Positions 1-53,994 of a stretch of 53,994 nt of DNA are shown here, one piece after another. The stretch covers positions 1 to 53,994 of the forward strand of contig JBGTGT010000126.1 in assembly GCA_041746575.1 (NCBI GenBank). The letters are read 5' to 3'. Every line of letters begins with the position of its first letter. The first letter of the stretch is position 1. The notes beneath the pieces are model-generated. The model had not been told where the DNA came from, searched no databases, and saw nothing but the letters and a program-made list of their open reading frames with translations. The translations under genes and the position numbers were made by a program. Source of the stretch: Microcystaceae cyanobacterium (GTDB lineage Bacteria; Cyanobacteriota; Cyanobacteriia; Cyanobacteriales; Microcystaceae).

Positions 1-139
1 GAAAAATTCTGTTTTCCTTGGGTTTCTACAGATTTTTGGAAGCCTTTAGCCATCAATGTATATCAATCAACTATTTAGGAAATTAGTCAAAGTTTTATCA
101 TACCATATTTTTGGGCTAAGTTAAGATGCGTTTACCCTG
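1..139 (-). mobile_element. Probable left end of an ISAs1-family IS: terminal IR at ~122-139, with the transposase start (ATG at 53-51) running off the window edge
   Basis: The minus strand begins CAGGGTAAACGCATCTTA, resembling the CAGGG terminus of ISAs1 elements. A minus-strand frame MAKGFQKSVETQGKQNF... is open to base 1. Confidence 0.5.
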
Positions 140-250
140 TATGCAGGATAGATTAATTATTATGAATAAACTAACCATTATTAACCCTTTTAAAAGATAG
201 CTTTACACCTTTTATTTTACAGAAGATGACGGGTTTTTGCCATAAATTAA

Positions 251-281
251 GGTGCATTACACGCTCGTTAATGCACCCTAC
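251..281 (-). repeat. REP-like hairpin of the GTAG type
   Basis: Minus strand reads GTAG-GGTGCATTA-acgagcgtg-TAATGCACC: a perfect 9-bp stem preceded by GTAG. Confidence 0.6.
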
Positions 282-384
282 AATATCTGCGATCTCTATA
301 TTGCCCCAAAATAGAACTTCATCCGGCAAAAGCTACGGGGAGCGGCAAGGAGACTTGGGGGACTGCCCTCATCGGGATGTAGGC

Positions 385-470
385 ATCTAACGGTGAAGTG
401 CAGCGGCGGCAAACAATCTTAGACTTTTGTCAGAAAGCCTTTGCCCGTCCGCTGCCACGTAGTGTTGGGC
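385..470 (-). other. Integron attC site, complete (86 bp)
   Basis: Minus strand: R'' GCCCAAC, 5-nt spacer, L'' GTGGCAGC (one extra base versus L'), GG-A-CGG with an unpaired A, central loop, CCGCC, L' GCTGCAC, 6-nt spacer, R' GTTAGAT. It lies 18 bp after a cassette gene stop. Confidence 0.9.
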
Positions 471-488
471 TGCTGAACAAGCTGCTCC

Positions 489-908
489 TTACTTTGGTCT
501 AGGGCGTAATTCAAAGGAAAGATCAGCCCGGTAGAAGCAGACATCAAATTCTGTAAAGAAATTCATATGTCCCAAAATCAAAGGGACTTCTCTTGATTGG
601 GTCCAAGCGAATGCCAGCAATACTGGAGAAAATTCAGCGACAGTTGCCGATAACACCAACCCTCTCGCTTCCATACTAGCTAAGTTGCCACTCAACTGAA
701 TAGACATTGTCTGCTCTTCCCAGACAGCGCCTAACTCTAAGCCGATTTCATAAGGAAGTACATTGACACTTGCCCCAGTATCGAGCAAAGCCATGCTCTC
801 CACGGAAAGCTCCCTGTAAACCAGCGTTATTGGTAGGTACGGCATTGAGCTAGACAAGCCTTTGCTATTAGTCCGCTCAACAAAGGGGAACCGTTGACCG
901 TTAAGCAT
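489..908 (-). CDS. Retropepsin-like (clan AA) aspartic protease family protein
   Basis: LLDTGAS catalytic motif and C-terminal ILG motif. The start overlaps the upstream ORF stop (ATGCTTAA). Confidence 0.8.
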   Translation of the reverse strand: MLNGQRFPFVERTNSKGLSSSMPYLPITLVYRELSVESMALLDTGASVNVLPYEIGLELGAVWEEQTMSIQLSGNLASMEARGLVLSATVAEFSPVLLAFAWTQSREVPLILGHMNFFTEFDVCFYRADLSFELRPRPK

Positions 909-1161
909 TGCCCTTTTGCCATTCTGCTACAAGAAGGTCTGAAAGTCCTTGAGCGGCTCCGTAGGCATCATGAGGCGACCAAACAACCGCTTCAGTAGAC
1001 TCTAACTGTTTCAGCAGCGATTCCTCTTGAGATGAAAGAGCTTTAGCTTGTAACTCGCATCCTTCTTCTTTCGCAACTGCCAACAAAAGAAAATGAATGA
1101 GGCGCAATTTATCCTGATGAGAGAGTTGACTAACAACAGGGAATAATTCTGGCAATGCCAT
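901..1161 (-). CDS. Small hypothetical protein coupled to the protease (possible antitoxin-like partner)
   Basis: 86-aa ORF with an N-terminal LS..DKL.LI.FL helix and an 8-nt overlap with the protease gene. Confidence 0.65.
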   Translation of the reverse strand: MALPELFPVVSQLSHQDKLRLIHFLLLAVAKEEGCELQAKALSSQEESLLKQLESTEAVVWSPHDAYGAAQGLSDLLVAEWQKGNA

Positions 1162-1278
1162 AGACTTTCAGTAAAACATCTACGTTACTATAGTAGCTTA
1201 GTTAGCCAAAGGCGAAAGACATCAAATCATCTTCATCTTAAATCATCGCTCAAGATCGACTACTCAAAATGGCAGATA

Positions 1279-3984
1279 TTATTTTTTCTTCCGTTTTTTC
1301 TTTTCAGGCTTAAACTTATCCAAATCAGTCTCTCCTGAGAATAAAAACTTAAAAAATGACTTATTTTGGTAACGACAGGTTTGACGTATACCCAGCAAAA
1401 CTAAATAATTGCTTGTTGGTTCTTCATGGAATGAAGCCTTGGAAATATCTCGCTGTATAGCAACATGTCTAATAGCATTCTCAGCGGTGTTATTATGCCA
1501 TGGCACACCATCTTGATAAAGAAAGGTAAATAGACTATTTCTATATTTCTTGAATTGTTGTTGATACCTCAGCACAAGCTCGGACTTATATTGCCTTCCT
1601 TCAATGTAATTCTCATAAAAATTGTCAACCTTTTGTTGGAATTTTTGAAGGTGATATTTCTTTAGTCCATACTTTTGAACAGCTTCCATGATAGGTATTA
1701 TTAAGCTTCTTACTTCTGAGATGAAGACTTCATATTCCATGTCAAATGGATTCTCTCTAAGATCTTTATTGAGATGTCGAATTAGATGAACCCAACATTT
1801 TTGGTGATTACAAGGAACGGAGTCATATCCAGTGTAAAAGTCAGAAATCAAGATTCCTTTATATCCTTCCAAGACCTCATTTACGATATTGGTTTCCCGT
1901 GTTTCTGTCAATTTGAAGACTACATATTTGCCATCAGTAAATACCCAAACATACCAGTTAACTCCTTTTATCGTGAAGTTGGTTTCGTCAACATGGATAA
2001 AAGAACTCTCTAACATTTTTTGGATGTTAGATCGCTCGGTTTTTGAATAATACTGAGCAAGTTTCCTCATGAAATATGAGATTCTGGTTGAAGAAATTTC
2101 CTCGTTGAATTGTTCTTTTGCAAATTCAAGAATACTTTCACGTGGCAAACGTAAAGCAACCCTTTGATAAATGATCCATGATTTAAAGCCATGCCCATAA
2201 AACTGGTGCCGTTCAAACTCTAATAGTTTAGGAGGGGGATAACTTCTCTGGCAATTTGCGCAATACCCATGAGAACCAATATATTTAGTTACAATCTTCT
2301 TGACTCCACTTTTTGTAAGGACCAAATCTCAAATAGTCCTACTGGTTTTAGTATTTACAACCTTAAGAGGACTATGACCACATCGAATACAGCTTTCTGG
2401 CTGCGATACTTCCAAGATTTTGTCAGGCCTTAATTTCGTTTTTGATGGTATTGAGCCTCCACGATTATTTTTGGTGATGACTTGACCTTGTCTGAAACTA
2501 ATCTTTCTTTTCTCATACTTGGCACTTGCAAATCTGAGAATCATCTCAAACTGGCTACTTACCCTTCCTCCTATCTCTGAAAAATTTTCTTTAGGAGTTT
2601 GAGCAAAATCAACAGCAGACAACGCATCAGCAGATTGTTGAATCTTTCTCAACTCATCTGCTAAAAGCTTTAAAGCATAACAGTCTTCTTTGTTATAGGT
2701 TATTAACTTTGATTTGTATTGAACCTCCTGGCTTTCATTCCAACGATGTCTCCACACAAGGCTCTGTATCCCGGAGGCATTAGGTGATGTCCAGGTTGCT
2801 CCCAAAAAACTTGCAACCTCTTTCAATTTATTGGAATAAACTGGGAAGTAAACCCTACCATAAATTTGCTTATTAACGTTGTCTAATCGAGCCAGAAGCA
2901 CTTCTTGTTCAGTTTTAAATCTTTTATCTAATACTTTTATTGCACGCACTTCATAACTACCATAATGATAAATAGGTGCATCTGGATACTGATTGACAAT
3001 AGCTAAAAACTCTTGCCAGATTTTTTCCTCGTCTGTAACATTATCAGCCCAGAGCGAATGATATTCTGTTACATCTCTTTGGCAAACTAGTACGCCAATC
3101 AAATAATATAGATTTTGATCAGGCAAACCCTCGATGTCTAAGTAAATTTCTATTTCTTGTCTTGGCAAGTCAGGCATCTCTTGTAAATAAATTTTTCTGG
3201 TGCGAATAGCAAGAGCCTGTAATCTAACATCGTGAGTTACTGCTGGAGATTTCTTAGCTCGTCTCTTACGCTTTCGCGGTTTGAATAAATAGGAAAGCTG
3301 CTTAACAGTAAAAATACCTTTTTTCTCATATTGGCGAAGAACTTTTGGAGTGACTTTATCTAAGAGACTTAAGTTGTCTTCTCGAATTGCGATTTCCTTA
3401 CACTTTTCTCGAAACTGACAGATAGGGCAATGTTTATTTAAGATGACAGGTACTTCCTCTATAGAAGGCTCACTTATCCACTCTTCTAATGGAGCCAATA
3501 GAGGTGTAATAAGTTTATTACTTTCTTCTAACTTGAGCCGTCGCGATTCACCTTTGACATTGACTATATGTCCCATTTTGGGAGATTTCCCCTGGATTTT
3601 TGCTAACACATAGCCAATAAACACCAATTTAAGTTTATCGATATCATTAATTTTGTAAGTTCCTATAAAAATAGTTGGTTCATAATTTAGATTGTCAATT
3701 CTTTTTAATATTGAGCAATAAGCCTGAAATTTTTCGGCTGATAGATTAGCATCAATTAGAAATTCATAATCTTTTTTAAGATTTTCAGTGCTATAGGGAT
3801 GAATATCACTGCATCTCTGTTCAATGATTTTCAAATTCTCGGTTTGATTTTCAAGCTGATGCTTTTCTAGGATTTTTTCATATTCATGTAGCTCTCCTCT
3901 ATCTTTACCGTGCATCAGTAAATATGCCTTGCGTGGGCATAAAGAGTATGCTTGCAAAATTTCAGAGGTTATAACTACATTCAT
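1279..3984 (-). pseudogene. TM0106-family (Cas4-like + HhH + RNase H-like) protein fused to a zinc finger and IS66 DDE transposase domain, with one in-frame TGA at 2329-2331
   Basis: ORFs 2329..3984 and 1279..2325 are in the same frame (...SRTI*DLVLTK...). Motifs: LCPRK; HCPICQFREKC; YLDIEG, HYGSYE, YNKEDC; CIRC...CANC; HVDET, ISDFY, CWVHLIR, NNTAENAIR. Confidence 0.8.
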
Positions 3985-4047
3985 GGCGTAAATTGAGTTC
4001 TAGGAAAATTCCCTCACAGAATCATGCAATAAAGTACTGAATTTTCA

Positions 4048-4134
4048 GGATAACGCCCCAAAAATCTTCATACATGCAATCTTTACCGATTGTCTCCCCG
4101 ATAGCTGCACAATGCCTTAATTCAGATGTTAGCT
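4048..4134 (-). other. Degenerate attC-like junction (AGCTAAC ... GTTATCC)
   Basis: The R''-like AGCTAAC follows the ABM gene stop and is complementary over 11 bp to the cassette start at 5523-5533. The span (87 bp) matches the intact attC, but internal palindromy is poor. Confidence 0.4.
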
Positions 4135-4152
4135 GGCTGGCTACACAATCTT

Positions 4153-4773
4153 TCATGATCTCTCAAAAACGCTCACTACTTCGTATACGTGAAACTCGTT
4201 CTCTGCTAGCCCTCGCCAATAATCTCGCACTGGCGCAAACCGTTCTTCGGTTAATAACTTGTTGAAATGCTCTAACGTACTCCAAAATCCATAATTCATC
4301 GTGCGTGTCTCGTCTAATGAACGATGGAAGTTGACACACAGAAGATCGGGATGTTGCAGCGAAATCGCTGGAATCTCTGCCTCTAACGCTACAAGGCGAG
4401 GCTGATTTTCAGGCAATACCCGGAACTCTCCAAGGTGCAATAATCGTCCTGGTTTGATGGTCAAATCTGCGTCGTCCGGTTTGGAAACGGCAACCTCATA
4501 TACATGGGAATCCGATAAATTAAATTCTGAATATCCCTGCTGTGACTCTATAAAATCTGTATATGCTTGCTTTGTTTTCCATTGCAGATAGCACATGACT
4601 CGCTCTCCATCAAGACTACGATTCACGCTGCCTGACGCACATTCAGGCTGAGATTGCACAACGGATTGCACACGATTTGAGAGCTTTTCAATGAGTTCTT
4701 GTTGCTCGTCTGGGGAAGTAGAGAATAAGTCGATCGATGCCAGCAAAGTGTTGTTCTTTTGAATCGCAATCAT
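4153..4773 (-). CDS. Antibiotic biosynthesis monooxygenase (ABM) family protein, two-domain
   Basis: Two repeats of the (H/N)RSLDx.R..(Y/N)Y..W motif. GGAGG RBS upstream. Confidence 0.8.
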   Translation of the reverse strand: MIAIQKNNTLLASIDLFSTSPDEQQELIEKLSNRVQSVVQSQPECASGSVNRSLDGERVMCYLQWKTKQAYTDFIESQQGYSEFNLSDSHVYEVAVSKPDDADLTIKPGRLLHLGEFRVLPENQPRLVALEAEIPAISLQHPDLLCVNFHRSLDETRTMNYGFWSTLEHFNKLLTEERFAPVRDYWRGLAENEFHVYEVVSVFERS

Positions 4774-4807
4774 TCTGTACCTCCGAGTTTGAATAAGCAG
4801 CAGTTTG

Positions 4808-5434
4808 TTAGGCTGTTTTTGCTTCTACATGAACAACATTGTAAAGATGGAATTCATTACGGGCTAAACCTTCCCAATACGGTTTATCTGGATTGAACCC
4901 AGGCTGTTTGAGAATTGCTTCAAATGCCTCTTTACTCTCCCATTGACCATAATTGAACATTCGCGTTCCATCTAAACTGCGATGAAATGTTGCTGAAACT
5001 AATCCTGGTGAATTATTCATTGCTCGGTCAAGTTCAGCCGTTGTTCGCTTCACCATTTCTGGTTGATTAGATGGCATCATCCGAAACTCAGCAAGATGCG
5101 TAATGCGATCGCCCACAGCAACTTCAACCTCTGCCGATGCTGACCGACTAGCAGAAATCTCTAGTTGAAGAGAATCAGGTGGGAAAAATTCACCCAAAAT
5201 AGTTGGACGCGGCAAGCTACGGTGATCAAATTTAGGTTGCCACTGGCTGTACGTGAAGACACGAACTCCGTCTAAACTTTGATGCACACTAGCTGACAAA
5301 AAATAAGGATTAGATTGCCAAGATTTAATCTGCTCTTGGACAATTACTTTGACCAAGCCCGACTGATGACGTTCTGCAACCGTATACAAATCTAGTCCGA
5401 CGATCGCGGCATTAGTTCGATCAATCTGTACCAT
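4808..5434 (-). CDS. Antibiotic biosynthesis monooxygenase (ABM) family protein, two-domain paralogue
   Basis: HQSLDGVRVFTYSQW and HRSLDGTRMFNYGQW repeats. GAGGAG RBS upstream. Confidence 0.8.
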   Translation of the reverse strand: MVQIDRTNAAIVGLDLYTVAERHQSGLVKVIVQEQIKSWQSNPYFLSASVHQSLDGVRVFTYSQWQPKFDHRSLPRPTILGEFFPPDSLQLEISASRSASAEVEVAVGDRITHLAEFRMMPSNQPEMVKRTTAELDRAMNNSPGLVSATFHRSLDGTRMFNYGQWESKEAFEAILKQPGFNPDKPYWEGLARNEFHLYNVVHVEAKTA

Positions 5435-5526
5435 AAGTACTCCTCAATGCTTGTCGGCTTCTATGACTTGATGCTAAACGCCAACCGAGGATCTGACAAC
5501 CACCGTCTCAACCCAGAAACGAAGCC

Positions 5527-5560
5527 AGCTAACGGTTCAAATCAGCGGCGGTAGTTATGT
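5527..5560 (-). other. Internally deleted attC (34 bp)
   Basis: Minus strand ACATAAC-TA-CCGCC-GCTGATT-TGAACC-GTTAGCT. The right arm aligns with that of attC 385-470, and R'' overlaps the MTase stop codon. L'' and the loop are missing. Confidence 0.75.
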
Positions 5561-6862
5561 GTTTAGTAAAGTCAGTTGTCTTGGGTGAAATAATTCACTA
5601 GATAATAAAGAATCACTCCCCGGGTCAACCTTTGCGTCAATACTATTTAATAGAGCAATTATACTTCGACCAACTGCGTAAGCTAAATTCACAGGCACAG
5701 CATTACCGATTTGTTTGTATTGACTACTTACTGAACCTGAAAAATGCCATTCATCTGGAAATGTTTGTACCCTGGCATACTCTCTGATTGTTAAGGGTCT
5801 TGTCTCTTCTGGATGACATCTCTCGGTTTGTTTTTGAGCGGGAGAACAGGTGAGAGTTAAGCTCGGCTCATCCCATGAGAGCCGACGTGCCATACCAGTC
5901 TTACCACCACCTAAGAAATAACTACCCTGCATATATTCTCTTTGGAGATCATCGGGCAAATCTCTCCAGTAACCACCCTGAGGAACATAAGATAATATTT
6001 CCCTTTTTCTCTTAGGGTAAGATTGACCTTCTGATTCTGGCACATCAGTATCGTATAGTTCGCCAGATTTCAAAGCATCTTTTAGAACTAATATTCTGTA
6101 ATACGGTGATGGCCATTTGAATTTTGCAAACTTAACCAAATCGTTTCTGATGCCAACAAAAAATAAACGCTCTCTTTTTTGGGGGACGCGATAGAACAAT
6201 GCTTTTAGAACTTTTGGCTCAATAAGCGTATACCCTAGATCCGAGATAATAGATTTTATAGTAGACAGAGTTTTCCCATTGTCATGATTTAATAAACCAC
6301 GCACATTTTCACCCAGAAAAACTTTTGGTCTTATTTCTTTTACTGCTCTGGAAAATTCAAAAAATAGCGTACCTCTGATATCCTCAAATCCCAACTTTTC
6401 GCCCGCATAAGAAAATGCTTGACACGGAAATCCGCCAGAAACAAGATCAATATCAATGAATTTAGTAAAATCTACATTCTTCACATCGCCTTGAATGACA
6501 TTCCATTTAGGACGATTAGCTTGAAGAGTCTTACAAGCATCTTCATCGAGTTCATTTAGAGCAACTGCATTAAATCCAGCTTTTTCTAGCCCTAGAGCAA
6601 GTCCACCCGCACCCGCGAAAAGTTCAACAGATGAAAAAGCTCTTGCAGGCTTAACATCCAATTCTTCATCCCAATTACTTTTCATCATATTCTTCACTTC
6701 TTCAAACTGAATTAGTTGAGAAGCTTTATATTCTTTTTTATTCGTAATAGGATTTTGAAAAGGAATCAGTCTCCCACTTTTTTCCCACTTCAATAGCGTA
6801 GCCTTTGATACGGAAACTATATCTGCCAGCAATTCTGCTGAAATCGAATCTGAGTCAAACAT
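5555..6862 (-). CDS. DNA (cytosine-5)-methyltransferase with N-terminal HTH (Eco47II/Sau96I-like)
   Basis: Motifs LFAGAGG, GGFPCQ, ENVRGL, QKRERLF and YKQIGNAVP, plus an N-terminal VSKATLLKWEKSG HTH. The ATG at 6862 overlaps the endonuclease stop. Confidence 0.92.
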   Translation of the reverse strand: MFDSDSISAELLADIVSVSKATLLKWEKSGRLIPFQNPITNKKEYKASQLIQFEEVKNMMKSNWDEELDVKPARAFSSVELFAGAGGLALGLEKAGFNAVALNELDEDACKTLQANRPKWNVIQGDVKNVDFTKFIDIDLVSGGFPCQAFSYAGEKLGFEDIRGTLFFEFSRAVKEIRPKVFLGENVRGLLNHDNGKTLSTIKSIISDLGYTLIEPKVLKALFYRVPQKRERLFFVGIRNDLVKFAKFKWPSPYYRILVLKDALKSGELYDTDVPESEGQSYPKRKREILSYVPQGGYWRDLPDDLQREYMQGSYFLGGGKTGMARRLSWDEPSLTLTCSPAQKQTERCHPEETRPLTIREYARVQTFPDEWHFSGSVSSQYKQIGNAVPVNLAYAVGRSIIALLNSIDAKVDPGSDSLLSSELFHPRQLTLLNT

Positions 6863-7598
6863 TGAAATCATTAAACCCTTCATATTCTTTAAAAGAGAGC
6901 AGATAAATACTTTTCAATAAATTAGGATCGATATCTCTTAACTCTTTAAATACAGAATTAGACTCTGCTTCAAAATTGCTATCCTCAACAACATCTTGAA
7001 TTATTAAAGGGAGCTTTTCACACAATTTCTTAAACGCAATTTTGCTACCAGTCACCAATTCATAGAACCTATCAATGGAAACACGACGTATTCTTTCGTT
7101 GGAGACAGCTTGACCGTCTAAACTCATTCTCCACATAACATTTTGGCTTCTTCGTGCAATCACTTCTACTAGCAGACATGTTGCATCTGGATTAGATAGT
7201 AAAGTATTTTGCATTCTCATGTAAGTCTTCTGAGCAGATGAAGAATTCATGGTGTTATGCTTGTTTTTCATCTCTACAAAATACATGAGTTTAGTATTGA
7301 CAACGTCATATCCTTGTGACGGTACTTCCCATCCGTGACCTAGGTATCGAAATATGTTTTGATGAAAATATCCAATATGGTTTGTATTAGATTTATCTAT
7401 TTGCCTTAGTACCTCACTTTCGATCACGAATTCAATATCTTTACGATAAACCCTTGTATCAAATGTCAATTTGATTGGATCTACTAAATTTTTGTTGAAT
7501 TCGGCCAAGTCAATGCTAAATCTGTATTTCTTTACAGTTTCTTTGACATGATTATAAATATTGTCATTACTTATAAAGTCAAGATTATAATCTTTCAT
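6855..7598 (-). CDS. Type II restriction endonuclease, Eco47II family (probably GGNCC)
   Basis: DPIKLTFD, RQIDKSNTNHIGYFHQ and GYDV...EMKNKHNTMNS motifs. Coupled to the C5-MTase. Confidence 0.8.
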   Translation of the reverse strand: MKDYNLDFISNDNIYNHVKETVKKYRFSIDLAEFNKNLVDPIKLTFDTRVYRKDIEFVIESEVLRQIDKSNTNHIGYFHQNIFRYLGHGWEVPSQGYDVVNTKLMYFVEMKNKHNTMNSSSAQKTYMRMQNTLLSNPDATCLLVEVIARRSQNVMWRMSLDGQAVSNERIRRVSIDRFYELVTGSKIAFKKLCEKLPLIIQDVVEDSNFEAESNSVFKELRDIDPNLLKSIYLLSFKEYEGFNDFNV

Positions 7599-7739
7599 GC
7601 TCCTCTTTTGAATTCATCTGAGTACTTGGCTCTTCCTTGAGTGATAAGCAAAATTTATTTTTTGAAGATATATTGGTGTCTTTTCCTATATACAGTCTCC
7701 ACCATAGGAGAGACCTCTATTCTTATGCTTGATTTTGAC

Positions 7740-7760
7740 ACATAACTATTTACTATACCG
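7740..7760 (-). other. attI core (GTTATGT at 7746-7740)
   Basis: Lies between the intI 5' end and the first cassette. It is exactly complementary to the R'' ACATAAC that ends the first cassette (5560-5554). Confidence 0.75.
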
Positions 7761-7764
7761 ACAT

Positions 7765-7915
7765 TTTCTGGATAGTCAACCCCCACGGGGCAAAAAAACG
7801 AAACTTTCCGTATAATCCCCCTATAGAGAATATTATCCAGAAACATTCCGCACAATTTCGGATGATAGCCAGAAACTTTCGGGATAACATACCGAATAGT
7901 CGTACTATCCAGAAA
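7765..7915. repeat. TA(T/G)CCAGAAA motif repeated between attI and intI
   Basis: Direct copies at 7834-7843, 7866-7875 and 7906-7915, and an inverted copy at 7765-7774. Confidence 0.7.
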
Positions 7916-7933
7916 GATTCTGAATATCCCCCG

Positions 7934-8899
7934 ATGGATAAACCCCCCAAAAAGCTCCTTGAACAAGTCCGTGATGTCATTCGTGTGAAGCATTACTCTT
8001 ATAAAACGGAAAAAAGTTACATTAATTGGATCAAACGCTATATTCTCTTTCATAATAAACGGCATCCACGAGAAATGGGTGGAAAAGAAGTTGAAGAATT
8101 TTTAACTTATCTGGCTGTTGAGGAAAATGTCGCCGCTTCAACTCAAAATCAGGCTTTAAGTGCTGTTTTATTTCTCTATAAAGAAGTTCTGAAACAAGAA
8201 TTAGATTTAAAGGTTGATGCAGTACGAGCAAAACGAAGTCGTTATGTACCAACCGTTCTGACAAAAGTGGAAGTTCTAGCAATTATTAATCACTTATCTG
8301 GGCTTCATCAATTAATCGTTAAATTGCTTTATGGAACGGGATTACGCCAAACGGAATGTTTACAATTACGGGTTAAAGATATAGATTTTGCTCAAAATCA
8401 AGTGATAGTTAGAGATGGAAAAGGCATGGAAAGTCGGGTCACGATGTTACCGATAAGTTTAGCTGAAGAATTAAAGTTTCATTTAGAAATTGTCAAGCGG
8501 TTACATCAACAAGATTTAGAAAAAGGTTATGGTTCAGTTTACTTGCCTTTTGCTTTAGAAAGAAAGTATAAAAATGCAGATCGAGACTGGGTTTGGCAAT
8601 TTGTTTTTCCCTCAGATCGTATTTCTCAAGATCCTCGAAGTGGCAGTATTCGTCGTCATCATCTTCATGAAAGTGGTTTACAAAAAGCTCTGAAACAAGC
8701 TGTTAAAATGGCAGGAATCAATAAGCGAGTCAGTTGTCATACTTTTCGTCATAGCTTTGCAACACAATTGTTACAAGATGGTTATGATATTAGAACAGTG
8801 CAAGAATTATTAGGACATAAAGATGTCAAAACAACAATGATTTATACTCATGTTTTAAACCGAGGGGGGAGAGGGGTAAAAAGTCCCCTTGATATTTAA
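7934..8899 (+). CDS. intI: Integron integrase (tyrosine recombinase)
   Basis: [30 protein letters not shown], the IntI-specific insert ([27 protein letters not shown]), HTFRHSFA and [14 protein letters not shown]. Likely start is ATG 7934. Confidence 0.95.
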
Positions 8900-9776
8900 A
8901 ATCCCCCCAACCAACCAATGAACCACCCTATCCACCTCCTGTAACAAATCACACCCCAACAAACACCCTGACACATATTCCCCTAAATTATCCATCATTT
9001 CAGGATGAATCACCCTTAACACCCCTTCCCCATACCACTTTAACATCGCCTCAGCTAACCTTTCTTCATCCAATAACCCCAACCTCATCAACCCCTGCTT
9101 ATACTCATCCCTCAACCCTTCCAACCCCTTAAAAACCCCTTTCTCCCTCATCCTACCCTCAATTACCTTGCCAAACTCCCATAACCCCTGTAAAATCTCC
9201 TCATCATAACTCACCCCATCCCCCACACAATTATTCTCATCCGCAGCAATAAACCCCTTTCCCATTTCCGACATCAACACCCTGCTATTTTCCAACCCTA
9301 CCCCATGAGTTAAACACACCCTTATCCCCGAAACTTTATGATTTCGATGCCAATACGTCTCTCCACACTGCTGTAAATCTTCTATTAAACATAGGGGACA
9401 AAATCGCAGATATTCAGGATAATACAGCTTGAACTTAGGGATTTTTGCTACCTGTGCGATAGATTTACTTTCCTTCCCCTCCATCAATTCCTGTAACCGT
9501 TTTACCTCACGATTGGTCAAAAACGTCCGATAATAGGGGGAAAAAAGTATGTTTTGACCATATCTGATTAAGGGTTAAATTTGACCCCAAAGGTAACTTA
9601 TTGATTAGAGTCGCCAAATTATTCGGTAAACCTAGATAATATTGCTTTGCTCCCGTTGTTTCAAATAAATCAAGCTGTGTCTGTCGAAAATTACGATTTC
9701 CACTCCGAACATGATAACGACACACCACGCTGTAAAACAGTTCATCAGGGTAGGGAATTGGAAAGAAATGGAGCAT
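8855..9776 (-). pseudogene. tniQ: Short TniQ (TnsD N-terminal-like domain), split by one extra base in a T6C5 run
   Basis: FPIPYPDELFYS start and LRFCPLC..GETYWHRNH..VCLTH zinc motif. Removing one base at 9536-9546 restores HTFFPYYRTFLTNRE and a ~306-aa protein. Confidence 0.8.
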
Positions 9777-9780
9777 AAAA

Positions 9781-9808
9781 AGGCAGGAGGCAGAGGGCAG
9801 AAGGCAGA
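9781..9808. repeat. Heptamer tandem repeat (AGGCAGA)~4, STRR-like
   Basis: aggcagg aggcaga gggcaga aggcaga, immediately upstream of tniQ. Confidence 0.65.
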
Positions 9809-9852
9809 AGTGAAGAAGGAAGGATAAAAGTCATGTTAGATAAATTAAAGGT

Positions 9853-11598
9853 TTAAATAACCAAAAAATCCACTTCAGGATGGTCTTTAATAATACTTTC
9901 CTCTACAAAAGGTTCATATACAGAAATTTGATTCTTTTTCGCGTCCTCAAGAATCTTCCTCATATCTTGTTCCGTATAATTCGGCTTTCTCCCCACTTTC
10001 CCGACTCCATTCTCCCTTCTTCCTACTTTCCCTCTCCCTGCTCCGTTCTCCCTGCTCCCTGCTTCCCCAAACGGTTCTCCCTGTAACGAAATCTGATAAG
10101 CAAGTTTCACTAGCTTAGAAATGTCCGTTTCTTCGGGATTTTCCTCAATTACCCTCTCTCCTAACGCTTTAGCCTGAATAGGTTCAACCTCTAAATCCAA
10201 TAACTCAATAATAACCTGCTTCAGTCGGGGTGACATTGCGCTTTTATGCTTCTGATTGCGTCTCATGCGCCGCATTTCTGCTAAATCATCAAAATTGATG
10301 TCACCTAAGCATTTTTCTCGATATTCAGCAATATTAATCGGTGCAATATCTCTATACTTCTTCATCCGTATTATATCCCCTGAACGAATCGCATCTAACA
10401 TCGGTTTCACCAGATATAATCCCTCATCTGCTACCTTGTGAATTAACTCAACCGTGATTATTTCATCGCCACCGAGAGAAATCGCTCGCCATTGCACCAT
10501 TTTGTAGAGTTTAATCAAAATATCAATAATTCCTTGGGTTTCCTCATAAAGTGCATCACCAATTTCCTGAGAATAGGGAACTTCCGTCTTTGTCCATTGA
10601 TATTCCCACATTCCTTCGGTGAAAAATTGCCAATTTTGGTCATTTTCCATCCGTTTCCAACGCACTCCACCTTCTCCTGTTCCCCGTCTCGCATTGCGGA
10701 AATTCCCCGTTAAAATCGGTTCAGCTTCATTTGTCCCCACTCTAATCACGGGAATCCCAATAATATTATCCATTTTCACCAGAAAATTAAGTAAATCATC
10801 CCGTCCTCTCCTCGCATTGGCAATATTCTGCATCTCATCAATGACTAATAAGCCTAAATGGTGCGTATGCGCTAACTGTGCCACTTGCGCTAACATATAA
10901 TCCTCAGAATTACCCTTAGAACCGAATTTTTTAAAGTTATTCGTCCCTAATAACCTATCAATTCCTAAAAAAATATCCGTACATAACCCTTTAAGAGAAC
11001 CCGCATGAGGACAATCTACTTTTAGCCAAACAATCTGAGTAACACTATGTTGGGGATGAATAATAACCTGTGGATATAATTCAAGAATATTCGCTAAATT
11101 TGTTGATTTTCCTAATCCTGATTCCCCAATAATCGTTAAACCCGAAGCGGTTGTCGGTGTCGTTATTACCGAGACATAATCCTCTAAATGATGACCATCT
11201 TTCGCTTGAATCGCCTCATAAATTTGTCTTGAACGACGAGCGTATTCAGGTAACAGAGGATTTCGGGAAATATAACCACTCATCAACAAAACACAGATAG
11301 TTTGCTGTAAATCAACCGTTTTTGATAAAGGGTCAAAATACCGTGATAATCGCTCAATACAATGAAAACGGTCATGTGCTTCTAATTCTCTCTCAGAAGG
11401 GTCATAAATCGGATATTTAGCCACCAAATCAATAAATTGCTCTTGAGAAAAAATCGGGGGTAACGCTTCAATCATCGGATTATTGTTGTATTCCACCTGC
11501 TTAAACTGGCGATATTTAGCAATTGAGGCTTGCATTCCATTGGGAATATCTGTCCAGTCATAATAACGATATTTATCAATAAAATCTTTACTTTCCAC
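9853..11598 (-). CDS. tnsC: Tn7 AAA+ ATPase regulator TnsC
   Basis: YNNNPMIEALP, Walker A GESGLGKS, KVDCPHAGSLK, Walker B LLVIDEMQ, and FRNARR. Confidence 0.93.
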   Translation of the reverse strand: MESKDFIDKYRYYDWTDIPNGMQASIAKYRQFKQVEYNNNPMIEALPPIFSQEQFIDLVAKYPIYDPSERELEAHDRFHCIERLSRYFDPLSKTVDLQQTICVLLMSGYISRNPLLPEYARRSRQIYEAIQAKDGHHLEDYVSVITTPTTASGLTIIGESGLGKSTNLANILELYPQVIIHPQHSVTQIVWLKVDCPHAGSLKGLCTDIFLGIDRLLGTNNFKKFGSKGNSEDYMLAQVAQLAHTHHLGLLVIDEMQNIANARRGRDDLLNFLVKMDNIIGIPVIRVGTNEAEPILTGNFRNARRGTGEGGVRWKRMENDQNWQFFTEGMWEYQWTKTEVPYSQEIGDALYEETQGIIDILIKLYKMVQWRAISLGGDEIITVELIHKVADEGLYLVKPMLDAIRSGDIIRMKKYRDIAPINIAEYREKCLGDINFDDLAEMRRMRRNQKHKSAMSPRLKQVIIELLDLEVEPIQAKALGERVIEENPEETDISKLVKLAYQISLQGEPFGEAGSRENGAGRGKVGRRENGVGKVGRKPNYTEQDMRKILEDAKKNQISVYEPFVEESIIKDHPEVDFLVI

Positions 11599-13822
11599 GT
11601 TTGCGCTCCTTGCGTTTTTTCGCTAATAAATCTAAGTGATTAGGTTCAGTTGATTGAGGAGATGAAGACGGTTTAGCGTCCTCTTTTGGTTTCTCAATTT
11701 CTTGAGTCGATAATGGCTTCTTATCTGGTTGAAGTTCAAAGGCTTCTACCTCCCTTCTTTCTTCTTTTTCCGTTGCTCTGTGTTCTCGAATGCCAGAGGT
11801 TTTCTGTAAATTACTTTGGCTTTTATCTTCGTATTGTTCTGTTTCTTGTTTAGCACGATGAGCAATACTTTCTAGTTTAGCCATTAAATCAACTTCTTGT
11901 TGACGTTGTTTTCCTCCTCGTTTCTTACTTTGTAAATCTTCATAAGCTAATAAATATTCTACATCATAAATCGTTTTATGAGCATAGCGTTCATCTGGGT
12001 CAAGTAAAAAGCATTTCTCAAAGTCTCGACCATCAGGAGAGGGTAAATAAATAAAATCTGTCCGTCTAGGATCATAAGAAATTTGTAAAGATTTTTCCTC
12101 CTTTGATAGCATTCGACTTCTCGCTTTTTCAAACCACATTTCTTCAATGGCTTTTTCGCAAATATAGTGCATTGATTTGAAACGAATTCCCCTTTCTGTA
12201 ACTCTAGCTTTTCCCGTTGGCATCAAATTTAATTTAACAATATCTTCATTCATTGTTCTCAACTTTCCTGAACGTTTATTAATTCCCCATTGCCATAATT
12301 CAAGTGGAATGGGAGGAACATTATCAGCAATCATTTCCTCATCTCGATTATAAGTTTTTAACTCATGGCTGTTATGATAAAGAACAATTTCAAGAATCAT
12401 TTCCGTAAATTGATCAATATCTAAACGAGCATCTAAGCGGTAATCTTTTGCCCCTCTTTCTCGAAAATCTACATCAATAAACCCCGGCAAAAAAGGTTTT
12501 ACTCGCTCATGAATCACTTTAAAATGTCTTTCCACTAATCCTTTCCAATCAGCACGATAAGGAGCAGCATTTTCTACCCGAATAAATAAATTAGGAATGA
12601 TCGTTTCTGCCGTCATTCCTGCTAATTCTCCTCTATCTCCTAAAATACATTCAGGAAGATGATGACATGGCCATTCTTCTTCGATAATAGAAATCCCCAT
12701 TTCCTGACAAAACGAGACTTTATCTGTCACCACATTACTCAAAGCCATCATTGCACCTAACCATGAGGGGCCTTCTAAACCTACATAAACCCCGACTATC
12801 ATCCGACTAAATACATCAATTACGACATAAATAACAGGTCTTCCAATAATCCAATCACGGTTATATTGAGAGACTAGATAAACATCAGCAACCGTCGCAT
12901 CAATTTGATAGCGAGAACCGGGGCCAATTGTTTCCTGTCTCGATGTTCCCAACATGGCTCGATGCTCTAAAGCAAAGCGTTTAGCTCCCCTTCGTGCGGT
13001 AATTGTTTTTTCTAAATTACTGTTTTCGGTTTCATACCAATAGCGAAATTGATTAAAAGTCGGTTGTTTCTCTGGGGGAATCAATACCGAAAATTTAACA
13101 TTATTTTCATCATAATGAAACTCCTCAGCATAATACTCTTTAATCATCAATTTATATACCGTCATTAAGGAGTTTTGTTTCTGATTTCGATAGAATTTAT
13201 TAATAGCAATTCTAAAAATTTGTCGATCTTGTTCAGTAATATTAATGCCTTCCCCAATTTCAGGCTCATGCTTATATTTTCTCGGTCTTCCTCTTTTTTT
13301 GCTTCCTGCTTTTCTCCGCTTTCCTTTTGCGCCTGAATTAACATAATCAGGTAATAAAGCGTTTTTAACCTTACCTCTTTGCCAAAATCTCCGTAAGTGC
13401 TTGTAAATAACTTTTTCAGCTAATTTCTCTCCCTCATGACTTTCTTGATATTCAGTAATAACTTGCTGAAGTAGTTTACCTCGAAGATAGCGATAATAAA
13501 TATCAGGTTCTTGAGTCACTAAGGAAGAAATGATTTCCCACGCATTATCTCGCAATTCTTTCTCTTTTAAAGATAAGCTTTCTTCTTGAACAATTTTTCC
13601 CCAAGGATCTACCTCTAACTTAGAGGCTTCTTGATTCTTCAAGGCTTCCTTTAAATCTTTAATGGCATAACTACGAGGAAATCCTTTAGTCGCATAAATA
13701 TCAAAAATAAAAGCAACTGCATAACCGTCATCAATCCAAACCACTCGTTCAATCAGAGGGTTTTCTGCATCATCCGATTGCCATTGTATAAGGTCATTAA
13801 CAAAGATTTCATTATTCATCAT
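11588..13822 (-). CDS. tnsB: Tn7 DDE transposase TnsB
   Basis: GPGSRYQIDAT, IDVFSRMI, GDRGE and KGLVERHF motifs. Confidence 0.93.
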   Translation of the reverse strand: MMNNEIFVNDLIQWQSDDAENPLIERVVWIDDGYAVAFIFDIYATKGFPRSYAIKDLKEALKNQEASKLEVDPWGKIVQEESLSLKEKELRDNAWEIISSLVTQEPDIYYRYLRGKLLQQVITEYQESHEGEKLAEKVIYKHLRRFWQRGKVKNALLPDYVNSGAKGKRRKAGSKKRGRPRKYKHEPEIGEGINITEQDRQIFRIAINKFYRNQKQNSLMTVYKLMIKEYYAEEFHYDENNVKFSVLIPPEKQPTFNQFRYWYETENSNLEKTITARRGAKRFALEHRAMLGTSRQETIGPGSRYQIDATVADVYLVSQYNRDWIIGRPVIYVVIDVFSRMIVGVYVGLEGPSWLGAMMALSNVVTDKVSFCQEMGISIIEEEWPCHHLPECILGDRGELAGMTAETIIPNLFIRVENAAPYRADWKGLVERHFKVIHERVKPFLPGFIDVDFRERGAKDYRLDARLDIDQFTEMILEIVLYHNSHELKTYNRDEEMIADNVPPIPLELWQWGINKRSGKLRTMNEDIVKLNLMPTGKARVTERGIRFKSMHYICEKAIEEMWFEKARSRMLSKEEKSLQISYDPRRTDFIYLPSPDGRDFEKCFLLDPDERYAHKTIYDVEYLLAYEDLQSKKRGGKQRQQEVDLMAKLESIAHRAKQETEQYEDKSQSNLQKTSGIREHRATEKEERREVEAFELQPDKKPLSTQEIEKPKEDAKPSSSPQSTEPNHLDLLAKKRKERKRGK

Positions 13823-14642
13823 CGTCCCTCACAATCTTTTGAATCGCTTGAGTCGATAAATTACTAGAGATTTTTGTATTAAACATATCCACAATAACCT
13901 CTTTTCTCGCCACTAAATGCCTAAATAAAGAGAGTGCTGTTCCTGCTTCTAAATTCATGTCCTTATCTAAAGCAGTCGTAACATTAGTAACGGTTGTATT
14001 TTCGCTCCTTAGCTTCTCTTTCAAAGTACAGGCGATACGGCGAAGTTCGACAATATCTGCACTTTCAGTTGATTCTAAATGATATGTCGGGTGGATCCAG
14101 TCAAGATTACTCGCAAAAATCTTGGAAATCCCTTTTTCAGTAATAATTCCCCAATCAATTTCTAAAGCTTGATAATAGCGTCTCTCAATCTCTAATTTGG
14201 CTACTGTCGTTTTTTTCTCCAAATCTTTGGTTGATTTAACCGTTCTCACCACTTGAACAGGTTTTCCCTCTCGTTCAATGGTCAGCATAAAGTCTGTGGT
14301 TAGGACGTAGGGAATGTGATGTTGAGGATCTTCAGGATACTTAAAATTCATCTCATCCGCAATTTTCAAAGCCAAATCGAGATCCGACAACGGGTATTGC
14401 TCTCTGATGTCGATTACGATGTCAGACCACTCAAATAAATAAAATGTCCGTTTTTCTTGATCTGAGAGTAAATGATGGATGCGACCCGATTTGCATCCTG
14501 GAATTCGGTGGGAGCGACCCTTAGAGGGAAAATCCTGAATCTTAATCCAAGGAACATAGTCTTTTCCTGTTCCTTGACCACGACCTTCCTTTTTATAGCG
14601 GTCAAACTTAGCCTCTGTCCACTCTCGTTTAGTCCTAGCCAT
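13812..14642 (-). CDS. tnsA: Tn7 endonuclease TnsA
   Basis: EGRGQGTGKDYVPW, HHLLSDQE, DIREQYPL, TTDF and KLEIERRYY motifs. Confidence 0.93.
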   Translation of the reverse strand: MARTKREWTEAKFDRYKKEGRGQGTGKDYVPWIKIQDFPSKGRSHRIPGCKSGRIHHLLSDQEKRTFYLFEWSDIVIDIREQYPLSDLDLALKIADEMNFKYPEDPQHHIPYVLTTDFMLTIEREGKPVQVVRTVKSTKDLEKKTTVAKLEIERRYYQALEIDWGIITEKGISKIFASNLDWIHPTYHLESTESADIVELRRIACTLKEKLRSENTTVTNVTTALDKDMNLEAGTALSLFRHLVARKEVIVDMFNTKISSNLSTQAIQKIVRDDDE

Positions 14643-14654
14643 AGCGAACCTCTG

Positions 14655-14744
14655 TAGATAGTGTTCCCACTATCTAAGTTTACCAACTTTATTATAAATT
14701 TACTGACTTTATTTTAAACTTACCAACTTTATTCTCTTTTTACA
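14655..14744 (-). repeat. Tn7 right end: TGT terminus, three TnsB sites at 20-bp period and a fourth degenerate site
   Basis: Minus strand TGTAAAAA-GAGAATAAAGTTGGTAAGTTT has the same spacing as Tn7 TGTGGGCG-GACAATAAAGT. Repeats at 14676-14693, 14696-14713 and 14716-14733. Candidate target duplication ATAAT at 14745-14749. Confidence 0.88.
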
Positions 14745-14760
14745 ATAATACAAAACAAAT

Positions 14761-16644
14761 TTATTCAACCGTAACAGACTTAGCGAGGTTTCTGGGTTGA
14801 TCGACATCTAATCCTCTTCGTGCCGCAATATGATAGGATAACAATTGCAAAGGAATTACCACTAAAATAGGGGAAATCAATTCATCCACAATAGGAATTG
14901 GTAATAAATCATCAAACACCTTTTTTGCATCTTTATCCCCTTCCGCGATGACTCCTAATAACCGTGCATCTCGCGCTTTTGCTTCTTGTGCGTTGGATAA
15001 TACCTTATCATAAACCATGCCCGGAACAGCGATCGCAACAACAGGAACTTTGGCATCTAATAGGGCAATAGGGCCATGTTTCATTTCCCCTGCGGGATAA
15101 CCTTCAGCATGAATATAACTGATTTCTTTTAATTTTAATGCTCCTTCTAAGGCAATGGGAAAATTAATGCCTCGACCTAAAAAGATAAAATCTTGCGTAT
15201 CATTAAACTCATGGGCTAATTCTTCAATGGGTTTATTTTGCTGTTCTAAAACTAACTCAATTTGACGAGGGAGTTGACGTAACCCTTGAATAATCGATTC
15301 AATTTTTTCTAGAGATAAAGTTTGTTGACGATAGGCCAATTCTAGGGCTAATAGATAAAATCCCGTTAATTGTGCGGTAAAACTTTTCGTCGCCGCAACG
15401 CCAATTTCAATACCCGCTTGGGTATTAATAATATTATCTACCAAATAAGCGAGGGTGCTTTCAGGACGGTTGGTAATACCAAGTAAATAGGGGTGATATT
15501 GCTTATCTAAGCCCAAACGACGTTTTTTTTCTGTCTCTAATGCGGCTAAGGTATCAGCCGTTTCTCCAGACTGGGTAACCCCGATAGTTAAGGTATTCGG
15601 CAGTAACGGTGAAGGGGCATAGCGAAATTCCGAGGCATACTGTACCATTGTCGGAATACTCGCCAATTGTTCAATGAGATATTTACCCACTAAAGCGGCG
15701 TGCCAACTCGTACCACAAGCTAAGATTTGAATGTGGTCTATTTTTTCGGGCAATTCCATTAACCCTAAATTAATTGGGCTAAATTCTGGTTGATCTTGTG
15801 CTTGCCAATGGGGGCTAAGATAGGTTTCTAGACAAGCGCGAATCACGCTAGGTTGTTCGTAGATTTCTTTTAACATGAAATGGCGGAAACCTTGTTTTTC
15901 GACTGTTGTTGTCGTCCAGTCTAAAGTCTTAGGAATCTTGCGGAGTCTTTTTCCTGAAAAATCATAAATTTCTACCCCTAAAGGCGTTAAACGAGCAATT
16001 TCACCATTATCCAATGATAAAACGGTATGGGTATAGGGTAATAAAGCAGTCACGTCTGAGGCACAGAAAAACTCTCCCTGACCAAAGCCAATCGTTAAAG
16101 GAGCTTGCTGACGGGCTAAAATAAGCTCATCGGGGTAATCTTGACAAAGAATGGCTAAAGCAAAAGCCCCTTCGAGACGATGAATCGCTTTTTGGATCGC
16201 TTCAATAAAATCATCGCCTTGGGGACTTTCAGGCAAAAAATGAGCGATTAGATTAGGAATAACTTCTGTATCAGTTTCTGAAGAAAATTTATATCCTTTA
16301 CTCATTAATTCTTCTTTAATGTCTTGATAGTTCTCGATAATACCATTCTGCACCACTGCAACTCGACAGTGCATATCCCGATGGGGATGCGCGTTATGTT
16401 CTTCTGGTTTGCCATGAGTTGCCCAACGAGTGTGACCAATGCCAATATGAGAAGAATTGCTTTCCCGTTCTAATTTTTCCCGTAGGTTGTAGAGTTTTCC
16501 TTTGGCGCGGGTGCAATGTAATTGACCGTCTAAAACCGTTGCAACGCCAGCAGAATCATATCCTCGATATTCTAGTCGTTCTAAGCCGCTAATTAAGACA
16601 TCTATCGCCGTTTGTGTGCCAATATAACCGACAATTCCACACAT
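14761..16644 (-). CDS. glmS: Glutamine--fructose-6-phosphate aminotransferase
   Basis: Starts MCGIVG, contains GHTRWATHG and ends PRNLAKSVTVE. Confidence 0.98.
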   Translation of the reverse strand: MCGIVGYIGTQTAIDVLISGLERLEYRGYDSAGVATVLDGQLHCTRAKGKLYNLREKLERESNSSHIGIGHTRWATHGKPEEHNAHPHRDMHCRVAVVQNGIIENYQDIKEELMSKGYKFSSETDTEVIPNLIAHFLPESPQGDDFIEAIQKAIHRLEGAFALAILCQDYPDELILARQQAPLTIGFGQGEFFCASDVTALLPYTHTVLSLDNGEIARLTPLGVEIYDFSGKRLRKIPKTLDWTTTTVEKQGFRHFMLKEIYEQPSVIRACLETYLSPHWQAQDQPEFSPINLGLMELPEKIDHIQILACGTSWHAALVGKYLIEQLASIPTMVQYASEFRYAPSPLLPNTLTIGVTQSGETADTLAALETEKKRRLGLDKQYHPYLLGITNRPESTLAYLVDNIINTQAGIEIGVAATKSFTAQLTGFYLLALELAYRQQTLSLEKIESIIQGLRQLPRQIELVLEQQNKPIEELAHEFNDTQDFIFLGRGINFPIALEGALKLKEISYIHAEGYPAGEMKHGPIALLDAKVPVVAIAVPGMVYDKVLSNAQEAKARDARLLGVIAEGDKDAKKVFDDLLPIPIVDELISPILVVIPLQLLSYHIAARRGLDVDQPRNLAKSVTVE

Positions 16645-16950
16645 ATTCGTTACCTGTGATTTGGCCAATGGTTAATAGTTTATCCCATTAGGGACGAAAG
16701 TTCACGGATGAGGGTTTCCGCTTGATATAGCACGACCTATTTAAGGGTTTGACGTTTTACTATCTTCTTCAACTTTCGACTCTCGAAAACTCGGCTGAAA
16801 ATAGGTCAAATATCTAATTTTGTCAAGCTATATTTGCTGATCATAGACAAAACAATTTTGGGTTGAGACTCCAGTTACTCTTACTAAATTAAATGCGTAG
16901 TACCATAACCTTTAGAGCCTAAACGTTTTTGCCTTTTTTGAATTCTTTGG

Positions 16951-18480
16951 TTAGTTTAAGCGTTGAATCGCCTCTAATAACCCCCGTGCTTTATTCAAGG
17001 TTTCTTCGTATTCTTTTTCGGGGATGGAATCTGCCACTAATCCGGCTCCTGCTTGTACAGAAACTTCTGTACTGCCGTCTTGAGTTGAGCGTACTACCAT
17101 TGTTCGTATCGTAATCGCCGTGTTGAGTTGCCCCTCGAATTCATAGTAACCATAAACCCCAGAATAAGGTCCCCGCCGTTCGGGTTCTAATTCGTGAATA
17201 ATCTCCATTGCTCGGATCTTTGGCGCACCACTGACTGTTCCTGCTGGAAAACAGGCTTTGAGTAAGTCCCACGCGGTTTTATCGCTTTTTAAAGCCCCAA
17301 TCACGTTACTGACAATGTGCATGACGTGGGAATAGCGTTCAATCGCCATCAATTCGTCAACCGTAACACTGCCCGACTGGCAAACACGACCAAGGTCATT
17401 GCGACCTAAATCGACTAACATAATATGTTCAGCGATTTCTTTAGGGTCTTCTAATAAATCTTGCGCTAAGGCGTGGTCTTCTGCCGAGGTTAACCCTCTC
17501 CGTCTTGTCCCTGCAATGGGGCGTAGGGTGGCTTTAAGGGGGGCATTTTCAACCTTTTCTGTCTTGACCATCACCTCTGGACTTGACCCGATTAACTGCC
17601 AGTCTTTAAAATGATAGAACGCCATGTAAGGGGAAGGATTAATCAAACGCAGAGAGCGGTAGAGATTAAACGGCGAGCCTTGATAGGGAGCATAAAGGCG
17701 TTGAGAGAGAACCACCTGAAAAATATCCCCTGCTTGAATATAATCTTTCGCTTTTTGAACCTTTTCACAGAATTGTTGCTTTTCCGTATTACTGCGATAG
17801 GGAAGTTCTGTCGGGGTTAGGGTAGGGGGGGTAAGGGAAAGGGAAGCCGCTTCGGTGGGTAAGGGAAGTTGCAGTTTGACGACTAATTTGGTGACTTGAT
17901 CACAGGCTCTTTGATAGGCTTCTTTTAAGGACACCGTTTCATTCCGTAAATCTGCATAAGCGATCGCCCAAATTTTCCGCTTAACTTGGTCAAAAATAAT
18001 CAAATTATCCACCTGCATCCAAATTCCATCGGGCAAGTCCGTTTCTGTGATGGAATAAACAGGAACAGTCGGTTCTATCCAGCGAATCAATTCATATCCC
18101 CAAAAGCCAAATAATCCCCCAATGCCAGCCGGAAGTTGCGGCAAGGTTAGGGGCCGAATAGTGGCCAAACAACGGGTTAAAATTTCAAAAGGATCTCCTT
18201 CAAAAGTTTTTATTGTGCCATTTCGATAGATTTTTGTGGTTTTATTGCCCCTCGCTTCCAAAATCCAAGCAGGATCACAGCCAAGCAAACTGTAACGTCC
18301 TAGATTTTCCCCACCTTCTATAGATTCCAAGAGAAAACTATAGGGTTGTCCTGCGCAAACCTTGTACCAAGCAGAGACAGGGGTTTCTAAGTCTGCCACC
18401 CATTCCTGATAAACCGGAATAAAATTGGCGTTGCTACCCTTTGCCAAAGTACAAAACTGCTCAAAATCAGGAAAAATCAT
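16951..18480 (-). CDS. trpE: Anthranilate synthase component I
   Basis: [30 protein letters not shown] and [11 protein letters not shown] motifs. Confidence 0.96.
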
Positions 18481-18651
18481 CAGTAGATGGGGGTTATAAG
18501 CTTAAAAGAAAAACGAGGAAATAGGCAATGGCTCAGACATTTAGAAACCTACATTTTAGGTCTCTTCACTGAATTGTATAATTTATTTATCGTTGCCTAC
18601 CGACTCAGGAAGTGATCAGGAATGAGAAAATAGCATTAAGTCTTTAGTTAT

Positions 18652-18693
18652 TATTAACTATTAACTATTAACTATTAATTATTAACTATTCAC
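18652..18693. repeat. Heptamer tandem repeat (TATTAAC)~6, STRR-like, downstream of psaD
   Basis: tattaac tattaac tattaac tattaat tattaac tattcac. Confidence 0.8.
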
Positions 18694-18709
18694 TGATCAC
18701 GTTTGTAAT

Positions 18710-19135
18710 TTACACCTCGTAGGGTGCTTTACCTGAAAACTTCAAGGTAACGGGTTCAGGATTGTTACCGATGCCACGGTCAATTTTCCCATAAAATTCC
18801 CGACCTTCGTTGACTTTTTCGGGGAAAACACCGTCCGCTGGATGAAGATATTGCACTTCCCCATCGGGATAGACGCGATAAATCTTATAATCGTCAATTT
18901 TGGGTTTGAATTTCGTCCGAAACTGAGTACCCAGTGCCAGACATTGCTCTTTGCGGGCTAAATAAAGTAGATTTTCGCCTTCGTTCATGATGGCTGCACC
19001 ACCGGTTGGCATTTCAAAGACTTGCTCTTTACTGCTTGTCCAAGTAATGGCGTACTTTTCCTCTGTAAAAGCTTTCGAGAGGAGTCCACCTGTGCTACCA
19101 CCGAATTTAGGGGGTTGTCCAGTCAGTTCTGTCAT
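18710..19135 (-). CDS. psaD: Photosystem I subunit II
   Basis: [29 protein letters not shown] and [12 protein letters not shown] motifs. Confidence 0.98.
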
Positions 19136-19174
19136 TGGTTTATGAGTTCTCCCTTTAAAAAGGTGTTTTAGGGA

Positions 19175-19228
19175 ATCGTATCATTGACTCCCCCTCTCTC
19201 TGGTCACTTTGTCAAGAACTGTTACAAA
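19175..19228 (-). promoter_or_regulatory. Putative psaD promoter: -10 TACGAT with an upstream HLR1-like (RpaB) repeat
   Basis: TACGAT at 19180-19175. GTCAAGAA-ct-GTTACAAA at 19211-19228, where only one half-site matches well. Confidence 0.35.
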
Positions 19229-19292
19229 TGATCAAAGTTTTTCGCCTAACCCCTCTAGGATAAACGAAAGGTAGTATGATTTTACTGAAACT

Positions 19293-21437
19293 GTGATGCC
19301 CTCCGTTGCTTCTTCTCCTGAGTCTCTAGCAATTGCGCTAAAGCATTATTTTGGCTATTCTCAATTTCGACCGAAACAGCGTCAAATTATTGAAGAGACC
19401 TTACAAAATCGAGATTTATTAATCATAATGCCTACAGGTGGCGGAAAATCTTTATGTTTTCAGTTACCTGCGCTCCTCAAATCAGGCTTAATGATTGTGG
19501 TTTCGCCGTTAATTGCTTTAATGCAAGATCAAGTCGACACGTTAAAAGAAAATGGCATTGGAGCGACGTTTCTCAACAGTACCCTCTCTTTAAAACAGAT
19601 ACAGTCACGAGAGCAAGCCATCTTGCAAGGGAAAATCAAATTGCTCTATGTTGCCCCAGAAAAGTTATTAAGTGACAAATTTGCTCACTTTTTAGACTTG
19701 ATTTTTGAAAAAATGGGGTTATCAGGCTTTGCGATTGATGAAGCGCATTGTGTTTCAGAATGGGGACATGATTTTCGACCTGAATACCGAGAATTGAGGC
19801 AATTACGGCAACGTTACCCAAAAGTTCCTATGTTAGCGTTGACAGCAACAGCCACCAAACGAGTTAGAGCAGATATTATTCAACAATTAGGGTTAAGACA
19901 AGCAAGGGTTCATGTTTCCAGTTTTAATAGACCGAATTTATATTATGAAATCCGCCCCAAAGAACAACGAAGTTATAATCAATTAATTCACTATATTCGC
20001 CAACAAAAAGGCTCAGGAATTATTTATTGTCTTAGTCGAAAAAGTGTCGAAGAGGTAGCGTTTCGTTTAGTCAAAGATGGTATTTCTGCTTTGCCTTACC
20101 ATGCAGGATTGAGAAACGAAGTGCGTCAAGAAAATCAAACCCGTTTTATTCGAGATGATGTGCAGGTGATGGTGGCAACAGTTGCTTTTGGAATGGGAAT
20201 TAATAAGTTAGATGTGCGCTTTGTGATTCATTATGATTTACCCAAGAATTTAGAGAGTTATTATCAAGAGTCAGGACGAGCAGGACGAGATGGTGAACCC
20301 GCAGACTGTTTATTATTTTTCAGCTTAGGAGATTATAAAAAGCTAGATTATATTATTCAAAATAAACCCAATTTAGAAGAGCAAAATATTGCCAAACATC
20401 AACTTAAGCAAGTGATTAATTATGGAGAAGGAAGTGCGTGTCGGCGGACGATATTACTGCACTATTTTAATGAAAGATTTGCAGGAAATTGTCAAAAATG
20501 CGATAATTGTTTAAAGCCTAAAATAACTGAAAACTGGACAATCGAAGCTCAGAAATTTCTTTCTTGTGTTGCTCGTTGTCAGCAGCGTTTTGGTATGACT
20601 CATATTATTGATGTGCTACGAGGTGCAAAGAAGAAAAAGATCGAAAACTATGGTCATCATCTTCTTTCAACCTACGGAATTGGCAAAGATCGAACCGTTG
20701 ATCAATGGCGTTTACTAGGACGTTCTCTCATTTATCAGGGATTTCTAGAAGAAAGTGCTGATGGTTTTTCTGTCTTAAAACTGAATAAAAGAAGTTGGGA
20801 AATTCTTCGTCAAAGAGAAGATTTTTTCATGACAATTTTTCAGGAAATCGTGCATTCTGATCGTTATAATCCCCAAATGGCTGAAACAGAATTACTCTTT
20901 GATCGCTTGAGAATGCTACGCAAGCAAATTGCCGATAATCATCAAATTGCACCTTATAGTATTTTTTCTGATTCTACCTTAAAAGGAATGGCACAAAGCA
21001 AACCAAATGATAAACAAAAGCTCGGCAATCTTTCGGGGGTTACAACTTATAAATTGGCACAATATGGCGATCAGTTTTTATCAGAAATTCGCTGTTTTAT
21101 TCAAGAACAGGAACCTCCCATTTTATTACCTTCAAATAGCCAAATGATGACCTTACAACTCTATCAACAAGGGTTAGCTGTGGCTGATATTGCAGAAACG
21201 AGAGGATTTAAAGAAAGTACCATTTACTCCCATTTAACTGAGTTAATTGAACTGCGCCAGCCAATTAATATAAATTCCTTGGTTTCTCAAGACAAGCAAC
21301 AGGCAATTTATCAAGCAGTTAACACATTAGGAGATAATTCATTAACCCCCTTAAAAGAAAAGTTAGGAGAAAATTACACTTATGAAGAAATCCGTTTAGT
21401 CAGAGCATGGTATCGTCGGGAAAAATCTAAACTATAA
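19293..21437 (+). CDS. recQ: ATP-dependent DNA helicase RecQ
   Basis: [36 protein letters not shown] zinc motif and HRDC domain. Confidence 0.96.
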
Positions 21438-21495
21438 TTGATGTGACGATCAGCCCAAATTTTGTTCACTCGGTTTTGATTCTTACCTATTTAGA

Positions 21496-21960
21496 TTGTT
21501 ATCAATTAAATTTAAAAGGAAAATGACCATGAATAAACGGCTTTCGAAATTCAATTTTTTCTTGATCTTTTTACCTTTTTCTTTGGTACGTCCCATTTCT
21601 GTTTACGCTGAGCCTATCTGCTTTATGCAAACAAACTCAGGTGAATTGATTGATTTGACCCGTATTTGTCATCAAAAACCCCAAAGGATCACTCAAATAA
21701 CTAATACTTCAGCAGAGCAACCTTCCTCAACCTCTCCGACGAGCGAAACTCAAGCAAATGTGCAAATGCTCCTAGCGGTTAGTGAAGAATTTTTACAGAC
21801 TAATCGAGTCTTGGGTTTAGAACTTCTCAATTTGATACAAGGTTCAATAACACCTGAAATATATGAACTTCGTCCCCGTTGTCAATTAGCAGTTGAAACC
21901 TTCCAATCAGCTGAGGATGGCGTCATTAATCGCTGTGAACGGAGTAAATTTCGCTTATAA
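21496..21960 (+). CDS. Hypothetical secreted protein (true start probably at a downstream Met)
   Basis: Signal-peptide-like N-terminus followed by a CFMQTNSGELIDLTRIC motif. Confidence 0.6.
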   Translation: MLSIKFKRKMTMNKRLSKFNFFLIFLPFSLVRPISVYAEPICFMQTNSGELIDLTRICHQKPQRITQITNTSAEQPSSTSPTSETQANVQMLLAVSEEFLQTNRVLGLELLNLIQGSITPEIYELRPRCQLAVETFQSAEDGVINRCERSKFRL

Positions 21961-22039
21961 AGCTTAAAACGCAATCAAGAGAATAATGCTAATTCTCGTA
22001 AAGCCGTCCTTTATCCCCTTACTTTATGCTAAAGGCATT

Positions 22040-23152
22040 TTATCCTTCAACTCGACTTGGCGGATCGAGAAGCTTAACCGTATGCCACGTAACGCTAAGT
22101 ACGCCTGTATTGTCTTTATAAAATCCGGGTTCATCATTTAGCAATAAAGAAACAGTATCACCCGGTTCGAGACGTAATGTCATAGTTTTGCCGTAATGAC
22201 CCTCAAATTGACCATTTCTAAGGGCAACTAATGCCGCCGGAGGAACTGTCTTATAACGTAAATCCTGATCCAACCATTGCTCATCCGCCATCTCAACATT
22301 GCCATTGCCATTTACTTTTTCGGCAAATTGATAGATCGGATCTGATGTACCATAAGTCCACGTTCCTTCAGATTCAAGATGAACCATGACTGAATAGCTC
22401 AAAAAGTTGGTAAAGCTCGGCAAAGCATTCATTTCCGCCTCATCATTGCCCCAAGTAGCATCAATCGTTAATTCCCCTTTGGGTAACTCTGCGGGTTTAA
22501 CTGTCGGTGGCACCACAGGAGGCATCTTTGTCACTGGTGTTCCCGTAGCGGCAAAAACTTCCGGTTTTCCTTGATTTCGTTTCCCTAGCCACCAAGATAA
22601 ACCCCCTAACAGCGGAATGAGCAGTAACCACCAAGGAAACTCTCGTTTTTTTTCTTCCGTTGCTTCAGTCGCAGAAAGCGGTGATTCTATGGTTTCTTCA
22701 TCCGTTGTAGTCCCCGGTGCGGCCGCAATAACACTGGCTGGATAAACGTAGCTTCGATACTGAGAATAGGGATAACGGGAGCCATCAGAGAGCGTATTGT
22801 ACCTCGCCATTTTTTCCCGTTCAATGGGAATTTTCTTCAATCCTTGGGCTTTTTCAGGTAAATAGGCGGCCACTTGAATTTTTCCCTTCTGTAAATCAGC
22901 GATCGCCTGTTCGGAACCACTCGCCGTGAATTCTAGCCTAGAATCAGGGTATTTTCCCTCAAAGTGTTCTTTATAAACTTGATTCGCTTTTATCCTGCTA
23001 TTTGATCCCCCTACCTTGATGACTTTCCCCTCAGGAGTGGTCAAGGACAAGGTGGCATTCGGCTCAGATAACTGTGCCATCACCGAGGAGGTAGAGGACA
23101 ATCCGAGGACAATGACAGTGGTTTTAACTAAAAAATGGAATACCCTAGACAT
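22040..23152 (-). CDS. Membrane protein: truncated PBP-like domain, TM helix and C-terminal LecA/PA-IL-like domain
   Basis: Signal peptide; GSNS...GSEQAIADLQKGKIQVAA; WWLLLIPLLGGLSWW; C-terminal LNDEPGFYKDNTGVLSV. Confidence 0.55.
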   Translation of the reverse strand: MSRVFHFLVKTTVIVLGLSSTSSVMAQLSEPNATLSLTTPEGKVIKVGGSNSRIKANQVYKEHFEGKYPDSRLEFTASGSEQAIADLQKGKIQVAAYLPEKAQGLKKIPIEREKMARYNTLSDGSRYPYSQYRSYVYPASVIAAAPGTTTDEETIESPLSATEATEEKKREFPWWLLLIPLLGGLSWWLGKRNQGKPEVFAATGTPVTKMPPVVPPTVKPAELPKGELTIDATWGNDEAEMNALPSFTNFLSYSVMVHLESEGTWTYGTSDPIYQFAEKVNGNGNVEMADEQWLDQDLRYKTVPPAALVALRNGQFEGHYGKTMTLRLEPGDTVSLLLNDEPGFYKDNTGVLSVTWHTVKLLDPPSRVEG

Positions 23153-23247
23153 TTTAAAAAAATAGACTAATCGCTAAAATGTGCATCAATGTTACCTTCC
23201 TAACCGACCGTATCCCCTATTTTTAAGCTTTTTTTTAGCTTGAAGCC

Positions 23248-25230
23248 TCACCGAACAATAGGAATCGTAAAATGGAATTGACTGCCTTGATTTTTGCCCT
23301 CCGATTCTGCCCAAATTTCCCCGCCCCATCCTTTAACAATTTGACGACAAATCGCTAGTCCTAAACCTGTTCCCCCCGCACTACGGCGCAACGCTCCTTC
23401 TTCTTGATAAAAACGGTCAAATACCGTCTCTAATCGATTAGGTTCAATGCCTCGTCCTGTATCTGATACGGTTACTTCTAGACAACGAGGATTTTCTGAA
23501 TTCACTCCAATGGTCACTTTTCCCTCTGAGCGAGTAAATTTACACGCATTATCCAGTAATTTAGAAAGAACCTCCACTAACCACTCTCCATCCGCTTTGA
23601 CGAGCGGTAAATCACGAGAAACGGAATTTTCAATTTGCGGCAAACGATTATGGCGATTATGGGCGCGAACGTGACTCAGTGCTAATTCTACGCATTCCTC
23701 TAACGAAAGGGGTTCAGGATGCCATTTAATTCGTCCACTCTCTAACTGAGACAACGTTAAGAAGTCTTGTATCAATTTGCGCATTCTTTCTGCGTCTTCA
23801 AGGGCAGCATTCAGCATCACTTGACGCAATTCGGCCGACATATCGGGTTCACTAGCCAAACTTTCCAAGCAAACTTGAATCGTGGAAAGCGGCGTTCGTA
23901 ATTCATGTCCGGTAATCGCCACTAAATTGGAACGAGTTCGGTCTAGGGCTTCGAGTTGTTCGTTAAAATCTTGTAAACTGGCGTAAGCCTCCGCTTGAAT
24001 CAGAGCAACCCCGACTTGAGTCGTGATCGAATTCACGAGGGCAATATCCTCACCTTTCCAAGTAATCGGGTGATCTTCGCAGTGGTGTAACTCTACCATT
24101 CCCAATAATCGGCCTTGGTGAAGAATGGGAACGAGTAACCATGAAGAAATGCCGCAACTTTTCGCCAATTGAGCCAATAAATTCTTATTTTTACTAGATT
24201 TCCTCGTTTCTTTTAAGCGAGGATCGATCAACACATTATCAATGCTTAATGCGTCCTGTAATTCAATTACCTTTTGGAAGAGAGGATTATCCTGAAGCGG
24301 CCAGCTTTGTCCTTTTAGTGACAGAAGCGTTTTATTCAAAAATTCGTGCTGAATCAGTGCAGAACCGTCATTTTCTCGGCAACGATAGACAATACAGCGA
24401 CAAACCCCTAAACCCTGCCCTAGTTTTTCCACGGCTAATTGCAAAATTTCATCAGGATCAAGGGAATGGCGAATGGCAGTTATAACAGAGTTAATCAGCC
24501 TTTCTTTATGTTCTTTGAGGGTTAGGGAACGATTGGCTTTGATGAGCTTATACTGGCTGGCTTGGATGTAGGTAATGAGCCGTTGTACAAAGGGATCTGG
24601 GTTATTGATCAGGGAATAATTGGGCGTAGAGGGGCGATTGTTTAGGGTGCGCTTAAAGCGATCGCCGTGTTGGGTGATTTGCTGTTTAGCCTGTTTAACT
24701 TTCTTTTTCAGTTCAGGACGATAGACGAGAATGCGATCTAATAGGAGATCAGCCGCCCGTTGAGTGATGGCAGGATCAAACGTCCAGATCCCGTCAAAAC
24801 GACGGTCATTATCCATTCCTATTTTGTCTGGGCGAAGTTCTAGGGGATTAATGCCCTTTTCCCGACAAATGAGACAACTGGCATAGGTTTGCCCCATAAT
24901 CACTAAATGCCATTCTTGACTTAAACTATCATCGGGATCAAAGGCAATGGTTTCATAAAGCCCGGAATGATTGGCAAAATCTGTTTCAGGAGCGGCTAAG
25001 ACGTAAACTTGTGGCGTTTTTTCAGCGATTTTTCGATAGCGGTGCGCTTCTTGACGATAAAAGCGTTCCCGTTGAAAACTGGCAATCACTAAGGGTCGAT
25101 CTTGCCCCGCCAGAACTTGATCTTCCATCGCGTGAGATAGGGCGGTTAAAGATGTTTTAAAGTACATTTGGGTTTGCCATTGAGGAAAAACCCGTAAAAG
25201 CTCGGCCAGAACAGAAGTTGGTATGCTCAT
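23248..25230 (-). CDS. DICT-GAF sensor histidine kinase
   Basis: N-terminal LTALSHAMED/FQRERFY (DICT), a GAF domain, H-box HELRTPL, and N/G boxes LLDNACKF, DTGRGI, GGTGLGL. Confidence 0.9.
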   Translation of the reverse strand: MSIPTSVLAELLRVFPQWQTQMYFKTSLTALSHAMEDQVLAGQDRPLVIASFQRERFYRQEAHRYRKIAEKTPQVYVLAAPETDFANHSGLYETIAFDPDDSLSQEWHLVIMGQTYASCLICREKGINPLELRPDKIGMDNDRRFDGIWTFDPAITQRAADLLLDRILVYRPELKKKVKQAKQQITQHGDRFKRTLNNRPSTPNYSLINNPDPFVQRLITYIQASQYKLIKANRSLTLKEHKERLINSVITAIRHSLDPDEILQLAVEKLGQGLGVCRCIVYRCRENDGSALIQHEFLNKTLLSLKGQSWPLQDNPLFQKVIELQDALSIDNVLIDPRLKETRKSSKNKNLLAQLAKSCGISSWLLVPILHQGRLLGMVELHHCEDHPITWKGEDIALVNSITTQVGVALIQAEAYASLQDFNEQLEALDRTRSNLVAITGHELRTPLSTIQVCLESLASEPDMSAELRQVMLNAALEDAERMRKLIQDFLTLSQLESGRIKWHPEPLSLEECVELALSHVRAHNRHNRLPQIENSVSRDLPLVKADGEWLVEVLSKLLDNACKFTRSEGKVTIGVNSENPRCLEVTVSDTGRGIEPNRLETVFDRFYQEEGALRRSAGGTGLGLAICRQIVKGWGGEIWAESEGKNQGSQFHFTIPIVR

Positions 25231-25413
25231 CGATAGCCTACGAGATGAAGTTGCTTTAAGTGAATCGATGGTTTTCTTATTGTAAGATGCCTTGCTCCCT
25301 CTGACGCAATTTTAGATTTTGGATTTTGGAGGGGAGTTAACTTTCTCTTACAATAGAGAAAGAAATGTTGGCTTTATTTACTTTATCCCAGCACTAATTC
25401 TTGCTTGCTTCCT

Positions 25414-25878
25414 ATGGCTAGTTACCGCGTGAGAATTGCTAGAGAAAAGGCAGAACTCGTTCAAGCGTTAGGGGATTTTGGCGACGCAAATGGACCTTTT
25501 CAAACCTATGCAGACGTAATCGCTTTTGCAGCCATGTTAGGGGCAAAATATCAACAACGACTCTCCTTAGGGGCAATTTCTCAAGAACCTTCTCCTATTA
25601 GTCTAGACGTTTTTCAATCGAGGGGTTATGATCCCTTAATTCAATTATTAGCGATCATCGAAACTCAGGATCCCCACGTTATTTCTCCCTTTGACTCCGA
25701 AGCAGGACAACGCAGAGTCGAGATTTTTGAAGAATATGCTAATGGAGGTTTACAAAAGCTTCAAGAAACTTTACGAGGAGCGGTAGATTACACAGAAAGG
25801 CTACTTTTACTTTTAAATCAGGAACGAGTCCTTAAAGAAAACTCAGAAATAGAATTTGATCTTAGCCGCTTTTTATAA
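25414..25878 (+). CDS. DNA phosphorothioation-associated protein 4-like protein
   Basis: RVRIAREKAELVQAL..GPFQTYADVIAFAA..IFEEYANGGL pattern. ATG at 25414. Confidence 0.7.
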   Translation: MASYRVRIAREKAELVQALGDFGDANGPFQTYADVIAFAAMLGAKYQQRLSLGAISQEPSPISLDVFQSRGYDPLIQLLAIIETQDPHVISPFDSEAGQRRVEIFEEYANGGLQKLQETLRGAVDYTERLLLLLNQERVLKENSEIEFDLSRFL

Positions 25879-25919
25879 GCTGATGGAAGGATTCGTTATA
25901 GAATAAAGATCTATCTCTT

Positions 25920-26006
25920 GGAGAGGTGGCAGAGCGGTTGAATGCGACGGACTCGAAATTCGTTATGGCGGCGACGTCATCGTGGGTTCAAATCCCACCC
26001 TCTCCG
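25920..26006 (+). tRNA. tRNA-Ser (anticodon CGA)
   Basis: Acceptor stem GGAGAGG/CCTCTCC, anticodon arm ACGGA-CTCGAAA-TTCGT, long variable arm, T arm GGTTCAAATCC. CCA is not encoded. Confidence 0.96.
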
Positions 26007-26026
26007 TTTTTCAGAAACCTTTGACG

Positions 26027-27463
26027 TTAAAATAAACCAAATCCTTTTTTCTTTTTGTTGGCTTTTTTGCCTTTTTTCTTAGGTGAACCGCCCGTATAAC
26101 CCCGAAAACCGGGGGGAACTTGGCTCATGCCGGGCAGTCCTCCTCCCATACCGGGCATTCCCATGTCTCCTTGTCCCATTTTTTGCATCATACTACGCAT
26201 TCGAGTGAAATTCGTCACTAATTTAGACACATCCGCATCATTATGACCGGAACCTCGAGCTACCCGACGACGACGACTGGGAGAGCCGGCCAACAAATCG
26301 GGATTTTTCCGTTCCTCAAAGGTCATGGAATTAATCATTGCTTCAGTACGTTTTAGCTCTTTTTCGCCTTTTTCTAGGTCTGTGTTGCTAATTTTTGGTA
26401 TTCCGGGAATCAGTTTCATGACACCGCCTAAAGACCCCATATTTTTGAGTAAACGGGTTTGTTTGAGAAAATCATCGAAGTCAAATTGCGCCTCCATGAT
26501 TTTTCGTTGCATTTTCTCAACATCGGCGATATCCAACTGTTCTTGGGCTTTTTCTACCAAAGTTAGCACATCTCCCATATTCAGGATACGGGAAGCCATG
26601 CGATCAGGATAAAACGGTTGCAATGCTTCGACTTTTTCGCCAACTCCAATAAATTTAATCGGTTGTCCCGATATTTGACGAACAGATAAAGCGGCACCTC
26701 CCCGAGTATCCCCGTCCAATTTGGTTAAAATCGCCCCCGTAATGCCAATTTGGTCATTAAATGTACGTGTGAGGTTGGCGGCCTCTTGACCTGTCATGGC
26801 GTCAACGACTAGCAAGGTATCATGGGGTTTGACGGTTTTTTTGATCTCCGCTAATTCCGCCATCATATCTTCGTCAATCTGCAAGCGGCCAGCAGTATCA
26901 ATAATAACCGTATCTACGCCCAGTTCTCTGGCTTTTTCCACCCCTTGACGAGCAATATCAACAGGATTTACGTCACTTCCCAATTCAAAGACGGGAATGT
27001 TAATTTGTTGGCCAAGAGTGACTAATTGGTCAATTGCCGCCGGACGGTAGACATCAGTAGCGACCATTAGACAGCTACGGTCCTGTTTTTGCAAATATAA
27101 AGCGAGTTTTGCCGTGGCAGTGGTTTTTCCTGTCCCTTGTAACCCTGCCATCAGAATCACCGTTGGATTTGATTCAGCTTGCGCTAGGGGGACATTACTT
27201 TCCCCCATTACGTTTACTAATTCGTCATAAACCACCTTAATAAACTGCTGACTGGGGTTAACGCCGGAAATCACCTCTGTTCCCAAAGCGTTCTTTTCGA
27301 TTTCACGAATAAATGCTTTAACCACTTGTAGGTTAACATCGGCTTCAATCAAGGCGCGACGAACTTCTTTTAAGGCATCTTGAATATTGCTTTGGGAGAT
27401 TTTATCCTGTCCCCGTAATTTTTTCCACGCATCGTCTAAGCGTTCAGCTAAGGCATCAAACAT
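26027..27463 (-). CDS. ffh: Signal recognition particle protein
   Basis: GLQGTGKTT, DTAGR, TKLDGD and a Met-rich M domain. Confidence 0.97.
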   Translation of the reverse strand: MFDALAERLDDAWKKLRGQDKISQSNIQDALKEVRRALIEADVNLQVVKAFIREIEKNALGTEVISGVNPSQQFIKVVYDELVNVMGESNVPLAQAESNPTVILMAGLQGTGKTTATAKLALYLQKQDRSCLMVATDVYRPAAIDQLVTLGQQINIPVFELGSDVNPVDIARQGVEKARELGVDTVIIDTAGRLQIDEDMMAELAEIKKTVKPHDTLLVVDAMTGQEAANLTRTFNDQIGITGAILTKLDGDTRGGAALSVRQISGQPIKFIGVGEKVEALQPFYPDRMASRILNMGDVLTLVEKAQEQLDIADVEKMQRKIMEAQFDFDDFLKQTRLLKNMGSLGGVMKLIPGIPKISNTDLEKGEKELKRTEAMINSMTFEERKNPDLLAGSPSRRRRVARGSGHNDADVSKLVTNFTRMRSMMQKMGQGDMGMPGMGGGLPGMSQVPPGFRGYTGGSPKKKGKKANKKKKGFGLF

Positions 27464-27657
27464 AAGGCAATTTTATCTAATCTGAGTTTCTCTTTACTAG
27501 AATAACTTAGTTTGAGATCCGTTATTTGAAGCGGTTGCGAATGGGAAGAGAGAATCGCTTTTAAGAAATCTTACTTAGACGCTCTAAACCGTTCATCTAT
27601 CCATTTCAAACCCCTAAGCTATAATACGATGAGATGATCGATGATGCAGGTTAACAC

Positions 27658-28506
27658 TTGATTATGATTAATATTTTAACCATTCATTGGAAAAGCGATC
27701 AATGGATTGATATTCAACTGAAATATCTAAATCTGTATATTAATGAACCTTCAAGAGTTTACGCTTTTTTGAATTTTCTGCCTCGTGATCATTCTGACAA
27801 ATTTTTTTACGCTTCAACTGAACCGATTACTGACCACGCCGAGAAATTAAATCTTTTGGCCGACAAAGTTTGTTCATCCCCTGATAGTCAAAATGAAGAT
27901 ATACTTATCTTTTTAGATGGGGATGCTTTTCCGATTCAAGTTCTAATGCCGTTTGTTTATGAAAAACTTGAGCATTATCCTTTAATTGCCGTTCAACGAA
28001 AAGAAAATCATGGTGATATTCAGCCTCATCCATTATTTTGTGCAACAACGATTCAGTTTTGGCGCAAGATCCAAGGTGATTGGCATAAAGGATATGAATG
28101 GATTAATAATAAAGGCGATTCCATTACAGATGTGGGGGGTAATCTACTTAAAATTCTCCTAGATAATCAAGTAGATTGGTATCCTTTATTGAGAAGTAAT
28201 CTTAAAAATTATCATCCTATTTTTTTTGGCATTTATGACAAGATTATTTATCACCACGGCGGTGGTTTCAGACGCAAGTGGACTCGAATGGATGGTCCTA
28301 ATGCCTATTCTAGATTCAATCGCATCTTCACTCGCATCGGTACCTTGATTCCTAAAAATCGTTTAACTGCTCCCCTGATTGCTCAAATGGATTTTTTAAA
28401 TAGAGCGAAAAAGAAAATCGTTCGAGCAAATAATGCGCAAAGTCAAGAAATTTATGAAAAAATTCTCGTAGATCCTAATTTTTTTCGGGAATTTCTCGAA
28501 AATTAA
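27658..28506 (+). CDS. Hypothetical protein, possibly glycosyltransferase (GT-A)-like
   Basis: Long ORF with an ILIFLDGDAFP DxD motif. Confidence 0.55.
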   Translation: MIMINILTIHWKSDQWIDIQLKYLNLYINEPSRVYAFLNFLPRDHSDKFFYASTEPITDHAEKLNLLADKVCSSPDSQNEDILIFLDGDAFPIQVLMPFVYEKLEHYPLIAVQRKENHGDIQPHPLFCATTIQFWRKIQGDWHKGYEWINNKGDSITDVGGNLLKILLDNQVDWYPLLRSNLKNYHPIFFGIYDKIIYHHGGGFRRKWTRMDGPNAYSRFNRIFTRIGTLIPKNRLTAPLIAQMDFLNRAKKKIVRANNAQSQEIYEKILVDPNFFREFLEN

Positions 28507-28557
28507 GGGGCAACTTTTCCAGATGCCCCCTCATGGCGGTTAAAGAATCCGTCCGGT

Positions 28558-29835
28558 TTACAGGGTTAAGGAAGTCGCCTCGGTTTCGATTAACTTTGCT
28601 AAGTCTTGTAAAAAGGCTGCCGCTTGCGCCCCATAAATGGCTCGGTGGTCAGAGGTGATATTTACGGCCATTTGCCGTTTAATGCCGAAAAGCCCCTCTG
28701 CCGTGGCCACCATTTGCGGACGGGATGCTCCAATCGCTAAAATTGATCCTTGATTGGGCGGTAAAATGGCATCAAACCGATCAACGCCAAACATTCCTAA
28801 GTTAGAGAGGGTAAATGTGCCACTATTGTATTCTTGTGGCTGTAATTGCTTCACTCTGGCACGTTCGACCAAATCTTTCCAGTTCCGAGACAAGGAATAC
28901 AAATCCACTTGATCGGCATTTTGCAACACGGGTGTAATCAGTCCTCCATCCGGCATCGCCACTGCCACGGCAATATTGATGGCAGAATTATAACGAATTC
29001 CTTGGTCGGTGTAGCAAGCGTTAACAATGGGGTGTTTTTTCAAGGTAACAGCCACTGCTTTTGCTAATAAAGCCGTCATCGTTACGCCTTTTGGCTTTAC
29101 TTGTGCATACAGTTTATCTAATGCGTCGGTGGTAATAGTGTAACTCACATGAAAGATCGGTACTTGCAAACTCACCATCATATTTTGTACCACCGCCTTC
29201 TGTAGCGTATTCAAAGGAACAGTTTCCCCAATCGGAACAGCCATAGGGGCGGGTGCAGGGGCAGACTTAGGCGCAACGGGAGGAGCAGATGGCATAGCAG
29301 TTGTTACGGAGGGAGTAGGGGCTTTTCCACTCGCTTTTTCCACATCTTCACCGACAATGCGCCCATGGGGGCCACTTCCTTTTAAGGTACTAAGATCAAT
29401 TCCTAAATTTTGGGCTAATTTTTTAGCACGGGGTGAGGCGATAACCCGGCCATTACGAGGACTGGGTGAAGCGGTGGCAGTTGAGGCAGAGATCGGTTCT
29501 GGGGTAGATTCTGGGGCAGAAGACTCGTCTGAGGGAGCGTCTGAGGTTGTCGTAGGGGAAGATCCGGCTTTATTCTGCGCTTCTGCAATTTCTGCTTCGG
29601 TTTCAGCCACGAGAGCGATCGCTTGTCCTACAGGGGCTTCTTGTCCCGCTTCAACCATAATAACGGCTAAATAACCATCATAGAAAGATTCAACGTCCAT
29701 ATCTGCCTTATCTGACTCTACCACGACGACTGTTTCGCCTTTTTTCACTTTTTCGCCCGGTGACTTGACCCAAGAAACGATCTTACCTTCGGTCATGGTA
29801 GAACTTAAGGCGGGCATGAAGATATCGTGAATCAT
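28558..29835 (-). CDS. pdhC: Pyruvate dehydrogenase E2 (dihydrolipoamide acetyltransferase)
   Basis: Lipoyl motif VESDKADMDVE, E3-binding ASPRAKKLA, and catalytic DHR..YG. Confidence 0.95.
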   Translation of the reverse strand: MIHDIFMPALSSTMTEGKIVSWVKSPGEKVKKGETVVVVESDKADMDVESFYDGYLAVIMVEAGQEAPVGQAIALVAETEAEIAEAQNKAGSSPTTTSDAPSDESSAPESTPEPISASTATASPSPRNGRVIASPRAKKLAQNLGIDLSTLKGSGPHGRIVGEDVEKASGKAPTPSVTTAMPSAPPVAPKSAPAPAPMAVPIGETVPLNTLQKAVVQNMMVSLQVPIFHVSYTITTDALDKLYAQVKPKGVTMTALLAKAVAVTLKKHPIVNACYTDQGIRYNSAINIAVAVAMPDGGLITPVLQNADQVDLYSLSRNWKDLVERARVKQLQPQEYNSGTFTLSNLGMFGVDRFDAILPPNQGSILAIGASRPQMVATAEGLFGIKRQMAVNITSDHRAIYGAQAAAFLQDLAKLIETEATSLTL

Positions 29836-30088
29836 AGTGTTGTTTTTCCTAAATAGGTGATAAGTTTAGAACGAAATGTAGTGTTTTTGGCTAAATTGCA
29901 TTTTAGCAAAATTTGTCCAATCAGGAATCAATAACTCACTACATTTTTGCACTCTTGAGCAAACAATCCATAATCTTTGCATCTATTGGCAACTGGATAA
30001 GAGACAAAGTTCGGGATGTCAGTTGTGTTTTTTAAGAGGACAGTTAGGGGACGAGTAGCGATCGCCTCTGAAATAGAATAACCTGACT

Positions 30089-30757
30089 TTAGTTTTTAAT
30101 GTTTTTAATATTTTTAAGGGCTTCTAGAACATTGTGTGATCCTTCTCCCCATCGTAAATAGAACCTGACTGCATTGGGAAAGGGAATGTCACTCGGAAAA
30201 ACTTTGTTTTCGGGAACAATATAAATTCCACCTAAGGCTGGTGTAGGAACAGATGGCACAAAAACAACATAGCCCGTGTCAACATAATGATCAAGTAAAA
30301 AGCCGATTGATAAAGCTTCATCTAATGCTCCCAAAGCAACAAATGCAACTTTTAAATTTTCTTCTTCTTTTGAGCCAAAGCCAGTTATTTGCCTTGTTAA
30401 AGTACTCAGAAGATGGTAAACGGGAATTTTTTCTAACTTAGGCTCGATTAAATTTTTAATCATTAAACCTAGCGAAGTTTTAAAAAAAATTCCCACCAAA
30501 AAACATAATAAAAGCAAAATAATAAGAGCAATAACGATTTCTGTAATCGAACCATCAAAGGGAATAAAGGAATTTATGGTAACAATGAGAGGTTTAAAAA
30601 CTCCAATGATACTATTTAGAATTTTTCGGATAAAAAGAATCGTCAAATAAACGGGTAAAAGAATGATAAAACCACTGACAAAACTTGTTATGATAAATGT
30701 TATTAGCGTCAGAACTTTCCCCTTAAGTTTGTTTTTTTTTCTGGGTTGCTTAATCAT
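30089..30757 (-). CDS. DUF502 family membrane protein
   Basis: Two TM segments, KIPVY and VVFVPSVPTP..G motifs. Confidence 0.75.
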   Translation of the reverse strand: MIKQPRKKNKLKGKVLTLITFIITSFVSGFIILLPVYLTILFIRKILNSIIGVFKPLIVTINSFIPFDGSITEIVIALIILLLLCFLVGIFFKTSLGLMIKNLIEPKLEKIPVYHLLSTLTRQITGFGSKEEENLKVAFVALGALDEALSIGFLLDHYVDTGYVVFVPSVPTPALGGIYIVPENKVFPSDIPFPNAVRFYLRWGEGSHNVLEALKNIKNIKN

Positions 30758-30936
30758 TTTTATTGCGACTTAAAATAAAGGGCAATCTATCGGTTTTTTC
30801 GGATTCACAACCTAATTTTAGGAAAAAAGGTTTACAGAAAAGGACTCAAAATTTATCATACCCTTTTCATTATGCCTCGTTCCTTTTAAAAAGGGGGTGT
30901 AAGCCCCCATTAATGACAATTATATTTAAATGAGCC

Positions 30937-31491
30937 TTAATTCAGAGCTTGACCGACGAACGCCATAGTTAAACTATCTTCAGCTAAGAAATGGTCGAGA
31001 TGATACGCTCTTTCTTCTGTTTCTAAGAGAATTTTCTCGTAGAGATAGCGGGTGGCGCGATCGCCTAAACTTTCAGCTTGAGCCGCTTGACGGCGTAATA
31101 ATTGAATCAAAGCTTGTTCTGCCGTTAAATTATGCTCAACCATGGCGCGGCAGGTATAAGTCCCGTCTTCTTCGGGCGTAAAACAGCACAATTCGGCTAG
31201 TTTACTGAAACTTGCCACAGGAACGCCACCTAACCCGTTTAAGCGTTCGCCGATATCGTGGACATGGTCTTGGACTGCATCATAACTTTCGTTGAAGAAT
31301 TTGTGAAGGGAGTAAAATTCTGACCCTTCTACTACAAAATGATGTTTCTGGTATTGGAGGTATAGGGCTTGAAAACTGGCTAAAACGCTATTTAATCCTT
31401 CACAAACGGGAGTCGTCACGTTTTTTTCCAGCATAATGGGGTTATTTCCTACTTCTCCGTAGGTCATGATCAAGCCTTCTGTTACTGCCAT
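30937..31491 (-). CDS. dps: Dps family DNA protection / iron storage protein
   Basis: [16 protein letters not shown] and HDIGERL ferroxidase motifs. AGGAG RBS. Confidence 0.92.
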
Positions 31492-31838
31492 GAGGATTCT
31501 CCTTTGCTTTCTCTATGGGGATGACAAACTTTTATTTATTATAGTTGATGCGACTTGTAAAAATGTATGACAATAAGCAAAATAAATTTATTTTTCTAAA
31601 ATTTTAAGGTTTTATTGAGGCATTGGTTGATAAAGATTCGCAAATATTCATTATTCGTAATATTTGAGAGATCCATTAGAAGAATTCTCGCTCGCGGGGT
31701 TTTATCGGCTCACCAATCTGGACTAAAAAATGGCAGGATAGAGTTGGCGAGGAATGGCTAGCGTAATTATTTAAAAAAGCTAAATAAACGACTTAAAATA
31801 CTCCATTAAATCATTTTTACGGATTAAATTTTTCCTTC

Positions 31839-32165
31839 CTACGTCTGAAAAGATAAACCACAGCGACAGGTTGATGTTGCTTGAGCGTTATGGAAACGAA
31901 ATCCTCCTCCCATTAAGTCTTCTGCATAATCAATACGGAGATTATGGAGATAAGATTGACTACTTTCGTCAATAATAAGGTCAATTTCAGGGTTTTCAAC
32001 AATAATATCCCCTTCTAGTGGAGCAGACGACCATAACTCCCAATGATAGTATTGTCCTGCACATCCACCTTGTTTAACTGTCAAACGCAGAGAAGTATTC
32101 ATCTGCTGACGACTGTGTTGCATTCGTTTGATTTCTTGGATAGCGGTGGGAGATAATTGAATCAT
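31839..32165 (-). CDS. iscA: Iron-sulfur cluster assembly accessory protein (IscA/HesB)
   Basis: GGCAG and CRCG.SF motifs. Likely start MIQLSP at 32165. Confidence 0.85.
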   Translation of the reverse strand: MIQLSPTAIQEIKRMQHSRQQMNTSLRLTVKQGGCAGQYYHWELWSSAPLEGDIIVENPEIDLIIDESSQSYLHNLRIDYAEDLMGGGFRFHNAQATSTCRCGLSFQT

Positions 32166-32184
32166 TTCAGAAAACGTCAAAAAC

Positions 32185-33249
32185 TTATTGAGATTTATCT
32201 TCAATTTTAGCAACGACGTTATCAAAATACACAGCTACTGCGTCTCCTGTTCCTCGAAAAGAAGTCACGGCGATATAGCCAGATTGAAAAGATTTATCTC
32301 GAAAATGTCCCACTCGTTTACCATTAATATACCCTATCACCAAATCTCCTTTGACCACCATTCTGAGTTTATTCATTTCTTGATTGCCTTTATTGATAAT
32401 TTGACTTTTATGCCATTTTCCTTGTTTTTCCCAACTCCCCTTGGTATGTTTGCCCATAATCCAAGTTCCGTTTCCTGCAATCATTAAATAATAGAAATTT
32501 TCGTAATTTTCTCCCCCTAAACGAGTAACTAATCCATAGGGAACATTCTCTGGCCCATTAATTTTTTTAGCATCGGCAGAAAAATCAACGTTAATAAATT
32601 TATACCCTGTCCATATTGATTTGCCATAGTGTTTAACATAGGGTTGAAGGTGAAATAATCCACCATTTTTAATTTTTGACCCATGGGTTAATGACCATTT
32701 CTGAGAAGCCGAAAAATTATCTTCTAAAATTACTTTGGTAAAGCTATCTGCCTTAAAAAAGGGCATCCACCAAGCATTAATAAAATAACCCATGACCCCA
32801 ACAATAGAACAAATTAAGCCTCCCCAGAAAAGTTTTTTAAGGGGAAACGATATCTTTGCCGGATGTTGACGCTGTTTATAAATCTGACGGGGTTGATGAT
32901 AGGAAGCGAGCATCGAAGAATCCATCTGAATCGAAGAAGGAGGGGCAACGTTCATCATGGTAGAGTCTAACGAACCCGGATTGTGACGAAAAGGACGCCG
33001 AGTCGGTGCTAAAGCAGGAGGGGGTGGCGGCGGTAGCGGGGGAAGAGCTTCAGAAGATGGCCGTTTAATTGTTTTTTTAACGCCAAATCCCGAAACATCA
33101 ATCAGCGTACTGGGTTTACTGGAATGTCCTGTCGCTGCTTTTTTTCCAACAAAAGGTAATAATATAGTACCACTACAGACTTCACAGGCGGATGGTTTTT
33201 GCGCCGTGATCATCTGATGCCCACAATCTTGACAGATGTACCGTTTCAT
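32185..33249 (-). CDS. Hypothetical membrane protein: N-terminal zinc ribbon, Pro-rich linker, TM helix, DUF1080-like beta domain
   Basis: CQDC..CEVC, PPLPPPPPP, a hydrophobic span, and C-terminal YING..G.I....YFDN. Likely start MKRYIC at 33249. Confidence 0.6.
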   Translation of the reverse strand: MKRYICQDCGHQMITAQKPSACEVCSGTILLPFVGKKAATGHSSKPSTLIDVSGFGVKKTIKRPSSEALPPLPPPPPPALAPTRRPFRHNPGSLDSTMMNVAPPSSIQMDSSMLASYHQPRQIYKQRQHPAKISFPLKKLFWGGLICSIVGVMGYFINAWWMPFFKADSFTKVILEDNFSASQKWSLTHGSKIKNGGLFHLQPYVKHYGKSIWTGYKFINVDFSADAKKINGPENVPYGLVTRLGGENYENFYYLMIAGNGTWIMGKHTKGSWEKQGKWHKSQIINKGNQEMNKLRMVVKGDLVIGYINGKRVGHFRDKSFQSGYIAVTSFRGTGDAVAVYFDNVVAKIEDKSQ

Positions 33250-33371
33250 GGAAATAGGAATACTAAGTAGATTGGAGGAATTTAAGGAAGCATCAGGGAG
33301 AAAGCCGATTTTAATCAAAAATTGCCCTTTCACCCTAATATTTGGCTTTGCCTTCCCTCCATTCCAGAGAA

Positions 33372-33797
33372 TTAAGATTGATGACGGGCGTAATCGTCTT
33401 GAAAACGAATAATGTCATCTTCTCCTAAGTATTCCCCATTTTGAACTTCAATTAACACGAGTTTGATCACGCCAGGATTTTCCAGACGGTGGGTGGTACA
33501 CTGAGGGACATAGGTGGATTGATTTGCCGCTAAAATTTCTTCTATCTCACCACAAGTCACTTTGGCGGTGCCAGAGACAACAATCCAGTGTTCACTACGA
33601 TGATGGTGCATCTGTAAACTGAGACGATGACCGGGATTGACTTCAATTCGTTTTATTTTATAGCCTGGGCCTTCTTCTAGGGTGGTAAATGAACCCCAAG
33701 GACGCATTTCGCTAGAGGCAACTTTGTCGCTATGGGCAACAGAGAAAAACGCTAAGTTCTCGGTTTGAGAGGATTCTTGTAAGTGAACCATCGTCAA
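33372..33797 (-). CDS. Type II phosphomannose isomerase C-terminal cupin protein
   Basis: RPWG, LSLQMHHHRSEHW and EVQNGEYLGEDDIIRF motifs. Confidence 0.9.
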   Translation of the reverse strand: MTMVHLQESSQTENLAFFSVAHSDKVASSEMRPWGSFTTLEEGPGYKIKRIEVNPGHRLSLQMHHHRSEHWIVVSGTAKVTCGEIEEILAANQSTYVPQCTTHRLENPGVIKLVLIEVQNGEYLGEDDIIRFQDDYARHQS

Positions 33798-33890
33798 TGA
33801 CTCCTTTTTTTCGGTTATGTAGTAAACAGTCCTTGAGTTCCTACTTTTATATCTTGCTTACGATAACATAAATCTCAAGTTGAGGATTGT

Positions 33891-35738
33891 TTAAAAGGGG
33901 GAATTCACAAAGACGCCTATTCCATTGTGAACCCTAGCGGCGGTAACGGCAGAACGATCAATTAATTGGCCACCTAAACTTAAGGAAGTTGAACTGCCTC
34001 CATCTAAATTTAAGGCTTCTTTTGCACCCATTTTTTGTAATATTTGAGCAAATTCGGATAAGCTTACTCCTTTTCCATTGATGCGATGGTGAACGGCCAC
34101 TAACATGAGTTTTCCGTTACGGTGAAGGGCAATCCCACTACGGGAGGCTTGTTGATTTTGAAACGCTGGACTAAATCCTTCTGCTTTTGCATCTAAGACA
34201 ATCTGACCATTTTGCAGTAAGAGAGGGCCTGCGCCCAAAATATTGGGGAAATTAGCAAATTCTGGTGGTTGAGTTTGAGATTCGATACTTAAGGTTGTCC
34301 CTATGGCTAAAATGGAAGAAGAAAGGGCGTTTTTACGAATAACTAGGATATAATCTTTGGGAAAAATTGTAAATTTCTCGTTTCCTGCCTTACCTGCGTT
34401 TTTTTGCCCAATCACTTGATTATTCTGTACGCTGATGATTATCTCATTATCGGTTAAGGGGGTATAACTGTCTCCCCATGCTGAGGTATAACGGGCTAAT
34501 CCTTGGTCAAGATAGGCACTATTGAGAAATAAAATCGGTAATCGTTGTCCATTATTAGTAACTAAGGTTTCTTTGAGGCTTAAACGACTCATTTTAATAT
34601 AACCGTTTTGATCCCAAGCGATCGCACCTCGGTTTAAAATGGGGCCGGATAACCATTGTTGGTCTTGTCGAATCGCTCCTAGAGGGAGTTTATTATTACG
34701 ATTAAAAAAGCCTCCGTTAATTGCGGCAGACGCTTTCGCTAGGTTAGCCATCGTAACTAAAGGATTAATGCCTTCTAAACCTGTCAAAGGTCGTAAAATC
34801 GGTTTTAATTGAAGATTAGAAGCCCTTTGATCAATTTCTAACCACGTCACTGGGAAGTTATCTTGTTGTAAGGTAACCTCTTGTCGTCGCCATATAATCC
34901 CCTCTGTCCAACGAATTTCTTGCGGTAAGCTGTAGTCGGGACGAACATCAATGACTAAGCGGGGAGGATTATTGAGGCTAAATACCCGTAATCCTTGTGA
35001 AGGAGGTAAATTGACCCGAATTTTGCTTAATGTTCCCTTATTTTCTAAACCGACTAAGGAAGAAGATGAATCGGAAAGGTTTTGACTGCTTAAGTCATCT
35101 TCATCGCTATTATTGTCTGTTTTTGGCGAAATAAAAGGATATTGACGCAATAAATCAGGAGGCGTGATCCCCTCTACGATTACCACTCCTTCGGTTTTAT
35201 TTTGACTGATTTGCCAAGGGGTGGGACGATCTAAATCTAAGACAATACGTTGACCAAATTCTTGTTTTCCGAGGCGTAAATTGACAATATTAGCGGAAAG
35301 GGTAGTTAAAAATAGATTATTTTCTTGAATTCCTACTTTAATGCCCGCATTTTCTAAGAAATCAGTAACGTCTAAATAACGATAGGGAGTGATAAACTTA
35401 ACAGGTAAAGGTATATTTTCTTTATTTTCTGAGGAAAACCACTGAATCGGCTGTATTTTGTCCCCATTGTTGCTTTCAAGTTCCAATCCTAACAACTGCA
35501 TTGCCCCAATATCACTGATTCCCCATCGAATTTGATTGCCCTCTGTCCATTGTGTCCATGGCACCGAAAAGGTGCGACCATTGAGGAGAATTTCATTCCC
35601 TGAAAAGGGTTGAGAAACAACTTGAGATTGCCAAGAAGGGGAAGAAAGAACGGACTGAAAAGAAGAATAGCTTAAACCATAAATTAAGGTTGTTAAAAGA
35701 CAGGAAATAGTAATGAGACTAAAAGAATACCATTGCAT
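33891..35738 (-). CDS. Phosphodiester glycosidase (NAGPA) family protein with AMIN-like domain
   Basis: AAINGGFF, GAGPLL, NLDGGSST and PPRLVIDV motifs. Confidence 0.85.
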   Translation of the reverse strand: MQWYSFSLITISCLLTTLIYGLSYSSFQSVLSSPSWQSQVVSQPFSGNEILLNGRTFSVPWTQWTEGNQIRWGISDIGAMQLLGLELESNNGDKIQPIQWFSSENKENIPLPVKFITPYRYLDVTDFLENAGIKVGIQENNLFLTTLSANIVNLRLGKQEFGQRIVLDLDRPTPWQISQNKTEGVVIVEGITPPDLLRQYPFISPKTDNNSDEDDLSSQNLSDSSSSLVGLENKGTLSKIRVNLPPSQGLRVFSLNNPPRLVIDVRPDYSLPQEIRWTEGIIWRRQEVTLQQDNFPVTWLEIDQRASNLQLKPILRPLTGLEGINPLVTMANLAKASAAINGGFFNRNNKLPLGAIRQDQQWLSGPILNRGAIAWDQNGYIKMSRLSLKETLVTNNGQRLPILFLNSAYLDQGLARYTSAWGDSYTPLTDNEIIISVQNNQVIGQKNAGKAGNEKFTIFPKDYILVIRKNALSSSILAIGTTLSIESQTQPPEFANFPNILGAGPLLLQNGQIVLDAKAEGFSPAFQNQQASRSGIALHRNGKLMLVAVHHRINGKGVSLSEFAQILQKMGAKEALNLDGGSSTSLSLGGQLIDRSAVTAARVHNGIGVFVNSPF

Positions 35739-35911
35739 TTTTATTTATCATTCATCGAAATATTCTTTAAATTTAATTTAAGTTTGCCGAAATATTCCTA
35801 AAATTATTCTTAATATAATTAAAGCAGAAACCAGTTTCTCGCTGATAACCGGCAAGATATTTGGCTCACTTTTTACGAAGGGTTTAAATCAACCCTAGGA
35901 GAAACGAAGCA

Positions 35912-36229
35912 ATGCTTTATCATTTGGATTTTCAAGTAGAATATCCCGCAAATATGACCCAAAAAGACTTATTTTCGATTTGGTCGAAGGAAGCAGACGC
36001 GGCTTTAGGGGCAAAAGCGGCAGGGATTGTGGTAGATTTGTGGAAATGTGTGGGCGAACGACGAGTCATTGCCATCGTTAATGTCAATTCTCCCGATGAA
36101 CTTGATCAAATCACCTTAACTTTACCGATTATGCAGGAAATGGGGCAACACGTTACCATCAAAGTCACGCCTCTTCGTCGTTATGAAGATTTTGCCAATG
36201 ATGTCAATCAATGGTTGAATAAGGGATAA
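35912..36229 (+). CDS. Muconolactone delta-isomerase family protein
   Basis: MLYHLDF...G....LWKCVG.R...DELDQI...LP pattern. AGGAG RBS. Confidence 0.7.
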   Translation: MLYHLDFQVEYPANMTQKDLFSIWSKEADAALGAKAAGIVVDLWKCVGERRVIAIVNVNSPDELDQITLTLPIMQEMGQHVTIKVTPLRRYEDFANDVNQWLNKG

Positions 36230-36260
36230 TTAAGTCGTTGCATAATTTAAATATTCCATT

Positions 36261-36551
36261 GTGGACACTGAACAACGATTAGATCAAGCGGAGCGATTTT
36301 TAGAAACGATTGCCCATTATATTGATAGACATGAACGAATGTTTGAGCAGAGTCAAGCAGAAATGGCTCAATTACGGACGCACATGGACGAAGTTTTGGG
36401 AATTTTTACTGATTTAGCTCAATTTCAACGAGAAAGTCAAGCGAGAATGGAGCAAGCAGAACTAAGAATCGAACAAAATCAAACAGAAATCAGACGTATT
36501 TGGGAATATTTACTCAATCAAAGCCGTAATGGTCATTCAGATGAGGCTTGA
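36261..36551 (+). CDS. Small coiled-coil hypothetical protein, copy 1
   Basis: GTG start. Near-identical to the downstream copy. Confidence 0.7.
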   Translation: MDTEQRLDQAERFLETIAHYIDRHERMFEQSQAEMAQLRTHMDEVLGIFTDLAQFQRESQARMEQAELRIEQNQTEIRRIWEYLLNQSRNGHSDEA

Positions 36552-36598
36552 TCTTGACATAAAATGAATTAATTGAGATTAGATCCCTATATTGAAGC

Positions 36599-36922
36599 AT
36601 GGACACTGAACAACGATTAGATCAAGCGGAGCGATTTTTAGAAACGATTGCCCGTTATATTGATAGACATGAACGAATGTTTGAGCAGAGCCAAGCAGAA
36701 ATGGTTCAATTACGGACACACATGGACGAAGCTTTGGGAATTTTTACTGATTTAGCTCAATTTCAACGAGAAAGTCAAGCGAGAATGGAAGCGAGAATGG
36801 AGCAAATAGAGCAACGAATGGAACAACATGAATTAAGAATGGAGCAAAATCAAGCAGAAATTAGACGAATTTGGGAATATTTACTCAATCAATACCGTAA
36901 TGGTCATTCAGATGAGTCTTGA
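36599..36922 (+). CDS. Small coiled-coil hypothetical protein, copy 2
   Basis: Tandem paralogue with 11 extra residues of heptad-like repeat. Confidence 0.75.
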   Translation: MDTEQRLDQAERFLETIARYIDRHERMFEQSQAEMVQLRTHMDEALGIFTDLAQFQRESQARMEARMEQIEQRMEQHELRMEQNQAEIRRIWEYLLNQYRNGHSDES

Positions 36923-36972
36923 TTCTTTAGAAGTTAAAAATTAATCTATTACTATCATCGAGGATTTCAAAA

Positions 36973-37053
36973 ATGCTATTGTTCACCCTACTCGTGTTTA
37001 TTCTACTGGCTACGATTATTCTCATTTTACTCATCCCCAAAAATCAGCGTTAA
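36973..37053 (+). CDS. Putative 26-aa single-TM microprotein (MLLFTLLVFILLATIILILLIPKNQR)
   Basis: ATG preceded by GAGG (36960-36963). About 21 consecutive uncharged, mostly hydrophobic residues, then a basic tail. Confidence 0.5.
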   Translation: MLLFTLLVFILLATIILILLIPKNQR

Positions 37054-37178
37054 TCGTTGCTAATTGTCCTTAATTTACCGCCTACAAAATTAGTTTTTTT
37101 TATTTAACTTCTGATCATTTTACTGCCTTACAAAAAACTGCTAAGAAATGCACAATGCTAGTTTCAACTTCCCTATTT

Positions 37179-38342
37179 CTACGAGAAATCTGAAATTTCT
37201 AATACTTTAACTTTTATTTTGTCTTGTCCGAATTCAATTATTAATTCTTGATCAGGATTAATTAAATCAGTTGAGTTCAAAATCACTCCATCTGCCTGCT
37301 TGATCACGGCATAGCCTCGTTTTAACACAGCTTCTGGATCAAGGGAAAGTAACTTTTCTTGTAATAATTGACAACGATGGGTTGCTTGAATCAACGTTCT
37401 AGACATTTCTGGTTGTCTTTTTAAACGGTCTTTTAGAGAACTTAACCGTTCTTTCTCGAATTTCAAACGATCTTGTAATGCTTTATCTAACTGATGACGA
37501 TATTGATAATAATCTGCCACTAATTGAGTGTAATCTGGTACAATTTTTTCGGCGGCGGCGGTAGGTGTATGAAAAGCAATGTCTGCTACTAAATCTGCTA
37601 AAGATTCGTCCCTTTCGTGACCAATTCCTGTCACAACAGGAATTTCGCTTTCAGCAATCGCTCTTACCACCTTTTCGTCGTTAAAACAGGCTAAATCTTC
37701 TACCGATCCGCCTCCTCGTGCTAAAAGTAAGATATTAGCTCGTCCATCCTTATTTACGCGCTGAATCGCTGAAGCAATTGATGATGGAGCTTTTTCACCT
37801 TGTACTACTGCCGGAGAGAGAAGTAAGGTTAGATTAGGATAACGTTGACTAAGGGTACGGCAGATGTCCCCCCAAGCGGCCGCATTAGGAGAGGTAACCA
37901 CGGCAATTTTCGCTGGAAAAGCCGGAATTGGTCGTTTACGACTCAAGTCAAATAATCCTTCATTTTGTAAACGCCATCGTAGTTGCTGGGATTGTAGCGA
38001 CTGTATCCCTTCCCCAATCGCTAAACATTGATATAGATTAAGCTTGTACTCTCCTCGTTTACCGTAAAGTCGAATGCTACCTAAAACCAGAACTTTCTCT
38101 CCTTTTTGCGGAAACTGAGTCAATTTTCCTAATTGCGATCGCCAAATCACACATTGTAATGTTGCGGGATTTTCCGGATCACTTAACGTTAAAAATACGC
38201 CACTAGGATGGTCATGAAGACTCGATACTTCCCCAATAATCCAAACCTGTCGCAATTGGGGATCATTTTCTAAAGAAAATTGGAGATATTCGTTAAATTC
38301 TTGGACAGATAACGCTTCTAGATAAGTCCCTTCTGTGACCAT
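37179..38342 (-). CDS. xseA: Exodeoxyribonuclease VII large subunit
   Basis: ARGGGS.EDL, GIGHE.D, TPTAAAE and VLKRGY motifs. Confidence 0.95.
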   Translation of the reverse strand: MVTEGTYLEALSVQEFNEYLQFSLENDPQLRQVWIIGEVSSLHDHPSGVFLTLSDPENPATLQCVIWRSQLGKLTQFPQKGEKVLVLGSIRLYGKRGEYKLNLYQCLAIGEGIQSLQSQQLRWRLQNEGLFDLSRKRPIPAFPAKIAVVTSPNAAAWGDICRTLSQRYPNLTLLLSPAVVQGEKAPSSIASAIQRVNKDGRANILLLARGGGSVEDLACFNDEKVVRAIAESEIPVVTGIGHERDESLADLVADIAFHTPTAAAEKIVPDYTQLVADYYQYRHQLDKALQDRLKFEKERLSSLKDRLKRQPEMSRTLIQATHRCQLLQEKLLSLDPEAVLKRGYAVIKQADGVILNSTDLINPDQELIIEFGQDKIKVKVLEISDFS

Positions 38343-38357
38343 GAAAAAATACCCTAA

Positions 38358-38431
38358 AAATCAGAAAGAGAGCCGACGACTTTCCGTGTTTCGTCTCGGC
38401 TCTCTTAATCTGGTTCGCTCCTCGCACCTTG
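38358..38431 (-). ncRNA. yfr2: Yfr2-family cyanobacterial small RNA
   Basis: Minus strand GTGCGAGGAGCGAAC leader, then stem AAGAGAGCCGA/TCGGCTCTCTT enclosing GAAACACGGAAA. TATAAT -10 at 38443-38438. Confidence 0.75.
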
Positions 38432-38519
38432 TTTACAATTATAGATAGCTTTTTCTATTTAGTCAAGGGGTAGAAAAATATTAAGGTTTGCTTAAGCAAG
38501 TTTGGGGAGTCTATCTAGG

Positions 38520-39566
38520 TTACAAGACCTGAAGTAATTTCTCAGATTGTAATCTCAAGCTATCGGGAGAAATTCCGGCACGATGAGCAACGATAACCCC
38601 TAACGCTTCTAAATAAGAAGATACGCTGGTTGCTTTAATTCCTAACGCTTGAGGAAAAACAGACATCACTGTTTCATTTTCTTCAACCGCAATAATGAGG
38701 GTATTTTGTGCCGCAAAACTTAAAATGGCACTACTTCCGCAAGCAGAAGCTGGAATTATCACGCTATTCACCTGATTAGCCCAAATAACATCCGTAACCG
38801 TCGATGACGAGATCAATTGAGGCGCGCGACTTAACCCCACCAAGACACAGGGTAAAAACGTATAACCCAATTCTTCTGCTGCTGAACGGGGGGAAATAGA
38901 GGTTTCTAAGGGTAAAGGCAATAAAGCAGGTGCATGAGCGGAGGGTACCTGAAATTCTCTGACAATTAAATGAGAAATAACGGCTTCTGCTCCTGCAAGG
39001 GCATCCACGCCCAAACCCTGACGGTAATTTTGTAACAAAAGACTCTCTTCATCGTCAGGAAAACGAGCAACCACCGCAATGGCATTAACCCCGCATTGAA
39101 TCAGTTTGTCTGCCGCGCGCAATAAACTATCGGGGTTTTGAATCGTTCCCCAACTGGCACCAGAATTTGCCATTCGTAGTCCTACTGCTAAGGGCGCATC
39201 TGTGACAACATAGTCCCTTATATTTAAGCCCAACGTCGCCTTAGTCGCCTCTGCCGCTTGGAGATGACGTAATTGTAAATCCGGTTCGATGGCATCATCC
39301 AAAACTAAGCCAATCTGATTTTGATAAACGGGTTGTAATCCCCAATCGCCCTGAGCAAATTGATCAAGCGCATATCCTTCCACATAGTACAAGTTTGGGG
39401 CTGACCAATAGAGTTGTGCGCCGTTTAGGACATTGGGATGGGTAATAAGGCGATCGCATATTTGCGTCATCGCCCTAGCGACTGGCATTGCATCCCCTGC
39501 ATAACCTCCGATTTTTGCCCCAATTCCCGTCGGAACGATTAGAACTGATGTATAATGCAAGTCCAT
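38520..39566 (-). CDS. DUF3326 family protein
   Basis: VPTGIGA.IGGYAGDA, THPNVLNGA and AAEELGYTFL motifs. Confidence 0.85.
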   Translation of the reverse strand: MDLHYTSVLIVPTGIGAKIGGYAGDAMPVARAMTQICDRLITHPNVLNGAQLYWSAPNLYYVEGYALDQFAQGDWGLQPVYQNQIGLVLDDAIEPDLQLRHLQAAEATKATLGLNIRDYVVTDAPLAVGLRMANSGASWGTIQNPDSLLRAADKLIQCGVNAIAVVARFPDDEESLLLQNYRQGLGVDALAGAEAVISHLIVREFQVPSAHAPALLPLPLETSISPRSAAEELGYTFLPCVLVGLSRAPQLISSSTVTDVIWANQVNSVIIPASACGSSAILSFAAQNTLIIAVEENETVMSVFPQALGIKATSVSSYLEALGVIVAHRAGISPDSLRLQSEKLLQVL

Positions 39567-40111
39567 GAAGTTTTTTATCCCCTTTTAAAGGTATTTATTC
39601 TTCTTGATTCCCGACTTTCTGGCTGTCTTTACCGATGAAAACGATATTCTTAGTTTGACGTCCCTGCCATGATAAAATTCCAAACGGGAGAGATTAACTT
39701 TCGTTAACCATCCGATTAAAAAATATCATGCTGAATTGTATTGTCAAAGGTGTCAAGGTTGCCTATTGTTAATATTGAGGTTAATAAATTAGCAATCCCC
39801 GTCGAATTTTTTTGAAGCGGTTGTCTAACCGAGACTCAAACTAGGTTCTCGCTGTCTGAGACGTCAGTTTAGAATGCGATCCACTTTGGTTTTTTACTCG
39901 GAATCATGGGTCGTTAAGGTTGATCGCTCTTTATGCGCTAGGCACGAAGAAATTGATTCAACCTCAAGCATTTACCGTCATTCACTAGGTTTTTTTTCCT
40001 ACTTAGTTATAACGGAGAACCTAAACCTTCGTTCAGATTATTAATCTTAATTTAAGGTTTTCATCGTCTAGACCTAGCACAAACCCTCTCAATAATCATA
40101 GGAGAAAAATT

Positions 40112-40423
40112 ATGTCAATTGCTGTTGGAATGGTAGAAACCTTGGGATTTCCTGCCGTCGTAGAAGCCGCAGACGCAATGGTTAAAGCGGCACGGGTGAC
40201 CTTAGTCGGTTACGAAAAAATTGGAAGTGGACGGGTGACCGTGATTGTGCGCGGCGATGTATCTGAAGTCCAAGCCTCCGTTGCGGCAGGAATTGAAGGA
40301 GCCAATCGTGTTAATGGGGGTCAAGTGCTTTCTACCCACATTATTGCTCGTCCCCATGAAAATCTGGAATACGTGCTGCCGATTCGCTATACCGAAGAAG
40401 TTGAGCAATTCCGCGCTTATTAA
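40112..40423 (+). CDS. ccmK2: Carboxysome shell protein CcmK, short form
   Basis: BMC-H domain with KIGS pore loop and short C-terminus. Confidence 0.92.
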
Positions 40424-40475
40424 GGCAACTCAAGCCATTATTTCGGTTATAAACTGCACTTTTTAGGAGAAAATT

Positions 40476-40787
40476 ATGTCAATTGCCGTTGGAATGGTAG
40501 AAACCCTTGGGTTTCCTGCCGTTGTAGAAGCTGCAGACGCAATGGTTAAAGCGGCACAGGTGACCTTAGTCGGTTACGAAAAAATTGGAAGTGGACGGGT
40601 GACCGTGATTGTGCGCGGCAATGTATCCGACGTTCAGGCTTCTGTTTCTGCTGGCATCGAAAACGCTCGTCGAGTCAATGGTGGCGAAGTGCTGTCTAAC
40701 CATATCATTGCTCGTCCCCATGAAAACTTGGAATATGTTCTGCCGATTCGTTACACCGAAGAAGTTGAGCAATTCCGCGCTTATTAA
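40476..40787 (+). CDS. ccmK: Carboxysome shell protein CcmK, K1/K2 chimera with R28Q, D49N and E52D
   Basis: The body matches the third copy, while the C-terminus and 3' spacer match the first copy. Confidence 0.9.
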
Positions 40788-40839
40788 GGCAACTCAAGCC
40801 ATTATTTCGGTTATAAACTGCACTTTTTAGGAGAAAATT

Positions 40840-41178
40840 ATGTCAATTGCTGTTGGAATGGTAGAAACCCTTGGGTTTCCTGCCGTTGTAGAAGCTGCAG
40901 ACGCAATGGTTAAAGCGGCACGGGTGACCTTAGTCGGTTACGAAAAAATTGGAAGTGGACGGGTGACCGTTATTGTGCGCGGCGATGTATCCGAAGTTCA
41001 GGCTTCTGTTTCTGCTGGCATCGAAAACGCTCGTCGAGTCAACGGTGGCGAAGTGCTGTCTAACCATATCATTGCTCGTCCCCATGAAAATCTGGAATAC
41101 GTTCTGCCGATTCGCTATACCGAAGCCGTAGAACAATTCCGAGATGAGGTCAATCCCCGTCCCCTCAGACGAGTCTAA
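40840..41178 (+). CDS. ccmK1: Carboxysome shell protein CcmK with C-terminal extension
   Basis: BMC-H domain plus a [11 protein letters not shown] extension. Confidence 0.92.
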
Positions 41179-41202
41179 ACAGCCCCCATCCCCTCATTTA
41201 TA

Positions 41203-41502
41203 ATGCAAATTGCCAAAGTTCGAGGCACTATCGTTAGCACTCACAAAACCCGTAGCTTAACGGGGGTAAAATTTCTGTTGATTCAATATGTGGATGCGGA
41301 AGGAAGCTTACGCCCCGACTATGAAGTTGCCGCCGATACGGTGGGAGCAGGGGTTAATGAGTGGGTGCTGGTTTCACGCGGTAGCGCGGCTCGCATCGAA
41401 AGTGGTTATGATGCCCGTCCCCTTGATGCGATGGTAATCGGCATTATAGATACGGTTACCGTTGAAAATCGTCGTCTTTATGACAAAAAGGATGAAAGAT
41501 AG
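41203..41502 (+). CDS. ccmL: Carboxysome vertex pentamer CcmL
   Basis: MQIAKVRGTIVST, VAADTVGAG..EWVLV.RGSAAR motifs. Confidence 0.95.
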   Translation: MQIAKVRGTIVSTHKTRSLTGVKFLLIQYVDAEGSLRPDYEVAADTVGAGVNEWVLVSRGSAARIESGYDARPLDAMVIGIIDTVTVENRRLYDKKDER

Positions 41503-41545
41503 CCACAAAAAGCCAAAATACTGAAATTAGGAGGACTGAAGCCCC

Positions 41546-43531
41546 ATGGTAGCCCGCAAAATCGAGGCGCCTCCCCCCCCTTGGTCAAAAAATCTGGCAG
41601 AACCCACCATTGACCAGAAAGCCTATGTGCATTCTTTTGCCAATTTGATCGGGGATATCAGCGTCGGTGCAGATGTGGTCATTGCGCCGGGCGCTTCCCT
41701 TCGTGCCGATGAAGGAATGCCCTTTGCGATTGGCGTGGCGAGTCAAATCCAAGACAGCGTAATGATTCGTGGTTTAGCGCCAGGACGAGTGGTAGGGGAT
41801 AACGGCTCAGACTATTCAGTCTGGATTGGCAAGAACGTCTGTGTCGGTCACTTATCCCTGATTCATGGGCCAGCCTATATTGGCGATCGCACCTTTATTG
41901 GCTTTCGTTCTACCCTCTTCAATGCGAGGGTAGGCAAAGATTGTATCGTGATGATGCACGTTCTCATTCAAGATGTAGAGATTCCCCCCGGTAAATATGT
42001 TCCCTCCGGTGCGGTGATCACCCATCAACAACAGGCGGATCATTTACCAGACGTGACGGATAGTGATCGTGAATTAGCTCGTCATTTGATGCAAATGGGA
42101 GATATTCAGCCCCAAAAAGCTCAAGACGCTGAAAAACCCCCTAAGTTAAAGCTCGCTCGTCAAAAATTAGAGCGTTCTATAGAAGTAACTAATCAAGCAG
42201 ATTATACTAACCCGGTGACTAATATGCGTTTAAGTCCAGAAATTGTCCATCAAGTCCGTTCTCTCTTAGCTCAAGGCTATGCCATCGGGGCAGAACACGC
42301 AGATCAGCGTCATTTTCGTACGAAATCTTGGAAAAGCTGTGGACTAATTGAGAGTCAACGAGAAAGCCAAGTATTATCCCAACTGGAAGCTTGGTTACAA
42401 GACTATGAAGGCGAATACGTTCGTTTATTAGGCGTTGATTCCCAAGTTAAGCGCAGGGTAACGGAAGTGGTGATTCAACGCCCCGGCGATACCCCCGGTG
42501 TTCCCTCCAGAGTGACTGCCACCCCCCATTATCAAGAAGCCCCTGCAAGCCATAGTTTAAGCAATGGCAATGGCAAAAGCCACGCCGATGGAGACGGAAT
42601 CGCTCAGTTTCAAGCATTACTGCGCCAAGGGTATAAGGTGAGTACAGAATTTGCCAGCGAACGCCGCTTTAAAACCAATTCTTGGTTGACTGGCCCTACC
42701 ATTTCTAGTGCCAGAGAGTTAGATGGAATTCTCGCAGAGCATGCTACGGAATACGTTCGAGTGCTAGGCATCGACGCCAACGCAAAACGTCGAGTTGCTG
42801 AAATTATTGTGCAACGTCCAACAGAAAATGCCCCACCGAGTCGGAGTAGTAGTGTATCCTCAAGTGTCAGTTCAAACTACAGCAGTTCTGTCAGTGCTAA
42901 CAGTGCTGGCTTGAGCGCGGAAGCCATTGCCCAAGTGCGATCGCTCCTGAGTCAAGGACTAAAAATTGGGACGGAACACGCTGATAAACGCCGCTTTCGG
43001 ACGAAATCATGGAGAACTTGTTCTCCTATCGATAGTAACCGCGAATCAGAAGTCATTCGCCATTTAGAAGCCTGTTTAGCGGAACACCCCGGAGAATACG
43101 TCCGGTTAATCGGGATTGATCCCCATGCCAAACGTCGTATCTTAGAAACGATTATTCAACGCCCCGAAGATGGTGCAACGGTTAAACGCGCAACAACGAC
43201 GGAAGCAACCCCTGCCACCACCCGTTATGGTAATGGGTACAGTAACTATAGTAACGGTGGTAGTCAAAGCAGTTTGGATGCAGAAGCCATTGCCCAAGTG
43301 CGATCGCTCCTGAGTCAAGGACTGAAAATTGGGACGGAACACGCTGATAAACGCCGCTTTCGGACGAAATCATGGAGAACTTGTTCTCCTATCGATAGCA
43401 ACCGCGAATCAGAAGTCATTCGCCATTTAGAAGCCTGTTTAGCGGAACACCCCGGAGAATACGTCCGGTTAATTGGGATTGATCCCGATGCCAAACGTCG
43501 CGTCTTAGAGACAATTATTCAACGTCCTTAA
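41546..43531 (+). CDS. ccmM: Carboxysome assembly protein CcmM (gamma-CA-like domain plus four SSUL domains)
   Basis: Hexapeptide N-domain and four EH/FA..RRF.T.SW...EYVRL.G.D...KRR repeats. Confidence 0.96.
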
Positions 43532-43552
43532 GACATTAACGGTCATTATACC

Positions 43553-43590
43553 CAGTGATCGGTGAATAATCATTGATCACTGCTCTTTTA
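43553..43590 (+). terminator. Stem-loop between ccmM and ccmN (terminator or stabiliser)
   Basis: CAGTGATCGGTGA-ATAA-TCATTGATCACTG followed by CTCTTTT. Confidence 0.45.
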
Positions 43591-43619
43591 TAACCAAACC
43601 ATCATCAAAATCTAAGATA

Positions 43620-44297
43620 ATGCGTCTTCCGGCCATCCACCCTGTACATCAAGCCGATATTTATACAAGTGGTGAAGTCACCCTTCAAGAGAATGTGGTG
43701 GTTGCCTCTGGCGTAATTCTGCAGGCGGCACCTAACTGTCGCATTACCATTGAAGAAAGTGTTTGTTTAGGAATGGGGGTGGTAATTCGGGCATCTGGAG
43801 GCGATATCGTGATTGAATCAGGAGTTGTTCTCGGTGCAGGGGTTTTGGTGGTCGGAGCGGTTAAAATTGGACGAAATACCTGCATTGGTGCGTCCAGTAC
43901 CGTTATGAATACCTCTGTTGATGCTATGATGGTGATTCCTTCGGGATCATTGATGGGAGATACGTCTCGTCAAGTAGCGATTCCTCCTGTTGCAGAATTT
44001 GGTAATATTCCAGCACAAACTGGCAATTCTTCGCAAAATACCCCCACTACTTCCAAAGATTCCCGTTCATCCTCTAACAATAGCCACTCAATTTCTGAAG
44101 ATCCATGGCAAGACCCTTCTTTTGAGTCGATCAGGGTTCAATCTGCAGAAGTGGAAATTAGTCCACCAGAAATTAGGAAATCGGGGACTTCCCAGCCCGT
44201 CGTCGGACAAGTTTATATTAATCAGTTACTATTAAAGTTATTCCCTGAAAGAGAGGCATTTCAACGTTCTCAACAAAATCCCGCTTCAGAGTCCTGA
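43620..44297 (+). CDS. ccmN: Carboxysome assembly protein CcmN
   Basis: Hexapeptide repeats and the C-terminal VVGQVYINQLLLKLFP encapsulation peptide. Confidence 0.92.
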   Translation: MRLPAIHPVHQADIYTSGEVTLQENVVVASGVILQAAPNCRITIEESVCLGMGVVIRASGGDIVIESGVVLGAGVLVVGAVKIGRNTCIGASSTVMNTSVDAMMVIPSGSLMGDTSRQVAIPPVAEFGNIPAQTGNSSQNTPTTSKDSRSSSNNSHSISEDPWQDPSFESIRVQSAEVEISPPEIRKSGTSQPVVGQVYINQLLLKLFPEREAFQRSQQNPASES

Positions 44298-44328
44298 TTA
44301 TCAGATTTCAACATAATAGGCTTTCTAT

Positions 44329-45021
44329 TTAAGTAATGCGACAACTGCCTTTTAAAGGTGTTTGAGATTCAATGATAATTTCCTGAAAGCCAGCTTTTGT
44401 TAGAATATTTTTCACGATACTTTGGGCGTTTTTATTGGCTTTGTCCAAAATACCATTAGCACAGGCTTCAGCTTGAATGATGGCAAGAACTTCTTTTTGA
44501 GCTTTTTCTTGTAACTGGCTTTCTACATTTTTACCCAACCCTCTTTTGTATTGATCAATGGTTCTTGAAGAATGAATATCCAGAAACGTTTCCGCTAGGT
44601 GAGGAGCCGGTAAAAGTAGATGAATTTTACGATGCGCTATATCCAAATTTTTAACCTTTAAATCTTTCATATCAATTCCTGCTTCTATCTGTCCAATTCC
44701 TTCGTAAATTACAGTTGTGTCTCCTATTTTTAAGCGACTAATTTTTCGATCCTGAGTTTTTTTGACAGTTGCTTTAGTTTTTAGACTTGCTGTTCTTAAT
44801 TCGTCCATTTCTTGTAGTCCGCCAATAATTATATTTTGGACTTGAGTTGTCTCTATAGATGGCGGAAATAGCCCCTCTTTAACATTCTGCATCAATTCTT
44901 GAAAGATACGATCAGATTGATTCAGCAAAAGAATGAATATCAATAATCCTGTGATTATTAGAACTAACAAACTTTTGGAATACACTTTAAATATTTGAAA
45001 AATATGGATAGGAGAAATCAT
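44329..45021 (-). CDS. DUF4230 family protein
   Basis: N-terminal TM, G.IEAGID and LP.P motifs, ILDKANKNA. Confidence 0.75.
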   Translation of the reverse strand: MISPIHIFQIFKVYSKSLLVLIITGLLIFILLLNQSDRIFQELMQNVKEGLFPPSIETTQVQNIIIGGLQEMDELRTASLKTKATVKKTQDRKISRLKIGDTTVIYEGIGQIEAGIDMKDLKVKNLDIAHRKIHLLLPAPHLAETFLDIHSSRTIDQYKRGLGKNVESQLQEKAQKEVLAIIQAEACANGILDKANKNAQSIVKNILTKAGFQEIIIESQTPLKGSCRIT

Positions 45022-45463
45022 GGCAATTTAACTCATTAATGGCTTTCATTTTAATTGTATCTTGTTTAAAAAATTTGAGGCAGGTGTTAACGGCACAATT
45101 GCATTATGTTCAATCTGATTGTCAAAACTTAGTTATAAACTGCTTTTTCCCTTCTTCCTACTATCTTTAAAGAAGATTAGGTAAACCGGATTTTACGCCT
45201 CATAATTGACGGTAAAAAGCCTTATCCGCGTTATTGTTAAACCTCGTGACGTTAATCTGAGAGTCGGCAAAGATTGCTTAATCTCCATCGCTGATGGTTT
45301 AATATTTGTTATACTATTTTTCAAAAATAATAAAAGCCTTAGTTAAGAGGTCGTTTTCTTTATCTGTTCCCCGTTCCCTGTTACCTCACTCTATCAATCT
45401 CTCTTAGTAATTTAAAAATTGGCATTTAGCTACCTTAGACATACACGATTTAATTAATTATCA

Positions 45464-46282
45464 ATGAATCCTATCTTAAATTCTGACTATATTCACGGTT
45501 ATAAAACCTCTGAGCAATATCGCTTAATTCGACAAGCCAATTATTGGAAAGATACCCTCATTTTACGTAATTTTGACTGTCAATCTGGAGAAAATTTATT
45601 AGAAATTGGCTGTGGCGCGGGAGCAGTTTTAGGCGTTTTAGGACAAGCTTTCTCTAGTTTACAGCTAGCAGGAATTGATTTACAAGCCGAGCAAATTGAA
45701 TTTGCTCATCGTCATCTTCATCATTTGGGATTATCAGATATTACGCTAAAAGTAGGGTCAATTGAACAACTTCCTTGGTCAGATTATCAGTTCAATTATG
45801 TTTATGGCATTTGGATATTAGAACATATTAAAGATCCCATTCCCTCGCTCAGAGAAGCTTACCGAGTGTTAAAACCGGAAGGAAGAATCATCCTTAATGA
45901 AACAGATATCATGACATTGCTATTATACCCTGATTCTCTTGATTATCAATATCTGCAACAGGCTCTTTGGGACTTATTAGCACAGGCGGGGAATCCTTAT
46001 ATTGGCAGAAGACTCAGTTATCTTTTAGAAAAAACGGGATTTCAAGACATCGAAATTCAGCCGTGGGGGTTTCATTTCGTTAAGCAAGACTTGCAGGATT
46101 TTATTGAATATGTGAATGAATGGTTAACTCCCATTTTACCTCAAATGATAGAAAAGTTAGGAAAAGATGAGTTACGCTTAGAATCAGGATTAAAATTTTT
46201 TAGAAATCTGCCTAATCATCCCGATAGTGCCGCAACACTTGTGGTCTATCGAGCAGAAGGGAGAAAACTGAGAGAAACCTAA
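45464..46282 (+). CDS. Class I SAM-dependent methyltransferase
   Basis: LLEIGCGAG, GIDL and RVLKPEG motifs. Confidence 0.9.
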   Translation: MNPILNSDYIHGYKTSEQYRLIRQANYWKDTLILRNFDCQSGENLLEIGCGAGAVLGVLGQAFSSLQLAGIDLQAEQIEFAHRHLHHLGLSDITLKVGSIEQLPWSDYQFNYVYGIWILEHIKDPIPSLREAYRVLKPEGRIILNETDIMTLLLYPDSLDYQYLQQALWDLLAQAGNPYIGRRLSYLLEKTGFQDIEIQPWGFHFVKQDLQDFIEYVNEWLTPILPQMIEKLGKDELRLESGLKFFRNLPNHPDSAATLVVYRAEGRKLRET

Positions 46283-46702
46283 AATTAATTAGGATTAAAA
46301 TATCGCTCTTTTAGAGTCATTAGCAATCTTATTTAAAGTACCAATAAAGACTAATATGAGGAAGCGATCGCTAATCTTTACGATAGAAGTTCAAGACTGG
46401 ATGTGAACAATTTGTATATGACGGTTGGGAGAAAAGGCTTTTGTAAAAATAAACTCGCTGTAATCTGCTAAATTATCCAAACCAAGAAGATTCAGGAGAA
46501 TTTCTGCAAGCAACCATACCGCTAATTTGGTAATTAATTGATTGGACAGCGTAATCATGGTAAATTCTCCTAATATGACAACTTGCTGGAATGAATAAAT
46601 AACACGCTCAAATTGACCTTATTGATGTATCGAAGATTTCTACTTTTTGAACGCAGAAGTTTTAAAACGTTGTCGATAGATGATAGATTCAGTGTAAAAC
46701 TC

Positions 46703-46912
46703 TTAACTAAAAACGGGAATAACGTCGTTGATAACAGATGATTGAGAATAAACATAAGGAATACCCCGATAGGTTAAGTTTGCTTTAGGCGTAACGGTTA
46801 AAATCGTATAATGTTGATAAGATTGACCTCGATAGATAAAACGTTTTTCAGGATTAACAGAAGCAACGGTTTTAGAAGAAGGGTAAGCGTGTCCACGATA
46901 GGTTAAGTTCAT
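46703..46912 (-). CDS. DUF4278-like small protein
   Basis: Three (L/F)xYRG..Y repeats. GAGG RBS. Confidence 0.75.
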   Translation of the reverse strand: MNLTYRGHAYPSSKTVASVNPEKRFIYRGQSYQHYTILTVTPKANLTYRGIPYVYSQSSVINDVIPVFS

Positions 46913-47034
46913 TTTGAATGTCCTCTAAGGGGTTGTTATTTGCTTTGCTATTATCTTCGCTGAATGATTGAATTGTTACCAGTTAACTTTAGGAACTTAA
47001 GCAAGAACTTAAGATAAGTTAGAAAGGAAAAGAT

Positions 47035-47244
47035 CTAACTAAAAGAAAAGTTAAAGTTTTTCAGGTTAGAAGGCTCAGGCTGAATACAAGGAATCCCTCG
47101 ATAGGTTAAGTTTGCTTTAGGCGTAACCGCAATAGAAGCCGAACGTTGATAAGATTGACCTCGATAGGTAAAACGTTTTTCAGTATTCACAGAAGCCGTT
47201 TTGTGAGAGGCAGTGTAAACTTGTCCGCGATAGGTAAGTTGCAT
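47035..47244 (-). CDS. DUF4278-like small protein, tandem paralogue
   Basis: Three (L/F)TYRG repeats. AAGGAG RBS. Confidence 0.75.
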   Translation of the reverse strand: MQLTYRGQVYTASHKTASVNTEKRFTYRGQSYQRSASIAVTPKANLTYRGIPCIQPEPSNLKNFNFSFS

Positions 47245-47527
47245 GGTGTTTTCTCCTTTGCTTTTTTCTTGATGCTTACAGTATGTCTGAAAGTCTCAGC
47301 CAAAAAAATCCCGTTTTCGTCGGGAAAGTTCAGGAAAAATGTCAGGTTTTGTCAGGTGTTATACCCATGCTCATGAGGTTGACGATAAACGATTCATCGT
47401 CTTCCAGCGTTTTGCGACACGATAGGGTACATTATTAATGGTCAGGATGCAAGGTTTGCGCCCAGAGATGTATGATGTTAACCAGTAATTTGCTATATTT
47501 TTGGGTATTGGTGTTACTTTTAACCGT

Positions 47528-50026
47528 TCATGATAAATAAGTAATGGTCACCCCTGAACCCCCTTCATTCTGAGGTGCAAGCTCAAATTTAGTCACTTGA
47601 GGATGATTTTTTAAAAATTCATGGACTCCTTCCCGTAATTTACCAGTTCCCTTGCCATGAATAATCCAGAGTACTCCAGACTCCGTTGCAAGAGCGATCG
47701 CTGTTTCTAAATCAGACTCTGCCTCTGCGACTCGACTGCCGCGTAAATCAATCGTATTGCGAGACGTACGAATTAAGGGGACGGTTTTTGGCGTAATTTG
47801 TCGTTCTTCGGGTTCTCGTTTGACTTGAGCTTTTTGGGCAATTTCGACTTTTTTACCATCTAAAGACACAATATCCGTTAAATTGACCGTCATTTTCATG
47901 AAACCAAAGCGAACCGTTGCTGTTTGCGCTTCCTCATTCATTTCTAACACTTCAGCCGTTTGTCCGATATTGGGAATGCGTACTTTTTCCCCAACTTGGG
48001 GTAAATATTTCACCACAGGTGCTTTTGAAACCTTTGATTGTTCTTGGGTGATCTTATCAAGGTTTTCGGTGGCTTTTTGAGCATTCTGAGCCGTTTTTGT
48101 GCCTTGTTGCAATTCGCGAATCACTTGTGCAATTTCTGCTTTAGCTAATGCGATCGCTTTTTGAATCTCTTGTTCCTGATATTGTTTTAAAGTGTGTTCT
48201 CTGTCTTGTAAATTGGCCGCTTTATGGGAAACTTCTGCATAAAATTGTTCGGTTTTCTGCAATAAACTTTGAGCTTCTGCCGCCTTCAGTTCTTGTTCTC
48301 GTCTTTGTGCTTCTAATCCTGCAATGACTTCATTAATCTCTTGAGAGAATCTCCCTACTTGGTTTTTTGCTTCTTCTACAATCTGGGTATCTAATCCCAA
48401 CCGTTGCGCAATCGTTAAAGCGTTGGAACGTCCCGGAATCCCCCATAATAGACGATAAGTGGGGGAAAGACTCTGATCATCGAATTCGACAGAGGCATTT
48501 TCAAATCGGGAATCTTGATATTTTAGTGCCTTTAATTCACCATAATGAGTTGTTGCTATTGTTAATAAGGCATTATCCGCTAAATATTTCAGTAAAGCAA
48601 TGGCTAAGGCACTCCCTTCTGAAGGATCTGTTCCTGCCCCCACTTCATCTAGTAAAATTAAAGACGTTACTTTGGTTTTCTCTTGTTTTGAAAGGGTTTC
48701 AAATTTATCCTCTAATATAAAAGAAGAAGAATCCATCTCCTCTTGTTTTGTAGCATTTCCCAATCCCTGTCTTTTTAACGCGTCGATAATACGAGTAATT
48801 CGACGAATGTGTCCCGAAAAAGTCGATAAACTTTGTTCAATAGATTGCTCATCTCCAATATCCGCTAAAATTTGACCAAACCAAGGAATTTCAACAGGTT
48901 CTTTGGCAGGAATAAATAATCCCACTTTCGCCATTAGAGCCGCTAATCCCACTGTTTTCAAGGTAACCGTTTTTCCTCCTGTATTGGGACCTGTGATCGC
49001 TACGACTCGAATTTGAGGATCAATTTGCACGTTGATAGGAACAACCTTTGACCCTTCTTCGTGGTGTTGTTGCCAGATTAACAGAGGATGACGTAATTGA
49101 CGCAAACTTATGACTTCATTTTTCTGAAAATTCACAAATTGAGGTGGATTTGCCTCTAACCACAAACTATAACGCGCTCTTGCCGTGGCTAAATCAAGGG
49201 TGGTGGCAATGTATAAAAGATATTCAAGATCTTCAAAGCATTCTGCGATATTATTAGTCAATTTTCTGAGAATTACTTCCTCTTCTACTTTCTCTTGCCG
49301 TATCATTTGCCGCAGCTTATTTCCCCATTCCACCACGCTATTGGGTTCAACATACAACGTTGCCCCTGTACTAGAGGTGTCATGAATAATACCGGGAATT
49401 TGGTCTTTTTGAGGAGCTTTAACGGGCAGAACAAAGCGATCGCTTCTTTGCGTGATTACAGATTCTTGGAGAGCATTTCCCTTGATTTGAATTAATCTTT
49501 GCAATTTTTGATAAATTTGCTCCCGTAAACTTTTAAGATTTTGGCGAATCTGTCCGAGTTTGACGCTTGCCCGATCAGTTACCTTGCCTTCTTCGTCAAT
49601 ACAATGGTAAATTTCCTGTTCTAGTTCGGGATAGGTGCGTATATCGGCGACCAATGCGCTTAAGGTGGGTAAATCTTCTTGATCTTCAATGGTTCTCCGT
49701 AAACGTCGCATTCCAGCTAAGGTCGTCGCAATTTGCAGTAATTCCTTGCCTGATAGCAATCCCCCTAAATTTGCCCGTTCTAACCCGTCCCCGATGTCGC
49801 TAATGCCTTCAAATGACCAATTAACTACACTTTGCTCTAAAATACAGGTTTCTTTCGTCTGAGCGAGTAATTCTCTGCTTTCTTCTTTATTATCTGGTAT
49901 AACCAAATTTTGGGACGCAATTGACCCTAGTTTTGTCGCTGAAAAGGTTGACAGTTGTTGACACAGACGCGGCCATTCTAACAGGGTTAAGGTTTCTTCT
50001 GTAATCAATTGTAAATCTTTGCTCAC
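47528..50026 (-). CDS. mutS2: Endonuclease MutS2
   Basis: TGPNTGGKT, SLSTFSGH, LDEVGAGTDP and a C-terminal Smr domain (IHGKGTG). Confidence 0.96.
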   Translation of the reverse strand: MSKDLQLITEETLTLLEWPRLCQQLSTFSATKLGSIASQNLVIPDNKEESRELLAQTKETCILEQSVVNWSFEGISDIGDGLERANLGGLLSGKELLQIATTLAGMRRLRRTIEDQEDLPTLSALVADIRTYPELEQEIYHCIDEEGKVTDRASVKLGQIRQNLKSLREQIYQKLQRLIQIKGNALQESVITQRSDRFVLPVKAPQKDQIPGIIHDTSSTGATLYVEPNSVVEWGNKLRQMIRQEKVEEEVILRKLTNNIAECFEDLEYLLYIATTLDLATARARYSLWLEANPPQFVNFQKNEVISLRQLRHPLLIWQQHHEEGSKVVPINVQIDPQIRVVAITGPNTGGKTVTLKTVGLAALMAKVGLFIPAKEPVEIPWFGQILADIGDEQSIEQSLSTFSGHIRRITRIIDALKRQGLGNATKQEEMDSSSFILEDKFETLSKQEKTKVTSLILLDEVGAGTDPSEGSALAIALLKYLADNALLTIATTHYGELKALKYQDSRFENASVEFDDQSLSPTYRLLWGIPGRSNALTIAQRLGLDTQIVEEAKNQVGRFSQEINEVIAGLEAQRREQELKAAEAQSLLQKTEQFYAEVSHKAANLQDREHTLKQYQEQEIQKAIALAKAEIAQVIRELQQGTKTAQNAQKATENLDKITQEQSKVSKAPVVKYLPQVGEKVRIPNIGQTAEVLEMNEEAQTATVRFGFMKMTVNLTDIVSLDGKKVEIAQKAQVKREPEERQITPKTVPLIRTSRNTIDLRGSRVAEAESDLETAIALATESGVLWIIHGKGTGKLREGVHEFLKNHPQVTKFELAPQNEGGSGVTITYLS

Positions 50027-50507
50027 TTTATTTAGACATTAAGCTTTATTGTAAGCGATAAAATGAGGATTGGGGTTAGGTATCTTGCCCGTTTTCTATC
50101 TAGGGACATAATTTCTGAGAGACGGTTTATCTCAACCCTCTTAAAACAGTAGAGCAGATAAATCAGAGGATTATCGACACTAATAATAGACCAACAAAGA
50201 TTACTCTTTTTACGAAATAATTAATATGGATGGCAAGTCCAAAAACTTTTCTCGATTTAATTAAACTTCTTTTACCCTTTCTTTCAGCGTTTTAATAAAG
50301 GGTTTTATCCTATCTAAAATGCAAGATATTGGACAAATAATCAAGCAAAGGATACCCTAACTTAAGTTACTCGAAAGATGCCCCATTTTTAAAAAGACTA
50401 CCCCGCAAAAATTAAGCCAAAACAATTCTTAAAAACGAATAAACCTCTATTTTGTTGCCTCCGATGATTGACGAATAGCGCAACGCAACGCAGATTCCTT
50501 CGAGATC

Positions 50508-50570
50508 GCCTCCTCAATCATTTGTCTTTTCGGGCAAAGCCTCCTCAATCATTTGTCTTTTCGGGCAAAG
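50508..50570. repeat. Perfect 31-bp tandem duplication in the rpsO promoter region
   Basis: GCCTCCTCAATCATTTGTCTTTTCGGGCAAA occurs twice, directly before TGGTATAAT (50572-50580). Confidence 0.9.
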
Positions 50571-50631
50571 ATGGTATAATTATAGATTGCAGTGTCAATT
50601 TTAAGTATAAATTACGATTCATCACGAGATC

Positions 50632-50901
50632 ATGGCTTTAACGCAAACGCAAAAACAAGAACTGATTAGTGCTTACCAAGTCCACGAAACCGACACGGGA
50701 TCTTCCGATTTACAAGTGGCTTTCTTAACCGAGCGAATTTCCCAATTAACGGAACATCTTAAGAAAAACCCCAAAGATCATGCCTCTCGTCGGGGTCTGC
50801 TGAAAATGATTGGTCATCGCAGACGGCTGTTAGGTTATATTAATCAAAAAGATACTGAACGCTATCAAAACTTAATTAAGCGTCTCGGTATTCGTCGTTA
50901 A
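50632..50901 (+). CDS. rpsO: 30S ribosomal protein S15
   Basis: DTGS...QVA.LT.RI..L..HL....KDH.SRRGLL motif. Confidence 0.98.
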
Positions 50902-50916
50902 TCATCCTTCTTCTCT

Positions 50917-51387
50917 ATGCCTTCTTCTTCACCGCGGGGTTCTCTGCCCTTTGAACCTCGTTCCAAAAAAGCGAAAAAAACGAAAAAAGCCGAGAATCAA
51001 CCGATAAAATCCTCCCCAGAAATTGACCAATCGGTGACACCCTCGGCCACCCCTAGCTTACAGACTATTCCTGATAGTGTCAGTAAACGCATGATTTGGC
51101 GCATGGCTCTTTTTTGTGGGATTCCCAGTGCATTAGGGATGGCTTCCTTCATCGTTGCCTACTTTGTGGTGAGCAATGAGTGGTTTGCCTTGCCGTCTTA
51201 TGCGGTTTTGTTGGTGAGTCTAGGCTTTTTTGGCTTAGGCATTTTAGGGCTGAGTTACGGTATTTTTTCTGCCTCTTGGGATGAAGATAGAGGGGGAACA
51301 CTACTCGGTTGGCAAGAATTTAAACTGAATTTAGGCAGAACCATCGAAGCATGGCGTAAAGAACGCCGAAATATGAAAGAAAATTAG
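50917..51387 (+). CDS. pam68: PAM68 family photosystem II assembly protein
   Basis: LPFEP, IP..VS.RM and LSYGIFSASWDE motifs. Conserved position after rpsO. Confidence 0.88.
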   Translation: MPSSSPRGSLPFEPRSKKAKKTKKAENQPIKSSPEIDQSVTPSATPSLQTIPDSVSKRMIWRMALFCGIPSALGMASFIVAYFVVSNEWFALPSYAVLLVSLGFFGLGILGLSYGIFSASWDEDRGGTLLGWQEFKLNLGRTIEAWRKERRNMKEN

Positions 51388-51410
51388 CCCTGAGTCGGGA
51401 AATTACCATT

Positions 51411-52472
51411 ATGATTATTGTCATGAAATCGGGATCGCCAGAAGCGGAAATTAACCGTATTATTCAAGAAGTGAAAGAATGGGGACTTACTCCCGAAAAA
51501 ATTCAAGGAATTCACCAGATTGTTCTGGGTTTAGTGGGAGATACCGCCTCTTTGGAAATGACACGTATTGAAGAATTAAGTCCTTGGATAGAATCCGTTT
51601 TACGGGTGGGTAAACCTTTTAAACGTGCCAGTTTAGAATTTCGTCATGGACAATATAGCGAAGTATTGGTGCCTACTCCTAACGGTGTAATTCCTTTCGG
51701 GAAAGATCACCCCATTGTTATTGTCGCAGGCCCTTGTTCCGTCGAAAATGAAGCAATGATCGTCGAAACCGCCTTAAGGGTTAAAAAAGCGGGAGCTACC
51801 TTTCTCAGAGGGGGTGCTTATAAACCCAGAACCTCTCCCTATGCGTTTCAAGGTCATGGAGAAAGCGCGCTAGAATTATTGACTACAGCACGTCAAGCCA
51901 GTGGTTTAGGCATTATCACTGAAGTGATGGACACAGCAGATGTAGAAAAAATTGCCGAAGTTGCTGATGTTGTGCAGGTTGGTGCCAGAAATATGCAGAA
52001 TTTTGCCCTTCTCAAGAAAGTCGGTGCGCAAAATAAACCTGTTTTACTCAAACGCGGTATGTCAGCCACCATTGATGAATGGTTGATGGCGGCAGAATAC
52101 ATCTTAGCGGCGGGAAATCCAAATGTTATCCTTTGCGAGCGAGGGATTCGTACCTTTGATCAGCAATATACTCGTAATGTCTTGGATTTAGCAGTGATTC
52201 CCGTTTTACGCAGTTTAACCCATCTGCCGATTATGATTGATCCCAGCCATGGTACGGGTAAATCTGATTATGTCCCTGCGATGGCGGCGGCGGCGATGGC
52301 GGCAGGAACGGATTCTCTGATGATTGAAGTTCATCCCAACCCTGCTAGAGCCTTATCTGACGGGCCACAATCTTTGACACCTGAACGGTTTGACCGTTTG
52401 CTATTAGAAGAACTATCAGTGATGGGTAAAGCTGTCGGACGGTGGAAAGAATCAAGGATAGCGATGGTTTAA
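51411..52472 (+). CDS. aroF: DAHP synthase (type I-beta)
   Basis: [26 protein letters not shown] and DPSHGTG motifs. Confidence 0.93.
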
Positions 52473-52828
52473 TCTTTCTCAATGCAAGAAATACTTGACC
52501 GTTGTCATATCTTTTTTAAGCTGGGAGACATCTTCTTTAATGTGCTTGATTTCTTGCTTTATTTCAGAAGTATCCCGCTCAAGGAGGGTCATTCTCTCAC
52601 CAGTCTGTGTCAACTTCTCTAAGACTGCTCCTTACCATCGCGTGTCTGCTGTCATCATCGCCTGAAGAATTGAACTTAACCGAATCTGTCCCTTCTTAAT
52701 CCTATCTCAAATAAATCCAGGGAGAACCGACCTATAATAAGGGGGAAATTTCCCCTGCTTTTAAGTAGTCGATTTGTCTTTTTCTGCTTATCCTAAAAGA
52801 TAGGACTATTTTATAATTTTCAATAGGA

Positions 52829-53188
52829 GTGAATAATCCGATGAATAGATTTGGCGATATTGTGCAAAAAGCAATGTACTTAGGTATTGGTTTAGCTTCC
52901 TACGCTGGGGAAAATTTGCAAGAATTGCGAGAACAAGCCCAAAAATTAGCAGATGAGATGGTTGTGCGGGGTAAAATGAATACAGAAGAAGCGCGTCGCT
53001 ATGTGGATGAGTTAGTGCAACAAGCACAACAAGATATGCAACAGCAACCAGATAGTACCTCAGAAATCAAAGAACCTCGTCCTATCGAAATTGTAGAAGA
53101 AGAAGAAAATCCAGAACAAGAAATTGATCACCTTCGTCAACAGGTACAAGCTTTACAAGACCAATTACGTAATCTTAAACAAAATTAA
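52829..53188 (+). CDS. Phasin-like / granule-associated family protein
   Basis: KAMYLGIGLAS...DEMV.RG.M.TEEAR pattern with a coiled-coil tail. Confidence 0.7.
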   Translation: MNNPMNRFGDIVQKAMYLGIGLASYAGENLQELREQAQKLADEMVVRGKMNTEEARRYVDELVQQAQQDMQQQPDSTSEIKEPRPIEIVEEEENPEQEIDHLRQQVQALQDQLRNLKQN

Positions 53189-53278
53189 GCTCAGGAGGGT
53201 TTATTTCTCGGAAAACTTGTTAACTCAGCCCTTCTATGATCAATGTTCTTTTACAATTTCGATTAAACCGTTAACATT

Positions 53279-53674
53279 ATGGAAAATTGGGACAAATCCT
53301 TTGCTGAATTCTTAACCTCTTTCACTGACACCGTGGAACAATTTTTTGAAGAAGCAGGTCAGGTTGCTGAAGAAATTACGCGGGATCTTCAAGGGGAAAT
53401 CGTTGATGAACTAGAATTATTTTGGCGAGAAGTTATTGAACCTTTTCTAGATATTGAACTTAATATTGATATTCATTCAGCCGATAGTCTGTTTGATGAT
53501 TTTTTAGCCGATGAATTAAACCCCCGCATCCAGCCTTCAGCGACTTATCATCCTGCTTGTATTAATTGTCGTCATTTTCACGGTCGTATTTACGGGGGGA
53601 CACCCCTCATTTGTGGAATGCACCCTTATGGTTGGGAAGGAGAAAGATGTCCCGATTGGGAAAAGAAAGAATAG
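53279..53674 (+). CDS. Conserved cyanobacterial hypothetical protein with a Cys-rich C-terminus
   Basis: PACINCRHFHG..YGG..LICGMHPYG....CPDW motif. Confidence 0.75.
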   Translation: MENWDKSFAEFLTSFTDTVEQFFEEAGQVAEEITRDLQGEIVDELELFWREVIEPFLDIELNIDIHSADSLFDDFLADELNPRIQPSATYHPACINCRHFHGRIYGGTPLICGMHPYGWEGERCPDWEKKE

Positions 53675-53994
53675 CCTAAAATCAGAACTTAAGTTTATCT
53701 GAAAGCGACAACCAAGATCAAACGGGTCAGCGTAATGTTTAAATAAACAGTCTGAATAAAGATAAAAAACGCTTTTAAGCGTGGCTCAAGAGAAATACCG
53801 TTTGGCTATTGCTGAGCAGATTATGGCTAGGAAAGACAAATTCTGATTACCTCAACTCTACAGTTGTAGATAGAATAAAGGAGTAAAAGTAAGCCCAGGA
53901 AGGGATGAAACAAGAATCTCTGAATTTGTTTCTTAGTGGAGAGGAGCTAGAAGCTCTGTGCCTATGGAGTAATAGCCTTAAATCATTCCAGCAA

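Follow-up and report, generated by a model that had tools for sequence, protein, structure and literature searches.

The DNA analysed here (the window) is the whole stretch of 53,994 nucleotides of contig JBGTGT010000126.1 from a Microcystaceae cyanobacterium (GCA_041746575.1), and the TM0106-IS66 fusion gene under study lies on its minus strand at 1279..3984. Read from 3984 to 1279, the gene is a single frame of 901 codons with a sole internal TGA at codon 552, in agreement with the combined frame of about 900 codons described in the first-pass annotation. The gene is found in the integron array region of a Tn7-like element. On the minus strand, tnsA, tnsB, tnsC, and a frameshifted, truncated tniQ occupy 8855..14744, an interval that also takes in one end of the element, which bears three TnsB-type sites and lies immediately downstream of glmS. 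The integron integrase is encoded on the plus strand (7862..8899; TIGR02249 above cut-off), and the attI/promoter region is probably located at about 7743–7930. The array, with all of its features on the minus strand, starts with an Eco47II-type restriction endonuclease and a C5 methylase (5555..7598), followed, behind the methylase, by a short attC remnant with an internal deletion (5523..5562) and by two ABM-domain genes that make up one cassette (4153..5434). Of the attC of the ABM-pair cassette, a lone R″ box is present (4128..4134), which complements the R′ box near 5527–5533, and the remainder of the site is missing. The 5′ leader of the fusion gene (3985..4127) is common to the related locus L001 and run X5, and the homology breaks off precisely at that R″ box, which belongs to the cassette upstream. 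On the other side, the candidate defence pair PDC-M52A/B (489..1161) accompanies the fusion in L001, X5, and X6 and forms a separate cassette in other cyanobacteria. The complete attC after PDC-M52B (385..470) belongs to the M52 cassette and has no matching R′ upstream.

This setting resembles integron cassettes and Tn7-borne class 2 integrons, in that the window copy is flanked by intI/attI on one side and an attC on the other, lies in a Tn7-like element at glmS, and has restriction–modification (RM) and candidate defence genes around it. It differs in that the fusion gene lacks its own attC and occupies the point at which the attC upstream of it is cut after R″; between the fusion gene and PDC-M52A, no attC was detected in the window. 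Therefore, the gene is located inside the array region, as had been proposed, but is not a proper integron cassette. Most fusion homologues lie outside integrons: integron sites were found at 5 of 70 related loci (attC at L001, L008, L012, and L048, and an attI-like site at L026), and L012, judged by eye, may be a true cassette. These counts are lower bounds, because the two home-made attC finders were insensitive (one missed the L008 and L012 sites and the other missed known sites) and a covariance model without base pairs, that is, sequence-only and of low sensitivity, recovered only its training sites from 91 sources. With sites at so few related loci and a window copy that is not a proper cassette, the earlier suggestion that the gene is moved by the integron was not borne out.

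Both parts of the fusion protein were identified by HMM search. The N-terminal part (residues 5–443) matched TIGR03491 (TM0106) with an E value of 7.5e-68 and 229.6 bits against a cut-off of 97.45, covering profile positions 1–460 of 462, and also matched PF13482; the C-terminal part matched PF03050 (E 8.4e-35) and, slightly below cut-off, NF033517. No solved structure matched the protein by sequence. The AlphaFold model had a pLDDT of 83, and its top Foldseek match was the ISCth4 DDE transposase (6xgx, E 4.9e-07), with Dna2 among the weaker matches. In the model, residues 1–207 (3364..3984, minus strand) form a Cas4-like Fe-S domain that aligns to Cas4 (7mi4; Z 17.1, rmsd 3.3, 191 residues aligned) and retains the four cysteines C16/C186/C189/C195; the TIGR00372 (Cas4) profile scored 14.7 bits against a cut-off of 65. 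Residues 208–276 (3157..3363, minus strand) are a helical, basic linker that is HhH-like by resemblance only: the HMM search gave no match for it, and residues 223–247 are of low confidence in the model. A DEDDy-type 3ʹ-5ʹ exonuclease domain (RNase_H_2; 2620..3156, minus strand) with D283, E285, E345, Y430, and D434 comes next, and residues 277–455 of the model align to family-B polymerase exonuclease domains (5mdn, Z 16.4). It is followed by a basic linker and an IS66-type zinc finger (2194..2619, minus strand; C532, C535, C575, and C578), interrupted here by the stop, and by an IS66-type DDE domain (1312..2193, minus strand; D666, D715, C730xxH733, and E835). Each of the TM0106, RNase_H_2-type, and IS66 DDE parts was thus recovered, and the motifs named beforehand (Fe-S cysteines, DEDD-like acidic residues, zinc-finger cysteines, and the DDE triad) were all found at these residues. 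The DDE part resembles that of ISCth4 (IS256/Mutator-type) at the fold level only, with about 14% identity, and shares a C/DxxH motif with it; ISCth4 works on defined terminal repeats, whereas the fusion is without such ends. Neither tnpA/tnpB-sized frames flanking the gene nor a terminal repeat above chance around this copy were found in the window, consistent with the lack of accessory genes and ends described before, and scans for promoters and terminators gave results no better than chance.

The premature stop (2329..2331, minus strand) corresponds to a leucine codon in L001, whose protein is 95% identical and whose frame is intact. Contigs of runs X1 and X4 span the stop, that of X4 with 0 differences, although X1 may be the source of the assembly and the two runs are from one study. 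An assembly error was considered as the source of the stop and rejected, since both contigs cover it. The stop is genuine at the contig level.

On the sequence comparisons made here, the fusion defines a real, conserved family. Full-length homologues made up 114 of the best 120 matches, indicating that the two halves are not a chance juxtaposition, and the family comprises at least 90 clusters at 50% identity, distributed over many bacterial phyla and some archaea. It is sporadic within the phylum, where it was present as a single copy in 4 of 401 genomes. The ESM Atlas returned only the family's own clusters, a metagenome scan yielded 8 loci only, and no relative was found on viral contigs. 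Among 103 diverse full-length members, D283/E285/D434, D666/D715, and CxxH were each kept in 103, E835 in 102, and the Fe-S cysteines in 98–103. The Asp of the PD-(D/E)xK set was kept in 56 of the 103 and is absent in the window's clade, and there was no conserved (D/E)xK. The loss of these residues pointed out in the first-pass annotation is thus real for this clade; it is not specific to the fusion, because stand-alone cyanobacterial TM0106 proteins likewise have no canonical (D/E)xK. The dN/dS values of 0.09–0.28 across the whole gene in nine pairs indicate purifying selection, and 18 of 63 uncut loci carried broken copies. The TM0106 family (TIGR03491; COG2251/PF13482 and DUF83 in PMC3985635) shares with the fusion the Fe-S Cas4-like domain, the linker, and the DEDDy exonuclease with the same motifs; members described there carry AAA helicase domains, whereas the partner domain in the fusion is DDE. 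The stand-alone TM0106 gene occurs once in nearly every genome of the sampled cyanobacterial families (e.g., 20/20, 45/45, and 25/25), this genome included, in contrast to the sporadic, mosaic, and mobile fusion. The TM0106-IS66 architecture was already listed in a 2014 supplement, and the open literature on TM0106 and IS66/Cas4/RecB fusions, mainly in the form of abstracts, yielded no study of the fusion.

We then compared the fusion loci with ordinary IS66 elements. According to PMC12898284, elements of the IS66 ISBst12 group (e.g., ISDge4) have a zinc finger and a PF03050 DDE domain with the D..D..E triad and CxxH, as the fusion does, and likewise consist of one ORF without tnpA/tnpB, so that the absence of these genes is normal in this group. 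The fusion differs from them in about 450 N-terminal residues that constitute the TM0106 module, in having no terminal inverted repeats, 8-bp duplication, or multiple identical copies, and in its DDE domains, which lie on one side of a deep branch (SH-aLRT 99) in a quick, unrooted tree with 30 mostly cyanobacterial IS66 rows for comparison. GTAA-type paired ends were found at 1 of 50 fusion loci (an 11/16 match with no duplication), compared to 13 of 26 single-ORF IS66 controls (p 7.7e-7); 8-bp target duplications at 0 of 50 compared to 8 of 26; and a general inverted-repeat score of 13 or more at 2 of 49 compared to 16 of 26. Ungapped inverted-repeat scores at 55 loci were no better than those of mismatched-pair controls, and scores extended into the coding sequence at 49 loci were at the same control level; direct repeats at fusion loci were at chance level, and no signal of hidden ends was observed in flank 6-mers (45 loci) or synonymous-site conservation (31 genes). 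None of 19 genomes had two full near-identical fusion copies, a test weakened because short-read assemblies hide multi-copy elements and only 7 of the genomes are highly contiguous; ordinary IS66 controls reached up to 11 matches per genome. Two or more divergent fusion copies were present in 7 of the 19. Empty-site comparisons revealed variable intergenic slots without duplication: for L047, which has syntenic relatives, there was no duplication at the empty site, but the slot is variable and 12–14% diverged, and L056 and L166 offered no clean empty site.

The genomic contexts of the fusion were varied. It is carried on plasmids, on integrons, and on an island with a duplication of the proS 3ʹ end, and the same slot is retained in five Anaerolineae genomes. 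The neighbours include RM, toxin–antitoxin (TA), AbiU, PD-T4-4-like, and PDC systems, some copies adjoin UvrD, RecD2, RecQ, or XPB-like helicase genes, and many loci sit amid housekeeping genes; no conserved partner gene was found. In a hand tally with unequal windows, 14 of 26 fusion loci and 4 of 17 ordinary IS66 loci had TA, RM, or defence neighbours (p 0.064), and a looser tally of the same kind gave 14 of 26 and 6 of 17 (p 0.35). PADLOC (2023 library) returned weak Cas4 matches only. In 10 pairs at 80–95% DNA identity, homology began no more than 70 nt from the start codon in nine and ended within 35–45 nt of the stop in seven, with endpoints that differed each time, and no fixed borders were observed even in pairs that were 89–95% identical. 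Further, the transposase half was swapped in place at two orthologous sites, L027/L070 and L016/L011 (site counts, p 2e-30 and 3e-16; two control triplets, p 0.05 and 1.0), one plasmid slot carries different alleles (L002/L014), and L019 has tandem copies of two subfamilies. These mosaic alleles and in-place swaps of the transposase half are new in this analysis.

The evidence can be set against several explanations. That the fusion is an ordinary ISBst12-group IS66 with a passenger domain, whose ends have decayed past recognition, would fit the full zinc finger and DDE layout of its C-terminal half and the many homologues named "IS66 family transposase" by NCBI, and half of the true controls also failed the strict end test. 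However, the difference in paired ends, the lack of duplications and copy bursts, and the unfixed borders largely refute this explanation, and we consider it very improbable. It is also quite unlikely that the fusion works by itself as an adaptation module in the manner of Cas4-Cas1 or Cas2-DnaQ, placing foreign DNA in an array or making integron cassettes. An end-binding domain combined with a trimming exonuclease and an integrase resembles adaptation modules, the Cas4 that the model matches belongs to a Cas4/1 complex, and six loci, among them the window with its junction exactly at the R″ box, touch integron sites. But the integrase of the fusion is an RNase H-fold DDE domain and not Cas1, its Cas4 active site is degenerate, and neither a CRISPR array nor genes for Cas2 or effectors lie near its loci: a 14-mer test detected no spaced-repeat array in 70 loci, and no cas genes were present among about 255 annotated neighbours. 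The capture parallel drawn in the first-pass annotation is therefore unsupported, and the attC model, which is of low sensitivity, found no sites beyond those used in training.

An accessory repair or recombination enzyme, that is, a mobile TM0106 paralogue whose DDE domain joins or nicks ends for the host, is unlikely, though less so than an adaptation module. The nearly universal single-copy TM0106 of the sampled cyanobacterial families, the exonuclease fold shared with polymerase proofreading domains, the weaker match to Dna2, and the adjoining helicase genes speak for it; a gene that is sporadic, often broken, mosaic, and on mobile DNA is unlike repair genes, and a conserved partner is lacking. 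There is a somewhat better, if still doubtful, case for a selfish mobile element without ends, the protein of which would capture DNA ends near its own gene (from breaks, or from incoming fragments in competent cells), trim them, and integrate the piece. The moving unit would hardly exceed the ORF and would have variable borders, and new copies would land in or beside residents and give rise to chimeras. The ORF-hugging, differing borders, the half swaps, the shared plasmid slot, the tandem subfamilies, the genomes with divergent copies, the invariant DDE triad, and the broken copies all favour such an element. Against it, no near-identical copies of recent origin are seen, and the single empty site that could be used shows no duplication; the borders are not diagnostic, because homologues of ordinary accessory genes (ABM and M52) show gene-hugging borders too; and mosaics could also result from transformation, or from copies that arrive in tandem at hot spots and then undergo deletion.

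Standard ends were all but absent, no 8-bp duplications or near-identical multiple copies were found, and the fusion is thus not an ordinary IS66 with a passenger; without the end signals and multiple copies of its mobile relatives, it looks like either a recruited transposase or a new mode of movement. Given the architecture, conserved active sites, purifying selection, absence of ends, duplications, and copy bursts, varied contexts, and mosaic alleles observed, we tentatively favour a recruited transposase-exonuclease working on DNA ends in genetic conflict, while rating this explanation at somewhat below an even chance. An old family of single origin would have arisen when a single-ORF, ISBst12-type IS66 transposase was joined to the C-terminal side of a TM0106 module and parted from its cognate transposon ends, and it would now spread as a one-gene accessory enzyme, carried as cargo by integrons, plasmids, and islands and passing through variable slots that separate core genes. 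The Fe-S Cas4-like domain, deficient as a nuclease, may bind a free end or an overhang of DNA, the DEDDy domain may trim the 3ʹ strand, and the DDE domain may nick or strand-transfer the bound end without a sequence-specific terminus. Conflict with foreign DNA would then be exerted through damage or mis-joining of free-ended incoming or replicating DNA, or through toxicity, and the fusion alleles would turn over and recombine like defence genes. The window copy itself is inactivated by a recent stop. We know of no defence mechanism for the TM0106-IS66 architecture.

Several observations run against recruitment. PADLOC recognised nothing beyond Cas4 resemblance, the excess of defence neighbours over ordinary IS66 was not significant, and housekeeping surroundings were frequent. 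The fully retained DDE triad is a requirement of an active integrase, the proportion of broken loci is equally expected of a selfish element, and near-identical multiple copies could be hidden by short-read assemblies in all but the seven highly contiguous genomes.

The fusion could also represent a DDE element or enzyme of a new class, independent of transposon ends: a one-polypeptide, sequence-independent integrase in which the dead Cas4 grips any free end, the protein's own exonuclease trims it, and the end is joined to the genome. We consider this fairly unlikely. If true, it would explain the variable borders hugging the ORF, junctions like that at the R″ box, and the in-place half swaps between alleles less than 50% identical, and it would constitute a new gene-capture route and possibly a tool for integrating arbitrary linear DNA. 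Databases class the fusion proteins as IS66 transposases or RecB-like nucleases, yet they lack the defining features of insertion sequences and keep two intact active sites across the family. Either prokaryotes have put a DDE transposase to use in conflict or repair, or a DDE element is mobile without terminal repeats, and both would be new. The fusion family would also offer a handle on the function of TM0106, which is present in nearly all cyanobacteria sampled.

The fusion gene lies on the minus strand of the window (3984-1279) and comprises 901 codons with a sole internal TGA at codon 552, so the frame of about 900 codons described in the first-pass annotation exists, interrupted by one stop. 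In HMM searches, the N-terminal part of the protein matched TIGR03491 (TM0106) and PF13482 and the C-terminal part matched PF03050. Structural alignment of an AlphaFold model (mean pLDDT 83, pTM 0.51), whose top Foldseek match was the ISCth4 transposase, assigned residues 1-207 to a Cas4 fold (7mi4; Z 17.1, rmsd 3.3, 191 residues) and residues 277-455 to a polymerase-B-type proofreading exonuclease fold (5mdn; Z 16.4). Contigs from two sequencing runs of one study, one of which may be the source, carried the codon-552 stop, and an assembly slip was thus ruled out as its cause. At locus L001, which encodes a protein 95% identical to the window copy, the 901-codon frame is open, with a leucine codon at the stop position. 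The window copy is inactivated.

When full-length fused homologues were sought, 114 of the best 120 matches had at least 97% protein coverage and both Pfam domains, so the fusion is not a chance juxtaposition. Likewise, when representatives clustered at 50% identity were searched by HMM, the best 150 included 90 proteins of 860-1100 residues. By record titles, related loci occur in cyanobacteria, Chloroflexota, Planctomycetota, Bacteroidota, delta- and gammaproteobacteria and several archaea; no relatives were found in viral contigs. An alignment of 103 full-length members showed no variation at D283, E285 and D434 of the exonuclease or at D666 and D715 of the DDE domain; E835 was retained by 102 members, the CxxH by all 103 and the Fe-S cysteines by 98-103, in line with the intact DEDD and IS66 DDE residues and the Cas4-like Fe-S region first reported for the window gene. 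The proposed loss of PD-(D/E)xK residues also held, as the Cas4 catalytic Asp was present in 56 of the 103 members and absent in the window's clade, and no (D/E)xK was conserved across the alignment. Stand-alone cyanobacterial TM0106 proteins are also without a canonical (D/E)xK, indicating that the loss did not arise through the fusion. A stand-alone TM0106 gene occurs in one copy in nearly all cyanobacterial families sampled, and that of the present genome (contig C75, 37757-38755) has a non-canonical Cas4-like site. For nine pairs, dN/dS was 0.09-0.28 over the whole gene, and it was at most 0.5 for every domain where computable. A quick tree, unrooted and built from the zinc-finger and DDE region, separated the fusions (35 rows) from ordinary IS66 (30 rows) by a single long branch (SH-aLRT 99), with two subfamilies among the fusions.

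IS66 elements of the ISBst12 group are described in PMC12898284 as having a single ORF, terminal repeats that are short and imperfect, and a duplication of 8 bp. As controls we used 33 ordinary single-ORF IS66 loci, from which three without a whole ORF and four cut by contig ends were dropped, leaving 26. Paired GTAA-type ends were detected in 13/26 controls and in 1/50 fusion loci (a weak pair; p 7.7e-7), extending the earlier remark that convincing GTAA repeats are absent, and perfect 8-bp duplications were detected in 8/26 and 0/50, respectively. Searches for hidden transposon ends at fusion loci found none. At the L047 site, relatives without the fusion had adjacent kinase and SpoU genes or other inserts between them; no target duplication was present, and the fusion sits in a variable slot. 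Ordinary IS66 gave up to 11 matches per genome, and among 401 genomes of the phylum four held the fusion, each in a single copy. At least two divergent copies were present in 7 of 19 genomes, and two full near-identical copies in none of the 19. Closest to the latter came L010, where a partial duplicate at 99.8% lies next to copies of another IS, and genome G882, with a fragment of 240 residues at 90%. Short-read assemblies can hide repeats; seven of the genomes examined have megabase contigs or only three contigs. In contrast to the ISBst12 group, the fusion therefore lacks terminal repeats, 8-bp duplications and near-identical full copies.

Of 70 fusion loci, 45 have an intact gene and 18 a broken one; in the other 7 a contig end cuts it. 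Genes split by other insertion sequences were seen at L005, L006, L015/L052 (ordinary IS66), L020/L063 (ISL3) and L165. The neighbours were heterogeneous, with no conserved partner gene, and the contexts included backbones of plasmids, an island in which the proS end is duplicated, integrons (attC at L001, L008, L012 and L048; attI-like at L026) and plain housekeeping regions. The attI-like regions of L026 (9800-9990) and L048 (6480-6780) are alike and repeat-rich; in L026 the fusion directly follows this region, and the three upstream ORFs include no integrase-sized frame. By hand tally, toxin-antitoxin, restriction-modification or defence genes were among the two nearest genes on each side at 14/26 cyanobacterial loci vs 4-6/17 IS66 controls, which was not significant (p 0.06-0.35). 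An SNF2 helicase gene and an unannotated gene of 346-350 residues adjoin the fusion at L002 (6703-9919), L014 (3902-7118) and L166 (2740-5463); this pair, possibly a defence module, recurs beside the fusion on cyanobacterial mobile DNA and is also present in many genomes that have no fusion. In 10 pairs at 80-95% identity, homology started no more than 70 nt from the start codon in nine and ended no more than about 45 nt from the stop codon in seven, with no fixed border point. Other accessory genes of the array erode similarly, so such gene-hugging borders alone are not diagnostic. In the window's subclade (L001, L003, L004, L151, L158, L167 and L168), a short conserved motif seen by eye about 20 nt before the ATG is possibly the -10 box of a leaderless transcript.

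The contig, part of a cyanobacterial genome, begins with the window, which contains a Tn7-like element bearing an integron (7862-16668) at glmS. Leftwards from glmS lie one Tn7 end, tnsA, tnsB, tnsC, a split tniQ and a convergent integron integrase gene, and then an Eco47II-type restriction-modification pair, a deleted attC, two ABM-domain genes, the fusion, the candidate defence pair PDC-M52A/B and a full attC. The tniQ gene carries a frameshift and is truncated at its junction with the convergent intI. One Tn7 end was seen in the genome; a second was not found. The arrangement resembles that of class 2 integrons in Tn7. The literature matches listed included no description of a cyanobacterial Tn7-like element carrying an integron. 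The attI/intI 5' region (7743-8289) has two further partial copies in the genome, at 90% and 84% identity (C120:70359-70905 and C80:43116-43299). The ABM cassette terminates in a lone R'' box (4128-4134), no attC is present between the fusion and M52A in the window, and three other cyanobacteria carry the M52 pair with an attC of its own (in L139, attC sites flank it on both sides), which indicates that the fusion and M52 block replaced most of an attC. The DNA common to the window, L001 and run X5 starts at 4127, the base adjoining the R'' box. The fusion is thus not a proper integron cassette in the window, and integron sites were seen at no fewer than 5 of 70 related loci; the suggestion that the integron moves the gene is not supported. 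The block is 94% identical in DNA between the window and L001, yet the attC after M52B (385-470 vs L001 3856-3941) differs strongly from just past the stop codon. In the attC after the methylase gene (5523-5562), an internal deletion has left about 35 nt, R'' and R' included; taken together with the truncated ABM attC, this makes the array look locked. PDC-M52A/B (489-1161), a small protein and an aspartyl-protease-like protein, is common in cyanobacteria, often ahead of an attC, with several variants in runs X1, X4, X5 and X6. Window 1-141 is the end of a repeated element also found at the ends of five other contigs, so array and contig are truncated there.

The alleles are mosaic, with the transposase half exchanged in place at two orthologous sites. 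L027 and L070 share both flanks, and their proteins are 84-97% identical over the first 300 residues and 22-48% beyond residue 450. Near residue 450, identity also falls from 72-98% to 24-50% between L016 and L011, which occupy one Anaerolineae slot behind a capsule-synthesis gene; the G916 copy in that slot, with SHMT downstream as in L016, also carries the other DDE subfamily. L025 and L034 have the Cas4-like domain alone in common. Site counts for these pairs, with breakpoints picked post hoc, gave p values of 2e-30 (L027/L070), 3e-16 (L016/L011) and 4e-20 (L025/L034), and two control triplets gave 0.05 and 1.0; a preset rule scored two of nine close pairs as mosaic. L002 and L014 have plasmid flanks 90-91% identical around alleles 29-70% alike per window. 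L019 (685-6688) holds a tandem pair of fusion genes, one from each subfamily, about 320 nt apart. A second copy may arrive beside a resident one, and deletion through the conserved exonuclease region would then leave a chimera.

Judging from the folds, the Fe-S Cas4-like domain may bind a DNA end, the DEDDy domain would trim the 3' strand, and the DDE domain would nick or strand-transfer without a sequence-specific end. We tentatively read the fusion as a recruited enzyme of DNA conflict that is passively carried, at somewhat less than an even chance. A selfish end-less element is a distinctly less probable account; it and the recruited conflict enzyme are the same biochemistry with a different substrate and beneficiary. 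An accessory repair function seems improbable, and an enzyme that builds arrays or cassettes highly so. Least credible is an ordinary IS, against which stand the one weak pair of ends, the missing duplications and the lack of near-identical full copies.

Supplement file 2 of PMC3985635 (2014) lists, under the PF03050 family, a protein of Ktedonobacter named 'RecB family nuclease' together with PF13482 and DUF83, and no comment on this listing was found in the main-text excerpts. In literature on the fusion, its domains or ISBst12, mainly outside subscription papers, we found no study of the fusion. The comparison with matched IS66 controls, the exchanges in place and the attC junction are new in the present analysis. 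The fusion is a real, widespread derivative of IS66; that the family is a new kind of end-independent integrase is a minority prospect, and the fusion should be classed neither as an IS66 element nor as a Cas4 or a cassette.
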